Assembly: GCA_025451195.1 (NCBI GenBank)
Contig: JANWKV010000017.1
Span: forward strand, 2,471 to 66,470
From: Candidatus Microgenomates bacterium
GTDB taxonomy: Bacteria; Patescibacteriota; Microgenomatia; Levybacterales; UBA12049
DNA length: 64,000 bases
Direction of reading: 5' to 3'
Part shown: piece by piece, positions 1 through 64,000 of the stretch
How the letters are laid out: the number at the start of each line of letters is the position of its first letter
How positions within the stretch are numbered: position 1 is the first letter of the stretch
Translations under genes and position numbers: made by a program
Notes under the pieces: generated by a model
Told to the model about the DNA's origin: nothing
What the model saw: only the letters and a program-made list of their open reading frames with translations
Databases searched by the model: none

Positions 1-708
1 TTGCCCGGTTTCAGGGAGGGCAAAGCGCCAAAAGCGCTGGTTGAAAAAAACCTTGACCAGGAGAAAATAAAAGAAGAAGTCCTAAAAAAAATACTCCCAA
101 AAACTTATCTTGACGCGGTAAAGAAACACAAATTAAATCCTATAATTAATCCAAAAATCCATGTGGAGAAACTGGAAAATGGAAAAGACTGGACATTTAA
201 CGCAATCACATGTGAAGTACCTGTTATAGAATTAAATGATTATAAAAGTGCAATAAAAGGGGTTACCGCAAAAAGTAAGATAGTTATGCCGGGTAAAACA
301 AATACCCCGGCCAATTTTGACGAAATTGTAAATGCAATGCTTTCAAAAATTGATGCTAAAATTCCAAAAATCTTAACAGAAGGAGAGGTCGATAGACTGT
401 TGTCACAACTTTTAGATGAGATAAAAAAGCTCGGACTCACTCTTGACCAATATCTGGCGTCAAGCGGAAAAACTGTTGATCAACTAAGAGGGGATTACGC
501 GTTAAAAGCCCAGAACGATATTAAGCTTGAATTTGCTCTGCAAAAAATTGCAGATGAGGAAAAAATTACCGTTTCCCAAAAAGAAATAGACGAGGCACTC
601 CAAAAAGCAAAAGATGAGACAGAAAGAAAGCAACTCGAAGCAAATGTTTATCTCTTGGCTAACATTATCCGCCAGCAAAAGACACTTGATTTTTTAAAAA
701 GCCTGTAG
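1..708 (+). CDS. tig: Trigger factor (peptidyl-prolyl isomerase chaperone), C-terminal part; 5'-truncated by the window edge
   Basis: The ORF runs in from the window start. Its C-terminal arm/helical domain resembles trigger factor (…KLNPIINPKIHVEK…, LLDEIKKLGLTLDQYL, LQKAKDETERKQLE). Confidence 0.65.
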   Translation: MPGFREGKAPKALVEKNLDQEKIKEEVLKKILPKTYLDAVKKHKLNPIINPKIHVEKLENGKDWTFNAITCEVPVIELNDYKSAIKGVTAKSKIVMPGKTNTPANFDEIVNAMLSKIDAKIPKILTEGEVDRLLSQLLDEIKKLGLTLDQYLASSGKTVDQLRGDYALKAQNDIKLEFALQKIADEEKITVSQKEIDEALQKAKDETERKQLEANVYLLANIIRQQKTLDFLKSL

Positions 709-723
709 TAAAATATAGCTAGC

Positions 724-1401
724 ATGTTACTTCAATCAGACGACGACAAGAAAAAAAAGAAGAAGCTTAAGCCTACTTATAACAATCCTTTTGAAGCGTT
801 TCAGGATATCGGACGAGGAATGGCAGACCAAACTAAAAATCAGTTTACAGAAGGAGCAAAAACTGCAGTTAACCAGATACTCTTTGGAGGAGAAAAACCT
901 CAGCAACATGGAGAACTTATGCCGGGGCAGGAATTTGATTTAAAAGCCCATGAAGAAAATAAAAAAATAGAAGCTCAGGCACACAATATAGAACCCGGAA
1001 TCAACTATGTTGGGGAAATTTTAAAAAGCCACGAGAATGTAGAATCGGAAGAAACAAAAGATTTACAAAAAGATATACAGAATCTTATTCTAGAAATTAA
1101 AAGTCTAGCAGGAGCAACTAACCAACTTGAAAAACAAGTAACAGAAGCAACGGGGCAAATTGTTGTGAGTCCAGGAAAATACCACAAATCATTTTTCCGC
1201 TGGGTATTTTCTGTTATTCGCGACGCAAGGACAAAAATAGACAGCGCAGGATCTTTTTTAACGGCCATGAAGGGCAAACAGCAAAAAGGGCTTATGATGG
1301 GTAAATCCAAAAAAACAAATTACTGGGATATGGCAGAAGAGCACGGCATGGTAAACTTCACTTTATCCGGCGAACGCGCAGTTTCAAATCAGGTAGGATA
1401 A
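724..1401 (+). CDS. Hypothetical protein, 225 aa, with a Lys-rich N-terminus
   Basis: Intact ORF directly downstream of tig. No recognisable motif. Confidence 0.4.
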   Translation: MLLQSDDDKKKKKKLKPTYNNPFEAFQDIGRGMADQTKNQFTEGAKTAVNQILFGGEKPQQHGELMPGQEFDLKAHEENKKIEAQAHNIEPGINYVGEILKSHENVESEETKDLQKDIQNLILEIKSLAGATNQLEKQVTEATGQIVVSPGKYHKSFFRWVFSVIRDARTKIDSAGSFLTAMKGKQQKGLMMGKSKKTNYWDMAEEHGMVNFTLSGERAVSNQVG

Positions 1402-1525
1402 TTTTATCTTCAAACTCAATCTAATTTCTGGTATAATTTAACACACTCGAAGCTATAACTTAGTTGGATAGCGGTCGCCTAAGACGACAAGTCAATAAGC
1501 AGAGTTTGAAATTACAAATTAATGA

Positions 1526-1599
1526 GGGCGGTTAGCTCAGTTGGCTAGAGCGTTACATTGACATTGTAAAGGTCACTGGTTCGAGCCCAGTATCGCCCA
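1526..1599 (+). tRNA. tRNA-Val (anticodon GAC)
   Basis: Cloverleaf: acceptor GGGCGGT/ATCGCCC (one G·U); D-arm GCTCAGTTGGCTAGAGC; anticodon stem TTACA/TGTAA with loop TTGACAT (GAC); T-arm ACTGGTTCGAGCCCAGT; discriminator A. CCA is not encoded. Confidence 0.85.
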
Positions 1600-1716
1600 C
1601 ACTATTGACAAACTGTTTTTTTATTTGTATCATTAAAAAAATGAAAAGCGCAAATATTGTATTAACAACAACTACAACACCTTTTTAGAGGGGGCTGTAG
1701 TTTATGTGCAAATTAC

Positions 1717-1739
1717 GACCTCCGCAAGGAGGTTTTTTT
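1717..1739 (+). terminator. Rho-independent terminator (CCTCC-GCAA-GGAGG followed by T7)
   Basis: A GC stem, a 4-nt loop and a 7-T run lie about 120 nt after tRNA-Val. Confidence 0.55.
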
Positions 1740-1826
1740 GTGGTTTACCCTCTGTCGCTAAAGCTATGGAGGGTTCAGAAACTCTAAAACTCGTGAAACT
1801 CGTTAAGAGTTTATAGAAAAAACGAT

Positions 1827-2744
1827 ATGAAACACATAAAAATAATGAAATTTGGGGGAGCGTCTTTAGCAAATGGGGAAAGAATTCTCCGCGTGGCAAA
1901 GATTGTCAAGAAAATGAATAAGAAAGCCAGCTTAGTCATTGTTGTATCTGCTATGTCAAACGTTACAGACGCATTAATATCTGTATTTAGCAAATATAAA
2001 GAAGGGGATATTTCAAGCGCGTTTGATGAAATGAAATACTTATATGAAATTCATAGTAATGCTTTGTTATATTTTAAATTAGGGAAGAAGGAGAATGATC
2101 TTGCAAATCTAGTACTAAGAAACTTATTTGGAAATTTAAGTTTATATTTGACTCTTCATAGAGAATATAGCATTGCGAATTACGATTATGTTGTTTCATT
2201 TGGAGAAAGATTTAGCGCGTGTCTCGTAAGTTTTGCTCTAATTGAAAAAAATGCAAACGCAGTAGCAATTGACGGCTCATCTGTTATTATTGCAAATCAC
2301 AAATTTAATAACGCAAAAGCGTTATTGGAAGATACAAGGAAAGCGGCTGTGAAAAAATTGCTTCCACTTCTCAAAAGGGATTTTATACCTGTTGTCACTG
2401 GTTTTTTTGCTGCAAATAAAAAAGGCTCTGTTGTTACTTTGGGACGGGGAGGATCAGATTATAGCGCCACTGTTTTAGCAAATGCACTTGATGCTAAGGA
2501 GGTTATCTTATGGAAAGAGGTAAACGGAGTATTCAGTTGTGATCCAAAAAATAATTCACAGGCTATATTTTACCCAAAGCTTTCTTATGAAAAAGCTTCG
2601 GAACTCGCAAAAAATGGAGCAAAAATTTTACATCCTGAGGCTATGAAACCGGTTTCTTCCAAAAAAATTGTTGTTTGGGTTAAAAATACTTTTAATCCAA
2701 AATTCGCAGGGACTAAAATTTATAGCATGGAGGAAAACATATGA
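1827..2744 (+). CDS. lysC: Aspartate kinase; short form (305 aa) without obvious ACT regulatory domains
   Basis: Amino-acid kinase fold: KFGGASL…VVSAMSNVTDAL, GRGGSDYSAT. First gene of an asp-to-thr cluster. Confidence 0.8.
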   Translation: MKHIKIMKFGGASLANGERILRVAKIVKKMNKKASLVIVVSAMSNVTDALISVFSKYKEGDISSAFDEMKYLYEIHSNALLYFKLGKKENDLANLVLRNLFGNLSLYLTLHREYSIANYDYVVSFGERFSACLVSFALIEKNANAVAIDGSSVIIANHKFNNAKALLEDTRKAAVKKLLPLLKRDFIPVVTGFFAANKKGSVVTLGRGGSDYSATVLANALDAKEVILWKEVNGVFSCDPKNNSQAIFYPKLSYEKASELAKNGAKILHPEAMKPVSSKKIVVWVKNTFNPKFAGTKIYSMEENI

Positions 2745-3739
2745 AAAATCTTTACTTAATACACCTAGGCATTGGTCATGTTGGATCGGAATTGGTTTCC
2801 CAAATTGAAAGACAAAATGAAAAAATCTCGAAAATTTTTGGTGTTAATCTTGTGTATAAAAATAAATTTACTTCGAAAAATTCTGAGGAGGAAATAAATA
2901 AATCAATTCAATCTGTTTCTTTACCTTTTGTAATAATTGACACAACATCTTCTGATAAAACTACTCCATACATTCTGTCTGCCTTAAACCGCGGGGGATT
3001 TATCGTATTGGCTAACAAAAGACTGCTTGCAGGAAAACTTAAAGACTTTCAGGAAATTTATAAATATGGATACAAAAGGATTTTACACGAAACAACAGTT
3101 GGTGCTGGACTTCCTGTTATTGAAACCATTAGGCAAATGATTTCAACCGGTGATGAAATAATTTCTATAAACGGATGCTTTAGCGGAACGCTTGGATTTA
3201 TTTGTTCGGAAATCGAAAAGGGGAGAAAATTTTCCGATGCTGTTTTTGAAGCCAAGCAAAAAGGGTTTACAGAATTTGATCCCAGGGAAGACCTATCTGG
3301 TAATGATGTTGCCAGAAAAGTATTAATTTTGGCAAGAATGATGGGTAAAAAAATAGAACCGGAACAGATTAATATTGAGCCTTTATATCCAAAAATGTTA
3401 GCAAAATGTAGCGTTGAGGAGTTTATGGAAAAAGTTAAAATTCTTGATGAAGAATACAAAGAAAAGGTTGAAAAAGCTGTAAAAAAAGACAAAGTACTTC
3501 GATTTGTCGCTGGAATATCAGAAAAAGGGTGTTTTGCCAAATTAACAGAAGTGGAGAAAAAAAGCGCGATTGGATCACTTGAAGGACCAGATAACATAAT
3601 TGTTATTAAAACCAAAAGATACTTTAACCGGCCAATTATTATTCAGGGCCAGGGCGCCGGAGTAGAAGTAACCGCGGCCGGTGTTTTTGGAGATATTTTG
3701 TTGATTGTAAAAAGTATTGGAGGGACCGAAAGCGTATGA
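2741..3739 (+). CDS. hom: Homoserine dehydrogenase
   Basis: N-terminal Rossmann GIGHVGS and a homoserine dehydrogenase catalytic domain (…TVGAGLPVI…, GAGVEVTAAGVFGD). Its start overlaps the lysC stop by 4 bp. Confidence 0.85.
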   Translation: MKNLYLIHLGIGHVGSELVSQIERQNEKISKIFGVNLVYKNKFTSKNSEEEINKSIQSVSLPFVIIDTTSSDKTTPYILSALNRGGFIVLANKRLLAGKLKDFQEIYKYGYKRILHETTVGAGLPVIETIRQMISTGDEIISINGCFSGTLGFICSEIEKGRKFSDAVFEAKQKGFTEFDPREDLSGNDVARKVLILARMMGKKIEPEQINIEPLYPKMLAKCSVEEFMEKVKILDEEYKEKVEKAVKKDKVLRFVAGISEKGCFAKLTEVEKKSAIGSLEGPDNIIVIKTKRYFNRPIIIQGQGAGVEVTAAGVFGDILLIVKSIGGTESV

Positions 3740-4809
3740 AAAAAATAAGAGTTGGAATACTCGGAGCAACAGGAATGGTGGGACAAAGATTTATTCAGCT
3801 GCTTGAAAACCATCCGTGGTTTGAAATCAATTGCGTTGCAGCATCACCTCAATCTGCGGGGGAAAAATATGCCGACGTTGTTTCCAAACGTTGGTGCTTT
3901 AATTCCAAAATACCCCGTGCAGTGAAAAATTTAAAAATTTATGCGGTAATTGAGGATATTATAAAAATTACAAAATTGGTAGATTTTGTTTTTTGCGCAT
4001 TGGATTTGGAAAAAGATGAGATCAGAAAAATCGAAGAAAAATATGCAAGTCTTGGAATACCTGTTGTGTCAAACAATTCCGCAAACAGATGGACCAAAGA
4101 CATCCCGATGATAATGCCGGAAATTAATCCAAATCATATAAAACTTATTGATATCCAGAAAAAAAATAGAGGTTGGAAAAAAGGATTCATTGCTGTCAAA
4201 CCGAACTGTTCAATTCAATCGTATGTATCCATCTTAACAGCATTGAAAGATTTTTTACCAAAAAAAATTAATGTTGTCAGTCTTCAAGCAATATCTGGAG
4301 CAGGAAAAACTTTTAAATCTTGGCCGGAGATGGTCGACAATTTAATTCCATTTATAGGAGGGGAAGAGGAAAAATCGGAAAAAGAACCTCTTAAGATCTG
4401 GGGAAAATTAAAAAATGGAAAAATTGAACAAGAGCGTCTAAAAATTTCCGCGACTTGCATAAGGGTACCCGCCTCTGATGGGCATATGGTTTCTGCCAGT
4501 GTAAAATTTGTGAAAAAACCATCAAAGAATGAGTTTATAGAAGCAGTTTTAAACTTCAATCCCCTTGAAAAATTAAATTTGCCCTCTTCACCCAAACAAC
4601 TTATTACATATTTTGAAGAGGAAAATTTTCCGCAAACTAATTTGCATAGAAATTTGGAAAATGGAATGGGAATTTCCATGGGAAGATTGCGGGAAGACAA
4701 TGATTTTGATTATAAATTTATTGCACTTTCCCACAATACAATCCGAGGAGCAGCAGGTGGAGCAATTTTAACTGCCGAACTTTTAGTTAGGAAAGGATAC
4801 ATTTTATGA
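3736..4809 (+). CDS. asd: Aspartate-semialdehyde dehydrogenase
   Basis: VGILGATGMVGQRF Rossmann fold; Asd-type C-terminal domain (…IALSHNTIRGAAGGAIL). Confidence 0.85.
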   Translation: MKKIRVGILGATGMVGQRFIQLLENHPWFEINCVAASPQSAGEKYADVVSKRWCFNSKIPRAVKNLKIYAVIEDIIKITKLVDFVFCALDLEKDEIRKIEEKYASLGIPVVSNNSANRWTKDIPMIMPEINPNHIKLIDIQKKNRGWKKGFIAVKPNCSIQSYVSILTALKDFLPKKINVVSLQAISGAGKTFKSWPEMVDNLIPFIGGEEEKSEKEPLKIWGKLKNGKIEQERLKISATCIRVPASDGHMVSASVKFVKKPSKNEFIEAVLNFNPLEKLNLPSSPKQLITYFEEENFPQTNLHRNLENGMGISMGRLREDNDFDYKFIALSHNTIRGAAGGAILTAELLVRKGYIL

Positions 4810-5441
4810 TAATTTCTTTTATTGGAATGTCCGGCGTTGGAAAAACATATTGGTCAAAAAAACTTGAAAAAAAGGGATTTAAGCGGTTTTGCGTGGACGA
4901 AATGATTGAGGAAAAACTAAAATCCGATCTTAAAAAATTTGGATATAAAGGAATTAAAGACGTCGCAAAATGGATGGGTCAACCTCTTGATAACAAGTAT
5001 AAGCAAACAAGTAAAAAATATCTTAAGTTTGAGGAAGAGGTTATGCAAGAAATTATTAACTATTTAGAAACAAGGACAAATAGCGAAAGAGTTGTTGTAG
5101 ATACCACTGGCAGTTTAATTTATACAGATAAATCTTTGCAAAGACACCTAGCTAAAAATTCAAAGGTTGTATATTTACATGCTCCAAAATCTGTAAAAAG
5201 AGAAATGGTTATCCGTTACGTTAAAGAGCCAAAACCAATATATTGGGGAAATTTAGCTAAAAATAAGAAAGTCCACAAAACACGAGAATTTCTTATTAAA
5301 GAATACCCAAAGCTTTTGGAATATAGAACAAAAAAATATCAGAAAATTGCTGAGATTTTCTTTGATTATCATTTAATAAGGCATAAAAATTTTACAGAAG
5401 ATGTTTTAATAGATGTTTTAAAAAAATATGATCAAATATAA
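4806..5441 (+). CDS. P-loop NMP/shikimate-kinase-fold small-molecule kinase; sits in the position normally held by homoserine kinase
   Basis: Walker A ISFIGMSGVGKTY at the N-terminus. 211 aa. Overlaps asd and thrC by 4 and 14 bp. Confidence 0.6.
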   Translation: MIISFIGMSGVGKTYWSKKLEKKGFKRFCVDEMIEEKLKSDLKKFGYKGIKDVAKWMGQPLDNKYKQTSKKYLKFEEEVMQEIINYLETRTNSERVVVDTTGSLIYTDKSLQRHLAKNSKVVYLHAPKSVKREMVIRYVKEPKPIYWGNLAKNKKVHKTREFLIKEYPKLLEYRTKKYQKIAEIFFDYHLIRHKNFTEDVLIDVLKKYDQI

Positions 5442-6963
5442 AAGCACTAGGGGATACAAAAAAATATTTACGTTTTCAGAAGCAATTCTAAAAGGAATTG
5501 CCCCAGACGGAGGGCTTTTTGTGCCGGAAAGAATTCCACAATTTTCCTTGATTGATTTAAAAAATCTACAAAGCAAATCATACGACCAAGTTGCAAATTT
5601 TGTGATAAATCTTTTTGAACCGGACTTTTCAAAAAAAGAAATAGCACGAATGACGAAAAAAGCTTACGCCTACGGCGAAAATTTTGATGATAAAGAGATT
5701 GCACCTATTGTGCATTTAAAAGAAAATCAATATATTTTAGAACTTTGGCACGGATCAACATGGGCATTTAAAGACATGGCCTTGCAATTAATGCCCTTGC
5801 TTTTTTCTTATGCGATAAAAAAGGATAACAAAAAGCGCGTCTCAAGAAAAGAAAAACCACTCCAATACCTTATACTTGTTGCAACATCAGGTGATACGGG
5901 AAAAGCAGCTCTAGAAGGCTACAAGAGTAAGGACGACATTTCAATTATTGTTCTATTCCCAGATAAAAAAATCTCTTCAATTCAAGAGTTATCAATGACA
6001 ACCCAAGAGGGAAATAATCTTGCCGTGTATCCATTGCTTGGTAATTTTGACGACACTCAGAGGATTGTTAAAGAAATTTTTGATGATAAAAAATTCAACA
6101 AAAAGCTATTTAATGATTTTCAGACTACATTAAGTTCGGGTAATTCAATTAACTGGGGTCGCTTTCTCCCGCAAGTTATATACCATATAAGCAGCTATGT
6201 TAACTTAATAAGTCAGAATGTTATAAAAATTGGCGATGAGATTGATATTGTAGTTCCAACTGGAAATTTTGGAAATATTCTGGCAGGTTTTATTGCAAAA
6301 AAAATGGGCTTACCAATTAGAAAACTTGTTTGTGCATCAAATGATAACAATGTTTTATCAGAATTCATTCAAACAGGTAATTATGACCTTACTAAAAGAA
6401 AACTTGTGGTAACTTCGAGTCCTTCAATTGATATTCTCGTTGCAAGCAATTTAGAAAGACTTTTATATTTAATAACAAACAATTCTAATAAGATTAAACT
6501 ATGGATGAGGCAGTTAAAGTCAAAAAAGAAGTTTTTTGTAGATGACAATACTAAAAAGGTTTTGCAAAAAGAATTTTATGCGGACTGGGTTTCTGATAAA
6601 GATTCTTTAGAAAATATAAAAAATATTTTTGAACAATGTGATCGTCTGATTGACCCACATACGTCTATTGCGCAAAAAGTTGCTCAAGAATACATCAATA
6701 ATTACAACGTTAAATTGCCAATAATCATTCACTCAACAGCACACTTTGCAAAATTTGCAAGCGCGGTTTATTCAAGCTTATTTAGAAACAATCCAGAAAA
6801 ATTAAGTGAATTTGAGATGCTTAAAGCAATCAAAAAGTTATCAAAAAAAATTAAAATTCCTAGAAATATAGAAGATTTAAAGTCAAAAAAAATAATTCAT
6901 AAAGGAATATTAAATTCAAATAAAAAGGATGCCGAACGTGCTATTATTAGCATATTAAACTGA
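5428..6963 (+). CDS. thrC: Threonine synthase (long, 511 aa, PLP-dependent)
   Basis: N-terminus KYKSTRGY…GGLFVPE typical of ThrC; the pyridoxal-phosphate lysine lies in the WHGSTWAFKD context. Confidence 0.85.
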   Translation: MIKYKSTRGYKKIFTFSEAILKGIAPDGGLFVPERIPQFSLIDLKNLQSKSYDQVANFVINLFEPDFSKKEIARMTKKAYAYGENFDDKEIAPIVHLKENQYILELWHGSTWAFKDMALQLMPLLFSYAIKKDNKKRVSRKEKPLQYLILVATSGDTGKAALEGYKSKDDISIIVLFPDKKISSIQELSMTTQEGNNLAVYPLLGNFDDTQRIVKEIFDDKKFNKKLFNDFQTTLSSGNSINWGRFLPQVIYHISSYVNLISQNVIKIGDEIDIVVPTGNFGNILAGFIAKKMGLPIRKLVCASNDNNVLSEFIQTGNYDLTKRKLVVTSSPSIDILVASNLERLLYLITNNSNKIKLWMRQLKSKKKFFVDDNTKKVLQKEFYADWVSDKDSLENIKNIFEQCDRLIDPHTSIAQKVAQEYINNYNVKLPIIIHSTAHFAKFASAVYSSLFRNNPEKLSEFEMLKAIKKLSKKIKIPRNIEDLKSKKIIHKGILNSNKKDAERAIISILN

Positions 6964-7685
6964 TGAGAAATAAAATGAAACACATTGGAATTGCGGGAAT
7001 TACAGTGCCAGGTTCTCTACTTTGTATTAATACAATAGTTGAAGAAAGTTATAAACATTTTGGAAAAAAATCCATGATTCATCCCAGAATAACTTATACT
7101 AATCCTCCCTTTATTGACGTAGAAAAACCAATGGTGGAAAAAAAATGGGATCAAGTTGCGAAAGACTTATTGCTTTCTATTGATATTTTATATAGGGCTG
7201 GAGCTGATTTTGTTATTATTCCATCAAACCACCCTCATTACGCGATTGAAGAAATTCAACGAAAATCTCCTATTCCAGTTCTTAGCATTCTCGATATAAC
7301 TACTGCGGAATGCAGAAAAAGAAAGTTTAAAAAAGTAGGAATTTTGGGTGTAATTGGAACAATGGCCGGTGGACTATATATAGAACCGCTCAAAAAACAA
7401 GGACTTGAACCTTTGAATTTATCGCCTAAAAGGCAAAAAGAATTTAGTGATTTGATTTTCAATGAAATTATAATCGGCAAACCAGATAAAACAATCGGGG
7501 ATAAGATGCGAATTTTTATTCAAGAACTTAAAGATATGGGGGCAGATAGTTTTATAGCAGGTTGCACAGAGATACCTGTTGTTATTGCCAGCGAAAGTGA
7601 ATCACCTTTACCTTTTATCGATACGACAAGACTTTTGGCAAAAAAAGCATTAGAATACGCAATAGAAACAAAGCAAGAGAACTAG
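6963..7685 (+). CDS. Asp/Glu/hydantoin racemase-family protein (aspartate racemase-like)
   Basis: Asp_Glu_race fold. The first catalytic-Cys position reads PSNHPH (Ser, not Cys). The second, AGCTEIPVV, is intact. Confidence 0.65.
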   Translation: MRNKMKHIGIAGITVPGSLLCINTIVEESYKHFGKKSMIHPRITYTNPPFIDVEKPMVEKKWDQVAKDLLLSIDILYRAGADFVIIPSNHPHYAIEEIQRKSPIPVLSILDITTAECRKRKFKKVGILGVIGTMAGGLYIEPLKKQGLEPLNLSPKRQKEFSDLIFNEIIIGKPDKTIGDKMRIFIQELKDMGADSFIAGCTEIPVVIASESESPLPFIDTTRLLAKKALEYAIETKQEN

Positions 7686-7698
7686 TATAATATTACTT

Positions 7699-9468
7699 AT
7701 GGATAATCAAGATAAACAAAAATTAGAACATCTCAGACATTCCAGCGCCCATCTTTTAGCTGCAGCTGTAATTGACATTTGGCCACACGCCAAACAAACA
7801 ATCGGACCTGCGATAGAAAACGGGTTTTATGAGGATTTGGATTTGGGAGATATAAAAATTTCAGAGAAAGATTTTCCAAAAATTGAGCAGAAAATGCATG
7901 AAATAGTTAAAGGCTGGAAACAATTTGAAAGGATTGAAGTAAATAAAGAAGAGGCGTTAAAAGCTTTTTCAAAAAATGAATATAAACACGAACTCATTGA
8001 AGAATTTGCCAAGGATGGCAAAATCTTAACTATTTATAAATCAGGAGATTATGTAGATCTTTGCCGCGGAGGGCATGATATGGATCCGTCAAAAGATATT
8101 AAACATTTTAAACTTACGAAAATTGCCGGAGCATACTGGCGGGGATCGGAAAAGAACAAAATGTTAACAAGAATCTACGGGACTGCTTTTTATACAAAAG
8201 AAGATTTGGATAATTACTTAAAAATGCAGGAAGAAGCCGAAAAAAGAGATCATAAAAAAATAGGAAAAGAACTTGAGCTTTTTATATTTTCAGAAACATC
8301 TCCCGGGATGCCATATTTCTTGCCAAAGGGACTAATTGTTTTTAATGGACTACTAAATTTTTCAAGAAAAATGCATAAAGACTTTGGTTATGACGAAATC
8401 ATGACGCCTGTTATGTCCAAAAAGGCATTATACGAATCCTCCGGGCATTGGTTTCATTACAGAGAAGATATGTTTATTTCTCCAATGAGTTATCTTCGCA
8501 AGGATTCAAAAGACCCGTACGAGGGACAGGAAGTATTTGGCATAAAGCCCATGAATTGTCCCAATGCAATGACTGTTTTTGGATCAAAAACGCGAAGCTA
8601 CAGGGATTTGCCGATGCGGCTTGCAGAGACAACTGTTCTCCATAGATTTGAGCTTTCAGGAACACTGAATGGACTTTTTAGAGCAAGGGAATTTCATCAG
8701 GATGATTCTCATACATTTTTAGCGATTTCTCAAGTGGGGGAAGAGTTTGAAAAAATAATGGAAATGATTTCAATCTCTTATAGAGCATTTAATTTAAAAT
8801 ACAAGCTTAGATTTGGTACCAGACCGGAGAATTTTATGGGAGAGAGTAAAGACTGGGACATCGCAGAAAAAGAACTGCAAAAAGTTTTGGACAAATCCGG
8901 AGTTGAGTATTTTGTCGCCGAAGGTGAGGGAGCATTTTACGGACCAAAGGTAGATATTCTCATGAAGGATTCACTAGGCAGGGAATGGCAAACAGGTACA
9001 ATTCAACTTGATTTTCAGCAACCGAAGAATTTTAAACTTAAATATACAGATAACGAAGGTAAAGAAATTCAACCTGTTGTTTTCCATAAGGCAATTCTTG
9101 GATCGTTTGAGAGATTTATGGCTATTATTATTGAAGACTTGGAGGGTAAATTACCATTATGGCTTTCGCCTGTTCAGGTAGCGCTTTTGCCAATTACGGA
9201 CAGACACGAAGAATTTGCGAAAACCATAAGCGATCAACTAAAAACTATGGGCATTCGGACCATTGTTGACAGCAGCAAGGAAAGGCTTCAGGCCAAAATT
9301 CGTAACCACACTTTACAACGAACCCCGATTTTAGGTATAATAGGAGATAAAGAAATTGAGCAGAATGGTCTTTCCGTCAGAAGTAGAGATGGAAAAGACT
9401 TGGGGTTTCAAAAAATTGACGATTTTGTAGGTTTTTTACAAACACAAATTGATAAAAAGGTTTCATAG
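7699..9468 (+). CDS. thrS: Threonyl-tRNA synthetase (no N-terminal TGS domain)
   Basis: HSSAHLLA editing-domain motif, class II catalytic core, C-terminal anticodon-binding domain. Confidence 0.9.
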   Translation: MDNQDKQKLEHLRHSSAHLLAAAVIDIWPHAKQTIGPAIENGFYEDLDLGDIKISEKDFPKIEQKMHEIVKGWKQFERIEVNKEEALKAFSKNEYKHELIEEFAKDGKILTIYKSGDYVDLCRGGHDMDPSKDIKHFKLTKIAGAYWRGSEKNKMLTRIYGTAFYTKEDLDNYLKMQEEAEKRDHKKIGKELELFIFSETSPGMPYFLPKGLIVFNGLLNFSRKMHKDFGYDEIMTPVMSKKALYESSGHWFHYREDMFISPMSYLRKDSKDPYEGQEVFGIKPMNCPNAMTVFGSKTRSYRDLPMRLAETTVLHRFELSGTLNGLFRAREFHQDDSHTFLAISQVGEEFEKIMEMISISYRAFNLKYKLRFGTRPENFMGESKDWDIAEKELQKVLDKSGVEYFVAEGEGAFYGPKVDILMKDSLGREWQTGTIQLDFQQPKNFKLKYTDNEGKEIQPVVFHKAILGSFERFMAIIIEDLEGKLPLWLSPVQVALLPITDRHEEFAKTISDQLKTMGIRTIVDSSKERLQAKIRNHTLQRTPILGIIGDKEIEQNGLSVRSRDGKDLGFQKIDDFVGFLQTQIDKKVS

Positions 9469-10078
9469 ACAATTAGATACGAGAAAACAGTACAGGATAA
9501 ATGAACGCATTTGGGCGACTCAGTTACGTGTTTTGGACAATGAGGGTAAACAAGTCGGAGTACTTACAAGACAAGAGGCTTTACAAAAAGCAAAAGAAGA
9601 GGGCTTAGACTTAGTAGAAATTGCCCCGCTTGCCAAACCGCCTGTAGCCAAGATAATTAATTTTAACAAATTTTTGTATCAGGAAGCCAAGAAAAAGCAG
9701 GGAGAAAAGAAAAAGGCAAAAGTTTCTGACACCAAAGAAGTACGTCTTGGACCTTTTATGAGCGACAATGACTTACAGGTGAAGGTAGACAGAACCAAAG
9801 GATTTCTGGAGGATGGAGATAAGGTAAGACTAATTGTAAGATTTAAAGGCAGGCAGATTATCCATCCGGAATTTGGACATAAAATATTGAACAAAGTTTT
9901 TCTTGTTTTGTCTGACATATCTAAAGTAGATAAAACGCCAAAACTTGAAGGAAAACAACTTATTGCCATTATTTCACCGGAGAAGAAAGGCAAAAAAGCA
10001 GTAACAGAAGATAAAGACACAAATGCAGAAGAAAAAAATATACAAGTTACGGGTAAAACAGAAAACAATACTGAATAA
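9449..10078 (+). CDS. infC: Translation initiation factor IF-3, with a Lys/Glu-rich C-terminal tail
   Basis: …GLDLVEIAPLAKPPVAKIINFNKF… is typical IF-3. The ORF has no in-frame AUG; it begins at a TTG (9449) or ATA (9452) overlapping the thrS stop. Confidence 0.85.
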   Translation: MIKRFHRQLDTRKQYRINERIWATQLRVLDNEGKQVGVLTRQEALQKAKEEGLDLVEIAPLAKPPVAKIINFNKFLYQEAKKKQGEKKKAKVSDTKEVRLGPFMSDNDLQVKVDRTKGFLEDGDKVRLIVRFKGRQIIHPEFGHKILNKVFLVLSDISKVDKTPKLEGKQLIAIISPEKKGKKAVTEDKDTNAEEKNIQVTGKTENNTE

Positions 10079-10087
10079 AGTAAATAT

Positions 10088-10282
10088 ATGAAAAAGAAAA
10101 TAAAAAGATCGGTATCCAGAAGATTTAAAATTACAAAAACAGGTAAGGTAATGTTTAGCCACCAATACGGACAACATCACTTTGCTGTAAAATCCGGAAG
10201 CAGAAAAAGAAGGCTTAAAGAACCGGCTGTTTTAGCTAGAGGATTTGCAAAAAAGATAAAGAAGATGATGGGATATTTATAA
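10088..10282 (+). CDS. rpmI: 50S ribosomal protein L35
   Basis: 64-aa basic protein, MKKKIKRSVSRRFKITKTGKV…. Confidence 0.85.
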   Translation: MKKKIKRSVSRRFKITKTGKVMFSHQYGQHHFAVKSGSRKRRLKEPAVLARGFAKKIKKMMGYL

Positions 10283-10431
10283 AAATATGGCAAAACGGGG
10301 CCGAAACATAAATTTCCGGGAAACAAAATCAGAAAGATCGGCAACAAAGTCATATACAAATTTTAGAAAAAACGAAAAAAACTTTAAAAACGAAAATAAA
10401 AGTAAATTAGATATTAACAAAACAAAATAAT

Positions 10432-10782
10432 ATGAGAGTAACAAGAGGAAAAGTATCACATAGAAAACATAAAAAGCTCTTGGGCCTTGCAAAAGGTTAT
10501 AGGGGTAGCCGCAGTAGACTAGCGCGCACAGCCAAAGCAGCTGTTTTACATTCCGGCCAATACGCCTTTCAGGGTAGAAAAAATAAAAAAAGAGACTTTA
10601 GAGCTCTTTGGATTGTTCGAATTTCCGAAGCAGTTAAAAAAGAGGGAATTAACTACAGTACATTCATAAAAAATCTCAAAGCCTCAAAAATTATGTTGGA
10701 TAGAAAATCTCTTGCCGATTTGGTCTTAAACGATCCAAAAACATTCTCCGAAGTTGTCTCCAAAGTCTCCAAAAAATCCTAA
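10432..10782 (+). CDS. rplT: 50S ribosomal protein L20
   Basis: MRVTRGKVSHRKHKKLLGLAKGYRGSRSRL… is canonical L20. Confidence 0.9.
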   Translation: MRVTRGKVSHRKHKKLLGLAKGYRGSRSRLARTAKAAVLHSGQYAFQGRKNKKRDFRALWIVRISEAVKKEGINYSTFIKNLKASKIMLDRKSLADLVLNDPKTFSEVVSKVSKKS

Positions 10783-10809
10783 GTTTTACCAATTTAAAAC
10801 ACCCTATAG

Positions 10810-12498
10810 TTGATAAATCCACCCAGTTTTAATATAATACGACAAATGAAAAAGGAGGAACCTGTAGGTAGAACTAGGACACCTGGAACCGAGACAGAAA
10901 CGCAAAAACAAAGAGGTTTAGTAAAAACAGCCTCTGTTTTATCTTCAACTGGAGCATTATTAGATATACCAAGTAGAACGGTTGACTTTATTGCGGATGT
11001 TATTAGATATGGCGTAGATAAAAAGGAAGATTTTAGTCCTTACATTTCAAAAAGACGGGGCTGGAAAAGATTTGCTGCAAACATTCACGAAAACATTGCA
11101 GATCTGGATGATTACTTAAGTGGAGACGTAACTTATAAAGATATTGCAGCTAAAAGAAAGGTTGACGAAACTGCAATAGAACAGCGTATTCAAAAGACAC
11201 TTTATTTTTTGCGTGATGTTCTCTTAGCAACTCTTCCAGAAAGTATTCGATCTCAAAAAAGTATTGATTATGCGGTCTTACACGTAAGACATTTTCAAGA
11301 AACCCAGAGAAGAAGGCGCGAAGAAGCTGGAATAACCCCAACAACAAGAGTAAGACACTTTGACCAAACCGAAAGACTTCTTCAAATTGCACAAAGATCA
11401 AGTGAACTTGCAAGCCAGGGCTTGTCAAATACGCAAATTGCAAAAGCACTCCAACAAGATTTTCCCGGACTTAATGAGAACGCAATTAGATATGCTGAAA
11501 AACAATGGGCAGCAAGACAACAAGCGATAGCAGAAATGCCATTTGCCGATAAAGAACGCTTTGCAAACGGTTTAACGCTTATCAGACAACAAATAGAACA
11601 AGGATTATTCTTCCATCCGGATTTTACAGTTTATTCATTTATACGCGATGCGATACATTTCAACCTGGATAAAATTTTACTGAGCACACCCGTACAAATA
11701 AAAGCATTACGAAATATTCCGCGCATGATGGCAAATTTTGAAGGAGCAATAGGCCAGCACATGAGTACACCCGAGCTGGCAAAAGCTCAAGGGGTAACCG
11801 CCCAAAATATTTTGGAAGATGTTAAAAACCTAACCGAATTTTTACTTCGCTCAATGCCCCAAGAATTACAACAATGGTATAGAGGACAGGGATTAAGACT
11901 ACCAGGCCAACATGGGGACAGAACATTAATTCCAACTGCTGAGCAAAGGATTTTATGGAATAGACGCTATGAAGATCATGTTACAAGTTTTGAAGCCTCG
12001 CAAGAATTTTCTTCTCCTGAAGAATCAAGACAAACCGAACAGGATATACAGAGAATTGCTCTTCAGAAAATATTCCTTGCAGTATCTAAATCTGTCCCGG
12101 GAATTGCCATTTTCACTTATCAAATACCAACATTTGGTGTTAATCAAGAAATTCAAAATCCCCGCATAGGGTTTGTTTCGCGCGAGGATATTGCAATGGA
12201 AGATACACAAAACCTTTCCCACGAAGCACAAGTAGCTCTTGCCAAAGTTATGGGTGTAATTAGAAGTTCTCCTTCAACTCCTTCGTCAAGAGATAATGAC
12301 ACAATAGAAATTAATGAAAACCCTGGCGAAAATAACCAATTTACAAATCAACGGATGAAACGCGTTATTATAGCTATCGAAACTTCACGATGTAATTTTA
12401 CAAAAGACGAAAACGGTAATCTTATTGTCACAAACAAGAATGGTAACAAACTAACATCCTCGGAAGAAATAAGAAAAGTTATAGAATTGATTAGATAA
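10810..12498 (+). CDS. Hypothetical 562-aa protein with three sigma-70 region-4-like HTH modules, inserted between rplT and pheS
   Basis: HTH-like segments: YKDIAAKRKVDETAIEQRIQKTLYFL, GLSNTQIAKALQQDF…IRYAEKQ, MSTPELAKAQGVTAQNILEDVKNL. The protein is Q/R/A-rich and its GC content is visibly higher than its neighbours. Confidence 0.5.
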   Translation: MINPPSFNIIRQMKKEEPVGRTRTPGTETETQKQRGLVKTASVLSSTGALLDIPSRTVDFIADVIRYGVDKKEDFSPYISKRRGWKRFAANIHENIADLDDYLSGDVTYKDIAAKRKVDETAIEQRIQKTLYFLRDVLLATLPESIRSQKSIDYAVLHVRHFQETQRRRREEAGITPTTRVRHFDQTERLLQIAQRSSELASQGLSNTQIAKALQQDFPGLNENAIRYAEKQWAARQQAIAEMPFADKERFANGLTLIRQQIEQGLFFHPDFTVYSFIRDAIHFNLDKILLSTPVQIKALRNIPRMMANFEGAIGQHMSTPELAKAQGVTAQNILEDVKNLTEFLLRSMPQELQQWYRGQGLRLPGQHGDRTLIPTAEQRILWNRRYEDHVTSFEASQEFSSPEESRQTEQDIQRIALQKIFLAVSKSVPGIAIFTYQIPTFGVNQEIQNPRIGFVSREDIAMEDTQNLSHEAQVALAKVMGVIRSSPSTPSSRDNDTIEINENPGENNQFTNQRMKRVIIAIETSRCNFTKDENGNLIVTNKNGNKLTSSEEIRKVIELIR

Positions 12499-12694
12499 AA
12501 TGGTTATAGAAATCATTCTCAAGATTTTCAAAAAATTCTAACTACGTTTTTCTAAACTTAGCCAAAAGTTGTAATTTCTACTATAAATTGTAAATTATAG
12601 TGTCTCATTATACTTACTTTTCTTTCCAATTCAAAAACTTTCTAATTGGGATTAGGAAAAGTTATGCTCTAATACTTAATCTTGCTTAATTGAC

Positions 12695-12724
12695 TTTCGC
12701 AAAATCGAGCATGAGTGGTATAAT
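12695..12724 (+). promoter_or_regulatory. Promoter-like element with an extended -10 (TGgTATAAT); the same ~30-nt motif recurs at 46958-46990
   Basis: TTTCGCAAAATCGAGCATGAGTGGTATAAT versus TTTTGCAAAATCAAGTATGAGTGGTATAAA. The -10 ends 6 nt before the pheS ATG. Confidence 0.4.
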
Positions 12725-12730
12725 TGCCCC

Positions 12731-13792
12731 ATGGAAGAAAATTTGTTGCAAATAAAAAATGACGCGCTTTCTCTAATCTTTGAAACAGAAGATCCAAAAA
12801 GTTTGGAGGAATTAAAATTACAATTTTTAGGTCGCAGTGGTCGGTTAACCCTGGCTTTTAAAGAAATTGCAGGATTGCCTCTGGAAAAACGAGCCGAAAT
12901 TGGAAAACTGGGAAATGAAATAAAAAAAGTAATTGAAGACGCAATTGCAGACCGGGCAATGGAGCTTAAAAAATCCGCACAAAAAAAACAGAAAAATAAT
13001 CTTGATATTACAAATCCTGGCATAAAACCTCCTCTTGGTCATTTACATTTAGTAACTCAAGCAATTGAAGAAATTACAAGTATCTTTGAGAAAATTGGTA
13101 TAACAAGGGTCAGGTACCCGGAAGTGGAATGGGATTATTATGCATTTACAGCTCTCAATTTCCCGGCTAATCACCCGGCCCGAGATGACTGGGAAACGTT
13201 TTTTACAACAGACAACACAGATAGTAAAAAAGGTCAAATTGTTTTAACGCCGCATACCAGTAACGGCCAGGTAAGAGAAATGGAAAAAGCTGTTGAAGAA
13301 AGTAAAAAAACAAAAATGCCAATAAATATAAGAATGCTAAATATTGCCAAATGTTACCGCAGACAGTCCGACGTTTCCCATACCCAAATGTTTCATCAGT
13401 TTGAAGGGCTAGTTGTTGGAAAAAATATTTCCATATCACATTTAAAAGGAGTTTTGGAATATTTTGTTAAATCATATTTTGGCGAAAAAAGAGAATTTAG
13501 AATAAGACCTTATCATTTTCAGTTTACAGAGCCTTCTTTTGAAATAGATGTTACGTGTGGAGTGTGTCTTGGCAAAGGATGCAAACTTTGCAAAGCAGGT
13601 TGGCTGGAAATGGGAGGCGCTGGAATGGTACATCCAAACGTATTAAATTATGGAAAAATTGATCCAACAATTTATACGGGCTTTGCTTTTGGTTGGGGAG
13701 TAGAAAGGGTTTTGATGATGAAAGAAGGAATAGAAATTGATGATCTTCGCCTTTTGTATAGCAATAAATTAGAGTTTTTAGAACAGTTTTAG
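12731..13792 (+). CDS. pheS: Phenylalanyl-tRNA synthetase alpha subunit
   Basis: FTALNFPANHPARDDWETFF and class II motifs. Carries a CGVCLGKGCKLC 4-Cys insert. Confidence 0.9.
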   Translation: MEENLLQIKNDALSLIFETEDPKSLEELKLQFLGRSGRLTLAFKEIAGLPLEKRAEIGKLGNEIKKVIEDAIADRAMELKKSAQKKQKNNLDITNPGIKPPLGHLHLVTQAIEEITSIFEKIGITRVRYPEVEWDYYAFTALNFPANHPARDDWETFFTTDNTDSKKGQIVLTPHTSNGQVREMEKAVEESKKTKMPINIRMLNIAKCYRRQSDVSHTQMFHQFEGLVVGKNISISHLKGVLEYFVKSYFGEKREFRIRPYHFQFTEPSFEIDVTCGVCLGKGCKLCKAGWLEMGGAGMVHPNVLNYGKIDPTIYTGFAFGWGVERVLMMKEGIEIDDLRLLYSNKLEFLEQF

Positions 13793-13793
13793 T

Positions 13794-15779
13794 ATGGATA
13801 TTAAGATATTGGATTCTCATCTCAGAGAACACTTACAAACAAATGCTAAACCGACAGATATAGCGCGGGTTCTTTCACTCACGAGCGCATCTATAGAACG
13901 GGTTGAAAAATTCGGCGCGAGTACGGATTTTGTTTATTCTGTTGAAATAACAACCAACAGGCCGGATATGGTATCTGTGCGGGGCATAGCGCGTGAAGCA
14001 GCAACTGTATTGCCGCAATTTGGTTTTAGCGCAAAACTTTTACCTCTGGACCTAAAAGTTCCAAAACTAGAAACGAAAGATAAACTTACAATTGATATTA
14101 AAAACGATCCAAAACTTGTCTACAGAATTTGCGCGGTTATTATGGAAGTGGAAATGAAGGATTCTCCAAAATACATTAAAGAAAGGCTGGAAGCAGCCGG
14201 CATTAGAAGCTTAAATAATATTATAGATGTTACAAATTACATAATGCTGGAAATGGGACACCCATCACATGTATTTGATTATGACAGGCTACATACTAAA
14301 AGATTAATTATCCGGGAATCTAAAAAAGGTGAAAAAGTGGTTACTCTTGATAAAAAAGAACATACGCTTCTTGGTGGCGATATTATTGCGGACAACGGTA
14401 AAGGTGAAATTATTGATTTACTTGGAGTAATGGGAACATTAAATAGTGTTGTGACAAATAATACAAAACGTATTTTATTTTTTCTGGACAATAACGATCC
14501 GTGGAAAATCAGGAAAACCTCAATGGGACTTGCAATCCGCACAGAAGCAGCCGCTTTAAACGAAAAAGGGGTGGATGCTGAGTTAGCATATAATGCACTT
14601 TTAAGAGGAGTCGAAATTTATAAAAAAGACGCAAACGCAAAAGTTGCATCAGATATAATTGATATCTATCCCAAAAAAAATAAACCTACAACAATTAAGA
14701 CGACAGGTAAAAAAATCTCCCAATCAATTGGCGTTGAAGTTCCCGTAAAAAAATCCGTAGAAATTCTAAAATCTTTGGGTTTTGATGTAAAAGGAGCAGG
14801 GGATGTACTTTACGCTACACCTCCAACATGGCGGGAAAAAGATGTAACAATTGAAGAAGACTTGGTTGAAGAAGTTGCGAGGGTTTACGGGTATCATAAT
14901 ATTCCGAGCAAGCTTCCTACCTTTGACCGTGCAACCTATTATCACTTAGATAAAAGCCAGTTTTACTGGGAGCAAAAAATAAAGAATGCACTAAGGGATT
15001 GGGGCTTTACCGAAGTTTACACTTATTCTTTGGTTGCTAAAAATCTGCTAACAAATCCTTTGGAAAAAGTGGTAACACTACGAAATCCGCTAGATGAGGA
15101 GCATGTTTATTTAAGAACAGGTCTTTCGACAAGTCTTGCCGCTGTACTTCAGGAAAATAAGATAATGGAAAATGTATGTATTTTTGAGTTGGCAAACGTT
15201 TATAAAAAACAGGTAAAGGTATTACCAAAAGAAATTCTTACTCTTGGGATTCTAATAAAGGGAAAAATGCAAAATGGAGAAACTGTAAATTTTTACCATG
15301 CAAAAGGAATTGTTGAAGAAGTAGCAGTAATCCTTGGTGTTAAGAATTTGAAATTTTATGAACACTTAGAAAATAAAACAGGAGCATACGTTAACATAGG
15401 AGATGAAGAGCTTGGGGAAATAACAATTTTTGATAACATAGACGGTAAAGGCGTAATAGTTGAACTGAATTTTGATCTACTAAGAACGCACGCCAATGCA
15501 AAAAAAACATACACACCACTTCCAAAATATCCGCCTGTTGTCGAAGATATTACGATAGTTGTCGAACCGAACATTAAAACGGGCGATATTATTGATACTA
15601 TAAAAAAACAAAGTTCTCTAGTTAACGAAGTTATACTTTCCGGAACATACCAAAATTCACGTACGTTTCATATTTTATATCTTGATAAAAATAAAAACCT
15701 TACAACAGAAGATGTAGCAAAAATCAGAGAGAAAATAACAAAGATACTTTCAGAAAAATTCTCCGCAGTAGTAAAATAA
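13794..15779 (+). CDS. pheT: Phenylalanyl-tRNA synthetase beta subunit (short form, 661 aa)
   Basis: B3/4, B5 and class-II-like domains plus a C-terminal FDX-ACB-like domain. Starts 2 nt after the pheS stop. Confidence 0.85.
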   Translation: MDIKILDSHLREHLQTNAKPTDIARVLSLTSASIERVEKFGASTDFVYSVEITTNRPDMVSVRGIAREAATVLPQFGFSAKLLPLDLKVPKLETKDKLTIDIKNDPKLVYRICAVIMEVEMKDSPKYIKERLEAAGIRSLNNIIDVTNYIMLEMGHPSHVFDYDRLHTKRLIIRESKKGEKVVTLDKKEHTLLGGDIIADNGKGEIIDLLGVMGTLNSVVTNNTKRILFFLDNNDPWKIRKTSMGLAIRTEAAALNEKGVDAELAYNALLRGVEIYKKDANAKVASDIIDIYPKKNKPTTIKTTGKKISQSIGVEVPVKKSVEILKSLGFDVKGAGDVLYATPPTWREKDVTIEEDLVEEVARVYGYHNIPSKLPTFDRATYYHLDKSQFYWEQKIKNALRDWGFTEVYTYSLVAKNLLTNPLEKVVTLRNPLDEEHVYLRTGLSTSLAAVLQENKIMENVCIFELANVYKKQVKVLPKEILTLGILIKGKMQNGETVNFYHAKGIVEEVAVILGVKNLKFYEHLENKTGAYVNIGDEELGEITIFDNIDGKGVIVELNFDLLRTHANAKKTYTPLPKYPPVVEDITIVVEPNIKTGDIIDTIKKQSSLVNEVILSGTYQNSRTFHILYLDKNKNLTTEDVAKIREKITKILSEKFSAVVK

Positions 15780-15853
15780 AGAATACATTTCGCAGCTTTA
15801 TAGCCAACTGCCTGTCACAATTTAAAGATGACGTTCGCTCCATGTTCACTAAA

Positions 15854-15868
15854 GGAAATTTGATTTCC
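15854..15868. terminator. Weak palindromic hairpin (GGAAAT-TTG-ATTTCC) in the convergent pheT/PBP intergenic region
   Basis: A perfect 6-bp inverted repeat lies between convergent genes. Confidence 0.25.
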
Positions 15869-15994
15869 TATCTTAAAAGACTTTATGCTAATATCGCAAT
15901 CAAATTTCGATTCATTTTAAATTGAACAACCAGTTGTATTTTATTTATTTGAAGCTTTGAAATTCTATTATTGATTTGCTTATTTGGATTACTC

Positions 15995-18226
15995 TTACGG
16001 TGTAGGAGTAGGTGTTTGCGTGCCGGACGGATTTAAAAGGTCTGCAGGAGGATACCATTGGTAATCTGCTGCGGAATGAGTACGTTTTATCCAATCATCT
16101 ATTCCTTGTTGCCATCTATTCTGTCCATCTGTAGAAACAGGATCGTCTTCTTTTACAACGTAATATGTTTTTCCGTCCTTCTCTTGATAAAAAGGGGATA
16201 CAGAAGTTGGTTCCGTACCTTTAATAAAATATTCTGACCTTGTTGGCATATCTTTATAAGGTAGACCTCCAAACAAACTGTCTATTGTAACTGCTATAAC
16301 ATCATCCGGTTTTTGAGGAGGCTCATCTTTTTTCCCTTTTAATACATAAGACATTATTTTATTCCAAATTGGCGAAGCACCTGTCTCACCGCTTGATATT
16401 GCCTGATTCATAACAGAATTGTCATTGTTGCCAACCCAAACACCTACAACATATGACGGTGTGTAACCAATTGCCCAGTTATCTCTTTTTTCATCTGTTG
16501 TTCCTGTTTTAACGCTGACTGTTTTACCCGGCACAACAAGCCAGGAATTTGGCCCAAAATCCATGGTGCGGGCGTTATTATCCAGAAGAATGTGGGATAT
16601 TAAAAATGAAACTTCGGGCGACAAAACTCTTGGGCCTGGTTGTGGATGCGCTTGATACAAAACATTACCGTGACTGTCGGTAACTTTTAGTATAAAAATC
16701 GGGTCTTGCCTAATTCCTTCGTTTGCAAAAACACCGTATGCTGTTACTTCGTCTAAAAGCGTTGTTTCCCGCCCTCCCAGCACAAGAGATAAACCAACAT
16801 CCTGAACATTTTCAGGTGTTGGGTCCCAATTTTGAATTCCCATTTGGTACCCTTGCTGCATAACATCCCGAATTCCAACTCGTGCAAGCATTTTTACGGC
16901 AGGAATATTTAGAGAATTTCCAAGCGCAAAACGTAACTGCTGAGGTCCATGGTCTTTTCCGTCATAATTTACCGGAGTATAAATTGGATTTTTGGGATCA
17001 CCCGATGGAAAATCTGTCTTTACATCCATAACTACACTGCCGGGAGTATAACCCTTTTGGAAAGCAACTGCATACATAATAGGTTTAAGCGAAGATCCGG
17101 GCTGTCTGTTGGCAACAGCGGCATTAAAATTTCCATCGTTTGCCGTGTCAAAATAATCTTTAGACCCAACCATGCTAAGTATTTCTCCGGTTTTTGCGTC
17201 GGATACAATCGATGCTCCATTTCCAACATGGTAATCCTTTAATTTGTCTATTTCCGTATTTACAATATTTTCGGCCTGTTTTTGAATAGAATAATCAAGT
17301 GTTGTTGTAACCTGTAATCCTCCATTTTCCACTTGTTGGTCTGTAAAGTGAAGTTGATTAATTAGAAGTTGTTTTACATACATAACAAAATGTGGAGCTT
17401 TAATAGACGTATTATTGTCGGAAAATACCATCGCTTTTATCTCACTTAATGCACTATCAGATTGTTTTTGTGTTATATATCCATCTGCTACCATTTGAGC
17501 CAATACATCTTGAGACCTGCCAATATAATACTTATTTCCGCTTAGAGGATTATATATACTTGGGCCTTGCGGCAACCCCGCAAGAAGAGCACATTGGGCT
17601 AAATCCAAATCGTTTACATGCTTTCCAAAATAAGTTTCCGATGCCGCTTCAACTCCAACATTTGCACCGCCATACGGAACATCATTAAGATACATTTCTA
17701 AGATTTGGTCTTTACTGTATCTTTTGTCTACCTGAATGGCCAAAATTAATTCTTTTATTTTTCTGGGAAGTGTACGCTCTGAAGATATAAGTGTATTGCG
17801 AACTAATTGCTGTGTAATTCCGGAGCCGCCGGTAACTCTACCTTCTAAAACAATATCTTTAATTACACGAAGGTAACTAAGCGGAGAAAATCCTTGGTTT
17901 GAGTAGAAATTTTTATCTTCTATTGCAATAGTTGCGCTTTGTAGATTTTTAGGAATATCGGAAAGATTTACATAAACTCTGTTTTGCGAGGCATAAACCG
18001 AATATAATAGTATACCTGTTCTATCAAAAATCCGTGTTGATTCCGCTTCTTGTGCTGTAACCAACTTACCAGGCGTTGGTAAATCCCTGCTGTACCAAAT
18101 AAAAGCCACTACCGTAAGTATAACCAAACCTATAAGGGCGTAGAATGCGTATGTTGTTAGTTTGCTAAAAAGAACAATTCTTGACCCTCTGAGGGCAATT
18201 CTTTGTCTCCTGCTCTTAAAACCCAT
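15995..18226 (-). CDS. Class A penicillin-binding protein (bifunctional glycosyltransferase/transpeptidase, PBP1A-like)
   Basis: N-terminal transmembrane segment; GT51 motifs (…GGSGITQQLVRN…); transpeptidase SxxK (GSSLKP), SLN and KTGT motifs; Pro/Thr-rich C-terminal tail. Confidence 0.85.
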   Translation of the reverse strand: MGFKSRRQRIALRGSRIVLFSKLTTYAFYALIGLVILTVVAFIWYSRDLPTPGKLVTAQEAESTRIFDRTGILLYSVYASQNRVYVNLSDIPKNLQSATIAIEDKNFYSNQGFSPLSYLRVIKDIVLEGRVTGGSGITQQLVRNTLISSERTLPRKIKELILAIQVDKRYSKDQILEMYLNDVPYGGANVGVEAASETYFGKHVNDLDLAQCALLAGLPQGPSIYNPLSGNKYYIGRSQDVLAQMVADGYITQKQSDSALSEIKAMVFSDNNTSIKAPHFVMYVKQLLINQLHFTDQQVENGGLQVTTTLDYSIQKQAENIVNTEIDKLKDYHVGNGASIVSDAKTGEILSMVGSKDYFDTANDGNFNAAVANRQPGSSLKPIMYAVAFQKGYTPGSVVMDVKTDFPSGDPKNPIYTPVNYDGKDHGPQQLRFALGNSLNIPAVKMLARVGIRDVMQQGYQMGIQNWDPTPENVQDVGLSLVLGGRETTLLDEVTAYGVFANEGIRQDPIFILKVTDSHGNVLYQAHPQPGPRVLSPEVSFLISHILLDNNARTMDFGPNSWLVVPGKTVSVKTGTTDEKRDNWAIGYTPSYVVGVWVGNNDNSVMNQAISSGETGASPIWNKIMSYVLKGKKDEPPQKPDDVIAVTIDSLFGGLPYKDMPTRSEYFIKGTEPTSVSPFYQEKDGKTYYVVKEDDPVSTDGQNRWQQGIDDWIKRTHSAADYQWYPPADLLNPSGTQTPTPTP

Positions 18227-18266
18227 ACAAATATTATAACTATCTAAAGCCGTTAAGGCAATAAAT

Positions 18267-18295
18267 TTGACATTAAAAAGGAAACCTGAGATAAT
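18267..18295 (+). promoter_or_regulatory. Sigma-70-type promoter: TTGACA, 17 nt, GATAAT
   Basis: Consensus -35, 17-nt spacer and a near-consensus -10, about 140 nt upstream of the DAHP synthase ATG. Confidence 0.5.
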
Positions 18296-18349
18296 ATTTT
18301 TTGTGAGAAAGTTACAACAGAAAAATAGTTTTTGGTTTTATTTTACTTC

Positions 18350-18420
18350 CCTCCGGGAGGAGGCTTAAGGCTGTAAAATAAAGCCATAAAGCACTTACCT
18401 CCCAAGCGGGAGGTTTTTTT
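18350..18420 (+). promoter_or_regulatory. Leader attenuator: upstream hairpin CCUCC-GGGA-GGAGG, then intrinsic terminator CCUCCC-AAGC-GGGAGG-U7 ending 13 nt before the first aro gene
   Basis: Two hairpins built from the same CCUCC/GGAGG words allow alternative pairing. A 6-bp GC stem plus seven U sits between a promoter and the operon it must read through. Confidence 0.55.
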
Positions 18421-18433
18421 ATGTTTAAAATAT

Positions 18434-19276
18434 ATGATTTCAACTAAATTACGAAGAAAAATTATAATTGCAGGGCCTTGTGGGGCAGAAACAAAGGAAC
18501 AAATTGAAGATTCTGTGCGTGAAGCTAAGAATCTCCAGGTTGATTTTTTACGGGTAAATCTTTGGAAGCCACGCACAAAACCAGGTTTTGAAGGATTACA
18601 AAAAGAGGGATTGGAACTTATGATCGCGGCCGCAAAAGCCGGAATTACACCTGGCACAGAAGTTATCATGCCTCAGCATGCAAAACTTGTTATAAAACAT
18701 GTGCTGGCGGCAACAAAAAACGGTAAAGTGCTTATCTGGATTGGAGCGCGCAACCAGAACCATTTTATCCAAAGAGAAATATCAAAAATTGCATCCAAAA
18801 ACAACAGAGTTATTCTTATGGTAAAAAATCAAATCTGGCATAACGAAAAACACTGGGAAGGAATTGTGGAACATATCATGTCAGGCGGGATTAAGAAGGA
18901 AAACCTGTTACTTTGCCATAGGGGATTTGCGCCAATTGGAGAAAATCCAAACGGCTACAGGAATGTTCCGGATTTTGACATGGCAATGAGAATAAAAGAA
19001 AAAACGGGAATTCCCATGATTTTTGATCCATCCCATACAGGAGGAAGTATTGAAAAAGTATTTAAAATTTCACAAGAGGCGGATAACTTCGACTTTGACG
19101 GATACATGGTAGAAGTTCATCCAAATCCTAAACAAGCCTTGTCTGATGCAGATCAGCAATTAACATGGACTCAATTTAAATTGTTGCTCAAAGATCTATA
19201 TAATAGAAGAGTGGAGAAAACCAAAAGCCCTGATAAATTTTTAAGTAAAATTATTTATGAAAAAATTGTTAATTAA
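18434..19276 (+). CDS. 3-deoxy-D-arabino-heptulosonate-7-phosphate synthase (DAHP synthase), type I-beta, unfused
   Basis: IIAGPCGAE, KPRTKP, IGARN, LCHRG, DPSH and VEVHPNP…ALSD motifs are of the DAHP synthase/KDO8P synthase I-beta family. KPRT (not the KANRSS of KDO8PS) and the aro context favour DAHP synthase. Confidence 0.8.
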   Translation: MISTKLRRKIIIAGPCGAETKEQIEDSVREAKNLQVDFLRVNLWKPRTKPGFEGLQKEGLELMIAAAKAGITPGTEVIMPQHAKLVIKHVLAATKNGKVLIWIGARNQNHFIQREISKIASKNNRVILMVKNQIWHNEKHWEGIVEHIMSGGIKKENLLLCHRGFAPIGENPNGYRNVPDFDMAMRIKEKTGIPMIFDPSHTGGSIEKVFKISQEADNFDFDGYMVEVHPNPKQALSDADQQLTWTQFKLLLKDLYNRRVEKTKSPDKFLSKIIYEKIVN

Positions 19277-20342
19277 CATTAAAGAGCAAAAGCAGGTTTC
19301 TTATCCGATTTTTATTGGAGAGGATATCCTTTTTAAAATAACGTCTCTTTGTGATTTGTCTAAATATTCAAAAATTGCCGTTGTAACCGATAAAGTAGTA
19401 GAAAAATTACTTCTTAAAAATTCAAGGCAGTTTTTGCCGGAAAATTCTTTTATTATCGTTTTACCATATGGTGAAAGAGCAAAAAATATAGACTGTGTTG
19501 AAGAAATATGGAGGGAATTATTTGAAAACGGATGTGACAGAAAATCAATTGTTATAAATATCGGCGGGGGAGTAATTACAGATATCGGCGGATTTGCGGC
19601 AAGTACTTACATGCGTGGAATTCCATTTATAAATGCACCGACAACTCTTCTTTCTCAGGTTGATGCAAGTATTGGCGGAAAAACAGGAATAAATTTTAAT
19701 GAAATAAAAAATCTGGTTGGCACTTTTGACCAACCAAAAGCAATTATTATTGATACCTCTGTTTTGAAAACTTTGCCGGAAAGAGAATTTGTTTCAGGAT
19801 TTGGGGAAATAATTAAACATGGTCTTATTTCGGATAAAAATTATTTTGAATACGTTACCTCAAAAAAGCCTTATGAATTTACACAGGAAGAACTGGTTGG
19901 AATTATCGAAAAATCCTGCGAACTAAAAGGATCGTTTGTAGGAGAGGACGAGAAAGAAGGAGAATTAAGAAAAACTATAAATTTTGGCCATACTATTGGC
20001 CATGCTCTGGAAAGCTTAAGTTTTGAGACAGACAAACCGCTTACTCATGGCGAAGCAATAAGCATTGGCATGGTTGCAGAATCTTACATTTCGGTTTTTA
20101 CGAATTTATTAAAAGAAAACGAAATTGGAATAATTAAAAATGGCTTTGTTCATGCGGGCTTGCCAATAAGTTACAAGAACATCGATGAAAAAAGGGTTTT
20201 GGAAAAAATTAAGGGCGATAAAAAAAATGAGAGAGGATTAACAAATTTTACTCTTTTACGGGGAATTGGAAAATCTTTAATAAATCAGAAAGTTAGTTCA
20301 AAAATAATACTTGATGCACTTAAAAAAATAAATGAACTATGA
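19257..20342 (+). CDS. aroB: 3-dehydroquinate synthase
   Basis: GGGVITDIGGFAASTYMRGIPFINAPTTLLSQVDASIGGKTGIN. Confidence 0.85.
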   Translation: MKKLLINIKEQKQVSYPIFIGEDILFKITSLCDLSKYSKIAVVTDKVVEKLLLKNSRQFLPENSFIIVLPYGERAKNIDCVEEIWRELFENGCDRKSIVINIGGGVITDIGGFAASTYMRGIPFINAPTTLLSQVDASIGGKTGINFNEIKNLVGTFDQPKAIIIDTSVLKTLPEREFVSGFGEIIKHGLISDKNYFEYVTSKKPYEFTQEELVGIIEKSCELKGSFVGEDEKEGELRKTINFGHTIGHALESLSFETDKPLTHGEAISIGMVAESYISVFTNLLKENEIGIIKNGFVHAGLPISYKNIDEKRVLEKIKGDKKNERGLTNFTLLRGIGKSLINQKVSSKIILDALKKINEL

Positions 20343-22132
20343 ATATAGAATTATTACCGTTAAAAAATCCCGCGAACATACGGATTAAAATTCCCGGTTC
20401 TAAAAGTTATACAAATAGAGCTCTTATTTTAGCATCTCTTACAAAAGGCGTTGTAGAAATAATAAATCCGCTTTTTTCCGATGATACAAATGCAATGATT
20501 GATTGCCTAAAAACTCTTGGGATAAAAATAAACATTCAGCCGGAAAAAATTGTAGTAGCGGGAGATATTTCTGATGTAAAAAATTCCAGATTTATTCTTA
20601 ATGCAAATTTATCGGCAACTACGATAAGATTTATTTTAGCTCTTTGCTATTTAACAAAAGGTGAAAAAATCTTAACTGGAAAACCAGGACTTTTAATGCG
20701 CCCAATTAAAGACTTGGTTGACGGCTTGAAAAAACTGGGCGCAAAAATTGTATACCTTGATAAAAAAGGTTTTCCTCCTGTAAAAGTTTTCCCAATGGTA
20801 TCGGTAATGAAAACAAAAAACATAAAACTAAATGGAAACATAAGCAGTCAATTCTTATCCGCACTGCTTATGACAGCACCTATTCTCGGAGAAATAAAAA
20901 TTGAAGTAGGAAATCTCACATCTATTCCATATGTTGATATGACAATCGAAATGTTAAACCGGTTTGGTATTAATGTTGTAAATGAAAATTACAAAAAATT
21001 TATTGTATTTAAAGATCAAACTTATAAAGCAAACGCTGTTATGATCGAAGGGGATTATTCAAGCGCAACATATTTTGCGGCTGCCGCCGCTATTACAAAA
21101 TCAACGGTGGTTTTAGAAAACCTTAAAACACCTTCTAAACAGGCGGATGCAAAATTTTTTAAAATTCTTGAGGAAATGGGAAATAAAATTACAAGAAAAT
21201 CAAGTGAAATTACCGTTGAAGGAAAAGGCGTTAAGCCTGTTACGGTTGATATGAAAGATTGTCCTGATAGTATCCAAACTTTAGCTGTTTTATCGTCTTT
21301 TGCCAAGGGGCAAACAAAAATTTCCGGGATCCAAACACTGAAGTTTAAAGAAACAAACAGAGTCAACGCAATCGCCAGCCAGTTAAAGAAAATGAAAATT
21401 AAAACAGAAGTTATAAAAAATGTATTAATAATTTATGGAGGAAACCCAAAATCGGCAATTATAAAAACTTATGATGACCATAGAATGGCAATGTCTTTTG
21501 CGGTTGTTGGAAGCAAATTAAATGGAATTATTATAGAAAATCCTAAAGTTGTTGACAAAACTTTTCCATTATTTTGGGAAGAAATTAAAAAATTAGGGAT
21601 TGGCATAAAAAAAATAGAACCGTCTAAACTTGTTCTAATTGGATTTATGGGAGCGGGAAAAAGCTCTGTTGCGCCTCTTTTGGCCAAAAAACTTAACAAA
21701 GAGGCAGTGGAAATGGATCTTATTATAGCTAAAAAGGCAAAAAGAGAGTCAGTTGCTCAAATTTTTGAAAAAGACGGTGAGAAAACTTTCAGATTATTAG
21801 AACTAAAGACAGCAAAAAAGCTCGAGCAAAAAAAAGATATTGTTATTTCAACGGGCGGGGGAGTGATTATGAATAGCAAACTCATGGAACATCTAAAAAA
21901 AGACAGTCTTGTTGTTTTTTTAGATACCGAATTTGAGACTATAAAAAAACGTCTCGCGGATTTTTCTGATAGACCATTATGGAAAAATGAGAAAAAGACG
22001 AAAGAACTTTTTGACACCAGACTTCCTCTTTATTATAAGTACTCTGACTTTATCGTAAAAACAGATGGAAAGTCTTTAGGAATGATTGTTAACGAAGTTA
22101 ATGAAGTTTTTGAAAACTTAGAAAGCTTATGA
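20339..22132 (+). CDS. aroA: Bifunctional EPSP synthase (N-terminal ~425 aa) / shikimate kinase (C-terminal ~165 aa)
   Basis: N-terminus KIPGSKSYTNRALILASL (EPSPS). C-terminus LIGFMGAGKSSVAPLLAKKL…ISTGGGVI (shikimate kinase Walker A and core). Confidence 0.85.
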   Translation: MNIELLPLKNPANIRIKIPGSKSYTNRALILASLTKGVVEIINPLFSDDTNAMIDCLKTLGIKINIQPEKIVVAGDISDVKNSRFILNANLSATTIRFILALCYLTKGEKILTGKPGLLMRPIKDLVDGLKKLGAKIVYLDKKGFPPVKVFPMVSVMKTKNIKLNGNISSQFLSALLMTAPILGEIKIEVGNLTSIPYVDMTIEMLNRFGINVVNENYKKFIVFKDQTYKANAVMIEGDYSSATYFAAAAAITKSTVVLENLKTPSKQADAKFFKILEEMGNKITRKSSEITVEGKGVKPVTVDMKDCPDSIQTLAVLSSFAKGQTKISGIQTLKFKETNRVNAIASQLKKMKIKTEVIKNVLIIYGGNPKSAIIKTYDDHRMAMSFAVVGSKLNGIIIENPKVVDKTFPLFWEEIKKLGIGIKKIEPSKLVLIGFMGAGKSSVAPLLAKKLNKEAVEMDLIIAKKAKRESVAQIFEKDGEKTFRLLELKTAKKLEQKKDIVISTGGGVIMNSKLMEHLKKDSLVVFLDTEFETIKKRLADFSDRPLWKNEKKTKELFDTRLPLYYKYSDFIVKTDGKSLGMIVNEVNEVFENLESL

Positions 22133-22962
22133 ATATAACAGCAACAACTAAAATTTGTTTGGTGATTGGAGACCCGGTTAATCATTCACTCTCTCCTCAA
22201 ATGCACAATACAGCATACGCCGCACTGGGTATTGATGATAAATTTATTCATCTGGCAGCAGAAATAAAAATTGAGAATATTGGCGAAATTGTTAAAGCAG
22301 TAAGACTCCTTAAGATAAGAGGCCTCACGTGCACAATTCCGCATAAGATTACAATCATGAAATACCTGGATAAAATCGACGGAGTCGCGAAAAAGATAGG
22401 CGCGGCAAATTCCATCGTAAATAATAATGGAGTTTTAACGGGATTCAATACTGATTGGGTCGGAGTTTCAAAATCGTTTGAAAATGTAACGCGTGTTAAG
22501 AATAAAAAGGCAGCAGTTATCGGATCCGGAGGGGCAGCAAGGGCGTTTATTTATGCTCTTACCGTAGGCGGAGCAAAAGTAACTGTTTTTACAAGAAACA
22601 TAAAAAATGTTAAAAGTCTTTCTGATGAGTTTGGAGTAAAAATTAAATCTTTTGAACAAATTAGTGAAATTGTAGATGAAGAAATAGTTTGCAACGCAAC
22701 GCCGGTTGGGATGTATCCAAAAATTGATGATTCTATTATTCCTAAAGAATATATAAAGAGAAACCATATTATATTTGACGCTGTTTACAATCCTTTCGAA
22801 ACAAAATTACTAAAAGAGTCGTTGGATAAAGGCGCGACTATTATTCATGGGTATAAAATGCTTCTATTTGAGGCAGCAGAAAAGTTCAAATTGTATACGG
22901 GCTATGACGCTCCAATTGATGTAATGGAAAATGAATTACTTAAAAATTTACAAAATCTATGA
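22129..22962 (+). CDS. aroE: Shikimate 5-dehydrogenase
   Basis: GDPVNHSLSPQMHN substrate-binding motif; GSGGAARA Rossmann fold. Confidence 0.85.
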   Translation: MNITATTKICLVIGDPVNHSLSPQMHNTAYAALGIDDKFIHLAAEIKIENIGEIVKAVRLLKIRGLTCTIPHKITIMKYLDKIDGVAKKIGAANSIVNNNGVLTGFNTDWVGVSKSFENVTRVKNKKAAVIGSGGAARAFIYALTVGGAKVTVFTRNIKNVKSLSDEFGVKIKSFEQISEIVDEEIVCNATPVGMYPKIDDSIIPKEYIKRNHIIFDAVYNPFETKLLKESLDKGATIIHGYKMLLFEAAEKFKLYTGYDAPIDVMENELLKNLQNL

Positions 22963-23636
22963 TTGCAAAATTTTGCTTACCGATTTTAGTAAAAACTAAA
23001 AAAGAAGTTCTGAAAAAAATTACTGAAAATAAAAACCAGTACGATATGTTTGAAGTCTGGATAAGTTCTTTAAAAGAACCTTTTCCGGTTATTCTGGACT
23101 TGATTCAGAACCTTTCTAAAGAACTTCAAGGAAAACTTATAATTGTTTTCAGAGACCGCAACGGAAAAGTTATAATGGAAAAAGACAAAAAGGAAAATAT
23201 ACTTTCTCTTTGTAATAATTCCAAAGTTTTGGTTGATATAGATTTTGAAAACCAAAAAGAAGATTTACAGTTTATAAATATAAACAAGTTAAAAATAAAA
23301 ATTCTCCTTTCTTACCATAACTTTGAAGAGACTCCACATAATTTAATAGAAATAATTGATAGAATGGAAAAAATAAAACCGGAAATAATAAAACTCGCAA
23401 CCAAATGCAATAGCAACACAGATTCGATTAAATTACTTGGACTTTTACTGTTTTGTAAAAAGCGAGGTCTTAAATGCATTGTTTTGGGAATGGGAAAATT
23501 TGGAGTTATTACAAGAATATTTGGCTCTTTATGGGGAAATGAAATCGTTTTTGCGCCGGTTGAAAAAAGGCAAGCAAGCGCATCTGGACAATTAACAGTC
23601 GGACAACTTAAAGATATTTTTGCTATATTAAAATAA
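22959..23636 (+). CDS. aroD: 3-dehydroquinate dehydratase, type I
   Basis: Aligns with type I AroD: SYHNFEETP, catalytic-Lys context LGMGKFGVITRIFG, C-terminus ASASGQLTVGQLKDI. Confidence 0.8.
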   Translation: MIAKFCLPILVKTKKEVLKKITENKNQYDMFEVWISSLKEPFPVILDLIQNLSKELQGKLIIVFRDRNGKVIMEKDKKENILSLCNNSKVLVDIDFENQKEDLQFININKLKIKILLSYHNFEETPHNLIEIIDRMEKIKPEIIKLATKCNSNTDSIKLLGLLLFCKKRGLKCIVLGMGKFGVITRIFGSLWGNEIVFAPVEKRQASASGQLTVGQLKDIFAILK

Positions 23637-23638
23637 CT

Positions 23639-24724
23639 ATGCCGGGAAATACATTTGGACAATTGTTTAGAGTTACAACTTTTGGTGAATCGCACGGAGG
23701 GTGTGTAGGGTGTGTCGTGGATGGGTGCCCTCCGGGTCTTTCTATATCTGTTGGGGAAATTCAAAAAGAATTGGACAGAAGAAAACCCGGTCAAAGCGCA
23801 ATAACTTCTCCCAGAAAAGAAGAGGACGAAATAGAAATTTTGTCGGGGATTTTCGAAGGAAAGACAACTGGTACTCCAATTTTACTCCTTGCCAAAAATA
23901 AAGACATGAAGCCAGAGGATTATTCAGAACTTTCAAAACTTTACAGACCCGGTCATGCAGATTATACATTTGAAAAAAAATACGGGCTTCGTGACCCAAG
24001 GGGGAGCGGCCGTGCATCGGCTAGGGAAACCTTGGCACGCGTTGCGGCAGGAGCAATTGCTAAAAAATTTCTTAAAGAAAAATTAGGGATAGAAATATTA
24101 AGCTTTGTTGAACAAGTTGGAGAAATTAAAACAAACATTGATTTTAATCATGTTACTTCAGAGCAAATTGAGTCAAACGAAATCCGCTGCCCGGACATTG
24201 ATATTGCCGGACAAATGATAAGCCTTATCGAGAAAGTAAGAGATGAGGGAGACTCAGTAGGAGGAGTCGTAAGAGGTATTATTAAAAATGTCCCGGTCGG
24301 ACTTGGTGAACCGGTCTTTGACAAACTACCCGCAGATTTGAGTAAAGCTATGATGAGTATTAATGCGACAAAGGGATTTGAATTCGGATCCGGTTTTGAA
24401 GGAGTAAAGAAAAAAGGGAGCGAACATAACGACGAGTTTGAAGTTGATGAAAAAGGCAACGTTAAAACAAAAACAAATAATGCGGGCGGGACTTTAGGCG
24501 GAATTTCAGACGGTCAGCCTATTTATTTTAGAGTTGCATTTAAACCCGTTTCTACAATAAAAAAGAAGCAAAAAACAATAAACAGAAATAACCAAAACGT
24601 TGAACTTGAAGCCAGTGGACGCCATGATCCTTGCGTTCTGCCAAGAGCAGTCCCAATTGTTGATGCAATGGCGGCACTTACTGTTATGGATCACTACCTT
24701 CGTCACAAAGCTCAGAATTTATGA
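23639..24724 (+). CDS. aroC: Chorismate synthase
   Basis: GQLFRVTTFGESHG, RPGHADYT, GRHDPCV motifs. Confidence 0.9.
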   Translation: MPGNTFGQLFRVTTFGESHGGCVGCVVDGCPPGLSISVGEIQKELDRRKPGQSAITSPRKEEDEIEILSGIFEGKTTGTPILLLAKNKDMKPEDYSELSKLYRPGHADYTFEKKYGLRDPRGSGRASARETLARVAAGAIAKKFLKEKLGIEILSFVEQVGEIKTNIDFNHVTSEQIESNEIRCPDIDIAGQMISLIEKVRDEGDSVGGVVRGIIKNVPVGLGEPVFDKLPADLSKAMMSINATKGFEFGSGFEGVKKKGSEHNDEFEVDEKGNVKTKTNNAGGTLGGISDGQPIYFRVAFKPVSTIKKKQKTINRNNQNVELEASGRHDPCVLPRAVPIVDAMAALTVMDHYLRHKAQNL

Positions 24725-25473
24725 ATATGGATTCGATAGAAAGTAAAACTATTGGTGTTATTGGATTTGGAAATTTTGGCAAAGTAATTTGTAAATATTT
24801 ATTTCCAAAAAATAAAATTGCCGTTTATTCTAACGAACTAAATAATGTTAACCCTTTCAATAACTGTAAGCCTTGTGGATCTTTAAAAGATCTTGTAAAT
24901 TCCGCGGATATTATTATTCCCGCCATACCTATAAAAAAATTTGAGGAAGTAATAAAACAAATTTCCTCAACAATAGCAGAAAACCAAATTGTGATGGAAA
25001 TATGTTCCGTAATGGAATATCCTGTTGAAGTTATGAAAAAATACCTTCCGGAAAATTCAAAAATGATCGCTTCCCATCCGATGTTTGGCCCAAATTCAAT
25101 TCAAAAAAATAAAAACATTCTAAATGGTTTTAAAATTGTGTTATCAAACATTTCTTTGGATAAAAATTTGTATTCTCTTTTTAAAAACTATTTTTTAAAC
25201 CTCAACCTGAACGTGGTTGAATTAAGCCCGGTAGAACACGATGAATATTCTGCAAAATCGCAATTCTTTGCGCTGCTGATTGGCCAGATTGCGCAAGATT
25301 TACATCTTAAAAAAACACAAATTGATACACCTGGCGCAAATGCAATATTTGACTCCATACCTTTTATGGGACCGGACAGAGAAATAATTGAGGACATGAT
25401 AACATACAATAAATTTTGCAGTAAGATCCATAAAGAAATTGTTACTGTTTTAGACGGTTTGAAAAACTCATGA
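24721..25473 (+). CDS. tyrA: Prephenate/arogenate dehydrogenase
   Basis: IGVIGFGNFGK Rossmann fold, HPMFGP motif. Sits between aroC and pheA. Confidence 0.65.
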   Translation: MNMDSIESKTIGVIGFGNFGKVICKYLFPKNKIAVYSNELNNVNPFNNCKPCGSLKDLVNSADIIIPAIPIKKFEEVIKQISSTIAENQIVMEICSVMEYPVEVMKKYLPENSKMIASHPMFGPNSIQKNKNILNGFKIVLSNISLDKNLYSLFKNYFLNLNLNVVELSPVEHDEYSAKSQFFALLIGQIAQDLHLKKTQIDTPGANAIFDSIPFMGPDREIIEDMITYNKFCSKIHKEIVTVLDGLKNS

Positions 25474-26297
25474 CTAATGTTTATTTCTTAGGGCCTGAAA
25501 AATCATTTAGCGAAATAATTACAAAAAAAGTTCTTGATTCAAATCTTTATATTTTTACTCCTTGCAAATCTTTTATAGAGATCGGTGAAAAAGTTTTGGA
25601 AGATAAGGGTTCTGTTGGCGTTTTGCCGATCGAAAATTCCATAACAAGCGACATTCATGAAAATATAGATTTTTTATTCAAAAACAATTTAAACATCGTA
25701 AAAGAAGCATATCTTAATATTAACCTGCATTTAATTGGACTAAAGGCAAGCAAATTAGAAAATATAAAAACAGTATTGTCCCATCCCAGGGCAATTTTAC
25801 AATGCACAAATTTTATAAAAAAACATAATTTTCAACTGGTTGAAACCCTTAGCACCGCGGGAGCAAAAAATATTTTAGAAAAAAATAAAAATCAGAGCCA
25901 AGCATTAATTGGCAGTAAAGAATTGGTAAAAAATGAAGATCAATTTATTATTCTCAAAGAAAATATAGGAAACATTAAATTTAACAGGACCCGTTTTGCA
26001 TTCGTAAGTTCAAAGGATAAAGAAAATATGGGCAATAAAGCTTCCATAGCATTTAAGGTTTTACACAAACCAGGATCTTTAGCTAAGATTTTTTCAGTGA
26101 TTGCCGAAAAAAACCTAAACGTTGATAAAATTGAATCACGCCCAATCCCCGGTACAAATTGGGAGTATTATTTTTGGGTTGATATTGAATCTCATGAAAA
26201 TCTAAAAATAGCTAAAATCGATGAGATTTTTAAACAAAATACTCTAGAATATATTATACTTGGGGTGTATAAGAGAGGAGAAGTTTTCGAAAGTTAA
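25470..26297 (+). CDS. pheA: Prephenate dehydratase with a C-terminal ACT domain
   Basis: PDT domain (VYFLGPEKSFSE…) and ACT domain (ASIAFKVLHKPGSLAKI). Confidence 0.8.
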   Translation: MTNVYFLGPEKSFSEIITKKVLDSNLYIFTPCKSFIEIGEKVLEDKGSVGVLPIENSITSDIHENIDFLFKNNLNIVKEAYLNINLHLIGLKASKLENIKTVLSHPRAILQCTNFIKKHNFQLVETLSTAGAKNILEKNKNQSQALIGSKELVKNEDQFIILKENIGNIKFNRTRFAFVSSKDKENMGNKASIAFKVLHKPGSLAKIFSVIAEKNLNVDKIESRPIPGTNWEYYFWVDIESHENLKIAKIDEIFKQNTLEYIILGVYKRGEVFES

Positions 26298-26299
26298 CT

Positions 26300-26560
26300 A
26301 TGAACGAATTGAAAGATTTAAGAAAAGAAATAGATGCCATTGATAACCATTTGCTGGATCTTATTCAGAAAAGACTTATTGTTATGAAACAAACGGGCGA
26401 TGCAAAAAAAAGATTAGGTAAATCTTTAAAAGATGAAAAAAGAGAAAAAGAAAAAATTTCTCTTCTTGAAAAAAGGTCTAAAGAACTTGGAATTCCTGTT
26501 AGAATAGTTTTAAAAATTTGGCAAATATTTTTTCGCAACTCAGAAGAGATAGAAAAGTAA
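26300..26560 (+). CDS. Chorismate mutase (AroQ class, monofunctional)
   Basis: 86 aa; LRKEIDAIDNHLLDLIQKRL… matches the CM_2 helical fold. Confidence 0.75.
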   Translation: MNELKDLRKEIDAIDNHLLDLIQKRLIVMKQTGDAKKRLGKSLKDEKREKEKISLLEKRSKELGIPVRIVLKIWQIFFRNSEEIEK

Positions 26561-26589
26561 ATAATATAAATGATATACTCAAAAAGCAA

Positions 26590-27813
26590 ATGGACAAAAT
26601 AGAAGAATTATTAACAAGAGGTGTTGACAAAGTTTATCCCACGAAAGAAGATTTGGAAAAAGTTCTCCGCTCAGGTAAAAAACTTACACTTTATCAAGGA
26701 TTTGACCCAACTGGCACCCAGCTTCATTTAGGCCACATTGTGGGACTTAGAAAATTAAAACAATGGCAAAACCTAGGACATCATGTAATTTTTTTAATTG
26801 GTGACGGAACAGGTCAGGCAGGCGATCCATCAGGTAAACTAAAATCAAGAGAAAGATTTTTCACAACAGACGAACTTCGCAAAAATGCACTGGATTACGT
26901 AAAGCAGGCCTCAAAGATTGTAAATTTTGAAGGTGATAACCCCATTGAAATTAAATATAACGGCGATTGGCTTAATAAATTAAACTTAACAAAGCTTCTT
27001 GATCTTGCTGGACATTTTACAGTACAACAAATGATAGAACGCGACATGTTTCAAAAACGGATAAAAGAAAATGCGTCGATAAATTTAAGGGAATTTTTAT
27101 ATCCCTTGCTGCAAGGATATGATTCTGTCGCAATGAACGTTGATTTGGAACTAGGTGGCACAGACCAAACTTTTAATATGCTTGCGGGACGCCAATTGGT
27201 AAAAGATTACTTACAAAAAGAAAAATTTGTCATGACAACCCCGCTTCTCACAGATTCCAAGGGTACAAAAATCGGCAAATCAGAAGGAAATGTTATAGCC
27301 CTTATAGACAAACCCGGAGACTTGTTTGGAAAAGTTATGACGCTACCTGATGATGTTATCGCAAAAGCTTTTGAATACTTAACTGATATTCCAATGGAAG
27401 ACATAAAAAAGATTAGCGAAGACATGAGCAAAGGAATAAATCCTGTTAATCATAAGAAAGAACTTGCGTTTGAGATTGTTAAACAACTTAATGATGATCT
27501 ATCCGCAAACAAAGCCCAAGAAGAATTTGAGAAAGTAATACAAAATAAAGAGCAGCCATCGGAACTCAAAATTTCTGTATTTGATGAGTCTTTCGCGTCA
27601 GAGGCTTCTATTGCAGCAGCAATGACAGCTACAGGAACGGCATCAAGTATTTCAGATGCAAAAAGGACTGCAGAACAAGGTGGTGTTAGTATTAATGGAG
27701 AGTTAATTAAAGACGTAAATGTTCCTTTCAACCAATACTTAAACGAAGATGAAATCATAATAAAAAGAGGCAAACATAATATTGTTAAAGTTAAAATCGA
27801 TAAGAAAAAGTAA
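26590..27813 (+). CDS. tyrS: Tyrosyl-tRNA synthetase. The start is taken at ATG 26590; the ORF track's 26518 start overlaps the chorismate mutase gene.
   Basis: HLGH (HIGH) and KIGKS (KMSKS) motifs; C-terminal S4 domain. Confidence 0.85.
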   Translation: MDKIEELLTRGVDKVYPTKEDLEKVLRSGKKLTLYQGFDPTGTQLHLGHIVGLRKLKQWQNLGHHVIFLIGDGTGQAGDPSGKLKSRERFFTTDELRKNALDYVKQASKIVNFEGDNPIEIKYNGDWLNKLNLTKLLDLAGHFTVQQMIERDMFQKRIKENASINLREFLYPLLQGYDSVAMNVDLELGGTDQTFNMLAGRQLVKDYLQKEKFVMTTPLLTDSKGTKIGKSEGNVIALIDKPGDLFGKVMTLPDDVIAKAFEYLTDIPMEDIKKISEDMSKGINPVNHKKELAFEIVKQLNDDLSANKAQEEFEKVIQNKEQPSELKISVFDESFASEASIAAAMTATGTASSISDAKRTAEQGGVSINGELIKDVNVPFNQYLNEDEIIIKRGKHNIVKVKIDKKK

Positions 27814-27817
27814 TTAT

Positions 27818-29368
27818 ATGAAAAAATTTGCTTTAATTAGTGTTTTTGATAAAACAGATGTTGGTTTTTTTGCCAAAAAATTAATTGATCTGGATTATAC
27901 GATAACTTCAACTGGAGGAACTGCAAAAGCTTTAGAGAGTGAAGATATTCCTTTTGTGCCAATTCAAGAAATTACAGGAAACCCCGAAAGCTTTGATGGA
28001 AGGATGAAGACAATTAGTTTCCAAATAGAATCGGGAATTTTATATGACCGCACAAACAAGAAACATCTTAAAGAAGCGGAAGATTTAAACATTCTGCCAA
28101 TAGATATTGTTGTTTGCAATTTATACCCTTTTGAGAAAACAATTTCTAAAGAAAACGTTAATTTAGACGAAGCGGTTGAAAATATAGATGTTGGTGGACC
28201 AACAATGGTAAGAGCAGCTGCAAAAAATTTTAAGAATGTTTTGATTGTTGTTAACCCAAAAGATTATAAAGAAATAGAACAAAAACTGGAAAATAATAAT
28301 ATAGATGATGTTTTCAGGAAAAAATTAGCAGCAAAAGCATTTGCTCATTTATCATTTTACGATAGTCAAATAGCAACGTACCTTGGCGGCGAATTGTTTC
28401 CCGAAGAGATTACAATTCCGGGACGTAAATTAACAGACCTTCGATATGGAGAAAATCCTCACCAAAGAGGTGCGGTTTATGTAAAACCAGGATTTGATTC
28501 ATCTTTAAAAAATTTGGACAAAAAGTGGGGGAGGGAATTATCTCTAATTAATGTTAATGATATTAATGCAGGACTTGAATCAGTTAGACTTTTTAGAAAC
28601 CCGACTGCTGCAGTTATAAAACATAATAGTCCGTCAGGCATTGCACTTGGAGAAAATGCAAAGGAAGCTTTGAATCGGGCAATTGAGGCAGATCCTGAAT
28701 CCGCGTTTGGAGGAATAATTGTATTGAACGAACCTATGACACTTGACAGCGCGAAAGTTATAGGCAGTTTTAAAGAAGAAAAAAGAGGAAATATAGACAT
28801 TGTTGCAATTCCGGAAATTGATGATGATGCGCTTGAATATTTAACAAGGGTTAGAAAAACAATGGGAATTTATACATTTGGGAAAATTCCAAAAAGTCTT
28901 GATCCAGTTAACATTAAATGGATCGACGGAGGTTTTATTTTACAAACCGCAGATATAGACGTAGACAAAGGGTTTGAAAAGTGGAAAATTGTAACAAAAA
29001 AAACCCCAACCCAAAAACAAATGCAACAAATGGAAATAGCATGGAAATTTATAACAAGAATAAAATCAAATTCGGTAATTATTGTTGATAAAGATTTACC
29101 AATGACAAGAGGTATTGGATCTGGTCAAACATCACGCGTTAGATCCACAAAAATCGCACTCGAACAAGCCGGAAAATTTGGCAAAGATGCCATTTTGGCA
29201 AGCGACAGTTTTTTCCCTTTCCCCGACAGTATCCAGGCGGCCGGTAAAGCAGGTATTACCGCTGTTGTACAACAGGGAGGATCAATCAATGACCAAGCAT
29301 CTATTGACGAAGCGGATAAAAATGATATAACAATGGTATTCACAGGCCGGAGAGCTTTCTGGCATTAA
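27818..29368 (+). CDS. purH: Bifunctional AICAR transformylase / IMP cyclohydrolase. The start is taken at ATG 27818, 4 nt after the tyrS stop.
   Basis: MGS-like N-terminal domain (ALISVFDKTDV…TSTGGTAKAL) and AICARFT C-terminal domain. Confidence 0.9.
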   Translation: MKKFALISVFDKTDVGFFAKKLIDLDYTITSTGGTAKALESEDIPFVPIQEITGNPESFDGRMKTISFQIESGILYDRTNKKHLKEAEDLNILPIDIVVCNLYPFEKTISKENVNLDEAVENIDVGGPTMVRAAAKNFKNVLIVVNPKDYKEIEQKLENNNIDDVFRKKLAAKAFAHLSFYDSQIATYLGGELFPEEITIPGRKLTDLRYGENPHQRGAVYVKPGFDSSLKNLDKKWGRELSLINVNDINAGLESVRLFRNPTAAVIKHNSPSGIALGENAKEALNRAIEADPESAFGGIIVLNEPMTLDSAKVIGSFKEEKRGNIDIVAIPEIDDDALEYLTRVRKTMGIYTFGKIPKSLDPVNIKWIDGGFILQTADIDVDKGFEKWKIVTKKTPTQKQMQQMEIAWKFITRIKSNSVIIVDKDLPMTRGIGSGQTSRVRSTKIALEQAGKFGKDAILASDSFFPFPDSIQAAGKAGITAVVQQGGSINDQASIDEADKNDITMVFTGRRAFWH

Positions 29369-29370
29369 AT

Positions 29371-29478
29371 ATGGAAATATTTAGAAAACACTCTTGGATT
29401 TGGAAAGTAATCGTTATTGTCGCATCGTTAGCACTTATACTTGCGCCAATTTTGTCTTACTTACAGTTTCTTCAATAA
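29371..29478 (+). CDS. Possible 35-aa single-transmembrane small membrane protein (MEIFRKHSWIWKVIVIVASLALILAPILSYLQFLQ)
   Basis: Below the ORF-track size cutoff. Begins 3 nt after the purH stop. Hydrophobic core of ~20 aa. Confidence 0.3.
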   Translation: MEIFRKHSWIWKVIVIVASLALILAPILSYLQFLQ

Positions 29479-29482
29479 TTAA

Positions 29483-31516
29483 ATGAATTTTAATACACAG
29501 CTCGCAACCCTTGGCGGTGCTTTTAAGCTTTATGCAAAACGTCTGCAAAAATTAGGGATTTTTACAGTAAACGACCTTCTTTACCATATTCCATTTAGAT
29601 ATGAAGATTTTTCCAATATTTCAAAAATAAACAGGCTAAGTCTTGGGGAAATTACTACTCTTCAAGGGAAAGTTACCGAAATTAAAAATATATATACAAA
29701 AAATTTTAAAAAAATCCAGGAAGCTAGAATAGCTGATGAGACAGGATCTGTTGATACAATCTGGTTTAATCAACCTTTTTTAACCAGAGTTATTCATGCA
29801 GGTGATGAAATATCCATTTCAGGCAGAGCAGACTGGTATAACAGAAAAGTTTCCATGGTTTCTCCACAATATGAAATAGTTTATGAAAAAGATAATCTGG
29901 GAAATTTTAAAACAATCCATACAGGAAGATTTGTACCCGTATACTCTGAAACAAAAGGCGTAAGTTCCAAATGGTTGAGACGTCAAATTTATAAAATAAT
30001 TTACGAATATAAACTGATTCAAGAAGAGTATATTCCTTATCCAATATTAAAAGATCAAGATTTGATCGGAATAAACGAAGCAATTGAACAAATTCATTTC
30101 CCAAACAAATTAGAACAAACTGTTAAGGCAAAGCAAAGGTTATCGTTTGATGAGTTATTCCTGATGCTGCTTTCCGCGGAAAGCAGAAAGAAAAATTGGA
30201 GGAAAATTTTGAAAGGTAAAGCTTTTGAGGTTGAAAATTTTAAAACAAATATATCCCGTTTTTGGGAAAGTCTTCCATTTGATCTAACAAATGCACAACT
30301 TAAATCTATTCATGACATCTTAGCAGACGTCTCAAAAGAAACTCCAATGAATAGGCTTTTACAGGGGGACGTAGGTAGTGGAAAAACTGTTGTTGCAACA
30401 ATAATAATGTATTTAGCTTTTTTAAATAATATGCAGTCAATCCTTATGGCACCAACCCAAATTTTAGCCGAGCAACATTTTTCTACAATAAGCAAATTGC
30501 TCTCTCCGCTTAAAATTAGCGTTGAGCTGGCAACAGGTTCTGTAAAGCCAAAAAATAAATTTGATATTCTTGTTGGGACGCATGCCGTACTTTCGGAGAA
30601 AATTAATTTTGACAATTTGGGTCTTGTCGTAATTGACGAGCAACAAAGGTTTGGAGTGGAACAAAGGGCAATAATCAGAAAAAAAGGAGATAACCCCCAC
30701 GTCTTAACAATGACGGCAACACCAATTCCTAGAACAGTTGCTCTTACATTATACGGAGACTTGGATTTATCGGTTTTAGATGAAATGCCAAAAGGCAGAA
30801 AATTTATAAAAACATGGCTGGTGCCAAACGAAAAACGGGAGAACGGTTATAAATGGATGGAAAAAGAACTTAAAGAGAACAATTCGCAAGCATTTATTGT
30901 ATGCCCTTTTATTGAAGAGTCAGAAAGTATGACAACTGTAAAAGCGGCGACAAAAGAATTTGAAACTTTACAAAAAAATGTTTTCTCAAACCTTAAACTT
31001 GGGCTTTTGCATGGAAAAATGAAGGCAACCGAAAAATCAAAAATATTGGAAAAGTTTAGAAAGAATGAAATCGATATTTTAGTCGCAACGCCTGTTGTTG
31101 AGGTTGGTATTGATTTCCCCAATGCAACAATAATTGTAATTGAAGCGGCTGAAAGATTTGGACTTGCGGGACTTCACCAGTTAAGAGGGCGCGTTGGCAG
31201 GGGAGAAAAAAAATCATATTGTCTACTTTTTACAGAATCTTTAAACCCCGAAACAAAACAAAGATTAACAGCCATGGAAAAAATCCATAATGGGGCAGAG
31301 CTTGCAGAACTTGATTTACAACTGAGAGGCCCGGGAGAAATTTATGGGACAGTCCAAAGCGGAAAAAGAGTTTTAAAGGTTGCAACGTTTTCCGATTTGA
31401 CTCTTATTGAAAAGGCAAAAAGTGAAGCACAAAAAATTTTACCGGAAATTGACAAATATCCAATACTTTTAGCTAAAGTACAAAATACAAATGCCAAGGA
31501 AATTAGTCCGGACTAG
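29483..31516 (+). CDS. recG: ATP-dependent DNA helicase RecG
   Basis: Wedge/OB N-terminus; helicase motifs GDVGSGKT, VIDEQQRFGV, QLRGRVGRG. Confidence 0.85.
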   Translation: MNFNTQLATLGGAFKLYAKRLQKLGIFTVNDLLYHIPFRYEDFSNISKINRLSLGEITTLQGKVTEIKNIYTKNFKKIQEARIADETGSVDTIWFNQPFLTRVIHAGDEISISGRADWYNRKVSMVSPQYEIVYEKDNLGNFKTIHTGRFVPVYSETKGVSSKWLRRQIYKIIYEYKLIQEEYIPYPILKDQDLIGINEAIEQIHFPNKLEQTVKAKQRLSFDELFLMLLSAESRKKNWRKILKGKAFEVENFKTNISRFWESLPFDLTNAQLKSIHDILADVSKETPMNRLLQGDVGSGKTVVATIIMYLAFLNNMQSILMAPTQILAEQHFSTISKLLSPLKISVELATGSVKPKNKFDILVGTHAVLSEKINFDNLGLVVIDEQQRFGVEQRAIIRKKGDNPHVLTMTATPIPRTVALTLYGDLDLSVLDEMPKGRKFIKTWLVPNEKRENGYKWMEKELKENNSQAFIVCPFIEESESMTTVKAATKEFETLQKNVFSNLKLGLLHGKMKATEKSKILEKFRKNEIDILVATPVVEVGIDFPNATIIVIEAAERFGLAGLHQLRGRVGRGEKKSYCLLFTESLNPETKQRLTAMEKIHNGAELAELDLQLRGPGEIYGTVQSGKRVLKVATFSDLTLIEKAKSEAQKILPEIDKYPILLAKVQNTNAKEISPD

Positions 31517-31547
31517 TAATCTCTGATTACAAATCTAAAGTAATGCT

Positions 31548-31576
31548 TGTAAATAAAGCTAAAATTAGGTAAAATA
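31548..31576 (+). promoter_or_regulatory. Promoter-like element TTGTAA, 17 nt, TAAAAT upstream of rpmF
   Basis: Spacing and hexamers fit a sigma-70 promoter. The genome is AT-rich, so the chance-match rate is high. Confidence 0.3.
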
Positions 31577-31607
31577 TGAATTAGCTGAAAATTACAGCTA
31601 ACTCAAT

Positions 31608-31802
31608 ATGCCGCACGAACCAAAGAAAAGACATTCAAGGGAAAGAAAGGGAGAAAGAAGAGCAGCTATTAAATTGGCTGTTAAAAAATCTATAAAGTGC
31701 CCGAATTGCGGGGCAGCAACTTTACCGCATATGGTTTGTAAATCCTGCGGATTTTACAAAGGGCAGGAAGCGGTAAAAACTAAAAAACAGGCAGCAAAAT
31801 AA
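31608..31802 (+). CDS. rpmF: 50S ribosomal protein L32 (zinc-ribbon type)
   Basis: Basic N-terminus and CPNCG…CKSCG zinc ribbon, like Firmicutes-type L32. Confidence 0.75.
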
Positions 31803-31804
31803 CC

Positions 31805-32158
31805 ATGAAAAGTCCTCATGATCCCCGCCACATCAAAAGAAAAAAACTTTTGGAAGAACTATTCAGCCTTGAATTTCATAAACAACGTGTAAGTCCGGAA
31901 ACGGAAAAAATAATACTAAATACAAAAGTTATAGATGAAAAAATAACAAAAGCAGCTCCGGAATTTCCGGTTGAAAAAATAAACAAAGTAGACCTTGCAA
32001 TTTTAAGGCTTGCAATGTATGAACTTTTTATAAGTAAGGAGAGTCCGGCTAAAGTAATTATTGACGAGGCTATAGAACTTGCCAAAGAATACGGCGGAGA
32101 TACAAGCCCTGCATTTATAAACGGCGCACTTGGGCATATAACAACAAATGATAAATAA
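31805..32158 (+). CDS. nusB: Transcription antitermination factor NusB
   Basis: 117-aa helical protein, …LAMYELF…[14 protein letters not shown]…. Confidence 0.8.
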
Positions 32159-32813
32159 TCTTCCAGAATTCAAAAATCAAAAACTATTTGACCAGGCATT
32201 TACGCACAGATCTTATCTTAACGAGGTAAAAGAAAATATAGACTCAAACGAACGACTAGAATTCTTAGGCGATAGTATTCTGTCTTTTCTTGTTTCCCGA
32301 TTTTTGTATCAAAAGTATCCGGATTTTAACGAGGGAGTTTTAACAAATATCCGTTCTCTTTTGGTAAATACAAGAAGTTTGGGGGAAACAGCCAAAAAAT
32401 TAGGGTTTGGAGACCTTTTAAAACTCTCCAAAGGCGAACATGAGGCACAAGGCAGGAAAAACCAAAGCCTTTTAGCCGACAGCTACGAAGCTTTTATTGG
32501 TGCTCTATTTTTAGATCAGGGGCTTGAAAAAGTAGCAGAATTTGTTAATGACTCGCTTCTGACAAGCGTTTCGGAATTGGTTGAGAAAAAAACGTTTAAA
32601 GATCCGAAAAGCCTACTTCAGGAGTATGCACAGTCAAAAAAGAAAGGCTCTCCATTGTATAAGGTTATTCTGGAAGAAGGGCCTGCACACGCAAAAGTAT
32701 TTACAGTTGCAGTCTACGTTTCGGGAAAACTTGTTGGAGAAGGAACAGGAAAATCCAAACAACAGGCTGAGGAACAGGCTGCAAGACAGGCTCTTGAGAA
32801 CGATGATAAATAA
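32148..32813 (+). CDS. rnc: Ribonuclease III
   Basis: [11 protein letters not shown] signature and a C-terminal dsRBD. Confidence 0.9.
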
Positions 32814-32829
32814 TGGTAAAATATAACTT

Positions 32830-33063
32830 ATGTCACTTGTAATAAGACTAATGCGAGTAGGGAAAAAAGGCGAAAGCAAATACCGCCTTGTTGTTAAGGA
32901 GAAACGGGACAGAAGAGACGGCAAAGCTGTTGAGTACCTGGGGTCTTTTGAAAAAATGGCAGGTGGAAAAAGTACTAAAAAAATTAATCTTAACAGAATA
33001 AAATATTGGCTATCTGTTGGAGCCAGACCAACGCCTACTGTTAAAAAAATTATAGAAGCATGA
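32830..33063 (+). CDS. rpsP: 30S ribosomal protein S16
   Basis: MSLVIRLMRVGKKGESKYRLVV…. Confidence 0.9.
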   Translation: MSLVIRLMRVGKKGESKYRLVVKEKRDRRDGKAVEYLGSFEKMAGGKSTKKINLNRIKYWLSVGARPTPTVKKIIEA

Positions 33064-33293
33064 AAGACACACTTTCCTTCTTAGTCAGTTCAATTGTTGA
33101 TAAGCCGGAGTCTGTTGTTATTGACGAAAACCTTGAAGAAGGAATTATAAATTTTGTCATTCACGTAGACAAAGACGATATAGGCAAAGTTATTGGGAAA
33201 GAAGGAAAGGTCATAAGAGCATTAAGGAATGCAATGAAAATACCCGCAATAAAGCAAAATAAAAGAATCCATATTACCGTTGGAGAAGAATAA
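33060..33293 (+). CDS. KH-domain RNA-binding protein (YlqC/UPF0109 family)
   Basis: IGKVIGKEGKVIRALR is a KH GXXG loop. Its position after rpsP is conserved. Confidence 0.75.
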   Translation: MKDTLSFLVSSIVDKPESVVIDENLEEGIINFVIHVDKDDIGKVIGKEGKVIRALRNAMKIPAIKQNKRIHITVGEE

Positions 33294-33321
33294 ACAGAAC
33301 CTTTAAAATACCTGCGACCAC

Positions 33322-34029
33322 ATGAAAATATCAATCCTCACGCTTTTTCCGGAAATGTTTACCGGCCCACTAACAGAATCAATTATAAAAAGAGCAAGAG
33401 AAAAGAAATTAGTGGAAATTGAATTTTGCAATATCCGTGATTTTGGAATCGGAAAACACAAAGCAGTTGATGACAAACCGTTTGGCGGTGGAACCGGAAT
33501 GGTTATGAGAGTTGATGTTTTAGATAAAGCTATCAAAAATGTCAGGCAAAATGGGCTGAATAAATTCCAAGAAAAATGTGTGTTACTTGATGCCAGAGGA
33601 AAAGTTTTTATGCAGAGTGTTTCAAAATCGTTTTCAAAACTGGAACATCTAATTTTAGTATGCGGTCATTATGAAGGCGTTGACGAAAGGGTAAGAAGCC
33701 TAGTGGATGATGTTGTGTCAATTGGGGATTTTATTATAACAGGTGGAGAAATCCCTGCCATGATAATTGTTGATTCTGTTGTACGGCTTATTCCCGGTGT
33801 TTTAAAAGAAAATGCAACAAGTTACGAATCTTTTTCTTTAGCAGGTTTTGATGAAAAAAAAAATCTGGAATATCCTCAGTATACGCTGCCAAGAGATTAT
33901 AACTCTCTTTCCGTGCCAAATGTCCTTTTATCCGGCAACCATAAAGAAATTGAGAATTGGAAAAAGGAACAATCAATCTTAATTACAAAAAAACATAGGC
34001 CGGATCTTTTGGAAAATATTAAAGATTAA
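33322..34029 (+). CDS. trmD: tRNA (guanine37-N1)-methyltransferase
   Basis: ILTLFPEMF…, GGGTGMVM, SPOUT knot motifs. Its 3' end overlaps the convergent pilO-like gene by 11 bp. Confidence 0.9.
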   Translation: MKISILTLFPEMFTGPLTESIIKRAREKKLVEIEFCNIRDFGIGKHKAVDDKPFGGGTGMVMRVDVLDKAIKNVRQNGLNKFQEKCVLLDARGKVFMQSVSKSFSKLEHLILVCGHYEGVDERVRSLVDDVVSIGDFIITGGEIPAMIIVDSVVRLIPGVLKENATSYESFSLAGFDEKKNLEYPQYTLPRDYNSLSVPNVLLSGNHKEIENWKKEQSILITKKHRPDLLENIKD

Positions 34030-34699
34030 TGAGTGAATTTGAAGACGGCGGCAGTACAATTGACTCTTGAAGAGTTTGCAATAATTTCTTTTCCTGATCG
34101 CTAAGGACATTAACTGTTGTAATATTATCATTAAGAGATACGTTTGGGAACGGCTTAAAGTAGAAGACAGAAACAATAGTTACGGTATTATTTGAGATTT
34201 GTATATCAGCAATATCAGAAATTGGAGCTTGTTTTTTTAGTGATGAAATAAATTTTTTTGCTTCGGTAACGCCTCCGGTAATACTTAACCTAATTTGGAT
34301 TGTATTCCCGTTAGCTCCAGTTTTTGACAAATCACCAACATCAAAACTATAGTCTCCAAGCGCAGTGCCCGAAATAATTGCCGCTTGAGAAATAGCATTT
34401 AAAACTCCAATGTAATCCTTGTTTTGTGGCAATACCTGTGAAAGAAAAAGGATCTCGTTGTTTAAAATATCATCGTTGGTATTTGAAACAATATCAATGT
34501 TTTTGTTAAGTTGATCAATTTTTTGTATTGAGCTGCTCACCTGACTTCTAACAGAAACCCACTCTTGAATTTGCGGGAAAATTGCTTCAACAATAATTAC
34601 AATACATACTGCAAAAATAATGACTGGAGCTATAAACTGCTTATTTCTGTAGTATATTATCCTGAGTGTTGTTTGATTTACTGGAGAAGGTTTATTCAT
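34019..34699 (-). CDS. Type IV pilus assembly protein, PilO-like
   Basis: N-terminal transmembrane segment then coiled coil. Position after PilN. Confidence 0.5.
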   Translation of the reverse strand: MNKPSPVNQTTLRIIYYRNKQFIAPVIIFAVCIVIIVEAIFPQIQEWVSVRSQVSSSIQKIDQLNKNIDIVSNTNDDILNNEILFLSQVLPQNKDYIGVLNAISQAAIISGTALGDYSFDVGDLSKTGANGNTIQIRLSITGGVTEAKKFISSLKKQAPISDIADIQISNNTVTIVSVFYFKPFPNVSLNDNITTVNVLSDQEKKLLQTLQESIVLPPSSNSLINL

Positions 34700-35232
34700 A
34701 ATAATGTTACATCAAGTACTAAAATATATTTCCCCGATTGAATGTCGCCAACCAAACTCGAAACTGTAACTTTTTGAAAAATATGATTTTTGTTTATGTT
34801 ATTTATTATGTAATCTAAAAATGAATTTACTGAAAGCAAAGACGATGAAGAAACTGTAACGTTTAGACTATTTTTTGTAACCTCGAAAGAATCGAATTTT
34901 GAATCTTGCGGCAAAGCGCTAGAAACATTTACAAGAATATCTTCGTATGATTTGCTCTTTTTTTGAATATCCGAAATACTTTCAATTCTATCTTTAATTA
35001 AGGTCATTTTTACTATTTTCTTTTGTTGAGTGTGCAGCGTTTGATTTAAACTGTCTTCTTTTTTAGACAAAGTACCAAGTTCTGACGTACTGTTAAGAAC
35101 AAACAAACCAACAGAAGCAATAACACAAAGGCCTAAGAAAATATATGCAACTTTCTTTATATTCCCAGCCTGTCTATATGATATTGACGATTCTTTTCTT
35201 CTTGAAGATATTAAATTAACTTCTTTACTCAT
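34696..35232 (-). CDS. Type IV pilus assembly protein, PilN-like
   Basis: Single transmembrane segment then coiled coil. Follows pilM with a 4/8-bp overlap. Confidence 0.55.
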   Translation of the reverse strand: MSKEVNLISSRRKESSISYRQAGNIKKVAYIFLGLCVIASVGLFVLNSTSELGTLSKKEDSLNQTLHTQQKKIVKMTLIKDRIESISDIQKKSKSYEDILVNVSSALPQDSKFDSFEVTKNSLNVTVSSSSLLSVNSFLDYIINNINKNHIFQKVTVSSLVGDIQSGKYILVLDVTLL

Positions 35233-36259
35233 AATCTCTCATTGCAAGACCAACCCCAATTGTGTAAGACGGGGCATCATCGAGGATCTCTTTTGGTACT
35301 TCTTGGGGAATTAAAACTTTCCATGGATTTGCAATTTCTGTTTCAATGCCTGTTGCGTTAACAAAAAAACTGTTAATTCCGGGAAGCTTTGCCGTTCCAC
35401 CTGTAATAACAATTTGCTTTATAGGATCTGTAACATACTTTCCATTATAGTAAACAATTGCTTTTTTAACTTCAGAAATAATTGATGACAAAACAGGTTG
35501 GGTTGCTTTACCAATTTTCCCTTCAAAATTTTTATTAGACAAACCGTATGCTTTCTTATATTCTTCTGCCTGAGCAAGTGAAAACCCAAAGTCTGCCGCT
35601 ATCGCGCGAGAAAGAGCAACACCACCGGTTGGTAAAGAATAGGTGAAAATAAGCGTTCCGCTCCTAACAATTGCCAATGATGTATGGAGAGCCCCGATGT
35701 TTACAATCAGCGATGAGGGAAATTTATTCTGGCCAATGACAATTGAACGTATCGCGGAAAGAATTTCTGTTTCAAGTACGTTAATTGTAATACCGGCAGT
35801 AGCTAAAATTCTCTCATATTTGTCTATCAGAACCGTCGGGGCACCGACTAAAAGAACATCCATTTTTGGGTTTGGCTCGGTTGGATCCGGACGGCGCAAA
35901 ACCTTATAATCAAGAGTAACACTTGTAAGAGAAACCGGAATATATTGCTCGGCTTCCCAATAAATTGCCGATGCCAACTCTTTGTCGGATAACACCGGCA
36001 TTTCTATTACTCTCGTATAAACCTGACTTTCAGGTAATGCAACATTTGCCATACGGGTTGAAATTTGAGCGTCAGACAGTAATTTTGAAAGGGTTTGTGC
36101 CATTTCTTCCTGATCAAGAGGAGATTCGGAAAGAAGTCCTTTTGCAGGAGCAGGGACTGTTAATACCGAATTAAGAAGGTATCCTTCTTTTTGTTTATCG
36201 AGCCAAACAACTTTTATTGTTGTCGCGCCAATATCAATACCAAAAACTTTATTTTTCAT
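35225..36259 (-). CDS. pilM: Type IV pilus assembly ATPase-fold protein PilM. The start is taken at MKNKVFGIDIG.
   Basis: Actin-like ATPase fold (VFGIDIGATTIKVV…). Confidence 0.8.
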   Translation of the reverse strand: MKNKVFGIDIGATTIKVVWLDKQKEGYLLNSVLTVPAPAKGLLSESPLDQEEMAQTLSKLLSDAQISTRMANVALPESQVYTRVIEMPVLSDKELASAIYWEAEQYIPVSLTSVTLDYKVLRRPDPTEPNPKMDVLLVGAPTVLIDKYERILATAGITINVLETEILSAIRSIVIGQNKFPSSLIVNIGALHTSLAIVRSGTLIFTYSLPTGGVALSRAIAADFGFSLAQAEEYKKAYGLSNKNFEGKIGKATQPVLSSIISEVKKAIVYYNGKYVTDPIKQIVITGGTAKLPGINSFFVNATGIETEIANPWKVLIPQEVPKEILDDAPSYTIGVGLAMRDYE

Positions 36260-36260
36260 T

Positions 36261-37151
36261 TTATTGTGAAGATAAAACAGAGAATATGTATGCCGAAGGA
36301 ACACTGTCCCAAGTTTCAAAATATGTTACCTGGCGCTGGGCTGATCCTGCCTGGCCTTGGGAAACTATAAGTTGTCCCTCTCCGGTATTAGGCAAAACCG
36401 GAGAACTGGCGGCAATTGATATTCCAACTTTTGAATTGGCAAACAGTGGAATTATTCTTGCAAATAAAATATTATTTATAGTAAACGAATTTGAAGAGAG
36501 AAAATTTACCCCTGAACCGTTAAAGTTTGTGGCTCCGGCAGCATTTGGCAAAGGGAAGTTGGTACTTCTGCCGCTTGAGCAGCCGTTTTCAACCGGATAT
36601 CTGGCTATTTTTAAATCCGAAGCAGTTCTACTTGTACCTGTAATTACAACCAATTCTACAGCGGAAAAATTACAATATTGCGTTGCCGGAGGAGTAGCTC
36701 CTGTATAATCACCCCAATAAACCGTAAAAGTACCGCTCCAATTGGACGTATAAAGCTTTGTCGGATCCGGATCAAATTTTGTAAACCAGATATCCGTCCC
36801 TTCGTCTTTTGATATAGGATCTCCGTTATTTAATAATGCTATTCTGGTTCCCTGTCCAACATATGTTCTGCTAATTGATGTTATTGATGATCCGTTGTTA
36901 AATTGTTGACCAATTGAAGGATTTTGATTTGTGGCTTGTAAGTATTGTTCTATCCCTGCCTCTGCCGCAGAAAATGCTTTTTGGGAGTTAGCTTCTTCGG
37001 AACCCATTTTTAGATTAGTTATTGTCCGGGACGCTATAGATAACCCAACTGTTAAAGCAATAACCATAATAAGAACAACAATAAGAAAAGCTTGCCCCAG
37101 CTGGCGAGGCGTTGAGGATAAGTTTTTTTGTGAGCCCTGAATCACATGCAT
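36261..37151 (-). CDS. Membrane-anchored Ser/Thr/Gly/Asn-rich surface protein encoded in the pilus locus (not a canonical prepilin)
   Basis: N-terminal hydrophobic anchor RQLGQAFLIVVLIMVIALTVG without the G-F-T-L-x-E prepilin motif. The rest is low-complexity and looks extracellular. Confidence 0.4.
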   Translation of the reverse strand: MHVIQGSQKNLSSTPRQLGQAFLIVVLIMVIALTVGLSIASRTITNLKMGSEEANSQKAFSAAEAGIEQYLQATNQNPSIGQQFNNGSSITSISRTYVGQGTRIALLNNGDPISKDEGTDIWFTKFDPDPTKLYTSNWSGTFTVYWGDYTGATPPATQYCNFSAVELVVITGTSRTASDLKIARYPVENGCSSGRSTNFPLPNAAGATNFNGSGVNFLSSNSFTINNILFARIIPLFANSKVGISIAASSPVLPNTGEGQLIVSQGQAGSAQRQVTYFETWDSVPSAYIFSVLSSQ

Positions 37152-37263
37152 GAATTTAGCGTAACAAGCTGGTCAATGTCTGTCAACTATATTCCTTAAC
37201 TTAAAATTTATAAACAGGATATGTTTTGTGCCATATGCCATAAAACCAAATATGACAGGTATC

Positions 37264-37899
37264 TTACCTGTTTTTATTTCTTAAAGTAATTCCTGTAAAG
37301 AAAGGTATCGGATTTGCCGAAGCGGAATTTTCAACAACTCCTGTTGGTTTTGCAGATGTTAGTGAAAAAGATATTCCAATAACAGGGTAGTCTGTTGCCG
37401 ATGATTGACTGCAGGTAAATCCGCATGAAGTTGTCATAACAGAATTAGTATCTAAATAAGGCTGCGGAGTTGGATTAGCGCTTGTGTAGTAAGTAATTGA
37501 ATTGTTTACGCTATCACAGGTGAATGTAGTTTGATTTCCGTCCGGATCTGTAACGGTTATTGCGGTTATTGTGGGAACCGGCGTGGGATAAACAGCAGTG
37601 ACGCATGTTGGAGTCGGAGAAACTATTAAAGGGGAAGAAACATCTGTTGCATCTCTTATCGTTTTTGACATCTGCGTTATTACGTAATTCCCATTCTGTT
37701 TTACATTTGTTAATGTATCTGTTTTTGTTGAAGTTCGCAGTGATGTTACAAGAATTACTGTTCCAATACCGCTTACTAAGGAAAAAACAACTATTACTGC
37801 TAAAAGCTCTATCAAAGTAAACCCGTTTGTGTTTTTTGTTACTTTGTAAATTATAGAAAAAAATTTAATTTTTAATTTGGCAAAAATCATGCTATTCAT
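37264..37899 (-). CDS. Type IV pilin-like protein (prepilin N-terminus …TNGFTLIELLAVIVV); Thr/Pro-rich
   Basis: G|FTLIE class III signal. The start is placed at the ATG 2 nt after the upstream gene's stop. Confidence 0.7.
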   Translation of the reverse strand: MNSMIFAKLKIKFFSIIYKVTKNTNGFTLIELLAVIVVFSLVSGIGTVILVTSLRTSTKTDTLTNVKQNGNYVITQMSKTIRDATDVSSPLIVSPTPTCVTAVYPTPVPTITAITVTDPDGNQTTFTCDSVNNSITYYTSANPTPQPYLDTNSVMTTSCGFTCSQSSATDYPVIGISFSLTSAKPTGVVENSASANPIPFFTGITLRNKNR

Positions 37900-37901
37900 A
37901 A

Positions 37902-38477
37902 CTAACTTGGCGCCGGAACAACATCTCCGCTTGAAAAGCATGAAGAAAGTTTTACGCTGTGGCAATAAGGATTTACCCTGCTCGTACATTTATTGTCTGC
38001 CCAAGAAACAGATGAAATCACATATGTTCCGTATTGACACTGATTTGGGCTGCCTCCTCCCGGGGTATCGTTATAAATTGTTATCTCACGTACAAACGTA
38101 TTGCTAACATTTGGATTACAAACCCCGCTATTTGGTCCGCATGTAATATAATCTGATGCTGCCGGATTGGTCTCAATTTGTCTGCACGTATCTGCAAGGC
38201 AATAATGCTGACTAAGCGTTACGAATGTGCCGTAATTTGTGTTTCTCATAAACCTCATTATTTCCATGCCTTGTTGGGCATATTGAGTTGCCAGGTTTTG
38301 ATTTTTAACAAACTCGGCATTATTAAGCGATGTTATAGCGGCAATTGTTATAGATGTTACAATTACCGTTATAACAGACAGCGCGACAAGTACCTCAATT
38401 AATGTTTGCCCCGTACACGAGCACCAACACCTGGGGCCACGGGCGATGACGGACAGGATTTTTTGAAATATCTTCAT
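37902..38477 (-). CDS. Type IV minor pilin-like protein (…CTGQTLIEVLVAL…)
   Basis: GQTLIE prepilin-like motif followed by a hydrophobic helix. The start is chosen directly after the upstream stop. Confidence 0.55.
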   Translation of the reverse strand: MKIFQKILSVIARGPRCWCSCTGQTLIEVLVALSVITVIVTSITIAAITSLNNAEFVKNQNLATQYAQQGMEIMRFMRNTNYGTFVTLSQHYCLADTCRQIETNPAASDYITCGPNSGVCNPNVSNTFVREITIYNDTPGGGSPNQCQYGTYVISSVSWADNKCTSRVNPYCHSVKLSSCFSSGDVVPAPS

Positions 38478-39010
38478 TTTATTAGACCTGTATTGAAAAC
38501 CGTAATTGGCGTTGGTGTTATGCTGTATCCTCCAACTGAGATATTCCATGAAGATGAATTGGGAGAATCACAGGGGGACGAAACGCTACTCGTTACTGAA
38601 TTAAATAAAAGCGTATGGGAGTCTGTTGTAACTGTAACATTTGGAGGGAGCGGCTTGGCTGTACCACTTACCAAGCTGTCTGTACTGTCGCACCTGATGT
38701 CAAGTTGATAACCCGAACTAATATTGCATGCAGCACATGCATCGTTTTTGGGACAAAAAACTACTAAATAACCGTTGAATTTTTGCCCTGAAGAGCAAAG
38801 CGATACTTGGGAATTTGCTCTTGACCTTGCATCAAAGATTGTTGTTTTTATCTCCTGGGTAACAGTATTTATCGTCTGTTTTCTGCTATAAGTAACAAAT
38901 GCTGCCAAACCCGCGGTCGACAAAATAGCAATTACGGAAAAAACTACAATTAATTCAATTAGCGTAAAACCCTTTAGGAAGTGCCATTTTCTTTTGAGTA
39001 TAAATTTCAT
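38474..39010 (-). CDS. Type IV pilin-like protein (MKFILKRKWHFLKGFTLIELIVV…)
   Basis: KGFTLIE motif. ATGA start/stop overlap with the upstream pilin gene. C-terminal Cys residues. Confidence 0.7.
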   Translation of the reverse strand: MKFILKRKWHFLKGFTLIELIVVFSVIAILSTAGLAAFVTYSRKQTINTVTQEIKTTIFDARSRANSQVSLCSSGQKFNGYLVVFCPKNDACAACNISSGYQLDIRCDSTDSLVSGTAKPLPPNVTVTTDSHTLLFNSVTSSVSSPCDSPNSSSWNISVGGYSITPTPITVFNTGLIK

Positions 39011-39504
39011 GGATTGTATACGTTGTAGTATTTTCCCGACGTACACGTACCGCTTCCTGTAACACCGGTTGGAAGAGAAGAACTTATGTGCGAATCTGTG
39101 TCGCTGCCGTTTTCAACACAAAAACTCAGGGAATATTGACCGCTTCCGGTATAATTATATAAGTAAACGCCTCCATTCCATGTTCCGCTGCCGAACGGAT
39201 CGCATGGAATTTTTTGCATGTATGTAGATGCACCGCTACTTAAGGAACCTCCGCAGGTTGATAGAGTGCTACTTACCGGATAATCCGATTGGTCTGCTCG
39301 GTATTGCTCAAGAGCAGCCTGGATCTCGCTAATGTCTGATTTTCTCCTGCCATCTCTTGCCCTTTCACGAACACCGATAAAACTGGTTAACAAAAGCGAT
39401 GCAAGTACGCCAATTATTGCCATAACAATTAGAAGTTCTATTAGCGTAAATCCTTTAGTTATTCTCAGGGTAATTTTCTTTCCAGGTATTCCGTTAATTA
39501 CCAT
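39007..39504 (-). CDS. Type IV pilin (…ITKGFTLIELLIVMAIIGVLA…), PilA-like
   Basis: Canonical prepilin signal and N-terminal helix. 165 aa. Confidence 0.75.
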   Translation of the reverse strand: MVINGIPGKKITLRITKGFTLIELLIVMAIIGVLASLLLTSFIGVRERARDGRRKSDISEIQAALEQYRADQSDYPVSSTLSTCGGSLSSGASTYMQKIPCDPFGSGTWNGGVYLYNYTGSGQYSLSFCVENGSDTDSHISSSLPTGVTGSGTCTSGKYYNVYNP

Positions 39505-39535
39505 ATATTTATGATAGGCCGCCAGTAAAAATTAA

Positions 39536-40051
39536 TCAAGGCGATGTGTTTGGACTTGATACTCCAAAATTACATATACCACCGCAAGCCATAGGTGGAA
39601 TATTGTTTGTTTGTAAACTGGCACAAATACCAGGACCCGCAGACAGGCATCTTTCCGGATCAGAACTGTCTTCCAGAGAAGCATACAAGTAATATGTTTG
39701 ATTATTGTTTGTAGAGAAATAAATGTATTTCCTATTTTTATCAGGATCTTTAGGAAGGAAATTCATATATGGAATCCAGGGATTACCCCAGAGAATTGGA
39801 ATATTTGTTTTAAAATCAACAATTTGATAATTTTTTGAAGAGGGGTATCTTGCTCTGTCTCTAAAATATTCTTCAAGCATTTTTTGCAGCTGTTTTATGT
39901 CGTTTTTTCTTATTGCGTCGTTCATTTTTTCTATACGTTGGGTCGGATTAATGATTGTTAAAACAAATCCTCCTATAACAACGATAACGCCTAAAAAAAT
40001 AATCACTTGAATAAGTGTAAGTCCTTTCTCTAAAAAACCATTTTTTTTCAT
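39536..40051 (-). CDS. Pilin-like protein with a non-canonical N-terminus (MKKNGFLEKG|LTLIQ; Gln rather than Glu at position +5)
   Basis: Short basic leader, Gly, then a hydrophobic helix. The conserved Glu5 is replaced by Gln and the +1 residue is Leu. Confidence 0.5.
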   Translation of the reverse strand: MKKNGFLEKGLTLIQVIIFLGVIVVIGGFVLTIINPTQRIEKMNDAIRKNDIKQLQKMLEEYFRDRARYPSSKNYQIVDFKTNIPILWGNPWIPYMNFLPKDPDKNRKYIYFSTNNNQTYYLYASLEDSSDPERCLSAGPGICASLQTNNIPPMACGGICNFGVSSPNTSP

Positions 40052-40052
40052 A

Positions 40053-40490
40053 TTACGGACATGCATTGCCGGGATTTGAAACTTCACAAACTTTACCTGT
40101 TGCTGATTCATATCTATAAAAGGGGTTTGAAATAAACCTCGCGGATTTTAAAGGAGAGGTGATAACAATACTGACGCAGGAAACTCCACCTGTGCAACCT
40201 GCCGGATTTGCGGTAAAAGTGTAGGAGTAGCCATCGGGAGGACTTGGTTGTTTACTGATTTCATTTTCACCAAACAAATCCGCCAAACTCGCGGGATAAA
40301 AACCGCTATGGTTTGTCGCGAAGGATTCGCTGGCTCTGCCATATAAACTAATATCCTGTTCTGCAACAGTATCTGATGCATATTTAATTTGATCAAAAGA
40401 AACTGCAACAATTACAACAGATAAAATTGCCGCAATTCCCATAACTACAAGAAGTTCCAAAAGCGTAAAGCCCCTTAAATTGGCATCCAT
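40053..40490 (-). CDS. Type IV pilin (MDANLRG|FTLLELLVVMGIAAIL); paralogue of the 41365-41862 pilin
   Basis: Canonical short leader. The C-terminal half shares ESxAT…GFYPAS…CTGGV.C…YESATGK.C with the other pilin. Confidence 0.75.
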   Translation of the reverse strand: MDANLRGFTLLELLVVMGIAAILSVVIVAVSFDQIKYASDTVAEQDISLYGRASESFATNHSGFYPASLADLFGENEISKQPSPPDGYSYTFTANPAGCTGGVSCVSIVITSPLKSARFISNPFYRYESATGKVCEVSNPGNACP

Positions 40491-40540
40491 ATTTCTAGTA
40501 TGGATATGCAAAATTTTGCTGTCAAGCCTGGACTGGATCT

Positions 40541-41314
40541 CTACCTGAAAAATATAAAAAAAATATTAAGAAGAAAATTGCCCCACAAAAGAGTGCTTAT
40601 GGTTCCCAAGGCCAAAAACGGTCCGAATGCAATTGTGCTTTTAAGCTTTTTCCTGCGAAGAAAAATTAAAAGTATTGAAAACAAAGCGCCTGACACAAAA
40701 GCTATGTAAATAGAAATAACTATGCCGGGAAACCCAAGTAGAATTCCCATAACTAAAACAAACTTTACATCTCCCATTCCCATTCCTTTCCCCTTTGTAA
40801 AAACGGCAAGCAAAAGAAAAAACAAAAATGCGCCGACTCCCGAAATAATAAACACGGGAATTTTTCCAAAATTTGTAAACAAATTAAAAAGAAAGCCGCA
40901 AATTCCAAGCGACAAAAGAATTATGTCCGGAATTATTCCATCAAAAATGTCAATGAAAAATATAATAATAAGTAACGACATAATGAAAAGACAATAAATA
41001 AGCCAAATTGGATTTAGGCCGTGTTGGTAAAAATATATACTTCCTAAACTAAAAAGTATGCCTGTTGTAATTTCTATTATTGGATATCTGTAACCTATAA
41101 ATTTTTTGCAATAACGACACTTACCATAAAGAAATATAAATGAAAAAACAGGAATTAGATCTATCCAGGATAAAGTGTGTTTGCAAAATTCACAATGGGA
41201 CCGCCCTTTAAAAAAGGTTTCGCCACGGGGAAGTCTGTCTATAATAACGTTTAGAAAGCTTCCTATAAATAACCCGGAAATAAAAAGGACAATTACGAAT
41301 AGAAGAAAATGCAC
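40541..41314 (-). CDS. pilD: Prepilin peptidase / N-methyltransferase (A24 family)
   Basis: N-terminal CxxC…CxxC zinc-binding region (CEFCKH…CRYCKK); multi-transmembrane protein with conserved Asp residues. Confidence 0.8.
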   Translation of the reverse strand: MHFLLFVIVLFISGLFIGSFLNVIIDRLPRGETFFKGRSHCEFCKHTLSWIDLIPVFSFIFLYGKCRYCKKFIGYRYPIIEITTGILFSLGSIYFYQHGLNPIWLIYCLFIMSLLIIIFFIDIFDGIIPDIILLSLGICGFLFNLFTNFGKIPVFIISGVGAFLFFLLLAVFTKGKGMGMGDVKFVLVMGILLGFPGIVISIYIAFVSGALFSILLIFLRRKKLKSTIAFGPFLALGTISTLLWGNFLLNIFFIFFR

Positions 41315-41364
41315 ATAAAAATCGTACGTTAAATATAAAACAAAATCAACCTAGGAGATGGTAA

Positions 41365-41862
41365 TTAACATTGTGCGCCAACAACCGGAGTTATCGCGGG
41401 TCCTAAGAAACAAGTCTTACCTGTTGCAGATTCATATTTCATCAGCGGCGTTGCAGAGTATTTTGCGCTTTTCATTACTGACCAGATAGCAATTCCTGTA
41501 CAATCAACACCGCCTGTACAGGATCCTGGATTTGTAATCCAGTTATAACCGTATCCTGATGCCGGAGTAGGGGCAAATTTTAATTCATTGGCAGTTACTA
41601 AATCTGCTGCAGATGCAGGATAAAAGCCGTTTCTAGCTGTTGCATAAGATTCCGCCGCCCTTGCCTGCACGCCTACATCAGATAATACTCTTGAGTCATT
41701 GGCTGCGTTAATTTTTTCTGTTGGGTTGATTGCCGCAACAAGACCGATAGATAAAACTCCTAAAATTGCCATAACTATTAAAAGCTCAATAAGAGTAAAC
41801 CCCTTAGTTGCGCGCAGAAAAAGCCTCTTTTGATATGTTATCTTAAATCTGGGCAGAAACAT
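41365..41862 (-). CDS. Type IV pilin, candidate major pilin (…LRATKGFTLIELLIVMAILGVLS…)
   Basis: Canonical prepilin motif. C-terminal disulfide-pair cysteines. Sits next to the pilC/pilT/pilB genes. Confidence 0.75.
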   Translation of the reverse strand: MFLPRFKITYQKRLFLRATKGFTLIELLIVMAILGVLSIGLVAAINPTEKINAANDSRVLSDVGVQARAAESYATARNGFYPASAADLVTANELKFAPTPASGYGYNWITNPGSCTGGVDCTGIAIWSVMKSAKYSATPLMKYESATGKTCFLGPAITPVVGAQC

Positions 41863-41913
41863 ATACTTAACTTAGTATACACACATATTTTACTTTGTTG
41901 TCAAGTGGTAGCA

Positions 41914-43113
41914 TTATTGTATTGACGAGGTAAGATTATAAATAGGCGTAATTACAGAAATAATAAGGAATGCAACTCCTAAGCCCAACATAACCATAAT
42001 AATAGGTTCTATTAAAACCGTAAGATTTTTAACCTTTTCTTCAACTTCTCTTTCAAAGTATTCAGAAATCTTTAGAAGAGATTCGTCTAATTTTCCTGTT
42101 TGTTCACCAATCTTTACCATTTGGATAAAAATTGGCGGAAAGACAGAATAGGTTGACATTCCATCTCCAACGCCTATGCCTTTTTCAACTCTAGCGGCAA
42201 CGTCAAGAATGGCGTTTCTGTAGACTAAATTTCCTGCAACATCGGAGGTTTCATTTAATGATTGGACAACAAGCGATCCTGCTTCGATTAAAAGTCCCAT
42301 TGTACGGGCCACCTCGGAAAGAATAGATAATGTAACAATATTTCCCATTATCGGAATTCGAAGCATAATTTCATCTCTTATTAATCTTCCTGATTCGGTT
42401 GCAACCCAACGGGTGTAAAGAAATATAATAAGTGCAACCATGCCGATTGCGATAGGCCACCAATTTACAAAAAAATGAGATATCGTAATAACAACAACGG
42501 TTGCAAACGGTAATTTAATATTAAGATTCGCGTACAAACCGGTCAGCTGCGGAATAACAAAAATCATCATAACCATAGTTACAGCAATCATTAAAACAAC
42601 TATAACTGCTGGATAAATAAGAGCTGCTTTTACAGCACCTTTTAGCTTTTGTCCCTTTTCCAGATTATCGGCAAGTCTGTTCAAAATTTTATCCAGAAAT
42701 CCTGACGATTCTCCGGCTTTAATAAGAGAAATATAAACAGGAGAAAATACATTGGGAAATTTACTGATTCCGAATGAAAGTGGTTTTCCCTCCTGAACAT
42801 CTGCAATTACACTTATTACAATCTCTTTCATTGAGGGATTTTGCATTTGATCTTTTAGGATCGACAAAGCCTGCATAAGAGTAAGTCCCGATGCAAGAAT
42901 TGAAGAAAGTTGCCTTGTAAATAAAACCAAATCCGTATTCCCTTGTCTTTTTAAAAAAGAGAGAAGAGATATTTCTTCTTGTTTCGGTTTTATGAAAATC
43001 GGAAGAAGGTCCTTACCCCGAATGTAATATGCGGCCTCACTAATATCTTTTGCTTCGATTATTCCTTGTTGAATTTTTCCGTCTTTACTGACAGCCTTAT
43101 AATTAAGCTTCAT
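41914..43113 (-). CDS. pilC: Type IV pilus inner-membrane platform protein PilC (GspF family)
   Basis: Two T2SSF repeats, ~400 aa, multiple transmembrane segments. Confidence 0.85.
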   Translation of the reverse strand: MKLNYKAVSKDGKIQQGIIEAKDISEAAYYIRGKDLLPIFIKPKQEEISLLSFLKRQGNTDLVLFTRQLSSILASGLTLMQALSILKDQMQNPSMKEIVISVIADVQEGKPLSFGISKFPNVFSPVYISLIKAGESSGFLDKILNRLADNLEKGQKLKGAVKAALIYPAVIVVLMIAVTMVMMIFVIPQLTGLYANLNIKLPFATVVVITISHFFVNWWPIAIGMVALIIFLYTRWVATESGRLIRDEIMLRIPIMGNIVTLSILSEVARTMGLLIEAGSLVVQSLNETSDVAGNLVYRNAILDVAARVEKGIGVGDGMSTYSVFPPIFIQMVKIGEQTGKLDESLLKISEYFEREVEEKVKNLTVLIEPIIMVMLGLGVAFLIISVITPIYNLTSSIQ

Positions 43114-43119
43114 AGGAAA

Positions 43120-44187
43120 TCACCCTAACATGCGCAGTAATTCTTCCGGGTGGAGAGAATAATTTTTTGCAACTTCTAAAGAGACTGCACCCGACAATAC
43201 AAGTTGGGCCAGATATGCTTCCAAGGTTATCATTCCAACTTCTTGAGACGTTTGAATAATAGAATCTATAAGATGGGTTTTCCCTTCACGGATATTGCTG
43301 GATATTGCGGCGTTTGCGATAAGTACTTCAACTGCCGGAATTCTTCCTCCTGCCAACTGGGGGAGAAGTCTTTGGGAAATAATTCCTCTTAAAACAAACG
43401 AAAGCTGGATACGAATTTGTGACTGCTGATGCTCAGGAAAAGAATCTATAATACGGTCAACGCTTTGAGACGCGGAATTAGTATGAAGGGTTGAAAAAAC
43501 CAAATGGCCCGTTTCCGCAATCGTCATAGCCGCCGCCATTGTGTCCGGGTCACGCATTTCTCCAATAAGTAAAACGTCCGGGTCTTCACGAAGGGCAGAT
43601 CTTAATGCCATGTTCCAGGAATGGGTATCGGATTTCATCTCGCGTTGAGAAATAATACTTTGCCCGTTAGGATAAATATATTCGATAGGATCTTCTATTG
43701 TTAGAATATGCGATGACCGTCTCATATTTATTTCATTCACCATTGACGCAAGCGTTGTTGATTTTCCGTGTCCTGTTGGACCTGTCACCAGCACTAAACC
43801 CTGCCGCAACTCTGCAAAAGAATGACAAATTTTTGGCAAATGCAACTCTTCTATTGAGGCAATAGATCTTGGAAGATATCTGAATGCTGCACACAAAACT
43901 CCACGCTGATAATATGCGTTTACACGAAATCTTCCAAGGTCTCCTGTTATACCTCCTCCGTAAGGAATTGAAAAATCAAGTTCTTTGTTGGTAATAATCA
44001 ACTCTTTTTGTTCCGGACTTACAACGGCAAAAATCATTTGCTCGGCTGTTTCTTTGGAAACGGCAGAATAATTTGAAAGAAGCGAAAGCGAACCGTTTAT
44101 TCGAATAGCAGGGGGAATACCAGGTAGAATATGCAAATCAGAAGCATTATTTTTAACTGTTAAATCAAGTAATTCTTTTATATCCAT
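43120..44187 (-). CDS. pilT: Type IV pilus retraction ATPase PilT. The start is taken at MDIKELLDL.
   Basis: ASDLHI…, Walker A GPTGHGKSTT, Asp box and His box. ~355 aa with no N-terminal extension. Confidence 0.8.
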   Translation of the reverse strand: MDIKELLDLTVKNNASDLHILPGIPPAIRINGSLSLLSNYSAVSKETAEQMIFAVVSPEQKELIITNKELDFSIPYGGGITGDLGRFRVNAYYQRGVLCAAFRYLPRSIASIEELHLPKICHSFAELRQGLVLVTGPTGHGKSTTLASMVNEINMRRSSHILTIEDPIEYIYPNGQSIISQREMKSDTHSWNMALRSALREDPDVLLIGEMRDPDTMAAAMTIAETGHLVFSTLHTNSASQSVDRIIDSFPEHQQSQIRIQLSFVLRGIISQRLLPQLAGGRIPAVEVLIANAAISSNIREGKTHLIDSIIQTSQEVGMITLEAYLAQLVLSGAVSLEVAKNYSLHPEELLRMLG

Positions 44188-44252
44188 AAAACTCCCTTCG
44201 GTCGTAATAAACAAATATACAAATAATCCAATTGAAAAATTTGATTATCGTA

Positions 44253-46076
44253 TTATTCTTGAGCGACCCTTAGCACTTCTTCAATCGTTGTATTACCTTT
44301 TAAAACTTTTAAAAATCCGTCCTGTTTCATTGTAACCATACCATCCTGGACTGCTTGTCTTTCAATTTCATCAATGGAAGAATGTTTCAGTAAAAGTTGG
44401 GACATTTTTTCTGTTACAGGCAGCACTTCAAAAATTCCAATTCTTCCCAGATATCCCGAATCTCCACATTCCGCACATCCTTTACCTTTATAAAATTTTA
44501 TCTGGGTTGAATCTGCCGGGAAGAGAACCCCTAATGTTGCTTTTATCTCCTGAATCAGTTGGGCAGGAGGTTCATAGGCAACTTTACAAGTGCTACAAAT
44601 CTGACGGACAATGCGCTGACCTACAATTGCGTTTAGCGTTGATGCAATTAAAAACGCTTCGGCACCCAAATCCAGAAGACGGGGGAGTGCTCCGGCTGCG
44701 TTGGACGTATGAAGTGTTGAAAAAACCAAATGGCCTGTAAGTGCTGCTTGAATTGCAAGGTCTGTTGTTTCTCTGTCTCTAATTTCTCCCACCAAAATTA
44801 TGTTTGGGTCCTGTCGTAAAAAAGAGCGGAGTCCGAATGCGAATGTAAGACCAACTCCCGGGTTAATTTGCACTTGGTTAATTCCGGGGATTTCATACTC
44901 GACAGGATCCTCCAAAGACATTATATTTACTCTTGTTGTGTTAAGTTTTGTCAAAATAGAATAAAGCGTTGTTGTTTTACCCGATCCGGTTGGTCCACAA
45001 ACAAGAATTATTCCGTGCGGCCTAAGTATTGCGGCATCTAAATTTCTAAGGGAAATACCATTTAAACCTAATTCGTTCAATGTTGGTATTCCTCCCGATT
45101 TACGCAAAAGTCTCATCACAACTTTTTCCCCATGAGCTGTTGGTAAAACTGACACACGAAGATCCACTTCTTTATCTTCAACTTTAAAATTAAATCTTCC
45201 ATCCTGAGGAGTTCGGTGCTCATCGATTTTCATTTCCGATAAAATTTTTATGCGCGAAATAACTGCCTCCTGCACTGTTTTGGGAAGCGTTAATCTGTCG
45301 TATAAAATGCCATCGATCCTATACCTTACTCTTATTCTGTCTTCCATCGGCTCTATGTGAACATCCGATGCCCTGGACAAAACCGCGTAATCCAAAATGG
45401 TTGATACAATTTTTGCAATCGGTGCTTCCTTAATAATTTCTCCAATTTTTTTGCTGTCAACAGTTTTGCTTTTACTTGTTAATTCTTCTGTTTCCTTAAC
45501 TGCTTTGCCTACCTCGCCAACTAATTCCTGTCTATACTGTGAGCTAATTGCCTTTTCAACGTCTGAGGGCGTAGCGGCGTATGCTTTAATTGTCAATCCG
45601 GTTTTTTCCCTTACAAATTGTATTGCCTCCAAATCAACAGGATTTGCCATAGCAATTGACAGTGTTTTTGATGTATCGTCATATGAAAACGGAATAAGGG
45701 CAAATCTTTCAACAACAGCACGCGGAATAAAACTCAAAGCTTCTGGAGAAAAAGCAGTTGTTGCCAGCGAAACAAACGGAACACTAATTGCTTGGGCTTT
45801 GGCCCTTGAGATTTTTTCCTCATTAAACAAATGCATTTCGTTAAGAACTGTTTCTGCTGATTTTCCGCCCGTTGCCATCTTAACTTTAACGTCTTCATAC
45901 TGCTGTCTTGTAAGTAAATTTTGGCTTAGGAGTATGTCCGCAATTGTGTTTCTGTCATCTGATATTTGTATTGCAGAAGAACTATCCTGAACTTGAGCCA
46001 CCTGCGTATTTTGTGCAGGGTCTTGTGGCGCAGCTTGAAAATTTTGATCAGGTTGTGGTAATTGTGATTGTGTCAT
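44253..46076 (-). CDS. pilB: Type IV pilus assembly ATPase PilB (GspE family) with a T2SSE_N domain and a C-terminal tetracysteine motif. The start is taken at MTQSQL.
   Basis: Walker A GPTGSGKTTT; CSTC…CAEC zinc motif; N-terminal MshEN-like domain. Confidence 0.85.
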   Translation of the reverse strand: MTQSQLPQPDQNFQAAPQDPAQNTQVAQVQDSSSAIQISDDRNTIADILLSQNLLTRQQYEDVKVKMATGGKSAETVLNEMHLFNEEKISRAKAQAISVPFVSLATTAFSPEALSFIPRAVVERFALIPFSYDDTSKTLSIAMANPVDLEAIQFVREKTGLTIKAYAATPSDVEKAISSQYRQELVGEVGKAVKETEELTSKSKTVDSKKIGEIIKEAPIAKIVSTILDYAVLSRASDVHIEPMEDRIRVRYRIDGILYDRLTLPKTVQEAVISRIKILSEMKIDEHRTPQDGRFNFKVEDKEVDLRVSVLPTAHGEKVVMRLLRKSGGIPTLNELGLNGISLRNLDAAILRPHGIILVCGPTGSGKTTTLYSILTKLNTTRVNIMSLEDPVEYEIPGINQVQINPGVGLTFAFGLRSFLRQDPNIILVGEIRDRETTDLAIQAALTGHLVFSTLHTSNAAGALPRLLDLGAEAFLIASTLNAIVGQRIVRQICSTCKVAYEPPAQLIQEIKATLGVLFPADSTQIKFYKGKGCAECGDSGYLGRIGIFEVLPVTEKMSQLLLKHSSIDEIERQAVQDGMVTMKQDGFLKVLKGNTTIEEVLRVAQE

Positions 46077-46125
46077 GGGCAGATATTTTAATCGTACACA
46101 AAGAAGAGCTATAATACAAGCTGTT

Positions 46126-46779
46126 ATGCAAACATTTTTGATTATTTCCAAAAATAAAGACCGGGAAAAGATTTACATAAATGACATGCGCAAAAAACAA
46201 AATATTGATCCTCTCGATTGCGTTTTTTTATCAACAGAGAAAACATTTGGCATTGAAAATGTACGCGATCTGCAGAAAACCATCTTTTTAAAACCCTTAA
46301 AAAGCAAGGAAAAAATTGTTGTTGTTGAAGATTTTCAAACCGCAACGATTGAGGCTCAAAACGCAATGCTAAAAATCCTTGAAGAACCGCCAAATAACAC
46401 AATTATTATTTTGACTTCTCAATCTATAAGATTTGTTATTCCGACCGTTCTTTCCCGGACAACATTAGTGCATCTTGAGGACGAAGAAAAAAATGATAGA
46501 GACAGTAAATCAACAGAAGAGCTCTTGAAAATTATAACGATGACGGATGAAGAAAAATTATACCTAGCACAGGAAAAATCAAAAGATAAGGAACTTGCTA
46601 TTAACTGGGTAGTAAAGCTTATCTACGGATCAAGAAATTTACTCCTGGAAAACTCATCCAGGCAAAACATTGAGATGTCCAAAAATTTGATTGAATCATA
46701 CAGGCTAATAACAGAAACAAACGTAAATACGCGGTTTTTGCTGGAAAATACACTTTTAAAACTGCGTCAGATTGGTTAA
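46126..46779 (+). CDS. holB: DNA polymerase III delta-prime-like clamp-loader subunit, N-terminally truncated (no Walker A region)
   Basis: AQNAMLKILEEPP and the SRC-like …LSRTT… motif. Only ~218 aa. Transcribed divergently from pilB. Confidence 0.6.
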   Translation: MQTFLIISKNKDREKIYINDMRKKQNIDPLDCVFLSTEKTFGIENVRDLQKTIFLKPLKSKEKIVVVEDFQTATIEAQNAMLKILEEPPNNTIIILTSQSIRFVIPTVLSRTTLVHLEDEEKNDRDSKSTEELLKIITMTDEEKLYLAQEKSKDKELAINWVVKLIYGSRNLLLENSSRQNIEMSKNLIESYRLITETNVNTRFLLENTLLKLRQIG

Positions 46780-46957
46780 ACCTGATAATTTTAATATTCT
46801 TGACGAGAGAATATAAAAAAGTTATAACGATCTATTAGAATTTATAAAAATAATAGAAACGAATTCAAATAGTCGGGTATTAAAACTATTTGTATACCCA
46901 TCTAACTCAGGTTTGCAAATAGTGTATAACACCCGATTACTTGATTTTGGCCTCACC

Positions 46958-46990
46958 AACTTTTTGCAAAATCAAGTATGAGTGGTATAA
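46958..46990 (+). promoter_or_regulatory. Second copy of the shared promoter-like motif (…TTTTGCAAAATCAAGTATGAGTGGTATAAA…)
   Basis: About 28/31 identical to the pheS-upstream element. Lies ~30 nt upstream of the pncB-like start; a GGAG precedes the ATG. Confidence 0.4.
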
Positions 46991-47020
46991 AATTGATTTA
47001 GTGGAGTATAGTATTTGAGC

Positions 47021-48082
47021 ATGAGCAAATTTTGGAGCGAGGAAATCATTCAAAAAATAAGAAAAGGATATTATTCCGCAGTGTATTTTAACCGCACAAA
47101 ACAAATTCTTCAGGAAGATAAAAATCTTAAGAGTGTTACTATGCAGATTTTTCAAAAAAAAGATAGCACAATTGTATGTGGCGTAGAAACTGTGAAAGAA
47201 CTGTTAAGAGAAACCACGGGTTATTTTGAAAACGGTAAGTGGATTGACAAACATAATGAAATTTCTCTTTTTTCCTTAAAGGACGGGGATAGTACAGAAA
47301 GCTTGGAAACAGTTATGCATATAAAAGGTCCGTATGCGTATTTTGCGCATCTTGAATCTTTATATCTGGGAATTCTGGCCCGCCAAAGTAAAATCGCAAC
47401 TAATACTAAAAACGTTGTAAAAGCAGCAAACGAAAAATCTGTATTATTTTTCGCAGACAGATTTGACTATTTCTTAAATCAGGAACTTGACGGTTTTTCT
47501 GCAAAAGTTGGCGGGGCAACCGGCGTTGCAACATCCGCACAGGCTAGCTTTTGGAACAATGAGCCTTCCGGGACAATTCCTCACGCATTAATTGCTATAT
47601 ATAATGGTAATACTCTTGAAGCGGCAAAAGCATTTGCTAAAAACTTTCCGCAAGCACCGTTTATTGTTCTTGTTGACTTTGAAAACGATTGTGTAAAAAC
47701 AGCTCTTGCTGTAGCAAGATATTTTGGAGATAAACTTTACGGTGTTAGACTTGATACATCGGAAAGCGTGGTTGACAAATCAGTGAAAGGGGAAAAATTA
47801 TATGGCGTTAACCCTCAGCTTGTAAAGAATGTCCGTGATGCATTAAATAGGCAAGGTTTTGAAAATGTGAAGATTATAGTGTCCGGCGGATTTAGCACTG
47901 AAAAAATTGTGCAATTTGAAAAGGAAAAAGTACCGGTTGATATTTATGGCGTAGGCTCGTCACTAATGAAGGGAAATATTGATTTTACCGCAGACATTGT
48001 AGAAGTGGAAAACATAAAAATTGCAAAATTCGGCAGAGAATTAAAACCTAACAAAAAATTACAGGCCATTGACATCAAATAA
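47021..48082 (+). CDS. pncB: Nicotinate phosphoribosyltransferase-family protein (short archaeal-type NAPRTase)
   Basis: GTIPHALI and RLDTSE (RLDSGD-like) motifs; ~350 aa. A TTG two codons upstream (47015) is an alternative start. Confidence 0.6.
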   Translation: MSKFWSEEIIQKIRKGYYSAVYFNRTKQILQEDKNLKSVTMQIFQKKDSTIVCGVETVKELLRETTGYFENGKWIDKHNEISLFSLKDGDSTESLETVMHIKGPYAYFAHLESLYLGILARQSKIATNTKNVVKAANEKSVLFFADRFDYFLNQELDGFSAKVGGATGVATSAQASFWNNEPSGTIPHALIAIYNGNTLEAAKAFAKNFPQAPFIVLVDFENDCVKTALAVARYFGDKLYGVRLDTSESVVDKSVKGEKLYGVNPQLVKNVRDALNRQGFENVKIIVSGGFSTEKIVQFEKEKVPVDIYGVGSSLMKGNIDFTADIVEVENIKIAKFGRELKPNKKLQAIDIK

Positions 48083-48088
48083 AATCCC

Positions 48089-49507
48089 TTGTATTCTGCG
48101 CTCAAAGTCAAATTTATGGAATATTCGGCATTTGAAAAAGTACCTGTTAAAGCGCAAAGTTATTCATTTTTGGACCAAGTTACATTTTGGTTTTCCGCAA
48201 CAAGCCTTCCGGCAACTTGGCTTTATGGAGCTTATATGGCAGGATGGAAAGGTGTTGTTGCATCTTTTCTTTTTATTATTTTCGTAAACGGCCTTTCACT
48301 TATTCCCTGGGCGTATTTTGGAGAAATAGCCCAAAAAACAGGCGGATCCATGATGGCAATTGCCAGGCCGGCTTTTGGAATTAAGGGATCTGTTGTGCCT
48401 TCTGTTTTTTATCTGGCTTTTGGTATGGGTTGGGCTTTGGTTAACGCGTTCTTAGGAAGCATTGCAATTTCTTTTATATTTGCACAATGGCTAAATTGGC
48501 CGGCATATCTAAGCCCACATTCTATTCCATACATGATTGTTTATCTTGCAATTTTTGCAATTCTTAATGGAATTTTTGGAATCGCAGGTCACAGGTGGAT
48601 TAAAAAATTACAATGGGCTGCAACCGGCTTTTTTTTAATTCTTGGCGGATATCAAACGTTTATTGTTGTAAACCAGTGGGGACTGCAAAAAATAATTTCC
48701 TGGGTTCCAACTGCAGTGCAATATTACGCAACGGGTTTTGGAAACTGGCAATTCAGTTTTCCAATAACATTCGCTTTACTTTTTGATTTAATGGTTGCGT
48801 TTAACTGGACATGGGAATTCATTGGGGATTTTTCAAGATTTGCCAAAACAAAAAATGCAGGTACGTGGGGACCGTTTATTGGAGCTTTTGTTGCACAAAT
48901 TTGGTGGTTTATGGTTGGGGCTTTTGCAGTTGCATATTTGGCTTTATCAAATGGCGGAAAATTTACCCCGCTTTTGGCGGACCCGAGTAGCACAACTGTT
49001 TCCTTAGGTCTTGGCTGGCTAGCAGCTCTAATTATACTTTTCGCAACTGTAACCACCGATGCCGGGAATATTTATGCATCTGCTTTAAGTATTTCCAATA
49101 TGTTACCAAAGGCAAAAATTTCACTCAGAAAATTGCTTGTAATTGTTTCCATTCTTGTTTTCCCTTTATCCACTCTTCCTCTTTTATCAGGAAATTTATT
49201 GAACTTCTTTATTTTCTTTTTAGATTTCTTGGGAGCACTCGTTATTCCACTTTGGACTCTTATGCTTGTTGATTACTTCTTTGTTAAAAAAAGAGATTAT
49301 TCCGACGACTTATACAAAAAGGACGGGGGAAAATATTGGTATCAAAATGGTTGGAATTTTAAAGCAATTGCCGTACTTTTTGCCGGCACGATATTTTATT
49401 GGGTAATTAGTTATGTATTCCCAAATATTAGGGAAACATTTACTGCAACTATTCCAACTATAATATTTGTTGGCGTTTTGTACTTACTTGTCTCCAATAA
49501 AAAATAA
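48089..49507 (+). CDS. NCS1-family (nucleobase/cation symporter-1) permease
   Basis: 12-transmembrane topology. The N-terminus …FWFSATSLPATWLYGAYMAGW… is typical of cytosine/allantoin/thiamine/nicotinamide-riboside permeases. Confidence 0.7.
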   Translation: MYSALKVKFMEYSAFEKVPVKAQSYSFLDQVTFWFSATSLPATWLYGAYMAGWKGVVASFLFIIFVNGLSLIPWAYFGEIAQKTGGSMMAIARPAFGIKGSVVPSVFYLAFGMGWALVNAFLGSIAISFIFAQWLNWPAYLSPHSIPYMIVYLAIFAILNGIFGIAGHRWIKKLQWAATGFFLILGGYQTFIVVNQWGLQKIISWVPTAVQYYATGFGNWQFSFPITFALLFDLMVAFNWTWEFIGDFSRFAKTKNAGTWGPFIGAFVAQIWWFMVGAFAVAYLALSNGGKFTPLLADPSSTTVSLGLGWLAALIILFATVTTDAGNIYASALSISNMLPKAKISLRKLLVIVSILVFPLSTLPLLSGNLLNFFIFFLDFLGALVIPLWTLMLVDYFFVKKRDYSDDLYKKDGGKYWYQNGWNFKAIAVLFAGTIFYWVISYVFPNIRETFTATIPTIIFVGVLYLLVSNKK

Positions 49508-49512
49508 CACTT

Positions 49513-50196
49513 ATGCACGAAGAATTCCTTTCCTGGCTTGACAGCTGGAAAAATAATCTTAAGCCTATTCAATTTAAATATCTTGGTGATTCTAAAAAAA
49601 TCGCGATTGTTTCTGTTGACATGATTGTTGGTTTTTGTCACAAAGGTGCTCTTTCCAGTAAAGAAGTTCATGATATTATTCCCGCTGTTGTTGATGTGTT
49701 TAAAAAAGCAAATGATTATGGAATAAAAAATTTCCTGCTTTTGCAAGATTCACATATAGAAAATGCGGAAGAATTTAGTATTTATCCACCACATTGTATT
49801 AAAGGTACCGGGGAAGCACAAAATATACCAGAGCTTGCAGATCTTCCATTTTCAGATAAATTTACTACTTTTGAAAAAAACGCGTGGAGTCCGGCATATG
49901 ACACCACCCTAAATGACTGGATTAAAAATCATCCAGAGGTAGAAACATTTATTATTGTAGGGGATTGCACCGATATTTGTGTTCATGCCACAGCAATGCA
50001 TCTTAGGATGCAAGCAAACGCATTACAAAAAAAAAGAAAAATAATAATTCTTTCAAATTCAGTTGCAACCTACGATATTTCCGTAGAAAAATCTAAAGAA
50101 TTAAACACGCTCCCGCATCCATCTGACATTTTTCATTTAATGTTTCTCTACCAGATGAAACTAAATGGAATTGAGATTGTAAAAAAAATAGTTTAA
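49513..50196 (+). CDS. pncA: Isochorismatase-family hydrolase, probable nicotinamidase
   Basis: IAIVSVDMIVGFC… and catalytic-Cys context IIVGDCTDICVHATA. Sits next to NAPRTase. Confidence 0.6.
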   Translation: MHEEFLSWLDSWKNNLKPIQFKYLGDSKKIAIVSVDMIVGFCHKGALSSKEVHDIIPAVVDVFKKANDYGIKNFLLLQDSHIENAEEFSIYPPHCIKGTGEAQNIPELADLPFSDKFTTFEKNAWSPAYDTTLNDWIKNHPEVETFIIVGDCTDICVHATAMHLRMQANALQKKRKIIILSNSVATYDISVEKSKELNTLPHPSDIFHLMFLYQMKLNGIEIVKKIV

Positions 50197-50211
50197 TGCT
50201 AATCTCAACTA

Positions 50212-50781
50212 ATGTTTAAAGATCCAATCCTCAATAAACTTATAAAAAAATACCCCTCTCCTGTTTTTGAAGACAGAAGCAAAAGATTATTCGAACGACT
50301 TGTAGAAGCAATAATCTCGCAACAATTGTCTGTAAAAGCAGCGGATACTATCTTTAACAGATTTTTAGATATCTTTAAAACAAAATCTTTCCCATCGCCA
50401 AAAGAGGTATTAAAAATAAATGATGAAAAAATTAGGAAAGCCGGTATTTCATACAGGAAGATAGAATATATTAAAGGCATTGCACAATCTTTTCTTGATA
50501 AAAAAATAGATATTAAAGCAATAAAAAACGTATCCGATGAGGAAGTAATCGTGGAGCTAACAAAACTTAAGGGAATAGGGAAGTGGACGGCCGAAATGAT
50601 TTTAATTTTTTCCTTGCAAAGACCGGACGTGTTTTCTATTGGAGATGCCGGTCTAAGGCGCGCAATCGAAAAACTTTATGGAATCACGAACCAAACTGAA
50701 ATGCTCTCATTGTCAGAAACTTGGAAACCTTTTCGCTCTACAGCCTCGTGGTACTTATGGAGATCTTTGGAAAATGATTAA
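50212..50781 (+). CDS. HhH-GPD DNA glycosylase (AlkA / 3-methyladenine DNA glycosylase II-like)
   Basis: Helix-hairpin-helix region LKGIGKWTAEMILIF plus a catalytic Asp. Confidence 0.7.
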   Translation: MFKDPILNKLIKKYPSPVFEDRSKRLFERLVEAIISQQLSVKAADTIFNRFLDIFKTKSFPSPKEVLKINDEKIRKAGISYRKIEYIKGIAQSFLDKKIDIKAIKNVSDEEVIVELTKLKGIGKWTAEMILIFSLQRPDVFSIGDAGLRRAIEKLYGITNQTEMLSLSETWKPFRSTASWYLWRSLEND

Positions 50782-50842
50782 AGCTTATAATTATTTATTA
50801 CTATAACTTATTGCCCTAATTACGAAAAATATGCTAATATAG

Positions 50843-52795
<1,953 letters not shown>

Positions 52796-52826
52796 GGATT
52801 GTAATGATATAATAATCAAATAACTT

Positions 52827-53369
52827 ATGCCTGATTTTAATAAAATTTTAGCACCAGGAGATTTAGACAAAGGACTTATTAATGCCGTCATTGATATTCC
52901 ACAAGGATCATTCCTGAAAGTTGAATATAACAGGAAAGCAGGAACTTTTTTTGTTGACAGAGTCGAGCCAAATATTTTTGCAAAACCTGTTAATTACGGA
53001 TTTATTCCTCAAACAAAAGATACAGACGGAGACGAATTGGATGTTATGTTGGTCTGTGAAGAGGCAATACCAACAGGAACTCATTTGCAGGCAAAGATTT
53101 TGGGAATTATGAATTTTGAAGATGATGGTGAAATGGATTATAAAATAGTATGCGTCCCGGCAGATGACAGAAATACAGGTGACAGCATTAAATCTTTAGA
53201 AGATCTTGGAGAAAGGTGGAAACAAAAAATGGAATTTCATTTTAACCACTATAAAGACCTTAAAAAGCCCGGAACAACAAAAGTGTTGGGTTGGGGTAAT
53301 ATAGAGGAAGCGAAAAAAATTATCCTCGAGTGTATCACCCGATACAAAAAAGAAGGCTTCTCCAAATAA
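52827..53369 (+). CDS. ppa: Inorganic pyrophosphatase (family I)
   Basis: …DGDELDVMLV… active-site acidic cluster; 180 aa. Confidence 0.85.
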   Translation: MPDFNKILAPGDLDKGLINAVIDIPQGSFLKVEYNRKAGTFFVDRVEPNIFAKPVNYGFIPQTKDTDGDELDVMLVCEEAIPTGTHLQAKILGIMNFEDDGEMDYKIVCVPADDRNTGDSIKSLEDLGERWKQKMEFHFNHYKDLKKPGTTKVLGWGNIEEAKKIILECITRYKKEGFSK

Positions 53370-53378
53370 TAAATTTTT

Positions 53379-55892
53379 ATGACAGAAATAGGCAAATTAC
53401 AAAAAACTGAGATTACTGGAGAAATGAAGAGGGCGTATTTAGACTACGCCATGTCTGTTATTGTCTCAAGGGCACTACCGGATGTTCGTGATGGTCTAAA
53501 ACCGGTCCATAGACGTATTCTTTATGCAATGCACGAATTGGGACTTGACCATAATTCCAAATATAAAAAATCGGCAACGGTTGTTGGAGAAGTGATGGGA
53601 AAATATCACCCTCATGGGGACATGCCAATCTATGATGCTCTTGTCCGTTTGGCTCAGGATTTTTCAATGCGATATCCGCTTATTGACGGGCAGGGAAATT
53701 TTGGGTCCCTAGACGGAGATCCGCCGGCTGCCATGCGTTACACCGAAGCAAGAATGGCAGCAATAACCAATGAAATGCTTTATGACATTGAAAAACAAAC
53801 TGTCGATACAATTTCTAATTTTGATTCAACCCGGCAGGAGCCGGTCTATCTTCCTGCAAAATTACCAAATCTTTTACTCATGGGAAGTGAAGGGATCGCG
53901 GTTGGAATGGCAACAAAAATTCCTCCTCATAATCTAACCGAAGTATTGGACGCGGTTATTGCACTTATTGCAAAATCAAAAATTGAAAAAACAACACGCG
54001 TAAATCTTACTTCAACTATTACTGTTGAAGAACTTTTGGAAATTATTAAAGGACCGGATTTCCCAACTGCGGGAAGTATTTACGACATAAACGAAATAAG
54101 AAATCTTTATACAACCGGCAAGGGAAAAATTTTAATGCGGGGAAAGGCAGAAATTGAAGAAATCGGCAACGGAAAATCTGCAATTATAGTTACCGAACTT
54201 CCTTATCAGGTAAATAAAGCACTACTTGTTGCCCGCATTGCGGAGCTTGCCAAAGAGAAAAAAGTTGAGGGGATTTCCGATTTACGCGACGAATCAGACA
54301 GACACGGACTTCGAATTGTCATTGAGTTAAAACGTGATGCATCTCCTAAAAAAGTTTTAAATAATTTATACAAAAACACGGCTCTGCAAACTACGTTTGC
54401 CGCAAATGTTGTTGCACTAGTTGACGGCACTCCTCAAACCCTTACTTTAAAAGTGATTCTTGAAGAATATCTAAAGCACAGGTTTATTGTTATCACAAGA
54501 AGGTCGGAATTTGAACTTTCTCAGGCAAAAGCAAGGCTTCATATTCTGGAAGGTTTAAAAATTGCCGTTGATCATATCGATGCGGTTATAAAAACAATTA
54601 GGGAATCCAAAGACCAGGAAGATGCGAAGAAAAACTTAATGGCAAAATTCAAGTTGTCGGAAATCCAATCAACCGCAATTTTAGACATGCAGCTGAGGCG
54701 CCTCGCAGCTCTGGAACGGCAAAAGATAGAAGACGAACTTCTAATGGTACGGGAAACAATTGCCTATTTGGAAGATTTACTTTCCCACCCGGATAAAATC
54801 CTCAAAGTTGTTAAAGACGAGTTGGAAAAGCTAAAAGAAAAGTATGCCGACCCGAGACGAACAAGAGTGTATAAAGGTAAAGTCGATGAATTTTCGGAAG
54901 AGGATTTAATTCCAAATGAACCGACCGTTATAACTATTACAGATACTGGTTATATAAAAAGACAATCCACAACCAGTTTCCATACTCAACACAGAGGAGG
55001 TAAAGGAATTAAGGGAATGACAACAAAAGACGAAGATGACATTATGAATATCCGCTACGCCCAAACTCATGACAACCTTCTCTTCTTCACAAACAAAGGA
55101 AAGGTTTACCAACTTAAGGCGTATGAAATTGCGGAAAGTAGTCGTACCAGCAAAGGCTCTGCAATTGTTAATCTTTTGAATATTGAGCAAGGTGAAAGAA
55201 TTGAATCATTTATTAACTACGCTGGCAAAGTATCAGGCAAATATGTTTTCCTCACGACCAGAAACGGTACTGTTAAAAAATCAAAAGTATCTGAGTTTGA
55301 AAATATAAGAAAAAGCGGAATTGTAGCAATTAAATTGGATAAGGGAGATGAACTTGTTTGGAGTACGTTAACTACAGGAGATAACGAGGTACTACTTGTT
55401 ACAAAAGAAGGTAAAGCAATTAAATTTTCTGAGTCAGAAGTAAGACCAATGGGTAGAGCAACTCAGGGAGTAAGAGGAATTCTTATTGGTAATACCGACC
55501 AAGTTATTAGCATGGATGTTATTGCAAAAGGGGATAAAACAGCTGAGCTTTTTACAATAATGGAAAACGGTCTTGGTAAAAAAACTTTAGCTCAGGAATT
55601 TAGGGGAGCCCACAGGGGAGGCCAGGGAGTAAAAGTTGCAAATGTTTCCGAAAAAACAGGTAAGGTGGCTTTCTCGCAGGTTATTCCTCCAAACGCAAAA
55701 TCTGTTATATTAACGTCCAAAAAAGGACAGGTTGTTCAACTTGAACTTGCATCCGTGCCAAAACTTTCCCGGGCAACTCAGGGAGTAATTTTAATGCGCT
55801 TTTCAAAAGCGGGAGACCATATTGCCTCAGCAACTTGTATCGAAATAAAAGAAGAAATAATTAAAAAATTAGAAAAAAACGAAAAAAAATAA
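53379..55892 (+). CDS. gyrA: DNA gyrase subunit A
   Basis: Active-site region …[10 protein letters not shown]…, QRRGGKG, and beta-pinwheel C-terminal repeats. Confidence 0.9.
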
Positions 55893-55898
55893 GCCGTT

Positions 55899-56759
55899 AT
55901 GGTAATTGATGGCAAACAGTTGGCGGAAAAAATATTAGAAGAACTTGCCGTCCGTGTTGAGAAATTAAAAGAAGAAAAAAGCATTACGCCTCATTTAGCA
56001 GTTATCAGAGTTGGAGACGATCCAGCTACTACGGCATATGTAAATCAAAAAAAACGCATGGGCGAGAAAATAGGCGGCGTTGTGAGCATTTATAATTTTG
56101 ACAAAAACGATTCACAAGAAAAAGTCTTAGAATGCATTGAATTTTTACAAAAAAAAGGAGACATTAACGGGCTAATTATACAACTTCCTCTTCCGCGCCA
56201 ATTGAATGAAGAAATATTAACAAACGCTGTTGAAAAAGATAAAGATGTTGACGGTTTTAGGAAAGATTCAGGTTTTAGCGAACCAATCGCGGAAGCAGTT
56301 ATTAGAATCTTAGAAGAAATTTTTTTACAGGAACAGCAAAATAAAAATACAGGCAGTAAAGAATTCCTCTCCTGGCTTAAGCCTCAAAAAATTGTTGTTA
56401 TGGGTAAGGGTAAAACAGGGGGAAAACCGATTATTCATATTTTAAATAATCTGGGAATTACACCAACTATTGTTGACAGCAAAACCCCAAACATGGAAGA
56501 GTTAACGCAAAGTGCCGACATTCTAGTTTGCGCTATTGGCAAAGGGAAAATTATAACTGAAGGTATGATTAAAAAAGACGCAATTTTACTTGGAATAGGA
56601 ATGCATCGGGAATCAGATGGAAAATTGCATGGAGATTACGATTCTGAAGAAATTGCTGGAAAAGCTGCCTATTATACCCCTATTCCAGGAGGTATAGGGC
56701 CCGTAAATGCGGCAATGTTATTGGTAAATGTTGTTAATGCGGCAGAAAATCAAAACTAA
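55899..56759 (+). CDS. folD: Bifunctional methylenetetrahydrofolate dehydrogenase/cyclohydrolase
   Basis: N-terminal catalytic and C-terminal NAD(P)-binding domains; 286 aa. Confidence 0.85.
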   Translation: MVIDGKQLAEKILEELAVRVEKLKEEKSITPHLAVIRVGDDPATTAYVNQKKRMGEKIGGVVSIYNFDKNDSQEKVLECIEFLQKKGDINGLIIQLPLPRQLNEEILTNAVEKDKDVDGFRKDSGFSEPIAEAVIRILEEIFLQEQQNKNTGSKEFLSWLKPQKIVVMGKGKTGGKPIIHILNNLGITPTIVDSKTPNMEELTQSADILVCAIGKGKIITEGMIKKDAILLGIGMHRESDGKLHGDYDSEEIAGKAAYYTPIPGGIGPVNAAMLLVNVVNAAENQN

Positions 56760-56760
56760 T

Positions 56761-57924
56761 ATGGACGTTTATGAAGAAGCAATAAAGCTTCACAAAAAAT
56801 ACCAGGGAAAACTTGAAACCGTTTCTAAAATATTTGTTAAGGACAAACAAACACTTTCCCAGGTTTATACTCCCGGCGTTGGTGCTGTATCAAAAGCAAT
56901 TGAAGCTAATAAAGAATTGGCAAAAGAGCTAACTCTTAAAGGACGCACTATCGCAGTTGTTTCCGATGGAAGCGCTGTTTTGGGCCTCAGGAATATTGGA
57001 CCCGAGGCTGCAATGCCTGTTATGGAAGGGAAGGCAATTTTATTTAAGCAGTTTGGTGGACTTGATGCTTTTCCGATTTGTATTGGCACCCAAAATACAG
57101 GCGAGATTATCACATTTGTGAAAAATTTGACTCCAACATTTGCCGGAATTAATTTAGAAGACATCGAAGCACCCCGTTGTTTTGTTATTGAACAAGCTTT
57201 GCAAGACATTGGAATCCCTGTTATGCACGATGACCAGCATGGCACAGCAGTTGTTGTATTGGCAGGACTTTTAAATGCTGCAAAAGTTGTCGGCAAGAGT
57301 CTGCAAGATTTAAAAGTAGTAATAAACGGCGCAGGTGCTGCGGGTATTGCAATTGCAAATATGCTTTTATGTAAGAGTTTTGAATCCGACATCTGTACTC
57401 CTGTTGGGGATTTAATACTCGTTGACAGCAAAGGAATTATAGATCGCGACCGAAAAGACTTGAATATATTCAAAAAAGAAATTGCAAGGTATTCAAATAA
57501 AGAAAATAAATCGGGTATTCTTATGGACGGCTTAATGGGAGCAGACGTTTTTATTGGTGTTTCAAGAGGTAATCTTGTTACTCCAAAAATGATAAAAACC
57601 ATGAACAAAAATGCAATTGTTTTTGCAATAGCAAATCCAATCCCTGAAATTATGCCCGGTGACGCTAAAAAAGGCGGAGCAACAGTTGTTGCATCGGGAA
57701 GAAGTGACTTTCCGAATCAAATCAACAATGTTTTGGCTTTCCCTGGAATTTTTAAAGGTGCGTTAAAATCAGGAGCCACAAGAATAACAAACGTTATGAA
57801 ACATGCCGCGGCTTACGCAATAGCAGGAACAATTAAGAATCCAACGGCAGATGAAATTATTCCAAGTGTTTTTTATCCAAACCTTGCCGACATTGTTGCA
57901 AAAGCAGTTTCAGATGCCACCTAG
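56761..57924 (+). CDS. NAD(P)-dependent malic enzyme (small prokaryotic form)
   Basis: VYTPGVGAVSKAI; GAGAAGIAIANML Rossmann fold. The start is taken at ATG 56761, just after the folD stop. Confidence 0.8.
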   Translation: MDVYEEAIKLHKKYQGKLETVSKIFVKDKQTLSQVYTPGVGAVSKAIEANKELAKELTLKGRTIAVVSDGSAVLGLRNIGPEAAMPVMEGKAILFKQFGGLDAFPICIGTQNTGEIITFVKNLTPTFAGINLEDIEAPRCFVIEQALQDIGIPVMHDDQHGTAVVVLAGLLNAAKVVGKSLQDLKVVINGAGAAGIAIANMLLCKSFESDICTPVGDLILVDSKGIIDRDRKDLNIFKKEIARYSNKENKSGILMDGLMGADVFIGVSRGNLVTPKMIKTMNKNAIVFAIANPIPEIMPGDAKKGGATVVASGRSDFPNQINNVLAFPGIFKGALKSGATRITNVMKHAAAYAIAGTIKNPTADEIIPSVFYPNLADIVAKAVSDAT

Positions 57925-57939
57925 CTTCAAAATGACCCC

Positions 57940-57968
57940 TTGACAAGATATAAAACCCGTAGTATATT
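57940..57968 (+). promoter_or_regulatory. Sigma-70-type promoter: TTGACA, 17 nt, TATATT
   Basis: Consensus -35 and a good -10, about 430 nt upstream of argG. Confidence 0.5.
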
Positions 57969-57974
57969 GGTATT

Positions 57975-58402
57975 TAACAATTTAAGTTACGGCGTTGACG
58001 GAGAAAGACAACACGAAAGTGAAGTCCTCGAGCTCCTGAGCCAGTTCCAGAAAAAATTCGAAAGAATAGTAAGGAACAGAATAAGCCAATTTGACTCTCT
58101 GTCAAGGCATTCACAGAGGGATTTTTAATCGAAAGATTACCAGATTGGAAAGAAGCGTGGCACCACGGAACAATCCGTCGCTTTCTGCGGTTCTCTCAGT
58201 AAGGAGAGGCCCAGAAAGGGGCGGATTTTTGGTATTCCGACAGTTTTTTAAAAATAGAATACCAACCCGCCGACCAATCGCCCTGTGAGGCGTGCATGAA
58301 TAATACTGAAAAGCCGAACGGAAAGATTAGGCGGGTGTGAGTAAAAATGAAAGAAGATCCTGAAATCCCTTACAGGGTAAAAATTCAGGATGACAAAATT
58401 AT
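57975..58402 (+). ncRNA. Long GC-rich structured 5' leader, a candidate cis-regulatory RNA, ending in a hairpin that sequesters the argG Shine-Dalgarno (SD) sequence
   Basis: Local GC is ~50% against the ~33% background. Several nested stems (e.g. GGTATTC…GAATACC at 58241-58267). ATCCTGAA (58357-58364) pairs with TTCAGGAT (58384-58391), covering the AGGA ribosome-binding site. There is no convincing protein-coding frame. Confidence 0.45.
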
Positions 58403-59599
58403 ATGAAAAAAAATATAAACAAAAAAGTGATTTTAGCGTTTTCAGGGGGACTGGACACTTCATTCTGTGTTCCTTATTTAATGGAACAAGGATATGAAGT
58501 TGTAACTGTGACAGTTAACACTGGTGGATTTACTAAAAAGGAACTATTAAATATTTCTGAAAAATCAAAAAAACTTGGAGCTGTAAAACATTATGAAGTA
58601 AATGCAAAAAAAGAAATGTTTGAAAAAATAGCTTCATACATCATAAAGTTCCACGCTTTATATCAAAGCTCATATCCAAATATGTGTGCTGATAGATACA
58701 TTATTGCGGAGAAGGTTGTTAATATTGCAAAAAAAGAAAACACAAAATTTGTTGCACACGGATCAAGTGCAATGGGGAATGATCAGGTAAGGTTTGATTT
58801 ATCTTTTATGTTTCTTGCGCCAAACTTTACAATCCTTACCCCTATTAAGGAGATTGGTGGAAATAGAAAAAAAGAAGAACAATATTTAAAAGAAAAAAGC
58901 TTGCCATTTGAAATTAAGCATGCAAAATATTCCATTAACAAAAACATCTTGGGTGCCACATATTCCGGATTGGAAATTGATCAGCTTAAACAAGCAGATA
59001 AAAATATATTTACCTTGACTAAATTAATTTCTCAAAAACCCCAAAAACATATACTTTCATTTTTAAAAGGAATTCCAACTCATCTAAATGGCAAAAAAAT
59101 GTCAGGGGAAGAAATTCTTTCAAAGATGAATATAATTGCAGGAAGTTTTGGATTTGGACAAGAAGACTATACAGGTGACTGCATAATTGGAATAAAAGGA
59201 CACATTGCATTTGAAGCACCAGGAATCTTAACCCTTATAAAAGCACACAATGCATTACAGCAAGTAATACTGACAAAGCAACAACAAAATATTGGTGAAT
59301 ATATTAGTCACCAATTTGCCGAACTTTTATACAACGGTAAGTTTTTTGATTCAGTGTTAAAAGATTTACAAGCATTTATTGATTCTCAACAAAAGAGTGT
59401 TAATGGAAATGTAACGCTGATATTTGATTCCCATCAAGTTAAGGTTTCAGAAATTTCTTCGCCTAACTCTCTTATTAACCCTAAGATTGCAACATACGCT
59501 CAACAAGCTAGTTGGACAGCTCAAGACGCAAAAGGATTTATTACTTTATTTGGACTTCAGGAAAAAATATCTGCGCAAAAAGGAGAATTATATGAATAA
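58403..59599 (+). CDS. argG: Argininosuccinate synthase
   Basis: PP-loop ILAFSGGLDTS; ~400 aa. Confidence 0.85.
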   Translation: MKKNINKKVILAFSGGLDTSFCVPYLMEQGYEVVTVTVNTGGFTKKELLNISEKSKKLGAVKHYEVNAKKEMFEKIASYIIKFHALYQSSYPNMCADRYIIAEKVVNIAKKENTKFVAHGSSAMGNDQVRFDLSFMFLAPNFTILTPIKEIGGNRKKEEQYLKEKSLPFEIKHAKYSINKNILGATYSGLEIDQLKQADKNIFTLTKLISQKPQKHILSFLKGIPTHLNGKKMSGEEILSKMNIIAGSFGFGQEDYTGDCIIGIKGHIAFEAPGILTLIKAHNALQQVILTKQQQNIGEYISHQFAELLYNGKFFDSVLKDLQAFIDSQQKSVNGNVTLIFDSHQVKVSEISSPNSLINPKIATYAQQASWTAQDAKGFITLFGLQEKISAQKGELYE

Positions 59600-60143
59600 C
59601 GTAATTTTGACATCAAATTCAAATTCTACTTTTGTTCCAAATAATTCTTTACAAAAGGACATTCAAATCATTCTAGGGAAAAATGTTGCTGAAAAACTAA
59701 GTGAATCAGAGATAGATTTTCTTTCAAAAATGTATAGTCAAAAACTTGCAAAACACAAAGAAACAATGCTGCAGCTAACTAAATTTCAATTAAAAAAGAT
59801 TATTAATAGTGGCCTGATGATAATAGCTATTGATAAAAATACAAAAGAAATTATTGCCGGAGGAAGAATTATGTTTCATAAAAATCATACATATGAATTT
59901 TGCAGTTGGGTAGCTTTTAAAAAGGGTTTTGGAAAAATAATTATAAATTCTGCCAAAAAATTGGCACTTTCATTAGATAAAGCAGCAAGCCTTTACAGCG
60001 TAATTCAAAAAGACAATATATACGCTCAAATCGCATTGGAAAAAACAGGTGCAAAAAAATTGAATTCAAAACCCAAAGATCTTGTACTTATTTTGGAAAA
60101 ATCAGATGGGAAAAAAGCGGATGCTGTGTATTTTGAACTTTAA
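59592..60143 (+). CDS. GNAT-family acetyltransferase (183 aa), possibly a short-form N-acetylglutamate synthase
   Basis: Motif-A-like …WVAFKKGFGKIIINSAKKLA…. ATG overlaps the argG stop. Sits between argG and argH. Confidence 0.45.
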   Translation: MNNVILTSNSNSTFVPNNSLQKDIQIILGKNVAEKLSESEIDFLSKMYSQKLAKHKETMLQLTKFQLKKIINSGLMIIAIDKNTKEIIAGGRIMFHKNHTYEFCSWVAFKKGFGKIIINSAKKLALSLDKAASLYSVIQKDNIYAQIALEKTGAKKLNSKPKDLVLILEKSDGKKADAVYFEL

Positions 60144-60147
60144 ATTT

Positions 60148-61641
60148 ATGAAAAATAAGATATACGACGGAATTTATACAAAAGGACCAAATCAACAAAC
60201 AGATTCATTCATTGTAGATTTTGCACAACAACAAGCAGACAGTGAAATAGTACCTTTTTATTTGTGGGAAACGTTGGCGCACAATTATATGCTAATGAAA
60301 CAAAAAATTGTACCAGAAAAAGCTGCAAAGAAAATATTAAAAGAGCTAATTTATCATTCTGAAAATATTGAAAAGAATGGATTTATTGTTGACCCGTTAA
60401 TTGGGGACGTGCATGAAAATTTTGAAAATTTATTAATAAAATCAATTGGTGATATTGCGGGATGGATGCATGTTGCCAGATCAAGAAATGATCAAATTAC
60501 AACAGACCAAAAGTTAATTACCAAAAAATTACTTTTTGATCTTTATGGTCAAATTTTTAATCTTGCAAAAGTTTTAGAAAAAAAGGTTTACAAATACAAA
60601 AATGTTGTTATGCCGGGATTTACCCATTTTAGGGTAGCGATGCCTTCTTCATTTGGTTTCTGGTGGCAATCATATTTACAGCAAATTATTGAGTGTGAAG
60701 AAATTTTAAAGTCAGTATTTTTAACAACAGATATTTCTTCCTTAGGAGCCGGAGCATCGTATGGTGTGAATTGGCCGATTGATCCTAAAATGACCGCAAA
60801 TGACTTAGGCTTTGATAAACCTATGATAAATGCTCTTTTCGCTTTAAATTCAAGAGGAATACATGAATCATACGTTTTAGGACCACTTTGCAGTCTATCT
60901 GTAGTTTTATCGAGAATGATGGAAGATATTATTTACTTTAGCTCAGCTGAAATAAACTTTATTTTTGTTGATGAATCATTTACAACAGGAAGTTCAATAA
61001 TGCCTCAAAAAATGAATGCTGTTGTGGCAGAAAGAACAAGAAGTAAAGCTGCGAAAATATTAGGAAATTATATTACAACTTTAATAAGTTTGAAGGGAAC
61101 ACCTTCCGGTTACAACATGGACTCTGCAGAAACAAAAACTTCAATAATTGAGAGTTTAAAAATATTTATTGACACAATTAATATTGTTGCTCAAATGTTA
61201 GAAACAATCTCTCCCAATACAGCAGCTATGGGAAATGCTGTTGCACCGTCTTTGGCTACAAAGCTTGCGGATTGCCTCTCTCAAGATTATCAAATTCCAT
61301 TTAGAAAAACCCACCAGATTGTTGGAAAAGTTCTCCAACAAATTGATAAAGACATCTCAAAAATATCTTCTGAAAAATTGGAAAAAATAATTATGGAAAT
61401 TGTTGGCAAAAAAATTACGCTTCCAAAAGGATATTTGCAAAATATATTAGATTCAGAAAATGCTTTATCACAGTACTACTACAAAGGGTCTCCAAATCCA
61501 ACATATGTAGAAAAGGTAAATGCGGAGCTTTCGATACAAAACCAACAATTTTTAAACTGGTTTAAAAAAGAGCAAGAAAAATTTTATGATGCTAAGAAAA
61601 ATTTAGTAAGCAAAGTTAAAAAATATTTGAAGGAAAAATAA
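60148..61641 (+). CDS. argH: Argininosuccinate lyase
   Basis: Fumarate-lyase signature GSSIMPQKMN. The start is taken at ATG 60148, after the GNAT stop. Confidence 0.85.
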   Translation: MKNKIYDGIYTKGPNQQTDSFIVDFAQQQADSEIVPFYLWETLAHNYMLMKQKIVPEKAAKKILKELIYHSENIEKNGFIVDPLIGDVHENFENLLIKSIGDIAGWMHVARSRNDQITTDQKLITKKLLFDLYGQIFNLAKVLEKKVYKYKNVVMPGFTHFRVAMPSSFGFWWQSYLQQIIECEEILKSVFLTTDISSLGAGASYGVNWPIDPKMTANDLGFDKPMINALFALNSRGIHESYVLGPLCSLSVVLSRMMEDIIYFSSAEINFIFVDESFTTGSSIMPQKMNAVVAERTRSKAAKILGNYITTLISLKGTPSGYNMDSAETKTSIIESLKIFIDTINIVAQMLETISPNTAAMGNAVAPSLATKLADCLSQDYQIPFRKTHQIVGKVLQQIDKDISKISSEKLEKIIMEIVGKKITLPKGYLQNILDSENALSQYYYKGSPNPTYVEKVNAELSIQNQQFLNWFKKEQEKFYDAKKNLVSKVKKYLKEK

Positions 61642-61642
61642 T

Positions 61643-62737
61643 ATGAATTTATTAAAAAAACTAATACAAATACATTCTGTTTCAGGGAGTGAAAAAGAAA
61701 TTCAACAATTTATATTTGATTATTTCTTTAAAAAAAATTTGCAACCTTTTTATGTTGGGGAAAACGTTGTTGTAAAAATTGATGGAAATGACAATAAAAA
61801 ATCTCTAATTTTTAATGCGCATGTTGACACAATTTCTGCTGGGAATACAAAGCTATGGAAATATCCACCTTTTGCAGGAGTAAAGACAAATGGAAAAATA
61901 TATGGAGTGGGAGCAAGTGATAGCAAAGCAGGAATTGCAACCCTAATGATGCTTGGAAATGAATTTAAGAAAAATAAACCAAAGTGTGATATCTGGTTAA
62001 CATTTGTTGTAAAAGAGGAAACAGACGGATCGGGAACAAAAAACTTCATTAATCTCTTTACCAACAACTATAAGAAACAATATAAGGAAATTGCCGGGAT
62101 ATTACTTGAGCCGACAAATCTTTCCAAAATTGAAATTGCTCATAAAGGAAATGTTTTCCTAAAGGTTATTACATATGGTGATAGTGGACATGGATCTGCT
62201 CCTGAGTTGGTTAAAGAAAACGCAATCAATATTATGCAAAAAGTAGCAAAAAAACTTTTAAAACTAGAGAAAGAATGGAAAAAAGAATATGAAGATTCAC
62301 TTTTAGGAAGCCCCTCAATTGCTTTATTTACTTCATTACACGCAGGAGATCCCTTAAGCCCTAATAAAATTCCAGAAACTTGTGTCGCAACATTTGATAT
62401 TCGCACAACACCAAAAATGCATAAAAATGCTTTAGAAATGGTGAAGAAAGAAATAAAGGAAAAAAATATTGAAGTATTCACAAAATACAAACCTTTAGAA
62501 TGCGGATTTACATCTCCCAACGCAAGAATTGTAACAATCACAAAATCAAGCGCTGATTCGGAGATTTGTGCTTCTTCAAGCTCAAACGACCTTTTATTTT
62601 TTACAAAAGCAGAAATTCCCGCTGTAGTATTTGGACCGGGGAATACAAATGAAAAACACAAAGTAAATGAGTTTTGTGAAATCAAAAACTTGATAAAAGC
62701 AAAAGAAATTTATAAAGAAATTATTCAAAAATTTTAA
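61643..62737 (+). CDS. argE: M20-family metallopeptidase (acetylornithine deacetylase / succinyl-diaminopimelate desuccinylase, ArgE/DapE-like)
   Basis: …FNAHVDTISAG… and …GVGASDSKAG… metal-ligand motifs. Confidence 0.7.
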   Translation: MNLLKKLIQIHSVSGSEKEIQQFIFDYFFKKNLQPFYVGENVVVKIDGNDNKKSLIFNAHVDTISAGNTKLWKYPPFAGVKTNGKIYGVGASDSKAGIATLMMLGNEFKKNKPKCDIWLTFVVKEETDGSGTKNFINLFTNNYKKQYKEIAGILLEPTNLSKIEIAHKGNVFLKVITYGDSGHGSAPELVKENAINIMQKVAKKLLKLEKEWKKEYEDSLLGSPSIALFTSLHAGDPLSPNKIPETCVATFDIRTTPKMHKNALEMVKKEIKEKNIEVFTKYKPLECGFTSPNARIVTITKSSADSEICASSSSNDLLFFTKAEIPAVVFGPGNTNEKHKVNEFCEIKNLIKAKEIYKEIIQKF

Positions 62738-62738
62738 T

Positions 62739-64000
62739 ATGAAAAATGAATCAAAAAAACTAATCGTTATCGGGTGTGGACCAAAAGGAACTGCCCTTGG
62801 CGTTAAAAATAAAGTGCTTCAAGACTTAGGTTATAATGTTCCCGATGTTATTATCATTGAAAAAGAAAATGTTGGCGCACACTGGGACGGCAAACATGGA
62901 TTAACACACGGCAGATTACCTCTTGGGTCTGCTCCACAAAAAGATATTGGCTATCCTTACAGATCTTTATTTGATAAAAAGGTTGATAAAGAAATGCAAA
63001 AGTACTCATGGAACGCATACATGATTGAAAAAGATTATTACGTTGATTGGATTGATAAAGGAAGACTTGCCCCAACCCATATTGAATGGGCAAAATATTT
63101 TCAGTGGGCAGTTAAAAAGGCAGGGGTAAAAGTTTATAAAGGTGAGGTAGTAAAAATTAATAAAGAAGAAGATAAATGGAAAGTCAAATTTATTAATGGC
63201 AAGGCCAATGAAGTAATGGGTGACGGACTTGTTATCACTGGCCCAGGCGAACCAAAACAACTGCCTATTTATGGGATTGTTGAGAAAAAAAATTCAATTC
63301 CCACTGTCCTTGATGGTAAAAATTTTTGGCAATTTGTAAAACATTTTAGAAAATTAAAAAATGTAAAGATTGCGTTACTTGGCGGGGGAGAATCTGCAGC
63401 TTCAATTATCGTTGGGCTCCTAGATCATGTTGATATCGCAACAGTTAAAGTTGATTTAATAAATAATGGCCATGCAACTGTTTTTACAAGAAATGAAAAC
63501 TCACTTGATAATATGCATTTTTCAGACCCAACCCATTGGAAACTTCTAACAGAAGAAGAAAGAATACGCTTTATTAAAGCGGCAAGAGCAGGAAATTTTT
63601 CCGTTTATGCAAAAAATATTATTGACGAACATTACCTTAATTCATGGGTTTCATACAAGGCGGTTAATATGAAATATGTAAAACCGCTAAAAATTGTAGC
63701 CGGCTCTGACAAACCCGGTCTTGTTTATTCATTAGCAGATGGAAGCATTAAAAAATCCGAATATGATTTTATTATTTCCGGAATTGGATTTAACGCATTA
63801 AGTTTTACGAAATTTATGAAAGATACAAATGAACTTACAAATAAACACGACCTTGAGAAAAAAATTCAAGATGATATGAGTGTTAAGGACATAAAACCAA
63901 CACTTCATTTGCCAATGCTGTCTGCCTTAAATCAGGGGATTGGGTTTTCAGAATTAACGTGTCTTGGACTTTTAGCTGACAGAATTTTACAACCGTATGT
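62739..64000 (+). CDS. Flavin-dependent lysine/ornithine N-monooxygenase-family protein (SidA/IucD/PvdA-like), 3'-truncated by the window end
   Basis: Hand-translated; it is absent from the ORF track because it has no stop in the window. FAD motif VIGCGPKG, …HIEWAKYFQWAV…, NADPH motif LLGGGESAAS. Confidence 0.6.
   Translation, partial: MKNESKKLIVIGCGPKGTALGVKNKVLQDLGYNVPDVIIIEKENVGAHWDGKHGLTHGRLPLGSAPQKDIGYPYRSLFDKKVDKEMQKYSWNAYMIEKDYYVDWIDKGRLAPTHIEWAKYFQWAVKKAGVKVYKGEVVKINKEEDKWKVKFINGKANEVMGDGLVITGPGEPKQLPIYGIVEKKNSIPTVLDGKNFWQFVKHFRKLKNVKIALLGGGESAASIIVGLLDHVDIATVKVDLINNGHATVFTRNENSLDNMHFSDPTHWKLLTEEERIRFIKAARAGNFSVYAKNIIDEHYLNSWVSYKAVNMKYVKPLKIVAGSDKPGLVYSLADGSIKKSEYDFIISGIGFNALSFTKFMKDTNELTNKHDLEKKIQDDMSVKDIKPTLHLPMLSALNQGIGFSELTCLGLLADRILQPY

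What the first reader, a model, noticed from the sequence alone, without database searches (positions are those of the whole stretch)
57940..58402. ~430-nt GC-rich structured leader upstream of argG, ending in an SD-sequestering helix; candidate novel arginine-related riboswitch or regulatory RNA
A consensus TTGACA-17-TATATT promoter (57940-57968) is followed by a region whose GC content (~50%) stands out against the ~33% genome. It is dense in nested inverted repeats, e.g. GGTATTC/GAATACC at 58241-58267, GGGGCGG…CCGCC and CCTG/CAGG. It ends with an 8-bp helix, ATCCTGAA 58357-58364 paired with TTCAGGAT 58384-58391, that buries the AGGA ribosome-binding site 12 nt before the argG ATG. The only ORFs in the region start inside the promoter and have no RBS. 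The arg genes follow immediately. I could not match the sequence to RNase P, tmRNA, SRP, T-box, L-box or ykkC motifs by eye.
Basis: seen in the sequence. Interest (0 to 1): 0.7.

Follow-up and report, generated by a model that had tools for sequence, protein, structure and literature searches.

The report
Arginine-tRNA-sensing T-box leader of argG
The folded, GC-rich RNA leader in front of the arginine gene argG is not a new riboswitch: its first 260 bases are a divergent member of the well-known T-box family, which senses uncharged arginine tRNA, and the last 170 bases are folded RNA of unknown role that hides the ribosome-binding site.

Summary
The sequence features are real, although GC is 42% rather than 50%. 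The interpretation as a novel arginine riboswitch does not hold. Bases 57975-58231 are a T-box leader: Rfam RF00230, full-length alignment, 43 bits, E=3.6e-6 over the window, but below the curated cut-off of 93. It has a K-turn Stem I and an Arg codon (CGA+G) at the specifier position. It also has a Stem II S-turn, the UGGCACC bulge between covarying helices, and a mutually exclusive -35 kcal/mol terminator with a U-run.

Three relatives' argG leaders also carry T-boxes, one of them above Rfam's cut-off. All read CGC (Arg) and all end in terminators. T-boxes before argG are already known in Clostridioides difficile.

Three things are unusual. The host is a Levybacteria-like Patescibacterium (CPR). 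Stem I lacks the tRNA-elbow platform that transcriptional T-boxes normally need. And 170 further bases (58232-58402) follow the terminator. These fold into three hairpins (z = -3), and the last one buries the argG Shine-Dalgarno. This second part has no Rfam match and no detectable homologue, so its function is unresolved.

Verdict: a new, divergent member of a known family, of moderate to low interest.

The parts
57940..57968 (+). Sigma-70-type promoter: TTGACA (57940-45), 17-nt spacer, TATATT (57963-68). The inferred transcription start is near 57975.
   Evidence: (11 of 12 matches). The same TTGACA-N17-TATAAT-like arrangement sits just upstream of the T-boxes in L054, L143 and L145 (read by eye).
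57991..58042 (+). T-box Stem I, shortened. It has a GGC/GCC base, a K-turn (GUUGAC / UGA) and a GGAG/CUCC helix. The specifier internal loop is followed by a small capped helix (GAC-AA-CAC-GAAA-GUG-AA-GUC). There is no AG bulge and no distal-loop platform.
   Evidence: Rfam alignment (27 nt where the model has 74). MFE fold.
58029..58032 (+). Specifier codon CGA (Arg, 58029-31) followed by the purine G (58032). These are the last four bases of the 3' side of the specifier loop.
   Evidence: The equivalent positions read CGC+A in L054, CGC+G in L143 and CGC+G in L145.
58044..58077 (+). Stem II (GUUCC...GGAAC). Its internal loop has AGAAAA on one side and AGUAA on the other (S-turn / AGUA box).
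   Evidence: Rfam alignment (AGUA aligned to the model's AGUA). Fold.
58086..58148 (+). Branched element in the place of Stem IIA/B plus Stem III. The closing helix is CCAAUUUG/CAGAUUGG, with two inner hairpins, followed by AA before helix A1.
   Evidence: Fold. The Rfam alignment is poor here.
58152..58184 (+). Antiterminator (discriminator core). Helix A1 is 58152-57 / 58179-84. The 7-nt T-box bulge UGGCACC is at 58158-64. Helix A2 is 58165-69 / 58174-78.
   Evidence: -10.2 kcal/mol. (89% of cells paired over 5 sequences, 5 pairs with compensatory changes, slid controls 36-55%). (50.5 bits against model R1).
58172..58230 (+). Intrinsic terminator. The hairpin 58172-58227 shares its 5' arm with the 3' strands of A2 and A1. 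The U-run is 58226-58230.
   Evidence: -34.9 kcal/mol, z = -6.1, 0 of 200 shuffles. Sequence.
58229..58265 (+). Hairpin H1 (UUGGUAUUC ... GAAUACCAA) with a 19-nt A/U-rich loop. Role unknown.
   Evidence: -8.2 kcal/mol, z = -3.0.
58263..58339 (+). Long irregular hairpin H2 (ACCCGCC ... GGCGGGU closing helix). It carries a small ORF at 58296-58340 (MNNTEKPNGKIRRV*) with a GAGG 5 nt upstream. Role unknown.
   Evidence: -24.9 kcal/mol, z = -2.5. The ORF was read. No Rfam hit.
58357..58391 (+). Hairpin H3, which pairs the argG Shine-Dalgarno (AGGA 58387-90).
   Evidence: -13.0 kcal/mol, z = -3.0. (mean probability that the SD is unpaired is 0.02). (fifth most stable of 55 upstream regions).
58347..58406 (+). 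Second small ORF (19 codons). It runs through H3, and its TGA overlaps the argG ATG (ATGA). Possibly chance.
   Evidence: Read. No conservation data are available.
58403..62737 (+). The regulated operon: argG (58403-59599), an unknown 183-aa ORF, argH, and an ArgE/DapE-family deacylase.

Best explanation
**What it is.** Bases ~57975-58231 are a tRNA-Arg-responsive T-box riboswitch that controls transcription of an argG-argH-argE-like operon in a Levybacteria-like Patescibacterium.

**How it most likely works.** This mechanism is inferred from the family; it is not shown here.
- The nascent leader presents the codon CGA in the Stem I specifier loop to the anticodon of tRNA-Arg.
- If the tRNA is uncharged, its 3' NCCA end pairs with UGGC of the 7-nt bulge. 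That stabilises the weak antiterminator (-10 kcal/mol), and RNA polymerase reads through into argG.
- If the tRNA is charged, the much stronger terminator (-35 kcal/mol, followed by UUUUU) forms and transcription stops at about 58230.
- Stem I lacks the distal platform that binds the tRNA elbow. Binding therefore presumably leans on the Stem II S-turn, as in the short-Stem-I T-boxes of Actinobacteria.

**The downstream 170 nt.** Bases 58232-58402 are a separate, lineage-specific addition. They fold into three hairpins, and the last one masks the argG Shine-Dalgarno. My best guess is that this sets a low basal translation rate or affects mRNA stability, rather than sensing anything. That part is inference only.
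For: **Family match**
- Rfam T-box gives a full-length alignment (model positions 1-219) at 57986-58185, 43 bits, E = 3.5e-8 locally and 3.6e-6 over the whole 64 kb. It is the only regulatory RNA hit in the leader.
- The hallmarks are present: K-turn, Stem II AGUA, GUGGCACCACGG, and a terminator overlapping the antiterminator.

**Independent relatives**
- argG leaders of relatives also carry T-boxes: L054 at 42.8 bits, L145 at 31.3 bits, and L143 at 95.5 bits, which is above the gathering score.
- A Clostridia-like argH-argG operon (L064) has one at 97 bits.
- The specifier position reads an Arg codon followed by a purine in all of them: CGA-G, CGC-A, CGC-G, CGC-G and AGG-G.
- All have terminators with U-runs.

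**Structure support**
- The antiterminator helices covary: 89% of cells paired against 36-55% in slid controls, 5 compensatory pairs, 0 of 500 shuffles reaching the covariation score.
- A covariance model of the discriminator finds only these five sites in 368 kb.

**Literature**
- T-boxes precede argG, argC and argH in C. difficile (PMC11477304).
- Arg T-boxes prefer specifiers ending in C or A (PMC7778990).

**Second part**
- It is more structured than shuffles (z = -3.0, 0 of 200 shuffles as good), and the SD is predicted to be 98% paired.
Against: **Against the T-box assignment**
- The Rfam score is less than half the curated gathering score (43 against 93).
- The Stem I distal platform (IDTM) is absent. 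A review calls it essential for transcriptional T-boxes (PMC7583486).
- The Stem IIA/B pseudoknot and F-box are not recognisable in the window's copy.
- The base pair at the bottom of helix A2 is A-U instead of the usual G-U.
- No tRNA-Arg gene is in the window or in any fetched locus, so anticodon and discriminator complementarity could not be checked.
- No experiment exists for this or any related organism.

**Against any reading of the 170-nt second part**
- I have no homologue at all.
- The closest genome (gyrA 86% identical) lacks the arg operon at this position.
- The other T-box leaders have only 0-60 nt after the terminator.
Confidence: 0.85

Rival explanations
1. The whole ~430-nt leader is one novel small-molecule riboswitch (arginine, citrulline, ornithine or guanidine) whose expression platform is the SD-sequestering helix.
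For: The leader is strongly structured. It precedes arg genes. No Rfam family reaches its gathering score. The SD is predicted to be paired.
Against: The first 260 nt align end to end with the T-box model and carry its diagnostic bulge, a terminator and an Arg specifier. Relatives have T-boxes at the same place without the SD-helix domain. A strong terminator separates the two parts, so they are not one aptamer.
Confidence: 0.03
2. The 170-nt second part is a second, translational control layer driven by ribosomes.
- The small ORF 58296-58340 has tandem Arg codons AGG-CGG lying in the 3' arm of H2. It would act as a leader peptide.
- Stalling there would free GCCCUGUGAGG (58280-90) to pair with CCUUACAGGGU (58368-78) inside H3, opening the argG SD. 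This resembles ermC-type translational attenuation.
- Alternatively, ribosomes are relayed from uORF1 to uORF2 to argG by termination-reinitiation.
For: - uORF1 has a GAGG 5 nt before its AUG, which sits in the open apical loop of H2.
- uORF2 starts 6 nt after uORF1's stop, runs through H3, and ends in ATGA on the argG start.
- The 11-bp X:Y duplex is worth -20.1 kcal/mol.
- AGG and CGG are minority Arg codons, 17% and 8% of Arg codons.
- The argG SD is 12 nt from the AUG, which is a long spacing.
- The same genome appears to use leader-peptide attenuation upstream of a DAHP synthase gene.
Against: - Masking a stalled ribosome raises predicted SD accessibility only from 0.02 to 0.17, and H3 stays in the MFE structure.
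- An 11-bp complement with G-U pairs is expected about 0.3 times by chance in 171 nt (my estimate).
- Short ORFs are common in AT-rich sequence.
- None of the three other T-box leaders has such ORFs.
- The relay version would lower argG translation during Arg starvation, which is the wrong direction.
- No homologue exists to test coding conservation.
Confidence: 0.1
3. The second part (H2, perhaps with H3) is an undescribed ligand-binding aptamer in tandem with the T-box. This would give two-input control of argG.
For: It is more structured than shuffles (z = -3.0). Its GC is above that of the surrounding genes. It ends in an SD-masking helix. No known family matches it.
Against: - There is no conservation anywhere I could search: 151 loci, phages and plasmids.
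- It is absent from every related argG leader.
- H2 is a long irregular hairpin with a 21-nt A/U loop, not a compact multi-helix junction.
- I found no alternative pairing that would release the SD.
Confidence: 0.05
4. The T-box is a decaying relic that no longer switches, and the operon is expressed or silenced constitutively.
For: The Rfam score is low. The Stem I platform is missing and the IIA/B region is unrecognisable. The arg operon sits at a synteny break and is missing from the closest relative, which is consistent with recent acquisition.
Against: - Every element needed for the decision is intact: promoter, K-turn, in-register Arg codon plus purine, perfect UGGNACC bulge, paired A1 and A2, and a strong terminator with a U-run.
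- Two other lineages (L054, L145) keep even shorter Stem I forms with intact discriminators and terminators, which argues for a maintained design.
- Without an antiterminator mechanism, a -35 kcal/mol terminator would silence the operon.
Confidence: 0.07

Closest known systems
Transcriptional (class I) T-box riboswitches, Rfam RF00230, for example Bacillus subtilis glyQS and tyrS
   Same: - Domain order: Stem I with K-turn and specifier, Stem II with S-turn, then a discriminator with the UGGNACC bulge.
- A weak antiterminator competes with a strong terminator followed by a U-run.
- The specifier codon matches the amino acid of the regulated pathway.
   Different: - Stem I has 27 nt where the model has 74, and it lacks the AG bulge / distal loop platform that binds the tRNA elbow.
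- The IIA/B pseudoknot is not recognisable.
- The base pair of A2 is A-U.
- The score is below Rfam's cut-off.
- The host is a Patescibacterium, not a Gram-positive bacterium.
- 170 nt of extra structured RNA follow the terminator.
Arg-specific T-boxes upstream of arginine biosynthesis genes in Clostridioides difficile (CD1785 argG, CD2034 argC, CD2500 argH)
   Same: The same family controls the same gene (PMC11477304). The Clostridia-like contig L064 shows a 97-bit T-box with specifier AGG before argH-argG. After other Patescibacteria, the closest relatives of the window's argG are Clostridia / Bacillota, at 50-52% identity.
   Different: Those have full-length Stem I and pass Rfam's threshold. 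They use a different Arg codon. They have no long post-terminator domain.
Actinobacterial ileS T-boxes with intermediate or ultrashort Stem I (Mycobacterium tuberculosis, Nocardia farcinica)
   Same: Stem I lacks the elbow-binding platform. The specifier sits in a side bulge (window) or in an apical loop (L054, L145), as described for intermediate and short Stem I forms. Stem II with its S-turn is retained (PMC7583486).
   Different: Those act on translation, through an SD sequestrator. Here, and in L054 and L145, the expression platform is an intrinsic terminator with a U-run well upstream of the SD. They are specific for Ile rather than Arg, and the phylum is different.
Leader-peptide translational attenuation (ermC / cat type) and uORF translational coupling. 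This comparison applies to the second part only.
   Same: A small ORF with regulatory codons lies inside one hairpin. It is followed by a hairpin that masks the SD of the main gene. The stop and start overlap as ATGA.
   Different: There is no conservation. The predicted structural shift on stalling is small. The regulatory logic of the coupling version runs the wrong way. Membership is not claimed.

Membership tests
T-box riboswitch (RF00230) | Score at or above Rfam's curated gathering threshold (93 bits) | tested here: not met
   43.0 bits, E = 3.6e-6 over the window. The relative L143 scores 95.5 bits and L064 scores 97 bits.
T-box riboswitch (RF00230) | T-box sequence: a 7-nt bulge 5'-UGGNACC-3' between helices A1 and A2 (the antiterminator) | tested here: met
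   UGGCACC at 58158-64, flanked by a 6-bp A1 and a 5-bp A2. 89% of cells are paired across 5 sequences, with 5 compensatory pairs.
T-box riboswitch (RF00230) | A mutually exclusive terminator (or SD sequestrator) that uses the 3' strands of A1 and A2 | tested here: met
   The terminator at 58172-58227 (-34.9 kcal/mol, z = -6.1) plus UUUUU overlaps 58174-58184 of the antiterminator. Relatives have the equivalent.
T-box riboswitch (RF00230) | Stem I with a K-turn (GA motif) at its base | tested here: met
   GCG-UUGA...CUGA-GC aligns to the model's GCgaUGA...cugGAGC with high posterior probability. This is a sequence pattern only; the 3D fold was not tested.
T-box riboswitch (RF00230) | A specifier codon matching the regulated pathway, followed by a conserved purine, at the 3' end of the specifier loop | tested here: met
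   CGA+G at 58029-32. CGC+A, CGC+G and CGC+G in the three related argG leaders, and AGG+G in L064.
T-box riboswitch (RF00230) | Stem I distal platform (AG bulge plus distal loop, the interdigitated T-loops) that stacks on the tRNA elbow | tested here: not met
   Only 27 nt lie above the specifier helix, where the model has 74. These fold into a plain GAAA-capped helix. Its absence is known in translational T-boxes (PMC7583486).
T-box riboswitch (RF00230) | Stem II with an S-turn (AGUA box / purine string) | tested here: met
   GUUCC-AGAAAA...AGUAA-GGAAC at 58044-58077, with AGUA aligned to the model. Sequence level only.
T-box riboswitch (RF00230) | Stem IIA/B pseudoknot with an F-box (CCGUUA) | tested here: inconclusive
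   The window aligns poorly here, and a branched element replaces it. L054 has ACGG...CCGUAA and L145 has GACGGG...CCCGUUA.
T-box riboswitch (RF00230) | Purines flanking Stem III (5'-RRRxG-Stem III-AA-3') | tested here: inconclusive
   The window has AAGCC before and AA after the branched element, so the G position is C. L054 has AAGCG and L143 has AAGUG (read by eye; motif taken from PMC7583486).
T-box riboswitch (RF00230) | A cognate tRNA whose anticodon pairs with the specifier and whose discriminator base pairs with the N of UGGN | not testable with these tools
   No tRNA-Arg gene is in the window (only tRNA-Val) or in 19 related loci. The prediction is anticodon ICG or UCG, and G73.
T-box riboswitch (RF00230) | tRNA-dependent, charging-sensitive read-through | not testable with these tools
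   This needs in vitro transcription or a reporter assay.
Leader-peptide attenuator (for 58232-58402) | A conserved small ORF enriched in the regulatory codon, with alternative pairings that depend on ribosome position | tested here: inconclusive
   The ORF has 2 Arg codons among 14. An alternative 11-bp pairing exists, but SD opening rises only from 0.02 to 0.17. Conservation cannot be tested because there is no homologue.

The most novel reading that the evidence does not exclude
The argG leader is a two-tier sensor. The first tier is a platform-less T-box that nevertheless acts by transcription termination. That combination is said to be disfavoured, because the elbow platform is thought to be essential for co-transcriptional tRNA capture. 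The second tier is an undescribed translational gate at 58232-58402: either a leader peptide with tandem Arg codons or a new aptamer, which opens the SD-masking hairpin H3. If this is true, Patescibacteria, whose gene regulation is called virtually unknown, would carry their own streamlined T-box design plus a new RNA element.
Probability: 0.12. Interest if true: 0.6.

Novelty: new member of a known kind. Interest (0 to 1): 0.3.

Why it matters
**Annotation.** Curated thresholds miss this element (43 bits against 93). It and similar leaders therefore go unannotated in Patescibacteria genomes. A clade-specific T-box model would recover them.

**Distribution.** The papers I read describe T-boxes as a feature of Gram-positive bacteria. 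I found no paper in the searchable library that mentions T-boxes together with Patescibacteria or the candidate phyla radiation.

**Design.** Four argG leaders show Stem I forms from full length to a 4-6-nt apical loop. All are coupled to terminators. This natural series could test how much of Stem I a transcriptional T-box really needs.

**Physiology.** It shows that an organism with a reduced genome still regulates a citrulline-to-arginine route by tRNA charging.

None of this changes the basic understanding of T-boxes.

Tried and rejected
**Housekeeping RNAs.** RNase P, tmRNA, SRP and 6S gave no Rfam hit at the gathering score or at E <= 10 in the leader. ARAGORN finds only tRNA-Val in the window.

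**Searches for related loci**
- The genome-contig scan with the argG protein returned only Bacteroidota, Myxococcota and similar loci at <= 41% identity. It was useless for the leader.
- The metagenome scan with an argG alignment returned loci at <= 52% identity. Only L064 had a T-box among the 20 scanned.
- I looked for closer relatives through gyrA (86% identity). They are syntenic up to the malic enzyme gene and then diverge, so they hold no homologous leader.

**Similarity searches for the second part.** nhmmer against all loci and the window found nothing credible. The one L059 hit, at E = 0.003, lies far from argG. BLAST against phages and plasmids found nothing.

**Ideas considered by eye and dropped**
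- A second, degenerate T-box in the second part: there is no UGGNACC there, and model R1 finds only one site in the window.
- ArgR operator: CATGAATAATACTGAA at 58295-58310 matches the left half of the Bacillus ARG box as I remember it, but not the right half, and it lies 350 nt downstream of the promoter.
- An internal promoter: none was found on the + strand apart from the one at 57940.
- An antisense gene: the 71-aa minus-strand ORF looks spurious.
- H1 or H3 as terminators: neither is followed by a U-run.

The first starts in the -35 hexamer, upstream of the inferred transcript start. The second spans Stem III, the antiterminator and the terminator and has no SD. I did not test them further.
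Full report
**Observation**

- The promoter TTGACA-17-TATATT at 57940-57968 matches 11 of 12 consensus positions.
- The 8-bp helix 58357-64 / 58384-91 is exact and contains the AGGA at 58387-90, 12 nt before the argG ATG at 58403.
- The two TTG-start ORFs exist.
- The 436-nt leader folds far better than shuffled versions: -131 kcal/mol, z = -5.4.

Two details are off.
- GC is 41.9% over the finding, with a peak of 48% in one 200-nt window. The window average is 35.7% and the arg genes are 30.9%. It is not '~50% against ~33%'.
- The GGTATTC/GAATACC arms lie at 58231-37 and 58258-64.

**What the first 260 nt are**

At Rfam's gathering thresholds the window holds only a tRNA-Val. With E-value reporting, the leader gives a full-length alignment to the T-box family RF00230 at 57986-58185. 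The score is 43 bits against a gathering score of 93. E is 3.5e-8 for the local search and 3.6e-6 for the whole window.

The alignment and the folds show the T-box parts in their canonical order:
- Stem I (57991-58042) with a K-turn.
- An internal specifier loop whose 3' side is CUCGAG.
- Stem II (58044-77) with an AGUA S-turn loop.
- A branched element (58086-58148) followed by AA.
- The antiterminator (58152-84) with the 7-nt bulge UGGCACC.
- A terminator hairpin (58172-58227, -34.9 kcal/mol, z = -6.1) followed by UUUUU.

The terminator's 5' arm is made of the 3' strands of the antiterminator helices. The antiterminator alone is worth only -10.2 kcal/mol. This is the standard T-box arrangement, in which uncharged tRNA has to stabilise the weaker fold.

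**Specificity**

By the family's rule, the codon is the three bases before the conserved purine that closes the 3' side of the specifier loop. Here that gives CGA plus G (58029-32), which is arginine and matches the operon.

**Relatives**

The organism is a Patescibacterium close to Levybacteria.
- gyrA is 82-86% identical to MAG proteins. Those that carry a name are called Patescibacteria group, Levyibacteriota or Levybacteria.
- argG is 57-63% identical to Patescibacteria, Shapirobacteria and Woesebacteria proteins.

I fetched ten informative argG loci of this group, counting the window. Four have a T-box directly upstream of argG:
- the window;
- L054, at 42.8 bits;
- L145, at 31.3 bits;
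- L143, at 95.5 bits, above Rfam's cut-off.

The others have short plain leaders.

The specifier position reads CGC+A (L054, in a 4-nt apical loop), CGC+G (L145, in a 6-nt apical loop) and CGC+G (L143, in a full-length Stem I after GAA). A Clostridia-like contig (L064, argG 50% identical) has a 97-bit T-box with AGG+G before argH-argG. All five leaders end in terminators with U-runs.

Across the five sequences the antiterminator helices are 89% paired. Five of the eleven pairs show compensatory changes. The same measure falls to 36-55% when the partner strand is slid by 1-3 columns. A covariance model of this discriminator finds only these five sites in 368 kb, which includes the whole window.

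I consider the T-box identity and the arginine specificity well supported.

**Comparison with what is known**

- T-boxes upstream of argG, argC and argH are listed for Clostridioides difficile (PMC11477304). The gene-regulator pairing is therefore not new.
- TBDB reports that Arg T-boxes prefer specifiers ending in C or A (PMC7778990), which fits CGC and CGA.
- What departs from the textbook form is Stem I. The window has 27 nt where the model has 74, and it lacks the AG-bulge / distal-loop platform that stacks on the tRNA elbow. L054 and L145 are shorter still.
- A recent review states that transcriptional T-boxes generally require the long Stem I with this platform. It says that intermediate and ultrashort Stem I forms are typical of translational T-boxes in Actinobacteria, where Stem II becomes essential (PMC7583486).
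- Here, platform-less Stem I forms are coupled to what look like ordinary intrinsic terminators. That mismatch is the main point of specialist interest. It rests on sequence analysis only.
- The papers I read describe T-boxes as Gram-positive elements. I found no paper in the library that mentions T-boxes together with Patescibacteria or the candidate phyla radiation. A perspective calls regulation in these bacteria virtually unknown (PMC11665869). I cannot exclude that databases such as Rfam or TBDB already list such cases.

**The last 170 nt (58232-58402)**

It is predicted to form three hairpins:
- H1, 58229-65;
- H2, 58263-58339;
- H3, 58357-91.

Together they fold better than shuffles (-40.4 kcal/mol, z = -3.0, 0 of 200 shuffles as good). 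H3 pairs the Shine-Dalgarno, whose mean probability of being unpaired is 0.02. Its stability ranks fifth among 55 gene-upstream regions of the window.

There is no Rfam match at E <= 10. There is no similarity in any of 151 fetched loci, in phage records or in plasmid records. The three other T-box leaders have only 0-60 nt between terminator and start codon.

The nearest genome (L149) is syntenic at 74% nucleotide identity up to the end of the malic enzyme gene, at 57912. After that it carries a different gene. The arg operon with its leader therefore sits at a synteny break and has no close counterpart to compare.

Two small ORFs are present.
- ORF 58296-58340 (MNNTEKPNGKIRRV*) is preceded by GAGG. 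Its tandem Arg codons AGG-CGG lie in the 3' arm of H2.
- ORF 58347-58406 runs through H3 and ends in ATGA on the argG start.

An 11-bp pairing between 58280-90 and 58368-78 could compete with H3. However, masking a ribosome stalled on the Arg codons raises predicted SD accessibility only from 0.02 to 0.17. I estimate that a complement of that length is not rare by chance.

I therefore treat a ribosome-driven or ligand-driven second switch as possible but unsupported. I take the default view that this is a lineage-specific structured spacer that lowers basal translation or affects mRNA stability.

**Mechanism, and what is shown versus inferred**

Shown by computation:
- the family alignment;
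- the motifs;
- the competing terminator and antiterminator, with their energies;
- the Arg codon at the specifier position in every related leader;
- covariation in the discriminator.

Inferred from the family's established mechanism:
- uncharged tRNA-Arg (anticodon ICG or UCG, discriminator G73) binds the nascent leader and stabilises the antiterminator, allowing transcription of argG, an unknown ORF, argH and an ArgE-like gene;
- charged tRNA-Arg lets the terminator form.

Not testable here:
- the tRNA partner, because no tRNA-Arg gene is in the window or in the fetched loci;
- any actual switching.

**Verdict**

The finding is a real regulatory RNA, but of a known kind. It is a divergent, sub-threshold member of the T-box family, specific for arginine, in a Patescibacterium. 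It has a truncated Stem I and an unexplained structured extension. The claim of a novel arginine riboswitch is not supported for the T-box part and is untested for the extension.

Interest is moderate to low (0.3). The most novel reading still open is a platform-less transcriptional T-box plus a new translational gate. I put that at about 0.12 probability.

Noticed in passing
window 18267-18433: A likely leader-peptide transcription attenuator lies upstream of a DAHP-synthase-like gene (18434-19276) and a 3-dehydroquinate-synthase-like gene (both named by me from the translations, not checked).
- Promoter TTGACA-17-GATAAT.
- A 21-codon ORF starting at GTG 18303, containing F-W-F-Y-F.
- A long hairpin that pairs those codons, GGGAGG/CCUCCC alternatives, and a terminator ACCUCCC-AAGC-GGGAGG followed by U7.
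- Rfam Phe_leader scores 47.7 bits against a gathering score of 55, E = 7.3e-5. The fold has z = -4.2.
- The GTG start is almost leaderless, which is odd.
   Followed up: partly
window 59592-60143; also L054 4199-4792, L141 1915-2493, L143 3289-3849, L145 3697-4233, L147 1265-1810, L148 3010-3582: An unknown ORF of 178-197 aa always sits between argG and argH in these Patescibacteria loci. It has no Pfam or NCBIfam match and no match to a PDB sequence. By eye it has a GNAT-like 'KKGFGK' motif, so it may be a divergent acetyltransferase of the arginine pathway.
   Followed up: partly
window 57912-57940 compared with L149 13588-13770: This is a synteny break. The closest relative (gyrA 86% identical) shares gyrB-ppa-gyrA-folD-malic enzyme with the window at about 74% nucleotide identity. 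After the malic enzyme gene it carries a different gene. The best argG homologue anywhere is only 63% identical. The T-box-arg operon therefore looks patchily distributed, perhaps horizontally acquired. The next-best argG relatives are Clostridia / Bacillota at about 50%.
   Followed up: partly
L143 1896-2093, window 57991-58042, L054 2735-2766, L145 2234-2253: The argG T-boxes of related Patescibacteria form a graded series of Stem I forms. L143 has a full length Stem I with platform. The window has an intermediate form with a side-bulge specifier. L054 and L145 have ultrashort forms with the specifier in an apical loop of 4-6 nt. All keep terminators. In L143 the SD (AGGA) lies in the 3' arm of the terminator, so that hairpin could also act as a sequestrator.
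   Followed up: partly
L145 2086-2162: A tRNA-Cys (GCA) gene lies immediately upstream of the promoter of the argG T-box in this GC-rich relative.
   Followed up: no
L059 2925-3003 (and L060): This Shapirobacteria argG has no T-box. It has a promoter followed by a short hairpin, CCUAGAG...CUCUGGG, with a U-run that ends right at the start codon. This may be a different kind of attenuator.
   Followed up: no
window 62739-64000: Directly after the ArgE/DapE-like gene comes a gene with a lysine/ornithine N-monooxygenase domain (Pfam PF13434, E = 8e-14). That is an unusual partner for an arginine operon in a reduced genome.
   Followed up: no
window 58105-58078, minus strand: A promoter-like site, TTGACA-16-TATTCT (10 of 12 matches), lies on the strand opposite the T-box and points back towards the malic enzyme gene. 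The number of such sites found matches the number expected from shuffles, so it is probably chance.
   Followed up: no

Follow-up and report, generated by a model that had tools for sequence, protein, structure and literature searches.

The terminal part of the window (the complete stretch of 64,000 nt which was analyzed) carries a T-box-controlled arg operon of five genes which is probably induced by arginine starvation. The gene order on the forward strand is argG, an ORF of 183 aa which codes for a GNAT-fold protein, argH, a gene for an M20 hydrolase of the ArgE/DapE type, and a gene for an N-hydroxylating flavoenzyme (Table 1). According to the ORF coordinates, the intergenic spacing is −8, 4, 1, and 1 nt, with the ATG of the 183-aa ORF being located within the 3′ end of argG, and we thus consider these five genes to represent one operon. 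A consensus terminator scan reported no terminator-like site at the gene junctions; its two matches on the forward strand are both within coding sequence, and their number is not above that obtained from shuffled sequences. ORFs, spacing, and family assignments thus confirm the gene arrangement described in an earlier note. This note had also considered that the flavoenzyme gene might belong to a separate downstream operon. As it shares the operon, the flavoenzyme gene is a true member of the arg transcription unit.

Table 1. Features of the arg operon and its upstream region (positions refer to the window).
Feature	Position	Strand	Basis
Sigma-70-type promoter (TTGACA, 17 nt, TATATT)	57940..57968	+	11/12 matches; kept in L087
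T-box leader	57986..58235	+	RF00230, folds, conservation vs. L087
Structured spacer, terminator to argG	58236..58402	+	MFE, shuffles; missing in L087
argG, argininosuccinate synthase, 398 aa	58403..59599	+	PF00764, PF20979; TIGR00032, NF001770 above cutoffs
GNAT-fold acetyltransferase, unnamed arg-linked family, candidate N-acetylglutamate synthase, 183 aa	59592..60143	+	Model, Foldseek, family profile, context
argH, argininosuccinate lyase, 497 aa	60148..61641	+	PF00206, PF14698; TIGR00838
M20 metallohydrolase, ArgE/DapE type, 364 aa	61643..62737	+	PF01546, PF07687; TIGR01910 near cutoff
NbtG/MbtG-clade flavin N-hydroxylating monooxygenase, 420/424 codons in window	62739..64000	+	PF13434; PDB 4d7e

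A T-box leader with promoter, short Stem I, antiterminator, and terminator is located 5′ of argG and had been overlooked in the earlier note. The promoter is the top promoter-like site of the region. Like the T-box riboswitches of Rfam family RF00230, the leader has a K-turn, a specifier loop, an S-turn (AGUA) in Stem II, a UGGN bulge in the antiterminator, and a competing terminator. It differs from them in that the match (43 bits, E 7.8e-7) does not reach the gathering score of 93, and in that Stem I (57991-58042) has only ca. 52 nt and is devoid of the distal platform. T-boxes with a truncated Stem I exist, for example in actinobacterial ileS leaders. In the computed folds, the antiterminator (58152-58184, with the canonical 7-nt bulge UGGCACC at 58158-58164) and the terminator (ca. 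58172-58227, followed by a U run; −43.5 kcal/mol, z −4.5) are mutually exclusive. The 3′ side of the specifier loop reads CUCGAG (58027-58032), and from the layout of codon, purine, lower helix, and K-turn in the computed fold we infer that CGA (Arg) at 58029-58031 is the specifier; a shift of the register by one nucleotide could turn this into UCG (Ser). A UGGC bulge requires a tRNA with the discriminator base G73. The single tRNA-Arg which was inspected (UCG; distant Saccharibacterium) carries A73, which counts against this pairing. A T-box with an Arg codon as specifier indicates a logic of amino acid supply rather than iron-regulated secondary metabolism. The spacer between terminator and argG is itself structured (MFE −39.7 kcal/mol, z −3.25; none of 200 shuffles folds as well) and has no Rfam match at E ≤ 0.1.

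For ArgG and ArgH, the assignment follows from scores above the curated family cutoffs (318.9 vs. a cutoff of 268.2 for TIGR00032; 298.6 vs. 279.5 for TIGR00838). The M20 enzyme falls marginally short of the score required by the model for the ArgE/DapE subfamily (TIGR01910, 214.3 vs. 217.6). Its relatives in PDB include DapE (7uoi, E 4e-24) and Escherichia coli ArgE (7rsf, E 1e-20), so that the proposed ArgE/DapE-type assignment is borne out. By sequence, it is probably an N-acetylornithine (or N-acetylcitrulline) deacetylase. In the remainder of the window, annotation revealed none of argB/C/D/F/J, as had been stated, and no carbamoyltransferase gene; argB/C/D/F must thus lie outside the window. 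An amino acid kinase and a semialdehyde dehydrogenase encoded at 1.8-4.8 kb were rejected as arg gene candidates, being an aspartate kinase and Asd from a threonine operon.

As a single sequence, the 183-aa ORF has no match in Pfam, NCBIfam, or PDB. An AlphaFold2 model based on 25 aligned sequences (pLDDT 90.2) gave 343 Foldseek matches to PDB at E ≤ 1e-3, with all 50 listed being GNAT-type acetyltransferases, and the family profile matches the PDB GNAT 8gxf (E 3e-5), so that the GNAT call holds. In six other contigs, relatives of this GNAT are adjacent to or fused with argH, argG, argB, or OTC/AOTC genes and are never found beside the flavoenzyme. One of them (P0069) is a GNAT::ArgH fusion. 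Two contigs (L086 and L089) show the order GNAT-argH-argG-OTC. The others show GNAT-argB-OTC (L092, with a truncated carbamoyltransferase which matches OTC best), malic enzyme-GNAT-OTC (L085), and a GNAT gene which is oriented divergently from argG, an unknown gene of 346 aa, AOTCase, and M20 (L090). Clustering or fusion with argH is the genomic signature by which the short N-acetylglutamate synthases S-NAGS and H-NAGS are recognized (Xu et al., 2006, PMC1382215; Shi et al., 2015, PMC4490483), and the GNAT from the window, a single-domain protein of ca. 180 aa, shares this signature in being encoded next to argH and in being fused to ArgH in one relative. On the other hand, the GNAT shows no detectable similarity to models for ArgA, H-NAGS, or other known NAGS families. 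Its family has motifs of its own (H-x-x-T-M-L-Q, E-F-G-S-W-L-S-F, A-I-V-E-x-x-N), and the GNAT domain is N-terminal to ArgH in P0069 but C-terminal in H-NAGS. The gene context among relatives makes the GNAT a candidate for a new type of N-acetylglutamate synthase, a function which had been suggested previously and is its best reading.

The analogy with L090, where the GNAT adjoins argG, AOTCase, and M20, indicates that the M20 enzyme from the window could deacetylate acetylcitrulline, as in the Xanthomonas-type route with AOTCase and an ArgE-like deacetylase. The L090 carbamoyltransferase is an N-acetylornithine carbamoyltransferase (NF003384, 411.7 vs. a cutoff of 288). The likeness ends there: the window has no such gene, and canonical OTC is encoded in L085, L086, and L089.

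The flavoenzyme is an N-hydroxylating monooxygenase, as had been stated, with a PF13434 match of 51.9 bits (gathering score 21.3) and intact FAD (GCGPKG, residues 12-17) and NADPH (GGGESAAS, 215-222) motifs. Its gene is indeed cut by the window end. As a protein of 424 aa (P0001) is identical over the shared part, only 4 codons are missing, with the predicted stop codon being located beyond the window at 64011-64013. The best match to a solved structure is over the full length to NbtG (PDB 4D7E, E 2.8e-59, residues 7-418 vs. 3-413), while that to PvdA has an E-value of 2.2e-6. NbtG and MbtG hydroxylate L-lysine at N6 in the synthesis of nocobactin and mycobactin. By sequence, the flavoenzyme belongs to their clade, with actinobacterial homologs being ca. 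31-36% identical and sharing the GxGxxG FAD and NADPH motifs as well as the conserved ITGPG and QG(P/I)GF. It differs from them in the host (low-GC, probably Patescibacteria-like), in having no NRPS or siderophore cluster nearby, in being the last visible gene of a T-box-controlled arg operon, and in having Asn at position 286, which is the case for the ornithine hydroxylases SidA and PvdA but not for NbtG-like sequences, which have Val. Together with K68 and N258, N286 aligns with the L-ornithine-binding residues of SidA and PvdA (PMC8009421). The predicted substrate is most likely a basic L-amino acid, which would be hydroxylated at its side-chain amine. The best candidate is ornithine, because the gene follows an ornithine-producing step and because these SidA-type residues are kept.

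A related contig (L087) has the same leader and promoter directly 5′ of a 73-aa ORF and the flavoenzyme gene, with no arg genes between; alignment with the window stops at the terminator, so that the spacer is not shared. It is conceivable, at a probability clearly below that of our preferred reading, that the flavoenzyme is a functionally unrelated passenger which shares the transcript only as a result of genome compaction and that the L087 leader is a leftover from loss or relocation of arg genes. The more distant relatives in Saccharibacteria-like contigs are stand-alone genes with unrelated neighborhoods. At 51% and ca. 40% identity, relatives are solitary and have neither arg genes beside them nor upstream room for a T-box. 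To our knowledge, no arginine route needs an N-hydroxylase. Also, the L087 sequence stops 69 nt past the flavoenzyme gene, so that arg genes could follow there. However, the leader shows no decay, with 88.7% identity between window and L087 as compared to 57% for the third codon positions in the flavoenzyme gene. Compensatory changes are present both in the top hairpin of Stem I (CAC/GUG to CAU/AUG) and within Stem II (GUUCC/GGAAC to GCUCC/GGAGC), so that the leader is under selective conservation. The first genes under the L087 leader are just the 73-aa ORF and the flavoenzyme, and the 4-nt overlap in L087 and the 1-nt gap in the window suggest translational coupling.

The earlier note had proposed a pathway of the IucD/IucB style, with M20 making ornithine, the flavoenzyme hydroxylating it at N5, and the GNAT acetylating the hydroxylamine, so that the product would not be arginine but a hydroxamate or a metabolite of the N-hydroxy-arginine type. 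We consider this improbable. As in the aerobactin system, an N-hydroxylase and a GNAT-fold protein share one operon, the ornithine-hydroxylase-type residues fit, and ca. 4 kb of the 68-kb contig lie beyond the window. However, the GNAT family is arg-linked rather than hydroxylase-linked, it weakly matches GNATs of the PF13302 and RimJ/L types and no other acetyltransferase family, IucB-type included, and argH and M20 separate the GNAT from the hydroxylase; an IucB-like role of the GNAT was rejected. None of 80 genome loci encoding flavoenzyme relatives has ArgG, ArgH, M20, or GNAT within 10 kb, and the 58 kb upstream are devoid of siderophore synthetases (NRPS, NIS), the IucA/IucC type included, and of siderophore transporter or receptor genes. 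Control by an amino acid-sensing T-box suits arginine supply. The proposal is thus unsupported, and the hydroxylase and the GNAT do not form a hydroxamate module of the aerobactin type.

It is highly improbable that the flavoenzyme hydroxylates arginine, as in the first step of NO synthase, with ArgG and ArgH recycling citrulline in a citrulline-NO-type cycle, for which co-transcription with argG and argH is the sole evidence: the closest characterized relatives act on lysine, induction of an arginine-consuming enzyme by uncharged tRNA-Arg is counter-intuitive, and SidA-type enzymes can bind arginine only unproductively, with the reaction being uncoupled in SidA and PvdA (PMC7347517).

For the arginine-starvation-induced operon, we envisage that transcription begins at the promoter and enters the T-box leader, where uncharged tRNA-Arg would pair with the CGA specifier in the short Stem I and with UGGC in the antiterminator bulge. 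This would block terminator formation, so that RNA polymerase reads through the five packed genes. Four of these would code for steps 1, 5, 7, and 8 of arginine synthesis by the linear acetylated route, with the GNAT acting as N-acetylglutamate synthase, as its context and fusion suggest, and M20, judged from its family, as N-acetylornithine or N-acetylcitrulline deacetylase. The fifth would provide a co-regulated FAD/NADPH-dependent N-hydroxylase of the NbtG/MbtG clade. T-boxes usually control aminoacyl-tRNA synthetase, biosynthesis, and transport genes, and a flavin N-hydroxylase is outside these target classes. Its presence under the T-box is real. Because the leader directly precedes the flavoenzyme in L087, the hydroxylase may be tied in some way to arginine or ornithine metabolism.

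The (+) strand at 58.4-64.0 kb carries five tightly packed ORFs in the order argG, GNAT, argH, M20 and flavoenzyme, as an earlier note had read directly from the sequence (see the table). The flavoenzyme gene is part of the arg transcription unit, a linkage that the same note had proposed. It had also seen that this gene is cut by the window end; only four codons are outside, because a database protein of 424 aa (P0001) is identical over all 420 residues encoded in the window. ArgG and ArgH score above curated equivalog cutoffs (ArgG: TIGR00032, 318.9 vs. 268.2, and NF001770, 337.1 vs. 334; ArgH: TIGR00838, 298.6 vs. 279.5). The M20 metallohydrolase reaches 214.3 against the ArgE/DapE subfamily TIGR01910, 3 bits under the cutoff of 217.6, and 127.5 against TIGR01892 (cutoff 297.7); in a PDB search, solved DapE and ArgE structures were about equally similar to it.

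Coordinates of the features in the window and on contigs with related genes
Feature	Sequence	Position	Strand	Remark
Threonine operon	window	1827-6963	+	
RF01859-like element	window	18313-18420	+	just upstream of DAHP synthase gene
Shikimate operon	window	18434-26297		opened by DAHP synthase gene
EPSP synthase/shikimate kinase fusion	window	20339-22132	+	597 aa
Type IV pilus cluster	window	34019-46151	-	
Promoter	window	57940-57968	+	near consensus; between malic-enzyme gene and argG
Spacer	window	58236-58402	+	about 165 nt; T-box terminator to argG start
argG	window	58403-59599	+	first gene of operon
GNAT ORF	window	59592-60143	+	183 aa; ATG 8 nt inside argG end
argH	window	60148-61641	+	4-nt gap after GNAT ORF
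M20 hydrolase	window	61643-62737	+	1-nt gap after argH
Flavoenzyme	window	from 62739	+	1-nt gap after M20
GNAT-ArgH fusion (P0069)	L084	270-2291		673 aa
argG, unknown gene, carbamoyltransferase gene, M20	L090	394-5978		GNAT gene divergent
Leader of GNAT-argH-argG-OTC	L086	7612-8003		
Leader of GNAT-argH-argG-OTC	L089	1628-1985		
ORF preceding flavoenzyme relative	L087	1001-1222		73 aa

None of argB, argC, argD, argF and argJ is among the genes annotated in the window, in agreement with the first reading, and OTC is likewise missing from this annotation. An AA-kinase and a semialdehyde dehydrogenase at 1.8-4.8 kb were considered as ArgB and ArgC and rejected, as they are an aspartate kinase and Asd. 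The aspartate kinase of the threonine operon has only 305 aa, its matches spanning just the first roughly 250-310 of 400-470 model positions; Asd is of the archaeal type (asd_EA), and the expected place of homoserine kinase is taken by a 211-aa P-loop kinase-like protein, which weakly matches the 'homoserine kinase' exception model only. The organism is low in GC (about 36%). The window further encodes ThrRS, IF3, PheRS, TyrRS, a PBP, PurH, RecG, RNase III, TrmD, NAD salvage enzymes, GyrB, GyrA, a pyrophosphatase, FolD and malic enzyme, and has a large gene cluster for a type IV pilus (PilM, a PilN-like gene, pilins, prepilin peptidase, PilC and two PilB/PilT-type ATPases). The shikimate, phenylalanine and tyrosine operon is complete and includes prephenate dehydratase, prephenate dehydrogenase and a fusion of EPSP synthase with shikimate kinase. 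Just before it lies an element that may be an attenuator; it weakly resembles the phenylalanine leader peptides of RF01859 (47.7 bits, gathering score 55).

Taken alone, the GNAT ORF matched nothing in Pfam, NCBIfam or PDB, and a word-indexed search returned only the ORF itself. Exhaustive phmmer searches of 1.8 billion representatives yielded 29 relatives. An AlphaFold model from the single sequence (pLDDT 38) was replaced by an AlphaFold2 model based on a 25-sequence alignment (pLDDT 90.2). A Foldseek search of PDB with this model gave 343 matches at E <= 1e-3 (TM about 0.6 among the matches listed), the best 50 of which are all GNAT-type acetyltransferases. The profile of the family also matches PDB GNAT chains by sequence. 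Since predicted structure, Foldseek and family profile agree, the ORF is a GNAT, which bears out the original call. In the alignment, the beta4-alpha3 pyrophosphate-binding loop reads K-K-G-F-G-K and follows a conserved E-F-x-S-W strand. The ORF and its relatives match PF13302 weakly and no other acetyltransferase family. Homology to the ArgA acetyltransferase domain was not detected: no NCBIfam model, TIGR01890 and NF008964 (bifunctional ArgH-NAGS) among them, was matched at E <= 0.01, and no NAGS chain is among the PDB hits of the family profile.

Members of this unnamed family are linked or fused to arg genes in the window and on six other contigs. Two of these have the order GNAT-argH-argG-OTC with a canonical OTC (L086, L089), another has GNAT-argB-OTC (L092), and in L085 the GNAT gene lies between genes for malic enzyme and OTC. 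In L084, the GNAT domain is fused N-terminally to ArgH (P0069), with an argG fragment upstream; a 56-aa fragment downstream of the fusion has no family match. The domain order of P0069 is opposite to that of the published ArgH-NAGS fusion of marine gammaproteobacteria. In L090, the GNAT gene is divergent from a cluster of argG and genes for an unknown 346-aa protein, an N-acetylornithine carbamoyltransferase scoring above the curated cutoff and a 525-aa M20 protein; this suggests that the organism uses an acetylcitrulline route. The flavoenzyme is encoded on none of these six contigs. In the literature, short and ArgH-fused N-acetylglutamate synthases are recognized by a GNAT gene that clusters with argH or is fused to it (PMC1382215, PMC4490483). 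[quoted passage not shown] The IucB-like alternative raised in the earlier note found no support, as the GNAT has no IucB-type match and its family co-occurs with arg genes rather than with hydroxylase genes.

The Rfam alignment of the leader upstream of argG to the T-box model RF00230 extends from one end to the other and scores 43 bits (E 7.8e-7), under the gathering score of 93. Upon folding, its antiterminator core is AAGCG[UGGCACC]ACGGA...UCCGUCGCUU, with a 7-nt UGGN bulge, and a U run comes after the competing terminator, which folds at -43.5 kcal/mol (z -4.5). The folded Stem I is short; it has a UGA/GA K-turn, the helix GGAG/CUCC and a specifier loop, and ends in a hairpin capped by GAAA. 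The distal platform for the tRNA elbow is absent from it, 27 nt standing in place of 74 model positions. If the register follows the usual T-box order of codon, purine, lower helix and K-turn, the 3' side of the specifier loop, CUCGAG, gives CGA (Arg) followed by G. The UGGC sequence implies a G73 discriminator; in the usual bacterial pattern, this would be compatible with Arg or Ser but speaks against tRNA-Leu, which has A73. The only tRNA gene in the window is for tRNA-Val, and a distant tRNA-Arg(UCG) from Saccharibacteria has A73. Mainly from the register and the genes downstream, we consider it quite probable that the specifier is Arg. The spacer between the terminator and argG is more stably folded than shuffled sequences (z -3.25), has no Rfam match and is absent from the leader of L087, the 2.5-kb contig carrying the closest flavoenzyme relative; it may mark where the arg cassette begins or act as a further regulatory element.

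Both leaders of the GNAT-argH-argG-OTC clusters contain a T-box-like antiterminator, AAGGUGGCACCGCC, in which UGGC recurs, and a terminator that is very strong (z -7.3). Only these two parts are recognizable in them. Their 5' part is unlike Stem I and Stem II, and the different 5' hairpin found there, supported by one compensatory base-pair change, has no usable specifier loop.

The earlier note had assigned the flavoenzyme to the N-hydroxylase family, and this was confirmed by a match to PF13434 (51.9 bits vs. a gathering score of 21.3) and by both dinucleotide-binding motifs already quoted there: GCGPKG for FAD (residues 12-17) and GGGESA for NADPH (residues 215-220). G12, G14, G215 and G217 are invariant among 16 relatives, and at residue 17, Gly is confined to P0001 and the L087 protein (P0002), the others having Ala or Ser. 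The closest solved relative by far is NbtG, the nocobactin-pathway lysine N6-hydroxylase (4d7e; E 2.8e-59, full length), compared to E 2.2e-6 for PvdA and 3e-4 for DesB, and named MbtG homologues reach E 1e-62 at about 32-34% identity. The protein thereby groups with the NbtG/MbtG clade of lysine N6-hydroxylases and is predicted to be N-hydroxylating. N258 and N286 align with N254 and N284 of PvdA using HMMER (posterior high for N286, moderate for N258), and K68 is placed solely by a K-D motif in common with NbtG. In SidA/PvdA, L-ornithine is bound through its carboxylate and amino groups by residues of the SidA K107, N293 and N323 type (PMC8009421). By alignment, K68, N258 and N286 would correspond to these, so that the substrate may be a basic L-amino acid, perhaps ornithine. 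N286 is common only to the flavoenzyme and its 82% relative, NbtG-like sequences having Val. In a subclade of NbtG-like enzymes (P0005-P0010), positions 68/258/286 of alignment A1 are Glu, Val and Thr vs. Lys, Asn and Asn in the window protein, so that these enzymes may act on another substrate, perhaps one lacking a carboxylate.

The few closer relatives of the flavoenzyme show 82% (P0002), 51% (P0003, P0004) and about 40% identity, the last at two loci in Candidatus Saccharibacteria genomes, which are the nearest with an assignable organism. A metagenome scan for close relatives returned a single locus, which was already known. On L087, the gene with 82% identity is preceded by a malic enzyme gene (81% identity to that of the window) and, between the two, by the same promoter, leader and terminator (the leader scoring 25.5 bits against RF00230). 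Arg genes are missing between leader and flavoenzyme; the place of the window's whole arg cassette is occupied by an unrelated 73-aa ORF of 27% GC, which has no family match and extends 4 nt past the flavoenzyme start. Leader and flavoenzyme are thus syntenic, and the arg cassette between them is variable. The two leaders are 88.7% identical, third codon positions of the flavoenzyme gene only 57%, and compensatory double changes are found in two stems, the covarying hairpin at the top of Stem I among them; we conclude that the leader is under selection in both lineages.

The cassette was either inserted in the lineage of the window or lost or relocated in that of L087. At 0.20-0.23, GC3 of the arg genes is lower than elsewhere in the window, but several genes in native operons are nearly as low, and no repeats were found flanking the cassette. 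The order argG-GNAT-argH is seen again in the more distant L084, and contig L087 stops 69 nt past the flavoenzyme gene.

A link of the flavoenzyme to arginine or ornithine metabolism is plausible, because its gene is in the transcription unit and keeps the leader in its relative. The main rival is that the flavoenzyme is a passenger in the operon. The relatives with 51% and 40% identity are solitary, with unrelated neighbours (such as sortase, a CHAP-domain gene, DHFR, ArsR), and the gaps upstream of them (39-135 nt) are too short for a T-box. By tblastn, ArgG, GNAT, ArgH and M20 were found within 10 kb of flavoenzyme relatives at 0 of 80 genome loci. A hydroxamate or N-hydroxy pathway in the manner of IucD/IucB, as put forward in the earlier note, is not supported, because GNAT and M20 belong with the arg genes; moreover, the window contains neither an IucA/IucC-type synthetase nor siderophore transport genes. 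Location in an NRPS or siderophore cluster would be expected of the NbtG/MbtG clade; the 58 kb upstream of the flavoenzyme contain no such genes, and its relatives on Saccharibacteria-like contigs are likewise solitary. A pairing of the nitrosuccinate kind, in which a flavin N-oxygenase would act together with an ArgH-like lyase, was rejected, since the lyase passes the argH equivalog (only 20 bits with the nitrosuccinate lyase model) and the flavoenzyme is NbtG-like.

The arg part of the operon makes sense as ordinary arginine biosynthesis in which the GNAT family is new and the leader unusual. Under the control of tRNA-Arg, the four upstream genes would cover steps 1, 5, 7 and 8 of the linear route to arginine through acetylated intermediates. 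A literature search returned no report of T-box control over an N-hydroxylase, nor of such N-hydroxylases in Patescibacteria.

A more far-reaching reading, which we regard as rather unlikely, is that, in this lineage, the NbtG-like N-hydroxylase is the conserved target of an arginine-sensing T-box and carries out a so far unknown arginine-starvation response, the GNAT being a previously unrecognized class of NAGS. For example, ornithine or a basic amino acid taken from a host might be N-hydroxylated to feed or protect the arginine supply of a small-genome, probably epibiotic, bacterium.

Apart from this reading, if the T-box operon works as described above, the unnamed GNAT family, repeatedly linked or fused to arg genes, offers a testable candidate for the enzyme of the first step towards arginine, which is often missing from poorly known bacteria. 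A T-box whose Stem I is very short would control arginine synthesis outside the classic Firmicutes and Actinobacteria lineages, and a siderophore-type N-hydroxylase under amino-acid-starvation control would hint at roles of these enzymes beyond iron acquisition in small-genome bacteria.
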